Source of the DNA: the human T2T-CHM13v2.0 reference genome, Homo sapiens | NCBI GenBank assembly: GCA_009914755.4 | Contig: CP068257.2 | Span: forward strand, 9,344,001 to 9,408,000 | Reading direction: 5' to 3' | Length of the DNA: 64,000 bases | Part shown: positions 1-64,000 of the stretch, one piece after another | Position numbering within the stretch: the first letter of the stretch is position 1 | How the letters are laid out: each line of letters opens with the position of its first letter | Position numbers and translations under genes: made by a program | The notes under the pieces: model-generated | What the model was told of the DNA's origin: nothing | Databases searched by the model: none | What the model saw: the letters and a program-made list of their open reading frames with translations, nothing else

Positions 1-1399
1 TTATTATGGGGAAAGAAGGGCTGGGGCATTGTAGTGGACCTAGTTTTAGTAAATGTCTCTGGACAAATACGCCCCCTCCAAAGGCATTTTCCTTTCCTTC
101 ACTGTCTCTGTTCTGTTCTGCAGTCCAGCATGCCTCTGTGGGTGGAATTTAACAGCCAGGGTGTCAGCCTGCTAGGGCTCCGCATCTTGTGACTTACAAT
201 AACAAACGATCTGTTCTCCCAGGTTGCTGTGCGGGCTGCCTGTGGTTGAGTTAGGACTCTTCCATGTGCCTTTCATATCCAGACCCAGATTGGAGAGCAG
301 GCCCAGGGGCATGTTCCTCTCATGGCATGGAAGGCAAGCTGCACCTGATGAGCTCTTTGGGAGCCACTGGTTGGACACGGTGTACTGGAAGTCTGCTCAT
401 GTGTCATTGCCCAAAGCAAGTCAGAAGGCTAAGCTCAGAGTCAGTGAGGGAGGAGGTGCGTTCACCCATAGGTAATCTGAGTCAGGATGAGGAAGGCAGG
501 ATGAATTGGAGTCAGCCATTCCATTGACCACACCGAACATTATGCTTGTAACTACAGAGCCTGAATACCTCATTGACAATCTCTCAGGTCAAAGTGAGCT
601 GTTCTACTCCTGGAAGACATGTACTCACATGTGGTAAGTTTTACTAAAATGTCAGGAAAGAACCCCAACTTTAAAAATTTGAATCATTTAGATTTATAGC
701 CTTCACCTCAAGCAAATTCTTGGTGAAATAGCTCTTGACTCTTGAGGTATAGTAAAGGAACTGTGCTCAGAAGCTTCTGCACATGGTCTCATGTAGTTCC
801 CACAACAGCTGTGAAAGGTGGTCGTTACCCCATTTTCCATATGAAGGAACTAAAGTTTAGAGACCACGTTGTATAAAGGCCATCAAGCTAGGGAGTTGGA
901 ACTGGGATTTGAACCCAGGTCTGCCTGACTCTAAATGACTATGCTGTGTTAGAGGAATGTCTCAGGGCTTAGCATTAGTGAGAAACTGAAACCCAACATC
1001 GGCTTGTACATTTCAATCCCATGTTCACATCCTTTCATCACCAGTGCCACTTCAGAGACTGATCTTAGGGGAAATCTCTTTGATATTTACAAAAGCGTAT
1101 TCATGTAAGGGTGCTCATGGTGGTGCTATTTGTAATGGAGAAAAATTTGAAATTATATAAAAGATTAAACCTAAGGATGCAATAAGTAATTTGATATATC
1201 TGTTAGGCAACTTTAGACTTGTTATTTATACAAATATTTGATGTCATTGGAAGTGTTCACAGTACAAAGGAGAGACTCTAAAGCAGTGTGCACAGTATGA
1301 CCTCACACTGGTAGAAAGAATACTCCAATATTAATAGAGAACAATTCTGTATAATATGCTTTTAGGTAACCCACTCCCATGCATACCAAAAGTTTATCA

Positions 1400-1510
1400 A
1401 GTTACATATATATGTAAAATATTGTACAGAAATAATATATATTTGTTAATATATACGTGTGTAATGTATTTATGTAAATATATATATATTTATTTATTTA
1501 TTTATAAGTA
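1400..1510. repeat. AT-rich low-complexity / imperfect (TA)n-(TTTA)n simple repeat
   Basis: Direct reading: runs of atatatat, tatttatttatttat within 1380-1510. Confidence 0.7.
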
Positions 1511-1894
1511 CAGGCTAAGACTTTGCCCTCTCACCAACCCACACACCCCCAAAACCAGCCTTTCAGCCAAACTCAAGCTGATAAAAATTTCATTGATCTG
1601 AGCCCTTGCGGCAAACTAACCTTTAGCAAAAATGCCTTCTCTAGGCTCCAATTTGAGATCCAGGGAAAACAGGTTTGGAAGAGTTAACGATCTTGGGGAA
1701 ATTACCATTGCTGTAGAATGAAGATTATTACTTGTTCTTTCTTCATAGGCTAGACACACTATTTTTTAAAGCTAGTTGTTTATACTGTTTATAAAGAAAT
1801 AAATATTCCTCATAGGAAATTTAGAAAACAAAAGTTTTTAATGATAAAAAGAATATATGATCTCATCCCATCTCTTAGACAATAACACTTTTTA

Positions 1895-2196
<302 letters not shown>

Positions 2197-5100
2197 TCTA
2201 ACATCTGAATTGACATCCTGCATGTAGAGATATGCACATATAGATGACAGCTGTACACCCATGCATATCTATATCCATGCATGCATGCACATGCTTTATC
2301 AGGCCTTCCACTCCTTAACAGCCTACAGATAGAAAACTTAGAGGAGCAGCAGGGACGTACTTTCATGTACTAAGCTACCTAGCATACAACTTTTAATGGT
2401 TTTTTATTTTAAATGGAAAGAATCTTTCAGCGGGAGACATCAAAGGGCCTAAGAAAAAAATGGTTTTGGTATTAAGTGGCTAGTATGCTTGTCAAAAAAT
2501 GACAAGAAATAATTAAAACTAAACTGAAACAACCACCACCCCTACAAAATCCAGAACAATGCACCTCATTTAAATGTTTGTGAGGAAGTAGAATTGAGTA
2601 TCTTTCTCACAAGTAAGTTCTTCTTGAGGCAGAACAGACAAGAAACAAGAACTAGAAGTATTTACAAATCTATGTCAGTGGTAGAAATTTCTCCAGCAGG
2701 AAAACAGAGCCTCAGGCTGTGTAATGAAAGTTGTACTGTGAGAGCTAACATTTATTTAGTGGATATTATGTAAAGTCAGCCTTCCCCTATGCAAAGCATA
2801 TTTTGGGGCCATGTTGCAAACAGCAATTTCTGCATTGAGTTGGCCAAATGTGTTCACTAAGGTGCCCACAAGCATTGGATTGCTCCAGATCGGGTGTTTC
2901 TTCTCCTATTGAAAGGCTGTTTCCTACCTTAATGTCATCTGTTGAGCTCTTTCTGTTTTATAAACGTATGGCTTATTGGATGATCCTAAAGTCATTGAGC
3001 CCTTATTATTGTAATTAAGATGGTAATATTAAGATTATTTTTACCTCAGGACTGAAATTACTTTCAATGAACAATTTAGGTCACTGTTACATAGACAAGA
3101 ATTTAACTTAAAGAGTGAATAGGTAATAAATGATCTCTAGAATGCTTACAAATATCTACTAACTTTTTAATACAATGCTAAAGCCAAATAACAAGGCAAG
3201 GTGCTTCTGTAAGTGTTCTCGGGACCAACCCATTTACCAGTCTGAGTGCAGGCAACCACCATCTCATTTAAATCACAGAAGTTTAGGGAAAATCTTATCC
3301 AGTATTATGGGGCTGTACTAGTAAACTGCACACAAAGGAGGCCACACGAATTTGACAGAGATTTAGAGATGGGATTCTGACAGTCACGTTTTATATTAAC
3401 CAGAAAAAGAGCCACCAAATTCAACCAGAGATGCAATTTTTTTGTTCTTTTCAACAAAGTTGAATAAAAGTTGTTGATCAAAGAGTGAAGAAATTTGAAG
3501 ATAGAATTTGCCTTAATTTACAGATGAGCCACCAGAGGCTCAGAGGGATGAAGTGTTTTGTTGAAATTACACAGTGGGTGCCATTCCAATGACTTGTGAC
3601 TCCACACATTGCCTTCTGATATTCATTAGGAAGTCATTTGAAGGAGGAATTCTAAACTTTTTGGAAACATCACTGCTCTCTACTCTTCACCCTTATTGGA
3701 AATGCTTTTATTTGGAGAACCTTCACCACCTTCATGGAAACCAAAATGAGGGTCTTCAGAGTTCATGTTCCGTGTAGCATTAACCCTACCATGTGCTTCC
3801 CTTGCACAGGGAACTCCTCTGTAAGGAAATGGGGAAAAAGAAAAGTATTAAGAAACAATCATTATTCTCAAGGGAAAATGAGAGGCTCTGTTTCTCTTGC
3901 CTGAAGTAAAATCGGTGTTATTAGTAGCTGCATTCACAGTGTGAAGAATCACACAGAAAGCCAGTCATTTTGTTTGCTGATGGAGAATTCATGTGGTCCT
4001 GCTTCTGACTGATCGTGTCACAGATAATCAACGTGCTGTATCTCCAGCCACCTCACTCTCTGAACTTAAGGAAAATGAAAGTCATGGTTTCAGACCACTT
4101 CAGTTTCTTTTCATTTTTCCTGTCTTTGACAATGAAAAAGTGGGCAACTTTATAAAAAATGTCCTAAGTGAGTAGTTGAAATCACTGATTATTTTTCAGG
4201 TATCTAGTTTCATTCTCTCAGTAAAGAACACATGAGTGATAGGAATGTGACTCATATATAATTCCCTCTTTTTTCTGTTATGTAAACATTCCAAAAAGAG
4301 AAACATTAAAAATTGAACCCAGGGAAGATGCATCTATCATTATGAATCATGATTTCGTGGCAGTCACTGCAGGAGAGAACCTGTCTCTCTTATCCTGATG
4401 GTACTTGCGATAAAATACAAGAATATGTGGCACCACTGTCCTTGATAAATTGAGCACTAGAAAAGCCATGAATGTGAAATTATCTAGCACATGATAAATC
4501 TGCTGTAATAAATAAAAAACGAATAGTCAGAAGAAGTAGGAACTGCGTGAAGTAAACTTTGCTTCAAATGCTGCCTATCTAACTTTGGGCAGGAATCCTG
4601 GCTCTCTGAAGACTGTAGAATTGGGCTCTTTAGGTCATGATTACCACCACAGAAGCCCTTGCCTAAAAAGAAAACGTTATGGAGTCACAAGTTTCACCTT
4701 AAAAATGTGCCAAAGGGATGTGTCAGGATGAATGTGGAGTTGGTTGAAAATTCGTTATTACCTTCTCATTGTCAGGAGTGGCATGATCTTCCAGTTGACA
4801 TCCTGGGAGGCTGTTAAACCTAGGCACAAGATGAATCTTTTAAACGTGCTCTCAATTTGCCTCTGCAAAACCTACTTTGGTCTTCAGGCAGAAATGAATG
4901 TCATATTTTAAAGTATGTCGAAAATTTCTAGAAAGCATCATCAGAAAGCCCTAATGCTCCCCTTCATCATTAAGCTTATCAACAAAGATCTAGTAAACAC
5001 CCCAAAACTAGCAGGTCTCTAAATGCTGTTATGGCAACAAATGGAAAATTTAAATTTATTTAAAATAATTATAATAATTCTCAGATAAACCACAGGATTC

Positions 5101-5411
5101 AGAAGTCTGTTCATAATATTTTCCAGTTGTTGAGAATGTAACCCTCTTGTAGATTGAGTAAGAGTTACATTAAGTGATAGCCCATCCTGTTCTAACAGGA
5201 CCTCCAGCGCCTCCATAGGCCATAACTGGGCAGATCAATACTGAGGTGCTTCCCGCTCAGCTTGGGCTTTTCAAAGGTTGAGCTGGCAGGAATGGCTAAG
5301 CCCTCAGGGAAGGCACACCAGACACAGGAATGGGGTGTGGAAGGTCAGCAAAGAAGAAGGAGAAATAAAATGATTCTCTGATATTAAAGGTAAGCTGCTT
5401 ATATTTGTTTA

Positions 5412-5898
<487 letters not shown>

Positions 5899-6913
5899 TT
5901 ATTTGTAGCCCTTCTGCTCCCCCCTAATCCAAGCCTGCTGAATCCAAGCCTGTGGACCATTCTGTGGTCCTTGCTTCAGTGGCAAGATACAACAGTGTGG
6001 AAAATCTAGAAAAGTCTGGCTTCCTTGAGTTTATTATAAACATCAATGCTGTTAGGGAATCAGAAGAGGACTCCAGGAAGCAAAGAGAAGAAAAGGGTTC
6101 CTTCTCTCCCGTTTCCAAGACTGGAAGAGCCCCTCTGTGTGGAGCAGGGCACGCTAGTGTTAGGTAGGGGTTCCTAGAGAGGAAAGGCCTGCTTTTTGTC
6201 TATCAGCCACAGCTCTGGGTTGTCTGCAAATCCTGAGAAAGCTTTGTGAGATCTGAGAGCAGAGATGACCTCTGTCTGGAAAGAGTGGTGAGGAGGTGGA
6301 GGGAGAGGGCTGCAGAGAGCCTGGGCATAAATGCCATAGAAACAGTCATGAAGTCTCCCATAATGTTGGGTGGCACAGAAATGTAAGGCCAGATCCTGTG
6401 TCTCCATCTATGGTATAGAAGCAGTCAAGATATCCACCAACCAGAAAGAGAACACATGTACAGAAGTGTGTGACCATAGGTGGCATGTGTGTGTGTGTGG
6501 ATGAGGGAGCACCCCAAGAGGATGGCAGCATCTCATTGGATGCTGAAGTGAACAGATGACATCTAGGACCAGGTGCTCCCCCAAACCATGGTGCCCTGGA
6601 ACTTAGATACAACTTCTAGAAAGGTAGGGAGGAAATACTGACATTGATTTTTCTTTATTCCAATAGAATCACAAGCTAACTATTTAAAAAAAATAAGAAA
6701 CACAACTTATTCACATTAATTTCTGGACTGAGGCTTATATCCACAAATGCATTTTAACTTTAAAGAGCTTAATGAAGAGCTTACTTTCTTAGGGTCTAGT
6801 GACGTACATATCTGATTGCTTATGTGGGAGGCTGCATGGTGCATTGGAAAGACGTTAAGTCAGAGAAGCACAAGAAGACATTGAGTTCTGTTCTGCTACT
6901 TATCTTCTCTTAG

Positions 6914-7208
<295 letters not shown>

Positions 7209-8900
7209 ATGATCTCAGGTTTTTCACATGCAAATGAACAGTTTGGACCTGATAATCTCTGAGGACCCTTCCAGCTCTGACAATGTGATTCTTTGAGCTG
7301 AATTGTTGGTAGTGTTACCAACAGATGAGATGAGATGTTGGATACAAAGCACATAGCTCGAAGCTTGGCACTTATGTGGTCAAAAAAATACTAATTCCTG
7401 ATATCCTCCCAGTGGTATTATCTAGTGAGCCTTCTTTCAAATTCAAAGGTTTTATTTCTCAGATATAATTTACGTGAAAGGCTGTGATTTTCTCCTTTCT
7501 CTGAGTTCCAAGTGCAGGTTTTGTTCTGAAGAAGTCACACAATGGACTGATTTGTCAGTGTATTTGTTTCCAAGGATTTCCCTTCTACAGTTCTTTTCAT
7601 AAAAGTGGCACTGGTTGACCTGAATTCATGACCAGGCTGAGACAGGGCTTTCTGCAACCCTGTTGAGGCCAATCTCGCTGTCTGCTTCTATTGCATTCTT
7701 CAATAGGACACTTAGTCCATTGGGCCAGTGCACCATGCCAAAAGGAGTTACTAAATTGTTAAAGGGGGCCTCAGCGAGTTCACGTAGATAGAGGGAAATG
7801 CCAGGTCATCCCAGAGGCTGAGGGTCTATCGAAGTTAGTGCTTGAAGGTGCTGTTGCATTGGCAGTGCATCACATGATACAGGGTTTTCACGTCTGCTTT
7901 GAATACAACTGTTTCCTGCAGGGCTGCTAGTGTCCGAGCCTTGTCTTTTTCTGTTAGAAACCTTCAACAAACTACTCTCTAAGGGGACAGCGTTTCTAAT
8001 AGGGGATACTTTTGACGGAGCTGGCTGAAGAAAGCAAATCGTGTGATGGCTGAGAGAGGATCCTATCACCCTTTATTGCACCATGCTCTTTATCTCTTCA
8101 TTTACAACCACCTTCTCATTGGCCTCTTCATCACTGTATTTTGAACACATAACTAGTCTTTTACCCACATACAGCGTCCTGCACCTGCTGGGGCTGAGCT
8201 GCAGTATGTAGGGGCTCACAACGATGGTGTTTTGCTTTGCTTTTCAGACTCAAAATACCTCAGCCAGGAGCCGCAGCTGGTTTCTTTCAAAGTGGTTTGC
8301 AGATCCCCTGCATCCTAATATGCCTGGGGTGCCCAGTGAATGCAGGTTTTGAAGATCCCATTCCAGATCCCCTGATTCTCCAGATCCCCTGATTCAGAAT
8401 CTCTGCACTTTCACCTAACACCTTGATGCTGGAGACACCACTCACACATTCCCTTCTACACCTCTGTCTCACTGCTAGGAGCCACCTCAGCTAACTCATG
8501 CATCACTTTGTAGATGGCTCTTTTAGTTGTTTTCTTTGCCAGCAGAAGCTGGGATAGATTTTCTGAGAAGTTCACACGTCTTATTTCAGTAGGCTCATAC
8601 CTCTAGCACACTGTGGTTTTACCATAAGCACTTAGACAATGGCCACGGATTTAACATAACCGAGCGTGCAGTTCTAGTTCTCATCATACATACGCTTCCA
8701 CCAAAGTTGTAATCTGTGTAACCATAGCGTTTCTTGTGCTTTTTCACCTGTTACTTTCTATTACTTAACAGCCCAATGTGAGGAAATGATTGTCAATGAG
8801 TGCTGGGAGTACCACACTGTTGTACTTTTTGACAGAGTAGGCGGCTCTGGAACCTGTATCGGTCTGGCTGCCTGGTGCATTTGCTGGCCGAGCATTTCTG

Positions 8901-9157
8901 TTTTTGTTTTCTTTTTTTCTTTCTTTTTTGTTTCTGAGATGGAGTCTCACTCTGTGGCCCAGGCTGGAGTGCAGTGGCATGATCTCAGCTCACTGCAACC
9001 TCTGCCTCCCGGGTTCAACTTTTGTATGTTTAGTAGAGATGGAGTTTGACCATATTGGCCAGGCTGGTCTTGAACTCCTGACCTCAAATGATCCACATGC
9101 CTCGACGTCCCAAAGTGCTGGGATTACAGGCATGAGCCACCACACCTGGCCCTGGCC
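8901..9157 (-). mobile_element. Alu SINE, minus orientation, internally deleted (~257 bp)
   Basis: T-rich start, gagatggagtctcactctgtggcccaggctggagtgcagtggcatgatctcagctcactgcaacctctgcctcccgggttcaa...ggccaggctggtcttgaactcctgacctcaaatgatcc...gctgggattacaggcatgagccaccacacctggccctggcc. Confidence 0.88.
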
Positions 9158-11688
9158 AGGCATTTCTTACTGATGATCTGAGTTGTTCCATCTTACTCTG
9201 TTCCCTCTTAGTATTTCCTAGTTACTAACATGCCCTGAGGCTGCATTTGGATCAATTTAATACCACTGTTGTTTCCAGTTGTCACCTCCCACCATATGGC
9301 AGTTACTCCAGTCTCCTGCTCTTGCTTATCCTTGAAATGCATCCCAGCCAGTTAGGCATGTCTGCTTCTGAGACAGGAGGCTGAGAATTCCACCATGTTC
9401 AAGGAAATGGCCCTTAGGCACTGTCTAAGGGGACCATATAGGCAGTCTGATAAAGTCACATCTAAGAAAAACATTTCAGAAAGCGTCAGCTAGCACACCT
9501 TTGATTATAGAGGAAGCCAATTATGCTCAAACACTAATGAATTCATTTTTAAGGATGTTATGATACAGTTATGCATGTGCTTCTTTCCCAATGCATTAAG
9601 TAAAGGGAAACAGCTGTGACTGAGATGATCTTTGTAAATTTGAAGAGCTAGTGATCATAAATGATATTTTGAGATAACTAAAAATTATATTAATGTGAAA
9701 ATATCTGTAATTTGTATTGGAACAATATCACATGTACGGTTAGTAGTATTGTGGGTTATGACTTACATTCATAATTGGAGGAAGTGCTATACATTTTAGT
9801 TAAAGATTATAGGAAATAAAGATTCATTCTTTCATTAAGTTCACGATCCCCTCAACTGATTTCTAAGAACCCCTGATCTAGCTCAGTCTCCCAGTTCTAC
9901 CTGGGAACAAAGACTCTGAGATATAAACTGGATGCCAGGATCACACTCCTGTTTGCCAGGTAGGATTGACTCTCGGATCCCTTCACCCACGCTTCTTTCT
10001 GCTGTGCTCCCCTGCTCCTGCTGCTGAATCATGAGATGGACTTTAGTGGTGATTGTGCTTCGTGATCCTATTATAGTTCCGATGTTTTTGTGTTACATTT
10101 GATCCCAGCAATTCTATACAATTCCTTTTCTCTGACGTGCTTTAATTCTGATTGAAGGTCAGTGCTGGGTGCATGCCATACTCCATTTCTCCTGGAATAT
10201 GATGGCAAGTTCCCTAATAATTTTTTTCATTCTTATTGATCAAAGTACCATGCTCCTACTTATTTAGAGGGAAATAAAAAAAAATGATAGCAGGAAGCGT
10301 GTTTTTCTTTTGAGTAGTGTGGATCTGAAGATTGTATTACAAAATTTGATCAATATATGAAATATAGAGAAAAACCAGAAGCGATCAACCAAATTAACAG
10401 AGCCTTCTGAGGCAAGAGTCACTGGGAGACTATGGAAGAGCTAGAATACACTTCGCAGAATGGATTTCAGTCTCTCAGAGGCTCCAATTAGGAAAAGTAT
10501 TTCCTGAAGCAGACTGGATTCTGTGGGATCAACCACATTTTATAGCACTCCAATTGTTTGCATTTGGAATTCTCCCAAACATTTCACCATTTTTGGAATA
10601 TTTTTAGATTGGAGTCAAAGATACTATATTAATCTTCAGATCTTGTGTTGTTACTTAATTTTTCTTATATGTAATTTTATCTCCTTAACTAGGCTACCTG
10701 CATTTTGAGATTAGGAAACTAATAAGAAGTGTTGCATTTCTCTGCATCTTTCACAGCCTTTATAATGGTGTATGGCTGCAAGTTTACGTACACAGTGCAC
10801 TGCGGAAAGAGCCTTTGCTTTCCACCCACACACACAAGGAGCAAATCCCATCTTCACTTCCTATTTCTTGCCAGGTATTAATCCAGCTAGCTATGCCCCA
10901 GTTTCCTTACTAAGTAATACCTACTTATGCAGGTGCTTTAGTAGAATGATACAGAGCAGAAGGTGGTTAAGACAATACATGGCTCACAGCAGGGGTTTGA
11001 AGAGACAACTATTATTAATTAGGTTTCCATAAATATGTGTGATTTGGTGCTCTTACTAGCTAGTGTCCAGGGGGCCTCTCTTGTACATTTTTTTGTAGTA
11101 GTCTTAGAAAATTGGAGCTAAATAAGGTGAAAGCCTGCAGAGAGGTGCAGCACGGAGCATTCCCATACATTTTAGCGACTGTTTATTGTGGATGTGTCAT
11201 GTCTATTTGCCTCCTTCCTCTTTCAAATAATTGATGCCATCCAGCATTGGCGTGTTTTCTCTTCAGTTCTTAGAGCCCTGCTTACTAAGTCAGTGAAATT
11301 GTTTATATTGCTTTCAAAGGGCCAAGAAGTGAAACCATTTGAAAAGAGATAGGATTATGTTGGGGTTTTAGAAAGCTGACATGTAACACTAATTTTTTCC
11401 ATCTCGCATTCACAATATATTGAGAGAGGACCCAGAAGACAGATAAATGGAGATCAAAATTTTAAAATATTTGTTATGTATTTTGAAAATTCTAATCATG
11501 CCAAAGAAGATGACTTTAGCTCTATGGTCTAATACTTCCCCTAGGTCTATGCTAAGGCTTCTCAAAGCAAAGAAGAGCAAAGCAAAACAAAACAAAGGAA
11601 AACAGAACAAAATTGGAGGTTGTCCCCCCGCACATGCAGACAGAGCTTGCCCTGAAAAGCCATCCTCACAGTGGATAAAAAAGCATCC

Positions 11689-11775
11689 TCTCTCCAGGCT
11701 CACACATTGAAGAGAACTCTCTCCAGGCTCACACATTGAAGAGAACTCTCTCCAGGCTCACACATTTGAAAAGAG
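11689..11775. repeat. 29-bp tandem repeat, 3 copies (tctctccaggctcacacattgaagagaac)
   Basis: Three consecutive near-identical copies read directly from lines 11641-11780. Confidence 0.85.
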
Positions 11776-11999
11776 AGAGGGGATGGCATTCTGCTAATCA
11801 TGTTGTTTCTTCTCCCACACTCAATAGTAAGATCAGTCTCTCTTCCTAGAAGAAGGAATTTTAAAAAGAGGCAGAGAAGTGCTAAGCATCTTCTAGCTGA
11901 GTGGTCCTCGATGCGTGGTCCCAGGCCAGCAGCATCACCTCAGCTGGGGATTCATCTGTGGCCTCATCCTGGATCTGTGACTGCTATGATGGTCCAGAG

Positions 12000-12190
12000 T
12001 CCAGGGATCTGAGTTCCACCAAGCCTTCTGGGCATTCTCCCTCAGTGGCCCTTAACCCAGGGTCCAGGGATCTGAGTTCCGCCAAGCCTTCTGGGCATTC
12101 TCGCTCTGTGGTCCTTAACCCAGGGCCCAAGGATCTGAGTTCCGCCAAGCCTTCTGGGCATTCTCGCTCTGTGGTCCTTAACCCTGGTTG
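12000..12190. repeat. ~63-bp tandem repeat, 3 copies (gggtccagggatctgagttccgccaagccttctgggcattctcgctctgtggtccttaaccca)
   Basis: Three tandem copies. The same periodicity shows in the six-frame track as a repeated 21-aa peptide DLSSAKPSGHSRSVVLNPG in ORF 11901..12254. Confidence 0.85.
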
Positions 12191-12956
12191 CACATCAGCA
12201 TTTCTTAAGAAGATTTTAAAATTATCCATGTTCGAGACCCACAGGCAGAAATAATTTATAAATTGAAATTCCTTAGGCTAAGGGCAAGGGATTCACACAT
12301 TTTGCAAGTGCTTTGGATAATTCTCAGGTGCAGGCAGCGCCCAGGGCTACAGCATGGTCCAGCCCAGGCCATGGAAACAGGAGTCCTGGGCACAGTGCAA
12401 TGGGCAGACGCTGGCGGTGACTTCAAACTCACAGTCCTGCCTCTGGGGTGTGTCCTTTCCTCCTGCCTCAGCACCTGGCCTTGAGAACATTATGAAGTCA
12501 CCTGAGACACAATTAGATCTGGTGACAATGAACAGTGTGAGATGGTGAGTTTTTGAGGCACAGAAAGCTCAAATACCACTGACACCTCTAAACTTGTCAG
12601 TTAAAATGTGGACTGCATTGTTTCAAGCTGTCACAAAATCCAAAGTAGGCAGACATTACCTAATGTATTTTGAAGAGATAATTTCACATCCTTGAAAGGA
12701 ATCCAGACTGAAGACTGCCTTCGTTGGCACCTGAGATGACCCCTCAGAGAGCCAGTGAAAATGTAGAAAAGACACAGAAGCCTTAAAGTTTTTACATAAG
12801 TTATACTTAAAAAAAAAAGATGGAAAGATAAGCTGTGTAGCCAAAGAGAAGAATGTTCTTTAGAAAGAGTGAATTACAAAAGGGACATGAACGCATGGGG
12901 TATTAGAGTAAGTGCTGACAATATTCTGATGATGGGAAAATTGAGACTAAGATTAG

Positions 12957-13336
12957 TGATATGGTTTGGCTCTGTGTCCCCATCCAAATCTCATCTTGAA
13001 TTGTAGTTCCCACAATCCCCAGGTGTTGTGGAAGTGACCTGGTTGGAGGTAATTGAATCATGGGCGTGGTTACCCCCATGCTACTCTTCTTGTGACAGTG
13101 AGTACGTTTTCATGAGATCTGATGGTTTTGTAAGGGGCTTTTCCCCTTTTGCTCAGCACTTCCCCTTCCTGCCACCATGTGAAGAAGGAAGTGTTTGCTT
13201 CCCCTTTTGTCATGATAGTAAGTTTCCAGAATCCTCCCCAGTCCTGAGGAACTATGAGTCTATTAAATCTCTTTTCTTTCTAAATTACCCTGTCTCTAGT
13301 ACATGTTTATTAGCAGCATGAGAATGGACTAATACA
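12957..13336 (+). mobile_element. Solo LTR of the ERVL-MaLR class (THE1/MST-like)
   Basis: Starts tgatatggtttggctctgtgtccccatccaaatctcatcttgaattgtagttcccacaatccccaggtgttgtgg...ggaggtaattgaatcatggg... and ends ...ttattagcagcatgagaatggactaatacaac. This matches the characteristic start (TGATATGGTTTGG) and end (ACTAATACA) of THE1/MST LTRs as I recall them. Flanking 5-bp attag / actag could be a degenerate TSD. Confidence 0.7.
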
Positions 13337-13559
13337 ACTAGTCTTGACTTTCTTGGGGCCCTGAATGAAAAGCAGCTTTGTATTTGTGCTTCCTCATAAA
13401 GTGCCCATTGACTGTAAAGAAAAGCATCATGGGCCACATGAAAAACTGCTTAATTTTTCAGACATGGGCAAACCTTTTCGTTTGCTCCAATTTTCAGAAG
13501 AGTAGGACACTAAAACATGATGAATACAACATCTAGACTTAATTCTATATTATGTGAAA

Positions 13560-13760
13560 AGTAGTAAAAAGAATGAAGGATAGAAAAAAAGAAGTGCTAA
13601 GGGCCAAAGAAATGGAAGAAAAGAGAAAAGGAGAGAGAAAAAAGAATAGAGCATGATAACAGATCAATAGAGAAAAACACAAAGACAGAAGAAGAGAAAA
13701 AGGAAGGTACAAGACAGATGTGGGAATTGGTATAAGAAGATGATGAGTAGTCAATATGAG
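13560..13760. repeat. Purine-rich (GA/A-rich) low-complexity tract
   Basis: gaaaaagaatgaaggatagaaaaaaagaag...agagaaaaggagagagaaaaaagaatagag...gaagagaaaaaggaagg. Confidence 0.6.
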
Positions 13761-14851
13761 GTGTTAGGAAATGGCCTCTTGGGTTGACTTGGTCCCTGGC
13801 CTTCAGTCCATTACAAATCCTCCCAACAGACATTGAAATGAATAACTCTTTGGCTTGTATTCAGAGATATTTCACTCTTCTTCATTTTTAGCTTTCAGAG
13901 ATGCTGCACTGAAAGGGATGTCATAATAACCCCACAGAGTATAAATTACTCCATGAACTGCAGTGTCAGTGATGAGAGCAATATTAATTTCAGGTCCAAA
14001 TGAAATCAAACAAAGGGTTAGGTCTACCTATGTACTGAAAGTTTCCTTGTCTGACTCCAAGACTCTGGTGTTGAAATTCATTGATCATTTGGAAAAGAGG
14101 CCTTCTGCAAATTCAATACACATCTGAAAAGCAAAAATGACATGGTATTCCTGCAGACTGCTGCCAGTAAAATGCTGAGTGAACACTGATAAAATTAATG
14201 TGCCTTCAAACTTGCACAGTGCACCTCTCACTGTCTTGGGGATCAGCCCAAAATAGGGGTTATTTTAGCAGCATGTCTGCTGGTTGTGGAACTTGAGTCA
14301 TGGCTCCTTGCTAAGCCCCTGCCACTGGAGATTATTCCAGCAGCATGCTTTGGAGTGGCAGGTGGAATCCAACCCATTCATCATGCAGCTAGGCCCAATT
14401 TTCTTTTCTGATTTCCTTGGCCGACTTTGGGGATTCCTTAAGGAAACTGTGTGGCACTTGCTATACTTGGGAGATTATTAGAGGCCGATTATCAATCTAG
14501 GTATCTCAGAGAAATCTGATTTATGTACTTGAAATTTTCTATTTCCTGGATTTGGTGAAATAAGATCAAAGTGACAAGTCAGTCGGGAGATAACTTTTAA
14601 ATCAGTGGTAATTTTTAGTGTTCCTGTGTTTACTTTATGACATTAGGTAAATAAATTCTAAACATCCTTAGTTTACCATTTGAATCCCCTGTCGTATACT
14701 GCGCTTCCAGTAATCACAGGGTCATGTACTGGCCTTGGGGTTGCCTACATAAATAACAGAGCCTGGGCAACCTGTTCACAGGTGTAGTTCTCGGGAGCAA
14801 CACAGCCGTGATTTTTAACCAGAGATGTCTGTGTTCAAAGCTGGTACTTTA

Positions 14852-15187
<336 letters not shown>

Positions 15188-15952
15188 TTATATACACATT
15201 ATATACTCTGGAAGTAGAATCTAGAGTCCATAAAAAAGATTACAAATAATAAATAAAATATTTAGAATAACGACTAACACACAGTGGCCATTCAGTATGT
15301 AATAGTTTTCCTTATAATAATTGTTATATCATATTTTTCACAATATAGATTGGGAAAAAGCTTCTGAGTGACTAAGTATATCACACAAAATCTATGGTAC
15401 AATTTATGGGGCTATTTTAACTTATTCGCATTTCGAATACATGTTCTTATCTGGTTTCTAGGGCCACTTATTAGAAGCAGCAAATTAGGACAGAAAAGAG
15501 GGACTGTTACAGAAAAGGAGAGTGGTAAGTGTGAGAAATGGTGGCTAAAGGCTATTAGTGGTTTTGTGAAAACTACAAAATTATAACATTGGGAACATAA
15601 ACTGAAACATTAAGAAAAACAGCCCACTGGAACCACTTCGTTTAGGAGTAAGATAAACACTAGTTCAATAATCCCTGAGGACAATTCAGTCCTAACCGTG
15701 TTCCTGGATCCACCATCTGCAACATTTCTTGTGGTGTGTTCTGCTGGTAACGAATTATTTCTTCATTTATATGTCTGGAAAACTCGATTTTACCTTGATC
15801 TTTGAAAGATATTTTCTCTGGTAGAGAATTTTAGGTTGACTTTTTTCCTTTCAATCCTGGAGAGATTTTGCTCCTCTGTCTCTTCCCTTCCCTTGTTTGA
15901 GATGAGAGATAGACGGCCATTCTTATCTTCATTCCTCTGTGTAGAATCTGAC

Positions 15953-16237
15953 TAGGCAGGTGCTGTGGCTCACACCTGTAATCCCAATACTTTGGGAGGC
16001 TGAGGAGGGCAGATCACAAGGTCAGGAGCTCAAGACTAGCCTGTCCAACATGATGAAACCCCGTCTCTACTAAAAATACAAAAAAAAAAATCAGCTGGGC
16101 GTGGTGGCGGGTGCCTGTAGTGCTAGCTACTTGGGAGGCTGAGGCAGGAGAATTGCTTCAACCTGGGAGGCAGAGGTTGCAGTGAGAGGAGATTGCACCA
16201 CTGCACTCCCATCTTGGCGACAGAGCAAGACTCCTGG

Positions 16238-16246
<9 letters not shown>
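15953..16246 (+). mobile_element. Alu SINE, plus orientation, followed by (TA)n
   Basis: ctaggcaggtgctgtggctcacacctgtaatcccaatactttgggaggctgagg...gtctctactaaaaatacaaaaaaaaaaatcagctgggcgtggtggcgggtgcctgtagtgctagctacttgggaggctgaggcagg...ctcctggaaaaaaaaa. Confidence 0.92.

Positions 16247-16294
<48 letters not shown>
16247..16294. repeat. (TA)n microsatellite (~24 repeats) at Alu tail, followed by short (CA)n
   Basis: Uninterrupted tatatata... from 16247 to 16294, then cacacacatatatacatg. Confidence 0.95.
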
Positions 16295-16304
<10 letters not shown>

Positions 16305-19300
16305 TACATGACTTCCCCTCTCCCACATCTCCTGGCTTTCAGCGTCTTCTTTTTATTTCTGGTTTGAGCAATTTGGTTTTCACATGTCTTGGTGTCGTTT
16401 TCTTCTTGGTTCTTGTGCTTGGGGCTAAACTTCTGGGATCTGTGGGTTTAATACTTCTGCTTTTTCCATCTTTGAGGATTTTAATTCCATGTATATTGGA
16501 CTACTTGGAGTAGTCTCACATTCTGTGATTAGCCCCACTAATGCTCTCAGTTTTTTTAACTATTATTTTTTCTATGTTACATTATGGAGTTTTTATTGCC
16601 ACACTTCCAAATTTACAATTTTTTTCCTGCAATGTCTAATCTGCTGTAATTTCCACTTTGTGTATTTTTTGACCTCAGGAAACTGTAGTTTTCTTCCCTA
16701 AAAGTTCAGTTTGGGCCTTTTTAATCTCTCATGCCTCTACTTAACCTTTTGAAGATGTGGGATATAGCAATAATTGCTTTGTAAATGTTCGTTTTTGACC
16801 ATTCTGGCATCTGTGTCAGCTCTGCTGTTGGCTTGCACTGTGTGGCCCCTGCAGACTTCAGGCTGGTTTCCTTTGTGCCCTTTCTCACAAAGCTCATGCA
16901 TGGATTTCCAGCAGGTGTGTGAGTAAAACCCAAATCAGAGGTAATTCTGATTAGCTCTGGAATCCTGTTAATGGATAAACCTGTGTCCGTATCAAATGGA
17001 GGGAGAGAAAATTATTTGTGCCTTCAGGGTCATCTCCTGGTGTTACTGAAAAATACTTCCAGAGAGTCTATGGGCCACTGTGAACCGCTGTAGCTACGTC
17101 CACCCAACTCCACCATCATCAACTAGATAGTGAATCATTCTGTTCTTTTCCATGATACAAAATGCCTGATATGACCTGAGTTTTAGACATCGTCCCAACC
17201 TCCACGCATTTAGAATAATAGGTACAATATGTCTGTTAGTGCATGAATAAATTCATATAAAATTGTGACTTTGCATTCAGGAAGAGTATTCATGGCGAAT
17301 ATTTAGTGCATGCCATCTGATACAGAGACACTAAGTTCCTCCAATATGTTTGCAATGCTTTGGGGGCAAGGATTATATCTTTATTCCCTTCTTTAGTTCA
17401 GTGGTTGGCAATAACATAGGTACAAAGCAAAAATGCGTTAGTGCATTATGGCCACACCGAGCAGCGTATTCACACTGGTAATGTTTATTGAAAGAAACAT
17501 TAAATATCACACCTCGATATTATTAAGGAAACTAACTGGATACACTGTTTACAAGGCTCGATGAAAATGTGAGGTACCTTGTTCAAAAATTATTAAGAAT
17601 TCTAAGACTTTGAAGTAGAGCATAAAACCAAGTGCCTGTCTCTGCAGCCACACTGATCGTGTAGCCGTGGAGCTGGTCTTGCCCAGAAATAATAGTTTAC
17701 AACAAGCTACTGTACAGTTCAGAATAGTTAGAAGATAATCATTCAGGTGTTTCTAGCATAAGAAACAGACAAATATTTAAGGTGTTGGATACTCAATTAC
17801 ATTAGTTTCATTTTTACAAATTATATGAATGCATTAAATTATCACATGTACTACCAAAATATGTACATCCATTATGTATCAGTAGAAAATTAAAATTTTT
17901 ATTAATGGAGAAAAAAATGAAGTCCCTGATTAAAAGTGCTAGAAATGAGAATTTAGACCTTAAAAACAGCTAAAAATTTAAAAGGAAAGTTTTGGCAACA
18001 AGCCAACCTCAGAAAGTATGAGACCCAAATTCAAAGAATGAACTATGCAAATTTCTGGCTCACAGCAAAATTGCACATGTGCAAGGGAGATCTATGAAGC
18101 CTAGTGAAAAAGCAGAAAGAAAAAATAATTAAAAACTGTAGAAAGTAAAACCCAATTTCAAGTACAAAAACAAAACAAAACAAAACAATACCTCACAGAT
18201 TTCTAAGTTGCTGAAGACAATGTAATATTTCCTCCCAAGACCAAGAAGAAGTTGATTTGAAAAGAGCAATTACTATACAGACTAGTGTTATATACCATTG
18301 GTCTAGTTAGATTTGCTGCGCTTAATGTTACTATTACGTAAAGTTAGTAGTTAGGGTCTCGGACTTTTAAAATAAAAAAAATGTAGGTACTATGATGGCA
18401 AATATTGGGGTTCATATTGCAGAACAGTTGAAGTCATATTTCACTGTTGATTGAATATGCCATGGATATGTGAGCATCTTGAGTTGGTTGCACGACTTTT
18501 ATACTTCCATTCTGAATGCAAAAAATTAAAGCTTTATGCTTAAATTAAATAATGTGGCTAAGATTGTTAACACGAGCATATAAAACTCAGCTCCTTGAAA
18601 TAGCCCACCTAAAAAGATGCTTGCTTTGGGGGAGCTGAATAATTTTCTGGGGACACATCTTTTCTTTGTTTGATTTGTTTGGTTCAAAAAAAAAGCATTC
18701 ATATTATGGCTTGATATGCCATAAAATTTTGATTTAAAATCTCAAAAAGCCAGAGAAAGACTATCTACAAAACTGTCAAGATGCATTTTGGATTGTCTCC
18801 CTACTTCCATTTTCTTCAAAAGATTTAAATGCAATTTGGATTATAAAAATCGCATTAAGATAGAAAGACTGTGGGATGCATTTCACCTGGGGTGCTTGTT
18901 AAAAAACGCAATTTCTGGGATTTCATTCCAGATCTACTCAATGAGACTCTGCAGGTGTGCCCCTAGAATCTGCATTTTTTATGCTTTCCAGATGTTTCTT
19001 ATGCATAGTCAAGTTTGCAAACCACTGCTCTCGAGTTTTAATTGACATTAAGTAGAACTTTTAATGGATGCACCCCTAATTTCTGAATTATTAATGATTA
19101 ATAGAATCTGCTTTTACTATACACTCACTAAAATACATAGCTGCTTGGGCTGAAATATACAGATGTGTTGCCTTGCTGAAAAGGGAAGGAAAATCAAAGC
19201 TCAGACTGAGTCATGTTTGAAGTTTAGCCATGAAATTTGATGGCTTTTAGCTGAATTAAATGGCAGGCAAAATGTGTGTCTGTTCTCCACCTCTCTCCTC

Positions 19301-20276
19301 TAACAGCGTTTCCCTGTCTTGAGCTAATCCTTATGCAGGGATGTCTTATCACTGCTCACTGAATATCTATAGAAAGACACGAGTTACAAAGTCAAGAGCT
19401 GCAGACTTCTCTAGGTTTCTCCTCGGAACAGTCAGTGACACAGAGCTGTGTCAGGCAGAGCCTGCTGCTGATTTAATTTGATCTTTCTAGGGAGGATTAA
19501 GAATATTGTCCTCAACCCAGTTAGAATGTTGCTGCTAAGTTTCAATGTGTCAGAGGCTTTTTCATTTTCCCAGAGCCAGTGCTGGCTGGCGTGGCGAGTG
19601 ACAACATTGCAGCATTTGCAAAGTGACTACGTCGTAGCATTTGCATTATCTTCCTTGGTGTGCATATCTTTCAACCATGTCAGGGAAGCGGTTGGAAGGA
19701 AAAATCACAGAGCACATAAGAAGGACTTCTGGGCCTGCTCCGGAGGCTTGCAGAGGACATGCCCGAAGGGGTGCATGAAGCCTTCTGTCCCATACCTGTC
19801 CCTTGCCTCGATGGGATTCTGTACACCACAGGTTTCTGTCACCACTTTGCCTTGAAATTGGAGGCCTCAGTTATGAATTTTATAACAACATCCTCAAATA
19901 AGGCCTCACTTTGCAGTGGGTGCCTAACTTAAGGATGATTTTTAAATGACTGTGTCATGTTTGTAAAGACACTTTGTACTTATCGAAGTGCTTGCATATA
20001 TACCATCTCATTTAATGCTTGCCAAGATTCTGTTAGGTATGCGAGGCAGGTACTGTTATCTTCACTTTATGAATGAGGAAAAGGCACACAGAAGCTAATA
20101 ACAAGTGAAGTCAACACTGGGTCTGAAATTTGTAAACTCTGATATAAAAAAGAAATCGTATCTCTGGAAAGAAAACTGTTGCAAACTATACACCTGCTTT
20201 CCAAAACATGTGTGGCTCTTCAGTAGCTATTTTGCTGCCTTCTACCTACTCCGGTGTGCTGTTGGCTATGTCCAGT

Positions 20277-20391
20277 GCTGAGGACTGGGGAGGAGGCTTT
20301 TCTTCCCGCTTTAGGATCATGGTGATGTCCTTGCTGAGGACTGGGGAGGAGGCTTTTCCTCCCACTTTAGGATCATGGTGATGTCCTTCCA
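20277..20391. repeat. 57-bp direct tandem duplication (2 copies)
   Basis: gctgaggactggggaggaggcttttcttcccgctttaggatcatggtgatgtcctt immediately repeated with 3 substitutions. Confidence 0.9.
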
Positions 20392-21957
20392 GAATTTGAA
20401 CTGTGCTTTGGTCCTGAGCATGTCCTGGGGTGCAACATTCATTGTTCTCATTTGTTAGAGAATACAAGATCAGAATTTAAATAGTCACTGTTTTCCAAGA
20501 TGCAAAGTGATACGCTCTTGGTGTTTTAAAATCCTATCTGTTGATCTGATTGGCTGGTATTCCAGTCTTCCCTGTTTATTGCTCTGTGACTGGTGGGATT
20601 TGCCAATAGGTCCAAGTACTTTCTCTTTCCAGAAGCATACCATAATATTGGTGTAGGATTTGTGGCCGGAACTTACTGGGCATCACCCCAGTTACTGTCC
20701 TAATACCTCATATTGTGTCAGAAGCTGACAATAGGAGTTGAAAATGCCATAATATGAATCTGTTCTCATAGTGAAGATCGTAATGAGAACGGGAAAAGCT
20801 GCAGACCGAACCAGTTCTCATTATGTTCTGAAGCCACATTTCCTCCCCACAACATGAATTGTATGGTCCAGGCTCTTTAATCAAGAAATGTTCCATTTGA
20901 AAGCATTCCTCATCCCACAGAAAACACAAATTTCACTTTGGAGCACATATCTAGTAGGAGAATTTGTTTTCTCATTCAATTAACCAGATTGAAAATGTAA
21001 GAACACTATTATGGAAGCTTCAATGTCAATGTGTGTGTGTATGATGATTGTTGCTAATTAAAAATAAGCTGATTTAGGACATTTGAAGCAAAGAAGCACT
21101 CACATTCCCTTATCTCAGCATTTAAACAGTGCCTGGACTCTGTGCCCTCTGCCCACATTATCTGGCTGTGCGTGGCATAGCTTCTGGCTGCAATAGTGGG
21201 AAAGAATTTAGCAGATGTTCAAAAACAAATACATTGTTAGCTTATATTGTTGTTGTTGTTAAGGCTGCTTCACGTATTTTAAATTTTTCTTTTCCTTCTG
21301 GGAGAGGAGTTACTACTATTAACAATTCTGCACATTGCTTGAGGCAATGATAAACCATATTACCCTATTTATTTTACTCTCATTGCTATTTGAGAAAATG
21401 GTGGGCCATATATGCTTGTAGATTAGCTGGTGTCTTTTTGAAGCTACTGGCAAGGCTATGTTTAAAGTTTCAATTCTAATAAAAATGTGTTTAAAGCAAC
21501 CAATGGCACCGTACAGGGAATGGCAGAGGAAAGGTCATTCTGTGTGTCCTGCAGCCTCAGAAGTGGGATCTTCCCCACACTTTTCTGTGAAGACAATGCA
21601 ATTCAGAGCAGAGACATCTTCAAAGCTGCTTTGCACATGATGGTAATGAAGGATTGCAATGTGAGATCACTGGGATTCCCAATACCACAAACACTGGTGT
21701 TATGAAAGGATGCTTAGTCCCAGCATGCCTAAGAAAACTAAATCTGATTCCTAGTCTTGGAAATCCCATCTCATGCATGATGCCATGTTTCCAAAACTGG
21801 AACATTTCTACTGACTTATTTCCATGACTTCCTTTGCTCCAGCCACTGAACACTCACTCCCGGTGTGTCCTTACTAAAATGTTAGTTAATGTGTTATCTG
21901 TTCATGATAGTGCAGCTGTCTGCATAACTTCTGTGTATTTGTTTATTTATTTAATTT

Positions 21958-22245
21958 ATTTTTTTGAGATGGATTCTTGCTCTGTTGTCCAGGCTGAAGT
22001 GAATTGGCGCGATCTCGGCTCACTGCAACCTCCACCTCCTGGGTTCAAACGATTCTCATGTCAGCCTCCCGAGTAGCTGGGATTACAGGCACACACCACC
22101 ATGCCCAGCTATTTTTTGTATTTTTAGTAGAGACAGGGTTTCACCGTGTTGGCCAGGCTGGTCTTGAGCTCCTGACCTCAAGTGATCTGCCTGCCTCTGC
22201 CTCCCAATGTGCTGGGATTACATGGGTGAGCTGCCACTCCTGGCC
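21958..22245 (-). mobile_element. Alu SINE, minus orientation, with intact 15-bp target-site duplication
   Basis: tttttgagatggattcttgctctgttgtccaggctgaagtgaattggcgcgatctcggctcactgcaacctccacctcctgggttcaaacgattc...gtgctgggattacatgggtgagctgccactcctggcc. TSD aacttctgtgtattt at 21926-21940 and again at 22246-22260. Confidence 0.92.
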
Positions 22246-22424
22246 AACTTCTGTGTATTTATTGAGGGAGGTGATTTGGGTGGGGATGGTGGAAGGATTG
22301 GGGCATGTGAAAGAGAAGGAGTCCTGGTTTGTAAGTTAGATCATGTGAGGGATAGGGATAGGGAGTGGAGCACAGGGTGAATGAGACCACACACGTGTAA
22401 GAGGGAATGATGAGCAGGCAGGAA

Positions 22425-22887
22425 GAGAGGGTTGGTGTAGGAAAGGGTTGGTGCAGGAAAGGGGTGGTGTAGGAAAGGGTGGTATAGGAAAGGGGTGGTG
22501 TAGGAAAGGGTGGTGTAGGAAAGGGGTGGTGTAGGAAAGGGGTGGTGTAGGAAAGGGTGGTGTAGGGAAGGGTTGGTGTAGGGAAGGGGTGGTGTAGGAA
22601 AGGGGTGGTGTAGGAAAGGGATGTTGTAGGAAAGGGTGTTGCAGGAAAGTGTTGGTGTAGGCAAGGGTTGGTGTAGGAAAGGTGTGGTGTAGGGAAGGGG
22701 TGATATAGGAAAAGTTTGGTGTAGGAAAGGCTTGGTGTAGGAAAGGCTTGGTGTAGGAAAGATTTGGTGTAGGAAAGGGGTGTTGTAGGAAAGGGTTGAT
22801 GTAGGAAAGATTTGGTGTACGAAGGGATTGGTGTAGGAAAGGGGTTGTGTAGGAAAGTGTTGGTGTAGGAAAGGGGTGGTGTAGGGT
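22425..22887. repeat. Minisatellite, ~16-bp unit (GGTGTAGGAAAGGGKT), ~29 copies with variants
   Basis: ggttggtgtaggaaagggttggtgcaggaaaggggtggtgtaggaaagggtggtataggaaagg... continues to ...gtgtaggaaaggggtggtgtagggtgctgac. This generates the periodic P/T/F-rich artefact ORFs 22259..22989 on the minus strand. Confidence 0.9.
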
Positions 22888-24844
22888 GCTGACATTTGCA
22901 TAAATTGCACTGGGGTAGGAGTGGATGATGATGGAAAGTTGGAAGAATGTGATATTTTGGTGGAAATAACAACTTAGAAACTGAGTCATCTTTTAGCTAC
23001 AGAGAAGGGTATTCCCTTCACCATATAGTGAGCGGTTGCTGTATCCATGGCTCTTGACAAAGATGTTCACTTTGTGCCTTTTCCTGCATTATTGGCATCT
23101 GGAGTTCTAACAGCCAAGAGAGACAGAGGTCATAGTGGAATCAATATTTCTATTACAGATAAGAAAATCCCAGAAGGAGGGCCTACATAGATTAACCTGT
23201 ACACAACCAAACTAAGATTTAAGAATTTTTCTGAAGATAATCCTGGGATTATGTCTCACATTTCATTTTAAGCTTCTTTCTTCATTTCCCTTTGCTTTAT
23301 ATTTCTCTCTCCTATTTTATTCCTCCTTGAAATAAAATGGGACAATAATGTGTTTTAAATGTAGAATCAAGGAGTAACAAGAAATCATCATTTCAACTGC
23401 TATCATGTCCAGTGAAATTAAATGCTTGGATAATTACTTTGTTAATTACTAACAACTCCAAAATTCTGATTCTCAATCCACAGTCTATTGAATCATATAA
23501 ATGGCTTGCTTTTATTGAATGGAAAAAGACAAAGAAGAAAAAGAGTGTCCAGTAGAGAGGAGGAGAAAGCACTACAGGGAACACTAGGGTCCCCATGATA
23601 AGTTCACTTTATTCCACTCCATAGTTCCTGTTAATTAGGAGCTTCCAATCATTGCAGCAACATGGGTTCCTACACTTCAATCCAACCCCTCCTCTTCTAC
23701 TATCCCTAACTTTGACTAGTATGAGATGAATACTTGAGCTCAGCAACTTCCCATGGCTTTCGAATCTCAGGAGTTGTTCTTACTCTTTTTGATATAACAA
23801 CCCTCAATTAATGTTTGGTATTCTTATGCAACCAGTGGGAAAACAAGTATGCATCTGGAAAGCTTAGAAAATATAGAGATAGTCATATACCTAGGCTTGT
23901 TTTTATTTTAATTGAGTAATTTGCAAAGGTATCTTCTATATTAATAAATGCACATTCAATTCAAACAGATTGATATTGAATTAATAGGAAGTAATAAATT
24001 GGTTTATTTATGCTAGTGGAATTAAAAAATCTTGCTACTCTATACATTCAATTTCTAGTCCCTACTTTGAAAAGAGCATTTTCTTCCTTTTGAAATATAT
24101 TTGAGCATAGTAACTTTCAAGGTCCTAAGTTTATTGGCATAATTTAATGGAAAAATGTATGCTCTAAAGCATTCATTTTTTTCCCCAAGCTTTGTGGTTT
24201 TCAATTTCTCATCTACTGGATGGCTTTTAGTTTACATGGCAGAACAGAATCTTCTCAACTTTTTGATTCCCCTGATAAAATATTCAATAGAGAATTAAGC
24301 CAAAATTTGCTTCACCCAAGGACATGATCTCATCCTTATTCTTGTCTTCATGCCTATTGAAATACAGCTATTCTTATATGTATTTAGCTAAGTGATAGGC
24401 TTAAGCATCAGTTATCTTTTTTGGCTAATTTGTTTCAAAAGTAATTGAGCCCATGTACACATGAAATAATATGTAAAACAGTAAAGATCCCTGTACACAA
24501 CAGTATTGAAGCCACTGTAATATTTCAAGACTAAATTAGACACTCTCTTCCTAGCCCCCTTTCACTCCTCCACCCTCCACCACATAGGACACTTTCTGGA
24601 AAAGAAGTCCAGGCAAAGAGACGTTAGTTTAATTGTTGCTAACGTCATATAAAAATGATCACCAACTTGGAATTTCTGAATTCACATGAAAGGGTGATAC
24701 TGAGTTTAAACGTAAAGTTTCATATCCCATTGGTGTCAAAATTGGTGGATAGAAAGAGTACAGGATTGTAAAGCAATTTCAGAGCAAGCTTCTAATGGCA
24801 ACTTTAGTCCACAGTTTGGATCCTGTGCCCACCTGACATCTATT

Positions 24845-25090
<246 letters not shown>

Positions 25091-26519
25091 TGAAATCTAT
25101 TCTTAGCTGTAGGTGGGGACCAGGACCAGAATCTTCAGAGCAGGCCCTAGAAAGCTGGGAAGTCAGGGGATTCCACTACAGGTTTCTCTATTCTGTCGGC
25201 ATTTTAAGTGGTTCTGTTTAGATCTAGGCACATTAGAGCTACCCCTCAAACAGACGACGACTCTTAAGAGCCCCGGAATTTCTTTATTACCCAGGGAGTC
25301 ACTGGGGACTGGCAGTAGGTGCCAGGTTTGGCGATGGCGTTTTGTGAATCACTGAGCTCATCTCAGGGCAGAGCAGCTTCCTAATGTGACTGTCATCTCC
25401 TCTTCCTTTCCCTCCAACACCAGCCACACTTCACCACACTGGCCAGGTGTTTACCAACCTACCCCTTCGTACAAAGTTCAACCTGACATTGTTTGGTAGT
25501 CAATGATATAAAGCTTGTTGTCTAAGTCAGCATCTGCAGTTTTACCGACTGATAGAAAGGTACAAGATAGAATATGATTCGGGACAGGAGTCATCAACGT
25601 GTTGCCTTTCTGTTGCATGGAATGAACGTTTTGAAGTTGGAAGTGTCCTGAAATTTCAGGACTTCATCTTAAAGATGAAAAAAAGATGAGGTGTCATGCA
25701 CAGCTATTTTGTGGCAGCATTTGAATTCAACCCCAAGTCAAGTTATGATATCTCCTGTGTCAGAGGAAAGTACTTTTGATAATCCTAGAAATATCAAGAC
25801 TCCAGTGGCAGTGAATATTTGATTTCCACTTTGAAATGTAGATCACATTAGCAGGATATTCCCTAAAGGAGCTTTATACACAGTTGGTCCTCCCTCTGTC
25901 AACCTCATCTCCGACTCAAGTGGATCGAGTTCAAAACAGCCACACTTGTTCCAGAAGCCAATTTTGTTTGGGCCATAATATAGAGATGGTCCCATCCAGC
26001 CTTTAAGCATGCTAAGCACAGGTAGCTGTTTGTTACAATAGTTGAAAGGAGAAAGCCATAAAAACAAAGTCTCCCACTATTTCATCCAATTTAAAATTGC
26101 GGAAGGTGACAGAAAATATAACTGAAAGCTTTCCCTAACCTCTCTTTAAAGAAGTCCTAGAAAAAAAAAAGAAAGCATTTATTTCCTTGATGATTTCTAA
26201 GTAATAACTAAATATGGATGCAATTTTGAACCGTGTATGGATGTTCCCAGTATAATGTTCCTCTTTTGGAGACATCGCATCATATTTATTTATCTCACTC
26301 CCTGTCCTTTCCCCCATTAAAGTGGACCTGTGCATAGTTGATGCTTGTACCAAGATACACACCTTCTTCCTGTTTCCAGGACGGTACGATGGGAGGCAGG
26401 AGTGAGTGTCCGGAAAGAGGGAAGAAAAAAAAAAAACAAATCTCATCATTGTTTATTTGTCTACTGCTTTTGGCTCTGCTGAGATGTGAAGTCATTCTCA
26501 TTTCATTGTGTTCGGAAGT

Positions 26520-27330
26520 ATAGCCTGCGACTTGTTGAAAGCTTAGCGCTAGACCTGCCTCTCAGAGACTTGCTCCCTCTGGAAATGCCCAGCTGAGGAT
26601 GCGCGTGGTGCGTGTTGAAGAACACTGCCTTAGAGGTGGACACTTGGGGACAGGTGCGCTGCGGCCGGACTCGTGGACAGTTGCGCTGCGGCTGGAGCTG
26701 GCCCCGCATTTCTTCACTTTCTGAATCGTAATGCCCTCAGTGAGTTGCAATTTCATATTGCTACATTTGTTTTTACTGGTGTTAAATTCCGGCAGTTAAA
26801 TCTTTCAAGGGTTACTAAAAAATGCGAATATTTGTGTATTTACATGTCTAAGGAGAAGACCCTTTGGCAATCCAGGAGGAGACAAGGACTCAGGCTTTTT
26901 CTTCCAGTTAACTGTGGAGGACACGCCGTTGCTGCTGTGGCTGCTGAAGGAGGAGAAATCTCCTTGTTCTCCCGTCTTCCTGCTCTCCAGTCCCCTGTCT
27001 GGGCTTCCCATTTGCTGAACACAGCCAGATGCCAGCCGAGCTCAGGAAGCGTAGTTTGCAGGGGGTGTATCCAGAGACACAGCTCGGAGCAAGGGAAGCG
27101 AGAGGAAGAGATCCAACCTTAGGACAAAGGGCCAAGAACTTGGAGAGGACTTGGCCTAGGAGACAATCTAGGGCAAGCACGTTATCCAGGGTGACTGGGC
27201 AGGCAGAGAAACCCCAAGAGGCATAGAGCTCATGTCCGTCCAAAGTAGGAGAGTCTGGGCTCTGCTCTCGGAGTCGGAGCTGGGGGCCTTCAGGGTACTT
27301 CCTATGGAGACAGCCTAGTTTATCAGAAAA
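26520..27330. promoter_or_regulatory. Moderately CpG-rich patch ~5 kb upstream of the array. Possible CpG island or promoter of an unannotated transcript
   Basis: Local cluster of CpGs in otherwise AT-rich flank: cgacttg, gcgctag, gatgcgcgtggtgcgtg, gtgcgctgcggccggactcgtgg, ttgcgctgcggctgg, cacgccgttg, ctcggagtcggagc. Includes a short direct repeat of gtgcgctgcggc. No motif-level promoter evidence. Confidence 0.25.
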
Positions 27331-30300
27331 AAGGGAACTTTCTTTTTTACCATCTAGCCTTCACCTTGGCAGGGAGACAGGTGTTTTGAGTAGAAACACT
27401 TCAACTCGACATGTCAAACCAGTGCTTCAGCAGAGCTGTGTCTGGCCCGCCCACCTCTCCCCTACCCTCGGTTTTGGTCCAGAGTCTATTCTGAATGTCT
27501 GATGTCTCTCTTGGTTAGTGTGATTGAAATACGGCAGAAAGCCGATTGCATCGTGTGGGGAAGTTGAAATCAATGCAACCAACAATTATATTAACGGTCT
27601 AGTTAAGAATAAAAAAGTAATAAAACAGACGTGCCTTGGTGAACATTTATTTTCTATGGAGAAATAAACATAGTTGCTGCTTTTGGACTCCACCCTGGGC
27701 AACAAGGTAATGAATGTGGAGTTAGGTGGTGACTAAAGAATTTGGATTCTTTCCTCCAGGTTACAATGCTCGTTAAGGGGCAGCCTGTAATGAAACCTGC
27801 GATATGTGCTAGAACCAACTAAATGATTATTTTAAAAGTCACAGTCTGCATGGGGCTTCATAAATTCACGCCAGGGAGAGCTGTCTAATGGGATTGCCAC
27901 CTTCCACCCCCAACGCAGACTTCAAAGCTCCTTGCTAGGTCTCCACTCAAAGGCTTATCCCATGGCCCGAGCAAGGAAGGCCTTTGTGTGTGAAAACACC
28001 TGCCACCCAGCTTCAGGAGCACTGAGCGCTTTCGGCATGGCCGTCCCCACTGGCCCACATGGCATTTCTTACAGTGAGCTTGGTTTTTGACTGCATTGTT
28101 TTGCTTAACAAGCTGTTTTTTTTCTACAGATGTAACCTTTTCCTGTGTTTCCTGACTGGGACATCAGCCAGGTATTCTAGCCAACTTTGGTAGATATATA
28201 TCATTGTTTTTGTGCCAGGCTTGTTTTAAAAAATCTACCTATTGCTTGCCCTGATCAATCCATCACTACCCTTGAAAAGGTCATGGTTCTCTCATCAGGA
28301 AACTTTTCAAAAATCCTTGGCTGTGATTTATCTTATGTTATGGGCTCTGACAGTGATTCTCAGGAAGTGAGGCCCATTAGTTTCTTGTAAGGTCACTCCC
28401 CTGCTGTTGCATGCAGAGTGAGTATCAGTTGTGCTTGCCTGAGTTTGAAGCATCCTCTTGGGTGATTTCAAGGGGGGCAAAGGCAGGGCCATGACTGGTT
28501 TCTGTGTGGAGACTCACACGGGTGAGACAGGTGATCCATGGTGGAGAGGGAGGGTGTCTCTTGTAGGTGCTAGAGCCTCAAAGATAGCTCTTATTTTCAA
28601 TCCTGCTTCTCCAAGATTCAGTTCACAAAGATAAGCATGCCTGGAAATATTTAATATTTTATCTTATTATATTCATATTCTGTGGTTGTTTAAAAATTCT
28701 TCAGTATGTTATAAACAAATGTTTCTGATTGCCCATAAGCTTCGTAGGGACATTAATTATTACTGACATGAGAAATTAAAGGCAGCCTAGATATTATTTT
28801 TAGGAATTACAGCATTTGAAAATCATATTCAGTGAATTTCAGAGAAATTATATCTATACTATTTAACACCGAGTAATGTTTAGTGAAAGGGTCAGACACT
28901 TTGGGGTAAAAAGCGGCATTATGAAGTCAAATAATTTGTTTTCATGTTTAGGAAGACATTTTTAGGGATATAGTTTTGGTTATATGAATTCTTTGTGATA
29001 AGGGCAAAATCAGATATTATACAGGAAGCATTTATGATACCCATTCAATTGTAAGATCTCACTATTTTCCCATTCAATAATCTCAGCCACCTAAAATACG
29101 TCCAGTGTATATTTTCTGTTCTTTCTAGATATATCGTCATTTCAAATGCTCATTTCAGCCATGATCATTTATTCCAGAAGCACTTGTTAGGACATTATAC
29201 TTATTTCCTTTAAGTATAAGGTCCTGTGTTGACTACTGAGAATGAAAAACTGAACAAGACAGAAAGTCCCACCTTGAAGAGCTTCCAAGTGTAGCGAGTC
29301 TCCTGGCATCAGGTATGGCTGGTATCATGGAAACACTCGGCTGACTGTCCAGGAGATGCTGGTTAAGAGGTGGAAGGTGATGGCGTGAAATCAAGTTCAG
29401 GTTCAGGGGACACTCCTGAGAGCATTCCTGCCCTGTCCCCGTGGCCTGAGCGGCCTTCTCAGTTGCACAGGTAGGTTTTCTCTGCTCTGCACTCCCTCTG
29501 TCCCAAGGTACCCTTTAGCAAAGTGTAAATTTGTAAGAGTGGTTAGCCCTGGACTTTATCTCAAGTCTGTAATAAGGGCACCTACACTAAGACTGAAACT
29601 GGAACATGCTATTGGTGATCAAAACATCAGTGTTAATAAGTCACTTAAGTTACATTTATGGACTGGAGAAAGAAATGGAAGAAAATCAGAGTACAAATAA
29701 TAAATGGTTACCAGGTCCCTAGATCTGAAAGGGCGAATACATTCATGCAGTAGGTGTCCAGGATACTCATGTGGTCCTCCTTCATGCTTAGGAACACAGA
29801 CGCTCATCTTCACTATGCAAACCAGAGCCTGCGTGCCTTTCGTGGTCCTTCATATTTGCAGTGTGTGGGTTGGAGTTGCTTTCTTAGCCATGAAAGTGAC
29901 TGAAGGGAATATCAGAGTCTGTTAATGAATGATGCTTAGAGATTTCATTTTCAAAATATATTTTTAAATTACCTAATTATATGATATTGTATTGGAAAGT
30001 TCTTAGATTAGGTTTCACTTTAGAAATGTGATTTGGCCCTAAGAGTGATAGGAAAGAAATATGTTCCTAATTATTCTCAGATAATTAAAATTCATGCTGT
30101 TCTTTATGCTTGTTGAATTAAACATAAAGGGAAGACATCTTATTGTTTAATAATTAAAATAATTTGAATTAGATTTTAAATTGGCCTCAGGAAGATCACC
30201 TTGGTTCATTTACTGATAATACATTCCAAAACTGATGATTCTAACTACTTACCTTTGAAGGAAAAAATTTGGCTTTTTTTCCTCATTTCTTCTCTCCCTC

Positions 30301-31918
30301 CTCCTTGAGAGTAATGTGGTGTGGTGGAAGAAAGATTTGCTGAGTGTTTGGAAGCTTACGTTTTAGCTTGGCCTCCAATATTTCCTCATAGTAAATCTCT
30401 AAAGCCCTTTGAATTCTTTGAATTCAATTTCCTCTGTGGCAAAATGGAGCTAGTAATGCAACCTCATGCAAACAACAGAGACTCAGATGAGAGAACTGAT
30501 ATGAAGACATTAATACAGCTGCAAAACATTATATAAATGCAAGGTATTATAATTACTAGTTCTGGTTCAATACAAGGCACTCCATGCATGTGGAAAATAA
30601 CTACCTATGGCCAAAAGGCGCATCATGAGTGTCTCCTCCTGCCACGGCTCCCCAGGTCTTCCGTCATCCCATTTCATTCCTAGAGGCAACCACTGTTCCT
30701 GGTGAGTGCTAAGGACCTTCTGGAAATAGCGACACAGCAAGAGATTTTGCTAAGTATGTTTAATAGACATAGGGCCCACTTCCCAGGAGAATACCTTTTA
30801 ATTTTAGTAGGACACAGTTTTCTCAAGATTTGCTCAAGATTTAAGGAATCGTACTTGCTCAAGATTTAAGGAATACCACTTAGGAATTTTTTTGGTTAAA
30901 ATAGAAAAGAGTAGGATCTGTATGCTGTTAGCTTGCTGAACCAGCCATTTCTCAGATGTGGGGTGAAATTCATGGAGTACCACCGAAGGGGTGGAAATAA
31001 CACAAGGAGCATGAGGTATCAGCCACATAGCTGCCTTCACTACCCAAAAGGTAGCATTTCTTTTCAAAGCTGTTTCTCCCCTTTCTCGTTTGTAGATCAC
31101 TGGGTGACAGCTCTGACAGAAACGAATAGCAGGTGGGATGACATGCGTTCGTGGGATTTAGGTTATAGTTTGGCTGTAACATATTGCTGTGTCTCTTTTT
31201 CCAGACATGCCTTCATTTCGTAGGCTCAACACCTCTTTTCAACGTAATGATTAGATTCAAGGCCTGCATTTCAGTCAAGACGTAGTCACGAGTCACTGTG
31301 TTCTTATTGTCACAGCTGGGGCTTCAAGCCCACATCAGCTCTTCCAGAAGATCAAGGGAGTCAGGCCACCCAGGAGCAGAGGAGAGGATGTCCCTCAAGA
31401 ATGAGACAGGAAATGCAGAGGAAATGGGACACCACCTGTCCTGGAAGACAAGGCCAGTCACGGTCTCGTAGCACTCATTCTAGGCAATCCACCCACCCAT
31501 GAGGGGAAACGTGGGGAAGAAGAAAGCTTCCCTGCCTGAGACACGTATGGAAGCCAAGAGCTCCTGGGTCATGATACCTGCCCAATTAAGCAGAAACAGG
31601 TTTGGAGACAGAAACGATCATGACACGGACCTCCAGGAAGTGTCTCCTTGACGGACTGGGAAGTCATCTTTGTTGAAGGCATTCGGCCAGAGTGAAACGC
31701 ATCCAGGCCCCTGAGAAATAGGGGAGGCAGAGCCAGAGGGAGGAGAGAGCAGAGGCCAGAGCACAGGCAGGATACAGCACTGTGCCACGGCCACGGGTGT
31801 AAGGGGTGGGGTTCCAAAAGGGTGGCTTGTCCAGAGAGGCCAGCGTTCCAGTGACAGGGATTGTTGCCATCTTCCATTCCCGGTTTCCTCTTGCTGACTG
31901 TATCGTGGAGTGGCTTCA

Positions 31919-32041
<123 letters not shown>

Positions 32042-32107
32042 CTAGAAAAGAGGCTGCACAGGATGGGGATGAGATTTCACTTGCTCCGGGAGCGACGCGT
32101 CTTCTCA

Positions 32108-32776
<669 letters not shown>

Positions 32777-33603
32777 CTAAGACAACCGTGGGAACCACTG
32801 TGACGGGAGAAACCGCTCGCGCCTAGCGCATGCGCATTGGCTGAGCCGACTCACGCTCCACTCCTGACAGATAGGCTGCGTCCCCTTTAAATATCGCCAC
32901 CGCTGCGTGGCGGCAGCGATGCTCCTGCTGCCGCCCCGGCAGCGCCTGTGTCCTGGGTCCTGTTTCAGGCGGCGTGGGAGAGGGGGCGACGGGTGTCTGG
33001 TCCTGTCCCACGCCCAAACCCCCAGGGCTCCTGTCCTCAGGACCTGCTTCAGCCGACTTCCACCAAGGGAGGGGGAGCTTCAGGATGCCTGCTGTGTTCT
33101 CTGGACTCCCGTTGAGATCCCATTCTGGCCCCTCCGAGTGACATAGGATGGGCTCACCACATGTGGTCAGGCCGGCAGGGCCTCGCTGCAGCACACAATG
33201 ACCCCATAGGTCTCAAGGCCTAGTGTCAGAGCAAACTCATTCATCCATCAGCCCTCTGCCTCCCTCCTCCTTTGAAAGAGCAGTGGCCTGCCCCGCTTGT
33301 AAAAGCCGAGGGGTTCCGGAAAGCCGACCATGCTTTACAGGACAACTGCAAAGAGGAAGAGAGGCGAAATCCAGGGGGAGACCATGTGACCACGCGTGGC
33401 ACTGGCCAATCCCACAGCAGTTGGTGTTAACGTGTGACACCGGAGGCAAACGGGGCGACGGCGAAACGAAGGGTGGGGTCCATGCACGTGCCGGTGGAAG
33501 GGGGAAACGGGTGACCTTTCCGTCAATGCCAAGGAAAATCAAACAACACCTGGGACCCAGAGGGTGTGGGGGACGTCTGTGCCTGACCCAAGCCACGTTT
33601 TCA

Positions 33604-34182
<579 letters not shown>

Positions 34183-36036
34183 CTAAGACAACCGTGGGAA
34201 CCACTGGGACGGGAGAAACCGCTGGCGCCTCACGCATGCGCATTGGCTGAGCCGACTCACGCTCCACTCCTGACAGATAGGCTGCGTCCCCTTTAAATAT
34301 CGCCACCGCCGCGCGGCGGCCGCGATGCTCCTGCTGCCGCCCCGGCGTCGGCTGTGTCCTGGGTCCTGTTTGGGGCGGCGTGGGAGCGGGGGCCGCGGGG
34401 GTCTCGTCGTGTCACAGGCCCAAACCCCCAGGGCTCCTGTCCTCAGGACCTGCTTGAGCCGATTTCCAGCGAGGGAGGGGGAGCTTCAGGACGCCTGCTG
34501 TGTGCTCCGGACTCCCGTTGAGATCCCATTCTGGCCCCCTCCGAGTGACATAGGATGGGCTCACCACATGTGGTCAGGCCGGCAGGGCCTCGCTGCAGCA
34601 CACAATGACCCCATAGGTCTCAAGGCCTAGTGTCAGAGCAAATTCACCGATCCATCACCCCTCTGCCTCCTTCCTCCTTTGAAAGAGCAGTGGCCTGCCC
34701 CGCTTGTAAAAGCCCAGGGGTTCCGGAAAGCCGAACGCGCTTTACAGGACAACTGCAAAGAGGAACAGAGGCGAAACCCAGGGGGAGACCATGTGACCAC
34801 GCGTGGCACTGGCCAATCCCACAGCAGTTGGTGTTAATGTATGTCACCGGAGGCATACGGGGCGACGGCGAAACGAAGGGTGGGGTCCAGGCATATGCCG
34901 GTGGAAGGGGCAAACGGGTGACATTTCCGTCAATGCCAAGGAAAATCAAACAACACCTGGGAACCGTGGGGTAGGGGGGCTTCCTGTGCCTGACCTAAGC
35001 CACGTTTTCAAATGCCTACCAGAGGAGCAAAGAGGTTTCTGCCAATTTCGCAACACCCCCAATCCTCCACCGACCTGGTAGCCCTGACGCAACTTCGGCT
35101 GGTACAAACCCACAGAGAGTGGGAAAGAAACACACAGAGAGTGAGAGACAGAGAGAGAAGAGAGAATGGGAGACACACACAGACACACACGCACACACAC
35201 GCAGAGTCATACAGCAGAGGCATTGAAACACACACTCCCAGGCAACCCCTGAGGATCCGGGGTTCTGCTCTGGAGGAGAACGACCCTCGGGTGAGAGAGC
35301 GGCCCAGGAGCACGCAGGCCGACCAGTCCTCGAGATCACTGACCGCGGCGCGACTTTTGGCGAGACTCACCCCAACAAACACCGTCCGTGCAGGCCTGAG
35401 GCTGGGATCCCGTGCTGCTTCCCCGGTCTCCACCTGGGGTTTCATCTTCATAGTCGGCCCTTTGCGACTGCTGGCATCAGGAGAGTTTCCCTTCGAGCCC
35501 GTGGAGAGGTGAGACCGGAGCCTCAGAGCCTCGATATCCAAGCACTGCCACGGAGGGCTCCTGCTCTGCAAAGCCTCGGGGACTGGTTTCTAAGACAACC
35601 GTGGGAACCACTGTGACCGGAGAAACCGCTGGGGCCTCGCGCATGCGCATTGGCTGAGCCGACTCACGCTCCACTCCTGACAGATAGGCTGCGTCCCCTT
35701 TAAATATTGCCACCGCCACGCGGCGGCCGCGATACTCCTGCTGCCGCCGCGGCAGCGGCTGTGTCCTGGGTCCTGTTTGGGGTGGCATGGGAGAGGGGAC
35801 CGCGGGTGTCTCGTCCTGTCCCAGGCCCAAACCCCCAGGGCTCCTGTCCTCAGGACCTGCTTGAGCCGACTTCCACCAAGGGAGGGGGAGCTTCAGGACG
35901 CCTGCTGTGTTCTCTGGACTCCCGTTGAGATCCCATTCTGGCCCCCTCCGAGTGACATAGGATGGGCTCACCACATGTGATCAGGCCGGCAGGGCCTCGC
36001 TGCAGCACACAATGACCCCATAGGTCTCAAGGCCTA

Positions 36037-37443
36037 GTGTCAGAGCAAACTCACTCATCCATCAGCCCTCTGCCTCCCTCCTCCTTTGAAAGTGCAGTGG
36101 CCTGCCCCGCTTGTAAAAGCCCAGGGGTTCGGGAAAGCCGAACGCGCTTTACAGGACAACTGCAAAGAGGAACAGAGGCGAAACCCAGGGGGAGACCATG
36201 TGACCACGCGTGGCACTGGCCAATCCCACAGCAGTTGGTGTTAATGTGTGTCACCGGAGGCATACGGGGCGACGGCGAAATGAAGGGTGGGGTCCAGGGA
36301 TATGCCGGTGGAAGGGGGAAACGGGTGACATTTCCGTCAACGCCAAGGAAAAACAAACAACACCTGGGAACCGTGGGGTAGGGGGGCCTCCTGTGCCTGA
36401 CCCAAGCCACGTTTTCAAATGCCTACCAGAGGAGCAAAGAGGTTTCGGCCAATTTCGCAACACCCCCAATCCTCCACCGACCTGGTAGCCCTGACGCAAC
36501 TTCGGCTGGTACAAACCCACAGAGAGTGGGAAAGAAACACACAGAGAGTGAGAGACAGAGAGAGAAGAGAGAATGGGAGACACACACAGACACACACGCA
36601 CACACACGCAGAGTCATACAGCAGAGGCATTGAAACACACACTCCCAGGCAACCCCTGAGGATCCGGGGTTCTGCTCTGGAGGAGAACGACCCTCGGGTG
36701 AGAGAGCGGCCCAGGAGCACGCAGGCCGACCAGTCCTCGAGATCACTGACCGCGGCGCGACTTTTGGCGAGACTCACCCCAACAAACACCGTCCGTGCAG
36801 GCCTGAGGCTGGGATCCCGTGCTGCTTCCCCGGTCTCCACCTGGGGTTTCATCTTCATAGTCGGCCCTTTGCGACTGCTGGCATCAGGAGAGTTTCCCTT
36901 CGAGCCCGTGGAGAGGTGAGACCGGAGCCTCAGAGCCTCGATATCCAAGCACTGCCACGGAGGGCTCCTGCTCTGCAAAGCCTCGGGGACTGGTTTCTAA
37001 GACAACCGTGGGAACCACTGTGACCGGAGAAACCGCTGGGGCCTCGCGCATGCGCATTGGCTGAGCCGACTCACGCTCCACTCCTGACAGATAGGCTGCG
37101 TCCCCTTTAAATATTGCCACCGCCACGCGGCGGCCGCGATACTCCTGCTGCCGCCGCGGCAGCGGCTGTGTCCTGGGTCCTGTTTGGGGTGGCATGGGAG
37201 AGGGGACCGCGGGTGTCTCGTCCTGTCCCAGGCCCAAACCCCCAGGGCTCCTGTCCTCAGGACCTGCTTGAGCCGACTTCCACCAAGGGAGGGGGAGCTT
37301 CAGGACGCCTGCTGTGTTCTCTGGACTCCCGTTGAGATCCCATTCTGGCCCCCTCCGAGTGACATAGGATGGGCTCACCACATGTGATCAGGCCGGCAGG
37401 GCCTCGCTGCAGCACACAATGACCCCATAGGTCTCAAGGCCTA
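36037..37443 (+). repeat. Representative complete monomer of the array (1407 bp), identical to its neighbour at 37444-38851 across every six-frame ORF pair compared
   Basis: Identical ORF translations at 36037/37444, 36415..36978 / 35008..35571 and 36884..37381 / 35477..35974. Confidence 0.9.
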
Positions 37444-37832
37444 GTGTCAGAGCAAACTCACTCATCCATCAGCCCTCTGCCTCCCTCCTCCTTTGAAAGT
37501 GCAGTGGCCTGCCCCGCTTGTAAAAGCCCAGGGGTTCGGGAAAGCCGAACGCGCTTTACAGGACAACTGCAAAGAGGAACAGAGGCGAAACCCAGGGGGA
37601 GACCATGTGACCACGCGTGGCACTGGCCAATCCCACAGCAGTTGGTGTTAATGTGTGTCACCGGAGGCATACGGGGCGACGGCGAAATGAAGGGTGGGGT
37701 CCAGGGATATGCCGGTGGAAGGGGGAAACGGGTGACATTTCCGTCAACGCCAAGGAAAAACAAACAACACCTGGGAACCGTGGGGTAGGGGGGCCTCCTG
37801 TGCCTGACCCAAGCCACGTTTTCAAATGCCTA

Positions 37833-38405
<573 letters not shown>

Positions 38406-38454
38406 CTAAGACAACCGTGGGAACCACTGTGACGGGAGAAACCGCTGGCGCCTA

Positions 38455-38550
38455 GCGCATGCGCATTGGCTGAGCCGACTCACGCTCCACTCCTGACAGA
38501 TAGGCTGCGTCCCCTTTAAATATCGCCACCGCCGCGCGGCGGCAGCGATG
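38455..38550 (+). promoter_or_regulatory. Per-monomer promoter-like cassette (one representative instance of ~23): NRF1 palindrome GCGCATGCGC (38455-38464), inverted CCAAT ATTGG (38465-38469), TATA-like TTTAAATA (38515-38522), ATG (38548)
   Basis: Motifs read directly. The same block gcgcatgcgcattggctgagccgactcacgctccactcctgacagataggctgcgtcccctttaaatat(c/t)gccaccgcc(g/a)cgcggcggc(c/a)gcgatgctcctgctgccgcc recurs in every monomer, for example at 32826, 35639, 37046 and 39870. Function is an inference. Confidence 0.4.
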
Positions 38551-39042
38551 CTCCTGCTGCCACCCCGGCAGCGCCTGTGTCCTGGGTCCTGTTTCAGGCG
38601 GCGTGGGAGAGGGGGCCACGGGTGTCTGTTCCTGTCCCAGGCCCAAACCCCCAGGGCTCCTGTCCTCAAGACCTGCTTGAGCCGACTTCCACCAAGGGAG
38701 GGGGAGCTTCAGGACGCCTGCTGTGTTCTCTGGACTCCCGTTGAGATCCCATTCTGCCCCCTCCGAGTGACATAGGATGGGCTCACCACACGTGATCAGG
38801 CCGGCAGGGCCTCGCTGCAGCACAAAATGATCCCATAGGTCTCAAGGCCTAGTGTCAGAGCAAATTCACTCATCCATCAGCCCTCTGCCTCCCTCCTCCT
38901 TTGAAAGAGCAGTGGCCTACCCCGCTTGTAAAAGCCCAGGGGTTCCGGAAAGCCGACTGTGCTTAACAGGACAACTGCAAAGAGGAAGAGTGGCGAAATC
39001 CAGGGGGAGACCATGTGACCACGCGTGGCACTGGCCAATCCC

Positions 39043-39063
39043 ACAGCAGTTGGTGTTAACGTG
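39043..39063 (+). promoter_or_regulatory. Direct CCAAT box (ggccaatcc) about 25 bp after a perfect 10-bp palindrome CCACGCGTGG (one representative instance of the per-monomer motif)
   Basis: gaccacgcgtggcactggccaatcccacagcagttgg is present in each monomer. The CCAAT is destroyed by a 1-bp deletion in the monomers at 41674 and 61395. Confidence 0.35.
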
Positions 39064-42061
39064 TGACACCGGAGGCAAACGGGGCGACGGCGAAACGAAG
39101 GGTGGGGTCCATGCACGTGCCGGTGGAAGGGGGAAACGGCTGACCTTTCCGTCAATGCCAAGGAAAATCAAACAACACCTGGGACCCGGAGGGTGTGGGG
39201 GACGTCTGTGCCTGACCCAAGCCACGTTTTCAAATGCCTACCAGAGGAACAAAGATGTTTCTGCCAATTTTGCAACACCCCCAATCCTCCACCGACCTCG
39301 TAGCCCTGAAGCAACTTCGGCTGGCATAAACCCACAAAGAGTGGGAAAGAAACACACAGAGACTGAGAGACAGAGGGAGAAGAGAGAATGGGAGACAAAC
39401 ACACAGACACACACACACACACGCAGAGTCATACAGCAGAGGCATTGAAACACACACACCCAGGCAACCCCTGAGGCTCCGAGGCTCCGGGGTTCTGCTC
39501 TGGAGGAGAACGACCCTCGGGTGAGAGAGCAGCCCAGGGGCACGCAGGCCGACCCGTCCTCGAGATCACGGACAGCGGCGCGACTTTTGGCGAGACTCAC
39601 CCCAACAAACACCGTCCGTGCAGGCCTGAGGCTGGGATCCCGTGCTGCTTCCCCGGTCTCCACCTGGGGTTTCATCTTCATAGTCGGCCCTTTGCGACTG
39701 CTGGCATCAGGAGAGTTTCCCTTCGAGCCAGTGGAGAGGTGAGACCGGAGCCTCAGAGCCTCGATACCCAAGCACTGCCACGGAGGGCTCCTGCTCTGCA
39801 AAGCCTCGGGGACTGGTTTCTAAGACAACCGTGGGAACCACTGTGACCCGAGAAACCGCTGGGGCCTCGCGCATGCGCATTGGCTGAGCCGACTCACGCT
39901 CCACTCCTGACAGATAGGCTGCGTCCCCTTTAAATATCGCCACCGCCGCGCGGCGGCCGCGGTGCTCCTGCTGCCGCCCCGGCGTCGGCTGTGTCCTGGG
40001 TCCTGTTTGGGGCGGCGTGGGAGCGGGGGCCACGGGTATCTGGTCTTGTCCCAGGCCCAAACCCCCAGGGCTCCTGTCCTCAGGACCTGCTTGAGCCGAC
40101 TTCCACCAAGGGAGGGGGAGCTTCAGGACGCCTGCTGTGTTCTCTGGACTCCCGTTGAGATCCCATTCTGGCCCCCTCCGAGTGACATAGGATGGGCTCA
40201 CCACACGTGGTCAGGCCGGCAGGGCCTCGCTGCAGCACAAAATGATCCCATACGTCTCAAGGCCTAGTGTCAGAGCAAATTCACTCATACATCAGCCATC
40301 TGCCTCCCTCCTCCTTTGAAAGAGCAGTGGCCTACCCCGCTTGTAAAAGCCCAGGGGTTAAGGAAAGCCGACCGTGCTTAAAAGGACAACTGCAAAGAGG
40401 AAGAGAGGCGAAATCCAGGGGGAGACCATGTGACCACGCGTGGCACTGGCCAATCCCACAGCAGTTGGTGTTAACGTGTGACACCGGAGGCAAACGGGGC
40501 GACGGCGAAACGAAGGGTGGGGTCCATGCACGTGCCGGTGGAAGGGGGAAACGGGTGACCTTTCCATCAATGCCAAGGAAAATCAAACAACACCTGGGAC
40601 CCGGAGGGTGTGGGGGACGTCTGTGCCTGACCCAAGCCACGTTTTCAAATGCCTACCAGAGGAACAAAGATGTTTCTGCCAATTTCGCAACACCCCCAAT
40701 CCTCCACCGACCTCGTAGCCCTGAAGCAACTTCGGCTGGCACAAACCCACAAAGAGTGGGAAAGAAACACACAGAGACTGAGAGACAGAGGGAGAAGAGA
40801 GAATGGGAGACAAACACACAGACACACACACACACACGCAGAGTCATACAGCACAGTCATTGAAACACACACCCCCAGGCAACCCCTGAGGCTCGGGGGT
40901 TCTGCTCTGGAGGAGAACGACCCTCGGGTGAGAGAGCAGCCCAGGGGCACGCAGGCCGACCCGTCCTCGAGATCACGGACAGCGGCGCGACTTTTGGCGA
41001 GACTCACCCCAACAAACACCGTCCGTGCAGGCCTGAGGCTGGGATCCCGTGCTGCTTCCCCGGTCTCCACCTGGGGTTTCATCTTCATAGTCGGCCCTTT
41101 GCGACTGCTGGCATCAGGAGAGTTTCCCTTCGAGCCAGTGGAGAGGTGAGACCGGAGCCTCAGAGCCTCGATACCCAAGCACTGCCACGGAGGGCTCCTG
41201 CTCTGCAAAGCCTCGGGGACTGGTTTCTAAGACAACCGTGGGAACCACTGTGACCCGAGAAACCGCTGGGGCCTCGCGCATGCGCATTGGCTGAGCCGAC
41301 TCACGCTCCACTCCTGACAGATAGGCTGCGTCCCCTTTAAATATCGCCACCGCCGCGCGGCGGCCGCGATGCTCCTGCTGCCGCCTCGAAGGCGGCTGTG
41401 TCCTGGGTCCTGTTTGGGGTGGCATGGGAGAGGGGACCGCGGGTGTCTCGTCCTGTCCCAGGCCCAAACCCCCAGGGCTCCTGTCCTCAGGACCTGCTTG
41501 AGCCGACTTCCACCAAGGGAGGGGGAGCTTCAGGACGCCTGCTGTGTTCTCTGGACTCCCGTTGAGATCCCATTCTGGCCCCCTCCGAGTGACATAGGAT
41601 GGGCTCACCACATGTGGTCAGGCCGGCAGGGCCTCGCTGCAGCACACAATGACCCCATAGGTCTCAAGGCCTAGTGTCAGAGCAAACTCACTCATCCATC
41701 AGCCCTCTGCCTCCCTCCTCCTTTGAAAGTGCAGTGGCCTGCCCCGCTTGTAAAAGCCCAGGGGTTCCGGAAAGCCGAACGCGCTTTACAGGACAACTGC
41801 AAAGAGGAACAGAGGCGAAACCCAGGGGGAGACCATGTGACCACGCGTGGCACTGGCAATCCCACAGCAGTTGGTGTTAATGTGTGTCACCGGAGGCATA
41901 CGGGGCGACGGCGAAACGAAGGGTGGGGTCCAGGCATATGCCGGTGGAAGGGGGAAACGGGTGACATTTCCGTCAGTGCCAAGGAAAATCAAACCACACC
42001 TGGGAACCGGGAGGTGGGGGTGCCGACTGTGCCTGACGCAAGCCACGTTTTCAAATGCCTA

Positions 42062-42637
<576 letters not shown>

Positions 42638-44812
42638 CTAAGACAACAGTGGGAACCACTGTGACGGGAGAAACCGCTGGCGCCTCACGCATGCGCATTG
42701 GCTGAGCCGACTCACGCTCCACTCCTGACAGATAGGCTGCGTCCCCTTTAAATATCGCCATCGCCGCGCGGCGGCCGCGATGCTCCTGCTGCCGCCCCGG
42801 CGTCGGCTGTGTCCTGGGTCCTGTTTGGGGTGGCGTGGGAGCGGGGGCCGCGGGTGTCTCGTCGTGTCACAGGCCCAAACCCCCAGGGCTCCTGTCCTCA
42901 GGACCTACTTGAGCCGATTTCCAGCGAGGGAGGGGGAGCTTCAGGACGCCTGCTGTGTGCTCCGGACTCCCGTTGAAATCCCATTCTGGCCCCCTCCGAG
43001 TGACATAGGATGGGCTCACCACATCTGGTCAGGCCGGCAGGGCCTCGCTGCAGCACAGAATGACCCCATAGGTCTCAAGGCCTAGTGTCAGAGCAAATTC
43101 ACTCATCCATCAGCCCTCTGCCTCCCTCCTCCTTTGAAAGAGCAGTGGCCTGCCCCGCTTGTAAAAGCCCAGGGGTTCCGGAAAGCCGAACGCGCTTTAC
43201 AGGACAACTGCAAAGAGGAACAGAGGCGAAATCCAGGGGGAGACCATGTGACCACGCGTGGCACTGGCCAATCCCACAGCAGTTGGTGTTAATGTGTGTC
43301 ACCGGAGGCATACGGGGCGACGGCGAAACGAAGGGTGGGGTCCATGCACGTGCCGGTGGAAGGGGGAAACGGGTGACCTTTCCGTCAATGCCAAGGAAAA
43401 TCAAACAACACCTGGGACCCGGAGGGTGTGGGGGACGTCTGTGCCTGACCCAAGCCACGTTTCCAAATGCCTACCAGAGGAAGAAAGATGTTTCTGCCAA
43501 TTTCGCAACACCCCCAATCCTCCACCGACCTCGTAGCCCTGAAGCAACTTCGGCTGGCACAAACCCACAAAGAGTGGGAAAGAAACACACAGAGACTGAG
43601 AGACAGAGGGAGAAGAGAGAATGGGAGACACACACACAGAGACACACGCACACACACGCAGAGTCATACAGCAGAGGCATTGAAACACACACGCCCAGGC
43701 AACCCCTGAGGCTCCGGGGTTCTGCTCTGGAGGAGAACGACCCTCGGGTGAGAGAGCAGCCCAGGGGCACGCAGGCCGACCCGTCCTCGAGATCACAGAC
43801 AGCGGAAAGGCTTTTGGCGAGACTCACCCCAACCAACACCGTCCGTGCAGGCCTGAGGCTGGGATCCCGTGCTGCTTCCCCCGTCTCCACCTGGGGTTTC
43901 ATCTTCATAGTCGGCCCTTTGCGACTGCTGGCATCAGGAGAGTTTCCCTTCGAGCCCATGGAGAGGTGAGACCGGAGCCTCAGAGCCTCGATACCCAAGC
44001 ACTGCCACGGAGGGATCCTGCTCTGCAAAGCCTCGGGGACTGGTTTCTAAGACAACCGTGGGAACCACTGTGACCGGAGAAACCGCTGGGGCCTCGCGCA
44101 TACGCATTGGCTGAGCCGACTCACGCTCCACTCCTGACAGATAGGCTGCGTCCCCTTTAAATATTGCCACCGCCGCGCGGCGGCCGCGATGCTCCTGCTG
44201 CCGCCGCGGCGGCGGCTGTGTCCTGGGTCCTGTTTGGGGTGGCATGGGAGAGGGGACCGAGGGTGTCTCGTCCTGTCCCAGGCCCAAACCCCCAGGGCTC
44301 CTGTCCTCAGGACCTGCTTGAGCCGACTTCCACCAAGGGAGGGGGACCTTCAGGACGCCTGCTGTGTTCTCTGGACTCCCGTTGAGATCCCATTCTGGCC
44401 CCCTCCGAGTGACATAGGATGGGCTCACCACATGTGGTCAGGCCGGCAGGGCCTCGCTGCAGCACACAATGACCCCATAGGTCTCAAGGCCTAGTGTCAG
44501 AGCAAACTCACTCATCCATCAGCCCTCTGCCTCCCTCCTCCTTTGAAAGAGCAGTGGCCTGCCCCGCTTGTAAAAGCCCAGGGGTTCCGGAAAGCCGAAC
44601 GCGCTTTACAGGACAACTGCAAAGAGGAACAGAGTCGAAACCCAGGGGGAGACCATGTGACCACGCGTGGCACTGGCCAATCCCACAGCACTTGGTGTTA
44701 ATGTGTGTCACCGGAGGCATACGGGGCGACGGCGAAACGAAGGGTGGGGTCCAGGCATATGCCGGTGGAAGGGGGAAACGGGTGACATTTCCGTCAGTGC
44801 GAATGAAAATCA

Positions 44813-45460
<648 letters not shown>

Positions 45461-47702
45461 CTAAGACAACAGTGGGAACCACTGTGACGGGAGAAACCGC
45501 TGGCGCCTCACGCATGCGCATTGGCTGAGCCGACTCACGCTCCACTCCTGACAGATAGGCTGCGTCCCCTTTAAATATCGCCACCGCCGCGCGGCGGCCG
45601 CGATGCTCCTGCTGCCGCCCCGGCGTCGGCTGTGTCCTGGGTCCTGCTTGGGGCGGCGTGGGAGCAGGGGCCGCGGGTGTCTCGTCGTGTCACAGGCCCA
45701 AACCCCCAGGGCTCCTGTCCTCAGGACCTGCTTGAGCCGATTTCCAGCGAGGGAGGGGGAGCTTCAGGACGCCTGCTGTGTGCTCCGGACTCCCGTTGAG
45801 ATCCCATTCTGGCCCCCTCCGAGTGACATAGGATGGGCTCACCACATCTGCTCAGGCCGGCAGGGCCTCGCTGCAGCACACAATGACCCCATAGGTCTCA
45901 AGGCCTAGTGTCAGAGCAAATTCACCGATCCATCACCCCTCTGCCTCCTTCCTCCTTTGAAAGAGCAGTGGCCTGCCCCGCTTGTAAAAGCCCAGGGGTT
46001 CCGGAAAGCCGAACGCGCTTTACAGGACAACTGCAAAGAGGAACAGAGGCGAAACCCAGGGGGAGACCATGTGACCACGCGTGGCACTGGCCAATCCCAC
46101 AGCAGTTGGTGTTAATGTATGTCACCGGAGGCATACGGGGCGACGGCGAAACGAAGGGTGGGGTCCAGGCATATGCCGGTGGAAGGGGCAAACGGGTGAC
46201 ATTTCCGTCAATGCCAAGGAAAATCAAACAACACCTGGGAACCGTGGGGTAGGGGGGCTTCCTGTGCCTGACCTAAGCCACGTTTTCAAATGCCTACCAG
46301 AGGAGCAAAGAGGTTTCTGCCAATTTCGCAACACCCCCAATCCTCCACCGACCTGGTAGCCCTGACGCAACTTCGGCTGGTACAAACCCACAGAGAGTGG
46401 GAAAGAAACACACAGAGAGTGAGAGACAGAGAGAGAAGAGAGAATGGGAGACACACACAGACACACACGCACACACACGCAGAGTCATACAGCAGAGGCA
46501 TTGAAACACACACTCCCAGGCAACCCCTGAGGATCCGGGGTTCTGCTCTGGAGGAGAACGACCCTCGGGTGAGAGAGCGGCCCAGGAGCACGCAGGCCGA
46601 CCAGTCCTCGAGATCACTGACCGCGGCGCGACTTTTGGCGAGACTCACCCCAACAAACACCGTCCGTGCAGGCCTGAGGCTGGGATCCCGTGCTGCTTCC
46701 CCGGTCTCCACCTGGGGTTTCATCTTCATAGTCGGCCCTTTGCGACTGCTGGCATCAGGAGAGTTTCCCTTCGAGCCCGTGGAGAGGTGAGACCGGAGCC
46801 TCAGAGCCTCGATATCCAAGCACTGCCACGGAGGGCTCCTGCTCTGCAAAGCCTCGGGGACTGGTTTCTAAGACAACGGTGGGAACCACTGTGACCGGAG
46901 AAACCGCTGGGGCCTCGCGCATGCGCATTGGCTGAGCCGACTCACGCTCCACTCCTGACAGATAGGCTGCGTCCCCTTTAAATATTGCCACCGCCACGCG
47001 GCGGCCGCGATACTCCTGCTGCCGCCGCGGTAGCGGCTGTGTCCTGGGTCCTGTTTGGGGTGGCATGGGAGAGGGGACCGCGGGTGTCTCGTCCTGTCCC
47101 AGGCCCAAACCCCCAGGGCTCCTGTCCTCAGGACCTGCTTGAGCCGACTTCCACCAAGGGAGGGGGAGCTTCAGGACGCCTGCTGTGTTCTCTGGACTCC
47201 CGTTGAGATCCCATTCTGGCCCCCTCCGAGTGACATAGGATGGGCTCACCACATGTGATCAGGCCGGCAGGGCCTCGCTGCAGCACACAATGACCCCATA
47301 GGTCTCAAGGCCTAGTGTCAGAGCAAACTCACTCATCCATCAGCCCTCTGCCTCCCTCCTCCTTTGAAAGTGCAGTGGCCTGCCCCGCTTGTAAAAGCCC
47401 AGGGGTTCGGGAAAGCCGAACGCGCTTTACAGGACAACTGCAAAGAGGAACAGAGGCGAAACCCAGGGGGAGACCATGTGACCACGCGTGGCACTGGCCA
47501 ATCCCACAGCAGTTGGTGTTAATGTGTGTCACCGGAGGCATACGGGGCGACGGCGAAATGAAGGGTGGGGTCCAGGGATATGCCGGTGGAAGGGGGAAAC
47601 GGGTGACATTTCCGTCAACGCCAAGGAAAAACAAACAACACCTGGGAACCGTGGGGTAGGGGGCCTCCTGTGCCTGACCCAAGCCACGTTTTCAAATGCC
47701 TA

Positions 47703-48275
<573 letters not shown>

Positions 48276-51200
48276 CTAAGACAACCGTGGGAACCACTGT
48301 GACGGGAGAAACCGCTGGCGCCTAGCGCATGCGCATTGGCTGAGCCGACTCACGCTCCACTCCTGACAGATAGGCTGCGTCCCCTTTAAATATCGCCACC
48401 GCCGCGCGGCGGCCGCGATGCTCCTGCTGCCGCCCCGGCAGCGCCTGTGTCCTGGGTCCTGTTTCAGGCGGCGTGGGAGAGGGGGCCACGGGTGTCTGTT
48501 CCTGTCCCAGGCCCAAACCCCCAGGGCTCCTGTCCTCAAGACCTGCTTGAGCCGACTTCCACCAAGGGAGGGGGAGCTTCAGGACGCCTGCTGTGTTCTC
48601 TGGACTCCCGTTGAGATCCCATTCTGGCCCCCTCCGAGTGACATAGGATGGGCTCACCACACGTGATCAGGCCGGCAGGGCCTCGCTGCAGCACAAAATG
48701 ATCCCATAGGTCTCAAGGCCTAGTGTCAGAGCAAATTCACTCATCCATCAGCCCTCTGCCTCCCTCCTCCTTTGAAAGAGCAGTGGCCTACCCCGCTTGT
48801 AAAAACCCAGGGGTTCCGGAAAGCCGACTGTGCTTAACAGGACAACTGCAAAGAGGAAGAGTGGCGAAATCCAGGGGGAGACCATGTGACCACGCGTGGC
48901 ACTGGCCAATCCCACAGCAGTTGGTGTTAACGTGTGACACCGGAGGCAAACGGGGCGACGGCGAAACGAAGGGTGGGGTCCATGCACGTGCCGGTGGAAG
49001 GGGGAAACGGCTGACCTTTCCGTCAATGCCAAGGAAAATCAAACAACACCTGGGACCCGGAGGGTGTGGGGGACGTCTGTGCCTGACCCAAGCCACGTTT
49101 TCAAATGCCTACCAGAGGAACAAAGATGTTTCTGCCAATTTTGCAACACCCCCAATCCTCCACCGACCTCGTAGCCCTGAAGCAACTTCGGCTGGCACAA
49201 ACCCACAAAGAGTGGGAAAGAAACACACAGAGACTGAGAGACAGAGGGAGAAGAGAGAATGGGAGACAAACACACAGACACACACACACACACGCAGAGT
49301 CATACAGCAGAGGCATTGAAACACACACACCCAGGCAACCCCTGAGGCTCGGGGGTTCTGCTCTGGAGGAGAACGACCCTCGGGTGAGAGAGCAGCCCAG
49401 GGGCACGCAGGCCGACCCGTCCTCGACATCACGGACAGCGGCGCGACTTTTGGCGAGACTCACCCCAACAAACACCGTCCGTGCAGGCCTGAGGCTGGGA
49501 TCCCGTGCTGCTTCCCCGGTCTCCACCTGGGGTTTCATCTTCATAGTCGGCCCTTTGCGACTGCTGGCATCAGGAGAGTTTCCCTTCGAGCCCGTGGAGA
49601 GGTGAGACCGGAGCCTCAGAGCCTCGATACCCAAGCACTGCCACGGAGGGCTCCTGCTCTGCAAAGCCTCGGGGACTGGTTTCTAAGACAACCGTGGGAA
49701 CCACCGTGACCCGAGAAACCGCTGGGGCCTCGCGCATGCGCATTGGCTGAGCCGACTCACGCTCCACTCCTGACAGATAGGCTGCGTCCCCTTTAAATAT
49801 CGCCACCGCCGCGCGGCGGCCGCGGTGCTCCTGCTGCCGCCCCGGCGTCGGCTGTGTCCTGGGTCCTGTTTGGGGCGGCGTGGGAGCGGGGGCCACGGGT
49901 ATCTGGTCCTGTCCCAGGCCCAAACCCCCAGGGCTCCTGTCCTCAGGACCTGCTTGAGCCGACTTCCACCAAGGGAGGGGGAGCTTCAGGACGCCTGCTG
50001 TGTTCTCTGGACTCCCGTTGAGATCCCATTCTGGCCCCCTCCGAGTGACATAGGATGGGCTCACCACACGTGGTCAGGCCGGCAGGGCCTCGCTGCAGCA
50101 CAAAATGATCCCATACGTCTCAAGGCCTAGTGTCAGAGCAAATTCACTCATACATCAGCCATCTGCCTCCCTCCTCCTTTGAAAGAGCAGTGGCCTACCC
50201 CGCTTGTAAAAGCCCAGGGGTTCCGGAAAGCCGACCGTGCTTAAAAGGACAACTGCAAAGAGGAAGAGAGGCGAAATCCAGGGGGAGACCATGTGACCAC
50301 GCGTGGCACTGGCCAATCCCACAGCAGTTGGTGTTAACGTGTGACACCGGAGGCAAACGGGGCGACGGCGAAACGAAGGGTGGGGTCCATGCACGTGCCG
50401 GTGGAAGGGGGAAACGGGTGACCTTTCCATCAATGCCAAGGAAAATCAAACAACACCTGGGACCCGGAGGGTGTGGGGGACGTCTGTGCCTGACCCAAGC
50501 CACGTTTTCAAATGCCTACCAGAGGAACAAAGATGTTTCTGCCAATTTCGCAACACCCCCAATCCTCCACCGACCTCGTAGCCCTGAAGCAACTTCGGCT
50601 GGCACAAACCCACAAAGAGTGGGAAAGAAACACACAGAGACTGAGAGACAGAGGGAGAAGAGAGAATGGGAGACAAACACACAGACACACACACACACAC
50701 GCAGAGTCATACAGCACAGTCATTGAAACACACACCCCCAGGCAACCCCTGAGGCTCGGGGGTTCTGCTCTGGAGGAGAACGACCCTCGGGTGAGAGAGC
50801 AGCCCAGGGGCACGCAGGCCGACCCGTCCTCGAGATCACGGACAGCGGCGCGACTTTTGGCGAGACTCACCCCAACAAACACCGTCCGTGCAGGCCTGAG
50901 GCTGGGATCCCGTGCTGCTTCCCCGGTCTCCACCTGGGGTTTCATCTTCATAGTCGGCCCTTTGCGACTGCTGGCATCAGGAGAGTTTCCCTTCGAGCCC
51001 GTGGAGAGGTGAGACCGGAGCCTCAGAGCCTCGATACCCAAGCACTGCCACGGAGGGCTCCTGCTCTGCAAAGCCTCGGGGACTGGTTTCTAAGACAACC
51101 GTGGGAACCACCGTGACCCGAGAAACCGCTGGGGCCTCGCGCATGCGCATTGGCTGAGCCGACTCACGCTCCACTCCTGACAGATAGGCTGCGTCCCCTT

Positions 51201-53270
51201 TAAATATCGCCACCGCCGCGCGGCGGCCGCGGTGCTCCTGCTGCCGCCCCGGCGTCGGCTGTGTCCTGGGTCCTGTTTGGGGCGGCGTGGGAGCGGGGGC
51301 CACGGGTATCTGGTCCTGTCCCAGGCCCAAACCCCCAGGGCTCCTGTCCTCAGGACCTGCTTGAGCCGACTTCCACCAAGGGAGGGGGAGCTTCAGGACG
51401 CCTGCTGTGTTCTCTGGACTCCCGTTGAGATCCCATTCTGGCCCCCTCCGAGTGACATAGGATGGGCTCACCACACGTGGTCAGGCCGGCAGGGCCTCGC
51501 TGCAGCACAAAATGATCCCATACGTCTCAAGGCCTAGTGTCAGAGCAAATTCACTCATACATCAGCCATCTGCCTCCCTCCTCCTTTGAAAGAGCAGTGG
51601 CCTACCCCGCTTGTAAAAGCCCAGGGGTTCCGGAAAGCCGACCGTGCTTAAAAGGACAACTGCAAAGAGGAAGAGAGGCGAAATCCAGGGGGAGACCATG
51701 TGACCACGCGTGGCACTGGCCAATCCCACAGCAGTTGGTGTTAACGTGTGACACCGGAGGCAAACGGGGCGACGGCGAAACGAAGGGTGGGGTCCATGCA
51801 CGTGCCGGTGGAAGGGGGAAACGGGTGACCTTTCCATCAATGCCAAGGAAAATCAAACAACACCTGGGACCCGGAGGGTGTGGGGGACGTCTGTGCCTGA
51901 CCCAAGCCACGTTTTCAAATGCCTACCAGAGGAACAAAGATGTTTCTGCCAATTTCGCAACACCCCCAATCCTCCACCGACCTCGTAGCCCTGAAGCAAC
52001 TTCGGCTGGCACAAACCCACAAAGAGTGGGAAAGAAACACACAGAGACTGAGAGACAGAGGGAGAAGAGAGAATGGGAGACAAACACACAGACACACACA
52101 CACACACGCAGAGTCATACAGCACAGTCATTGAAACACACACCCCCAGGCAACCCCTGAGGCTCGGGGGTTCTGCTCTGGAGGAGAACGACCCTCGGGTG
52201 AGAGAGCAGCCCAGGGGCACGCAGGCCGACCCGTCCTCGAGATCACGGACAGCGGCGCGACTTTTGGCGAGACTCACCCCAACAAACACCGTCCGTGCAG
52301 GCCTGAGGCTGGGATCCCGTGCTGCTTCCCCGGTCTCCACCTGGGGTTTCATCTTCATAGTCGGCCCTTTGCGACTGCTGGCATCAGGAGAGTTTCCCTT
52401 CGAGCCAGTGGAGAGGTGAGACCGGAGCCTCAGAGCCTCGATACCCAAGCACTGCCACGGAGGGCTCCTGCTCTGCAAAGCCTCGGGGACTGGTTTCTAA
52501 GACAACCGTGGGAACCACTGTGACCCGAGAAACCGCTGGGGCCTCGCGCATGCGCATTGGCTGAGCCGACTCACGCTCCACTCCTGACAGATAGGCTGCG
52601 TCCCCTTTAAATATCGCCACCGCCGCGCGGCGGCCGCGGTGCTCCTGCTGCCGCCCCGGCGTCGGCTGCGTCCTGGGTCCTGTTTGGGGCGGCGTGGGAG
52701 CGGGGGCCACGGGTATCTGGTCCTGTCCCAGGCCCAAACCCCCAGGGCTCCTGTCCTCAGGACCTGCTTGAGCCGACTTCCACCAAGGGAGGGGGAGCTT
52801 CAGGACGCCTGCTGTGTTCTCTGGACTCCCGTTGAGATCCCATTCTGGCCCCCTCCGAGTGACATAGGATGGGCTCACCACACGTGGTCAGGCCGGCAGG
52901 GCCTCGCTGCAGCACAAAATGATCCCATACGTCTCAAGGCCTAGTGTCAGAGCAAATTCACTCATACATCAGCCATCTGCCTCCCTCCTCCTTTGAAAGA
53001 GCAGTGGCCTACCCCGCTTGTAAAAGCCCAGGGGTTAAGGAAAGCCGACCGTGCTTAAAAGGACAACTGCAAAGAGGAAGAGAGGCGAAATCCAGGGGGA
53101 GACCATGTGACCACGCGTGGGACTGGCCAATCCCACAGCAGTTGGTGTTAACGTGTGACACCGGAGGCAAACGGGGCGACGGCGAAACGAAGGGTGGGGT
53201 CCATGCACGTGCCGGTAGAAGGGGGAAACGGGTGACCTTTCCATCAATGCCAAGGAAAATCAAACAACAC

Positions 53271-64000
<10,730 letters not shown>

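What the first reader, a model, noticed from the sequence alone, without database searches (positions are those of the whole stretch)
38455..38550. Every monomer carries a compact promoter-like cassette: NRF1 palindrome, inverted CCAAT, TATA-like box, then ATG
In each unit the string GCGCATGCGC is immediately followed by ATTGGCT. GCGCATGCGC is an exact match to the core NRF1 palindrome as I know it. ATTGGCT is CCAAT on the opposite strand, an NF-Y-type box. About 45 bp further on comes TTTAAATA, and about 26 bp after that comes ATGCTCCTGCTGCCGCC. A second, direct CCAAT box (ggccaatcc) sits about 1 kb downstream in the same monomer. The array is therefore potentially about 23 regularly spaced promoters. 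This resembles macrosatellites that are transcribed per unit, as known for D4Z4 and reported for NBL2-derived lncRNA. It would also make transcription of the array sensitive to CpG methylation. A few monomers deviate. The one at about 34233 has CACGCATGCGC. The monomers at 35732, 37139, 47010, 55453 and 56860 have ATG changed to ATA. The monomers at 39961, 49826 and 51233 have it changed to GTG. Motif presence is observed directly. Activity is inferred.
Basis: partly seen in the sequence, partly recalled or inferred. Interest (0 to 1): 0.6.

Follow-up and report, generated by a model that had tools for sequence, protein, structure and literature searches.

The report
Promoter core inside NBL2/SST1 repeat units
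The "ATG" is not part of it, and the known RNA runs the other way.

Summary
All 23 units of the ~1.41-kb array (window 32292-64000) carry [A/G]CGCAT[A/G]CGC + ATTGGCT, with TTTAAATA exactly 60 nt after the motif start.

- The second CCAAT lies 578 bp downstream, not ~1 kb.

The array is SST1 subfamily 1, also called NBL2. A published Pan SST1-sf1 probe aligns along its whole length at ~90%.

Published work already shows several things. NBL2 monomers have promoter activity. They are transcribed after demethylation into the antisense, non-polyA lncRNA TNBL. Transcribed SST1 units show two close, divergent PRO-seq peaks. The TSS and the responsible elements were never mapped.

My comparison of 11 divergent SST1 lineages gives these results:
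- The NRF1+CCAAT 20-mer is the best-conserved stretch of the unit outside the search anchor.
- Its CpGs are retained at 94%, against 60% for the unit as a whole.
- It sits on the unit's CpG peak.
- The ATG and its 101-aa ORF are not conserved.

Best reading: a methylation-sensitive, probably bidirectional NRF1/NF-Y CpG-island promoter core. The function is already known; the motif-level assignment is a new, testable refinement.

The parts
32292..64000 (+). Tandem array of SST1 subfamily 1 (NBL2) units, period 1406-1414 bp. It runs off the right end of the window. The + strand is the canonical repeat orientation: each unit starts with a GA-rich tract followed by (CA)n.
   Evidence: consensus position 872 onwards aligns from 32292; the published Pan SST1-sf1 probe aligns full length, + strand, ~90%.
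38355..38655 (.). CpG-island-like peak of the unit, shown for the unit at 38455 and repeated in every unit. In the consensus, the 200-bp window from -79 to +120 around the NRF1 site has GC 0.66, CpG o/e 1.02 and 22 CpGs.
38454..38465 (.). NRF1-type palindrome GCGCATGCGC. With flanks, the full consensus YGCGCAYGCGCR is met in 12/23 units. The core is exact in 16/23 units. Other copies start at 32826, 34232, 35639, 37046, 39869, 41276, 42687, 44096, 45510, 46917, 48325, 49732, 51139, 52546, 53953, 55360, 56767, 58176, 59590, 60997, 62408 and 63817.
   Evidence: Conserved in divergent SST1 lineages, with the two core CpGs kept in 11/11.
38465..38471 (-). Inverted CCAAT box (ATTGGCT; the minus strand reads AGCCAAT) directly abutting the NRF1 site. 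Present in 23/23 units.
   Evidence: 0-1 mismatches per column in 11 divergent lineages. The strict RRCCAATSR consensus fails at its last position.
38505..38522 (.). TATA-like box TTTAAATA inside the conserved block GGCTGCGTCCCCTTTAAA. It matches TATAWAWR at 7/8 positions on either strand. Present in 23/23 units, always 60 nt after the NRF1 start.
   Evidence: The conserved core across lineages is CCCCTTTAAA; the last three bases vary as GAA, CGA or TAC.
38548..38550 (+). The "ATG" (13 ATG, 5 ATA, 5 GTG in the window). It opens a non-conserved ORF of at most 101 aa. I do not consider it part of the functional element.
39953..39960 (.). NotI site GCGGCCGC between the TATA-like box and the ATG, 84 nt after the NRF1 start. 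Present in 19/23 units and absent in the units at 32826, 38455, 55360 and 58176. I infer this to be the NotI landmark through which NBL2 was discovered and on which its methylation is assayed; no paper gave the site's position in the unit.
   Evidence: Literature (PMC8582499, PMC5687341).
38414..38432 (+). Conserved block CCGTGGGAACCACTGTGAC, which starts 41 nt and ends 22 nt upstream of the NRF1 site. It contains a CGTGGGAA (RBPJ/CSL-type) match. I used it as the search anchor. It would lie downstream of the NRF1/CCAAT pair for minus-strand transcription.
   Evidence: exact 19-mer in 15 units, CGTGGGAA in 19 units.
39033..39041 (+). Second, direct CCAAT (GGCCAATCC), 578 bp downstream of the NRF1 site, in a second CpG-rich zone. 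Present in 20/22 complete units. Lost in the most divergent lineages.

Best explanation
The window contains an SST1 subfamily-1 (NBL2) macrosatellite array. Each 1.4-kb unit has a small CpG island. At its centre is a composite site: an NRF1 palindrome abutting an inverted CCAAT (NF-Y-type) box, followed 43 nt later by a TTTAAA element.

I propose that this composite is the core of the internal promoter already demonstrated for NBL2 monomers. When the array is CpG-methylated, as in normal somatic cells, NRF1 cannot bind its CpG-containing site and the units are silent. When methylation is lost (cancer, 5-aza treatment, ICF syndrome, sperm), NRF1 and NF-Y can bind each unit and open chromatin. 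Transcription then starts divergently from the NRF1/CCAAT pair.

The minus-strand direction in this window gives the long read-through, non-polyadenylated TNBL RNA. The unit has no AATAAA or ATTAAA on either strand. The plus-strand direction may use the TTTAAA element and start near the NotI site. The ATG and its ORF are incidental.

Shown: the sequence identity, the motif anatomy, the conservation pattern and the CpG peak. Taken from the literature: monomer-level promoter activity, methylation dependence, antisense TNBL, divergent PRO-seq peaks and NRF1 methyl-sensitivity. Inferred: that this particular cassette is the promoter, that NRF1 and NF-Y are the factors, and the strand assignment.
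For: Identity:
- A printed Pan SST1-sf1 probe aligns over its whole length at ~90%.
- The 1.4-kb period, 61% GC, a NotI site per unit and a GA-rich+(CA)n unit start all match the published descriptions.

Anatomy:
- The composite is present in 23/23 units with fixed spacing.

Constraint:
- The longest invariant run of the 22-unit alignment is columns 8-69, running from the NRF1 second half to the TATA-like box (62 nt, permutation P=0.007).
- In 11 divergent lineages, CCTCGCGCATGCGCATTGGC has a mismatch fraction of 0.023, against a unit mean of 0.183. It is the best window outside the forced anchor.
- AGGCTGCGTCCCCTTTAAAT scores 0.045, while the spacers between the blocks are freely variable.
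- CpG retention is 31/33 at the NRF1 site against 461/764 over the whole unit.
- The CpG o/e maximum (1.02) is centred on the cassette.

Function, from the literature:
- Monomers drive luciferase at up to one third of CMV. Transcription appears only after AZA/TSA. RACE failed, so the TSS is unmapped (PMC6009586).
- Transcribed SST1 units show two internal divergent PRO-seq peaks.
- The chr19 SST1 array shows periodic per-unit DMRs.
- NRF1 is methyl-sensitive.
- An NRF1-dependent, methylation-repressed lncRNA promoter in tandem repeats is documented for TERRA (PMC6600276).
Against: - No binding, CAGE or PRO-seq data could be mapped here. The position of the published PRO-seq peaks within the unit is not given in the text I could read.
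- The luciferase data are for whole 1.4-kb monomers. A second CpG-rich zone (consensus 500-800, with CCAAT and CACGTG) could be the active part instead.
- The comparative sample was ascertained with an exact 19-mer that ends 22 nt from the NRF1 site. That favours locally well-preserved copies.
- In five copies whose anchor is degraded, NRF1 is kept in 3, CCAAT in 2 and TTTAAA in 5.
- Conservation and CpG retention could reflect germline hypomethylation plus gene conversion rather than selection for promoter function.
- The NRF1 site and the CCAAT box abut directly, so simultaneous occupancy is not guaranteed.
- The CCAAT flanks fail the strict RRCCAATSR consensus at one position, and no strict TATAWAWR is present.
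- Acrocentric/centromeric arrays were silent in CHM13.
Confidence: 0.58

Rival explanations
1. Passenger motifs. The cassette is a relic, for example of the promoter of the element SST1 derives from, copied along with the unit. The promoter activity measured for whole monomers resides elsewhere in the 1.4 kb. The conservation reflects germline hypomethylation and array homogenisation, not function.
For: - All 23 copies descend from one occurrence, and a 14-unit block is duplicated at 99.8-100%.
- A second CpG-rich zone with CCAAT and an E-box exists at consensus 500-800.
- NBL2 is reported to be hypomethylated in sperm, which alone would slow CpG decay.
- Degraded copies do lose NRF1 or CCAAT.
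Against: - CpG retention is specifically high at the NRF1 CpGs (94%), against 60% for the unit as a whole and 0-80% for CpGs 70-90 nt away.
- The spacers between the conserved blocks vary freely. That is the pattern expected of discrete binding sites rather than of regional protection.
- The second CCAAT is lost in the most divergent lineages.
Confidence: 0.2
2. An enhancer-like or chromatin-organising element rather than a promoter of a stable RNA. NRF1/NF-Y binding would give short divergent unstable transcripts and open chromatin in each unit. TNBL would start from some other point or from only a few units.
For: - Hoyt et al. describe the paired divergent PRO-seq peaks as characteristic of promoters and enhancers, and speak of an enhancer embedded in each unit of the chr4 and chr19 arrays.
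- TNBL has discrete sizes of 13, 10 and 4.2 kb, not a 1.4-kb ladder.
Against: Individual monomers act as promoters in a promoterless luciferase vector. The enhancer/promoter distinction cannot be settled from sequence.
Confidence: 0.14
3. One reading: a unidirectional TATA-type promoter on the plus strand, whose transcript starts before the ATG and encodes a small protein in each unit (D4Z4/DUX4-like).
For: - The geometry fits on the plus strand. The CCAAT lies about 75-80 nt and TTTAAATA about 30 nt upstream of a start near the NotI site (sequence).
- A 101-aa ORF is open in 12 of 23 units.
- Variable sites are enriched at the third codon position: 14/8/24, P=0.014.
- The only G4 motif of the unit lies on the plus strand 47 nt downstream of the ATG.
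Against: - The start codon is lost in 10/23 units.
- The ORF is truncated to 75, 82 or 7 aa in 10 units.
- The start codon is absent, and frameshifts or stop codons occur, in all non-sf1 lineages.
- Synonymous excess is not significant: 18 synonymous against 32 non-synonymous, P=0.16.
- There is no Pfam family.
- The ATG would lie within about 10 nt of a TATA-directed start.
- The published strand-specific RT and Northern data detect only antisense RNA.
Confidence: 0.05
4. A structural, non-B DNA element. CGCGCATGCGCA is a 12-nt alternating pyrimidine-purine tract that could adopt Z-DNA and contribute to fragility rather than to transcription.
For: - The alternating sequence is visible directly.
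- SST1 arrays are reported as peaks of predicted Z-DNA.
Against: The published Z-DNA enrichment is attributed to the ~135-bp spacer between annotated units, that is the (CA)n tract, not to this site. A structural role does not explain the conserved adjacent CCAAT and TTTAAA.
Confidence: 0.03

Closest known systems
NBL2 / SST1-sf1 macrosatellite and its lncRNA TNBL (Dumbovic et al. 2018, PMC6009586)
   Same: It is the same repeat: 1.4-kb unit, CpG-rich, a NotI site per unit, a GA-rich+(CA)n unit start, and sequence homology. Internal promoter activity and methylation-dependent silencing are already published.
   Different: The paper did not map the TSS (RACE failed) and named no element; it says only that "more than 30 consensus sequences" are under investigation. 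The NRF1+CCAAT+TTTAAA core is a specific candidate that I found in no paper.
Transcribed SST1 units in T2T-CHM13 (Hoyt et al., bioRxiv 10.1101/2021.07.12.451456)
   Same: Two closely spaced, oppositely oriented internal PRO-seq peaks per unit. This is what a bidirectional NRF1/NF-Y CpG-island promoter would give.
   Different: Those active copies are the chr4 and chr19 arrays and solitary units on chromosomes 9, 13, 14 and 21. Large centromere-proximal arrays like this one were silent in that cell line. The peak position within the unit is not stated in the text.
TERRA subtelomeric CpG-island promoters in 61-29-37-bp repeats (Le Berre et al. 2019, PMC6600276)
   Same: A tandem-repeat-embedded CpG island drives a long non-coding RNA, is silenced by CpG methylation, and is activated through methyl-sensitive NRF1 on demethylation.
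   Different: The repeats are unrelated in sequence and have much shorter units. NRF1 dependence is shown experimentally there and only inferred here.
D4Z4 macrosatellite (DUX4)
   Same: A CpG-rich macrosatellite, hypomethylated in disease (ICF, as for NBL2), with a promoter and transcripts in each unit.
   Different: D4Z4 units encode a conserved homeobox ORF. The ORF after the ATG here is not conserved. The unit size and sequence are unrelated.
Housekeeping-type bidirectional CpG-island promoters with NRF1 and NF-Y sites
   Same: A palindromic NRF1 site plus a CCAAT box at the centre of a CpG island, with no strict TATA box. From general knowledge, both factors work in either orientation and are enriched in bidirectional promoters.
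   Different: Here the element is reiterated head-to-tail every 1.4 kb in constitutive heterochromatin and is normally methylated. The NRF1 and CCAAT sites abut with no spacer.

Membership tests
SST1 subfamily 1 (NBL2) macrosatellite | Sequence homology to published SST1-sf1 | tested here: met
   The Pan SST1-sf1 FISH probe printed in PMC12657243 aligns over all 1253 nt to the unit consensus. The alignment is on the plus strand at 89-90% identity, except for the GA/(CA)n spacer that the probe lacks.
SST1 subfamily 1 (NBL2) macrosatellite | Tandem units of ~1.4 kb, 90-99% alike, each starting with a GA-rich tract and a variable (CA)n | tested here: met
   Period 1406-1414 bp. Pairwise identity 92.3-100%, mean 95.2%. 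The array begins at 32292 with the GA-rich tract. Description from PMC6009586.
SST1 subfamily 1 (NBL2) macrosatellite | CpG-rich unit (~62% GC) with a NotI site | tested here: met
   GC 0.61 and 82 CpGs per unit. NotI is present in 19/23 units. Literature.
SST1 subfamily 1 (NBL2) macrosatellite | PRDM9 13-mer CCNCCNTNNCCNC in the unit | tested here: inconclusive
   Present in 11 of 23 units, about 218 nt upstream of the NRF1 site. Absent from my majority consensus.
SST1 subfamily 1 (NBL2) macrosatellite | [quoted passage not shown] | not testable with these tools
   No human reference genome is available. Host-derived metagenome contigs match the array at up to 98%, which is compatible with a human paralogue.
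NRF1/NF-Y CpG-island (bidirectional) promoter | CpG island (at least 200 bp, GC > 0.5, o/e > 0.6) | tested here: met
   Windows from -119 to +240 around the NRF1 site have GC 0.61-0.70 and o/e 0.78-1.02.
NRF1/NF-Y CpG-island (bidirectional) promoter | NRF1 consensus YGCGCAYGCGCR | tested here: met
   The consensus unit and 12/23 units match all 12 positions. 16/23 units match the 10-nt core.
NRF1/NF-Y CpG-island (bidirectional) promoter | NF-Y site RRCCAATSR | tested here: inconclusive
   The CCAAT pentamer is present in 23/23 units. With flanks it reads AGCCAATGC, which matches 8 of 9 positions and fails the last R.
NRF1/NF-Y CpG-island (bidirectional) promoter | Transcription start sites flanking the element; factor occupancy | not testable with these tools
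   No CAGE, PRO-seq or ChIP data are accessible. In the literature RACE failed, and divergent internal PRO-seq peaks are reported without coordinates.
NRF1/NF-Y CpG-island (bidirectional) promoter | Promoter activity of the fragment | not tested
   Activity is published only for whole 1.4-kb monomers. The cassette itself has not been tested.
TATA-box core promoter | TATAWAWR about 25-31 nt upstream of the start | tested here: not met
   No strict match exists in the unit. TTTAAATA matches 7/8 positions on either strand. Only CCCCTTTAAA is conserved across lineages.
Coding macrosatellite (D4Z4/DUX4-like) | A conserved ORF with an intact start codon in each unit | tested here: not met
   ATG is present in 13/23 units, and the ORF is cut to 75, 82 or 7 aa in 10 units. 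It is broken in all non-sf1 lineages. No Pfam match. Synonymous excess is not significant.

The most novel reading that the evidence does not exclude
The abutting NRF1+CCAAT site is the ancestral, actively maintained control element of the whole SST1 family (sf1, sf2 and Y-linked sf3). Its occupancy in the germline is suggested by the reported sperm hypomethylation of NBL2 and by the selective survival of its CpGs. Such occupancy would make every unit a small open, promoter-like island. That could contribute to the recombination proneness of the acrocentric SST1 arrays, which are the common Robertsonian breakpoint, alongside or instead of the PRDM9 motif that only about half the units here carry.
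Probability: 0.1. Interest if true: 0.65.

Novelty: already known. Interest (0 to 1): 0.3.

Why it matters
NBL2/SST1 hypomethylation is a recurrent cancer and ICF-syndrome marker. The same arrays are the common breakpoint of Robertsonian translocations. Internal promoters in the units are published, but the start site and the responsible elements were never mapped. A defined 70-nt candidate turns that gap into a simple experiment: mutate two sites in an existing reporter construct, and remap existing ChIP and PRO-cap data to a unit consensus. The candidate also gives a mechanistic reason for the strict methylation dependence of TNBL. The NotI site that I infer to be the classical NBL2 methylation-assay site lies about 15 nt downstream of the TTTAAA element. 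The assays may therefore have been reading the state of the putative promoter.

Tried and rejected
1. Tandem Repeats Finder cannot see the array because its period limit is 500. I derived the period from motif positions instead.
2. Coding reading. A third-codon-position excess of variable sites (14/8/24, P=0.014) looked coding-like. The synonymous excess, however, is not significant, and the ORF is broken in other lineages. There is no Pfam hit. Rejected.
3. Rfam scan of the whole window found no known RNA family. An snRNA-type "gene per unit" model, as in RNU2, is therefore not supported.
4. GC skew around the cassette gave no directional signal.
5. Primer and probe sequences that would fix the TNBL strand directly were not found. 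The supplements of PMC6009586 are not held, and the methods give no sequences. [quoted passage not shown]
6. The genome-contig scan gave only 2 chance bacterial hits. Twelve anchor occurrences in 12 of the 110 loci fetched (108 metagenome, 2 genome contigs) were non-SST1 chance matches and were removed.
7. A Markov simulation timed out. I replaced it with the analytic expectation.
8. They could only add more copies, not binding or TSS data.
9. The bacterial promoter/terminator scanner was not used because it does not apply to a primate sequence.
Full report
**What is in the window**

From 32292 to the right end the window is a head-to-tail array with GC about 0.60. The flank to its left has GC about 0.40.

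Tandem Repeats Finder misses the array because its period limit is 500. The 17-mer GCGCATGCGCATTGGCT recurs 23 times on the plus strand at intervals of 1406-1414 bp.

The 22 complete units are 92.3-100% identical, with a mean of 95.2%. About 10 kb (34000-44279) is repeated without gaps 19721 bp (14 units) further on, at 99.8-100% identity. The units are therefore far from independent.

**Check of the observation**

Every unit has [A/G]CGCAT[A/G]CGC followed directly by ATTGGCT. TTTAAATA starts exactly 60 nt after the motif start in 23/23 units, and the "ATG" position lies 93 nt after it.

Corrections:
- The exact palindrome survives in 16/23 units.
- The start codon is ATG in 13 units, ATA in 5 and GTG in 5.
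- The direct CCAAT (GGCCAATCC) is 578 bp downstream, not about 1 kb. It is missing in two of the 22 complete units.

The recurrence is due to amplification, so the fair chance question concerns one unit. A first-order Markov model of the unit expects 0.0028 NRF1 cores. It expects 1.6e-4 NRF1 cores with a CCAAT within 40 nt. The 32-kb flank has no NRF1 core or half-site.

**Identity**

A full-text search for the motif string found it inside a FISH probe sequence printed in the Robertsonian-chromosome paper (PMC12657243). The probe is labelled chimpanzee/bonobo SST1-sf1. It aligns to my unit consensus over its whole length, on the plus strand, at 89-90% identity. The exception is the GA-rich/(CA)n tract, which the probe lacks.

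That paper equates SST1 subfamily 1 with NBL2, the repeat on the acrocentric short arms. The published description of NBL2 fits on four counts:
- units of 1.4 kb
- 62% GC
- a NotI site per unit

I infer this to be the NotI site through which NBL2 was discovered and at which its methylation is assayed. No paper I read gives the site's position in the unit, but one search shows only one NotI site per unit.

**What is already known about function**

Dumbovic et al. (PMC6009586) reported the following:
- NBL2 is silent when methylated and is transcribed after 5-aza/TSA treatment or in hypomethylated tumours.
- The RNA (TNBL) is nuclear, non-polyadenylated, 4.2-13 kb long, and antisense to the repeat.
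- Ten full monomers individually drive luciferase, the best at one third of CMV strength, whereas the flanking transposon fragments do not.
- 5' and 3' RACE failed, and no element was named ("more than 30 consensus sequences... under investigation").

Hoyt et al. (bioRxiv 10.1101/2021.07.12.451456) found that transcribed SST1 units have two internal, closely spaced PRO-seq peaks in opposite orientations. They also found that centromere-proximal arrays were silent in CHM13.

A placental nanopore study saw periodic per-unit differentially methylated regions in the chr19 SST1 array.

No paper in the library co-mentions NRF1 or NF-Y with SST1, NBL2, MER22 or TTY2.

**New comparative evidence**

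I scanned public metagenome contigs for a 19-mer just upstream of the cassette, CCGTGGGAACCACTGTGAC, which is identical in the window and the Pan probe. This recovered 108 contigs. The same 19-mer scan of bacterial and archaeal genome contigs added two more, both chance hits. Across these 110 loci there were 125 anchor occurrences, of which 113 are SST1-like host-DNA contaminants and 12 are chance matches. The SST1-like copies span sf1-like copies and several much more divergent lineages.

*Conservation by position.* I aligned eleven representative lineages, including the Pan probe, to the unit.
- The mean mismatch fraction per column is 0.183.
- The best-conserved 20-nt window outside the forced anchor is CCTCGCGCATGCGCATTGGC (0.023).
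- AGGCTGCGTCCCCTTTAAAT scores 0.045.
- The spacers between these blocks change in up to 10-11 of 11 lineages.
- The conserved part of the "TATA" is CCCCTTTAAA. The following TAT becomes GAA, CGA or TAC.
- The three ATG positions differ in 3, 6 and 3 of 10 lineages.

*CpG retention.* CpGs are retained in 461/764 cases over the unit (60%), but in 31/33 at the NRF1 site. Both core CpGs are kept in 11/11 lineages.

*Variation within the window's own array.* The longest invariant run is columns 8-69, from the NRF1 second half to the TATA-like box (62 nt, permutation P=0.007). The 100 nt just downstream (consensus 101-200) has the most variable columns and the second-highest mean divergence of the 100-nt bins.

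*CpG density.* The CpG o/e maximum of the unit (1.02) is centred on the cassette.

*Caveat.* The anchor ends 22 nt from the NRF1 site, so the sample favours locally intact copies. In five copies whose anchor is degraded, NRF1 survives in 3, CCAAT in 2 and TTTAAA in 5.

**The ATG**

The ORF from the ATG reaches 101 aa in 12 units. It is cut to 75, 82 or 7 aa in 10 others, and the last unit runs off the window. It has no Pfam match.

Variable sites are enriched at third codon positions (14/8/24). However, synonymous changes are not significantly in excess: 18 against 32 non-synonymous, P=0.16.

In other lineages the start is GTG, ATT, AGG, GGG or ACG. The frame there is interrupted by stops or frameshifts.

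A start directed by the TTTAAA element would fall at about consensus 86-92, only 2-9 nt before the ATG. I conclude that the ATG is incidental.

**Orientation**

The window's plus strand shows the GA-rich tract followed by (CA)n at each unit start, and the array begins at that point. The printed probe also matches the plus strand. The plus strand is therefore the canonical repeat orientation, and TNBL, being antisense, should be the minus strand. This is an inference, since no primer sequences were available.

It fits with TNBL's strong binding to CELF1. From general knowledge CELF1 prefers UG-rich RNA, and only the minus-strand RNA carries (UG)n.

The NRF1 site is palindromic, and NF-Y works in either orientation. 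On the plus strand the CCAAT box and the TATA-like element sit at classical distances from a start near the NotI site. On the minus strand the CCAAT reads forward, and an Inr-like CCAGTCC lies 69 nt downstream of it. That is a low-information match, which I read by eye and did not score.

Neither strand of the unit has AATAAA or ATTAAA. This is consistent with long read-through, non-polyA RNA.

**Conclusion**

The motif cluster is real and is the most constrained part of the unit. It is the natural candidate for the internal, methylation-silenced and probably bidirectional promoter that the literature has already demonstrated at the monomer level.

The nearest mechanistic precedent is the NRF1-dependent, methylation-repressed TERRA promoter in subtelomeric repeats (PMC6600276). 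NRF1's methyl-sensitivity is well established (PMC9729108, citing Domcke 2015).

What remains unproven is that NRF1 and NF-Y bind here, and that initiation occurs at this site rather than at the second CpG-rich zone (consensus 500-800).

At the level of "NBL2 units carry methylation-sensitive promoters" the finding is already known. The motif-level assignment is a modest, testable refinement.

Noticed in passing
window 34000-44279 versus 53721-64000: About 10 kb of the array is duplicated without gaps at an offset of 19721 bp (14 units), with 99.8-100% identity. This is a recent block duplication or higher-order repeat within the array.
   Followed up: partly
window 32608, 34014, 38237, 42469, 43878, 45292, 48107, 53735, 57958, 62190, 63599 (13-mers, + strand): The PRDM9 A-allele motif CCNCCNTNNCCNC (CCCCCGTCTCCGC) occurs in only 11 of 23 units, about 218 nt upstream of the NRF1 site. 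The other units carry a variant that breaks the motif.
   Followed up: partly
window 30508-32291; loci L053, L102, L043, L083, L067, L065, L066, L013: The sequence left of the array (31344-32291) is not similar to the unit consensus, yet it is shared at 83-96% with many host-derived contigs that also carry SST1. Homology breaks sharply at 31344 for most contigs, but L053 continues to 30508. This suggests two versions of a multi-copy array flank.
   Followed up: partly
loci L095, L042, L067, L023, L096, L053, L068, L050: In these loci the SST1 homology ends about 12 nt after the TATA-like box (there TTTAAAGAA). A common non-SST1 flank follows, 97.8-99.7% identical between contigs. In L068 a full unit precedes it. 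This is a multi-copy array end placed right after the cassette, and the NRF1+CCAAT pair is intact in the terminal partial unit.
   Followed up: partly
window 38416-38423 and the equivalent position in 19 units in all: A perfect CGTGGGAA (RBPJ/CSL-type consensus) lies inside the conserved block CCGTGGGAACCACTGTGAC, which ends 22 nt upstream of the NRF1 site. It is 8 nt long, so it could be a chance match.
   Followed up: no
window 41416-41443 and the equivalent position in 19 of 23 units: The only canonical G-quadruplex motif of the unit is GGGGCGGCGTGGGAGAGGGGGCCGCGGG, on the + strand, 47 nt downstream of the ATG position. A published report says that G4s in SST1 are less methylated than the rest of the satellite in CHM13.
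   Followed up: no
unit consensus, both strands: There is no AATAAA or ATTAAA anywhere in the 1409-nt unit. This fits the long, non-polyadenylated, multi-unit TNBL transcripts.
   Followed up: no
window 22428-22885; 16246-16306; 11994-12184: The AT-richer flank holds a 16-bp minisatellite (AGGGTTGGTGTAGGAA, 29 copies), an (AT)30 tract and a 63-bp x3 repeat. It has no ORF over 150 aa outside the minisatellite and no Rfam match.
   Followed up: no
window ORF 41369-41674 and equivalents: Variable sites in the 101-aa ORF are enriched at third codon positions (14/8/24, P=0.014), even though the ORF is clearly not conserved. This is unexplained and may be a compositional periodicity of the GC-rich sequence.
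   Followed up: partly
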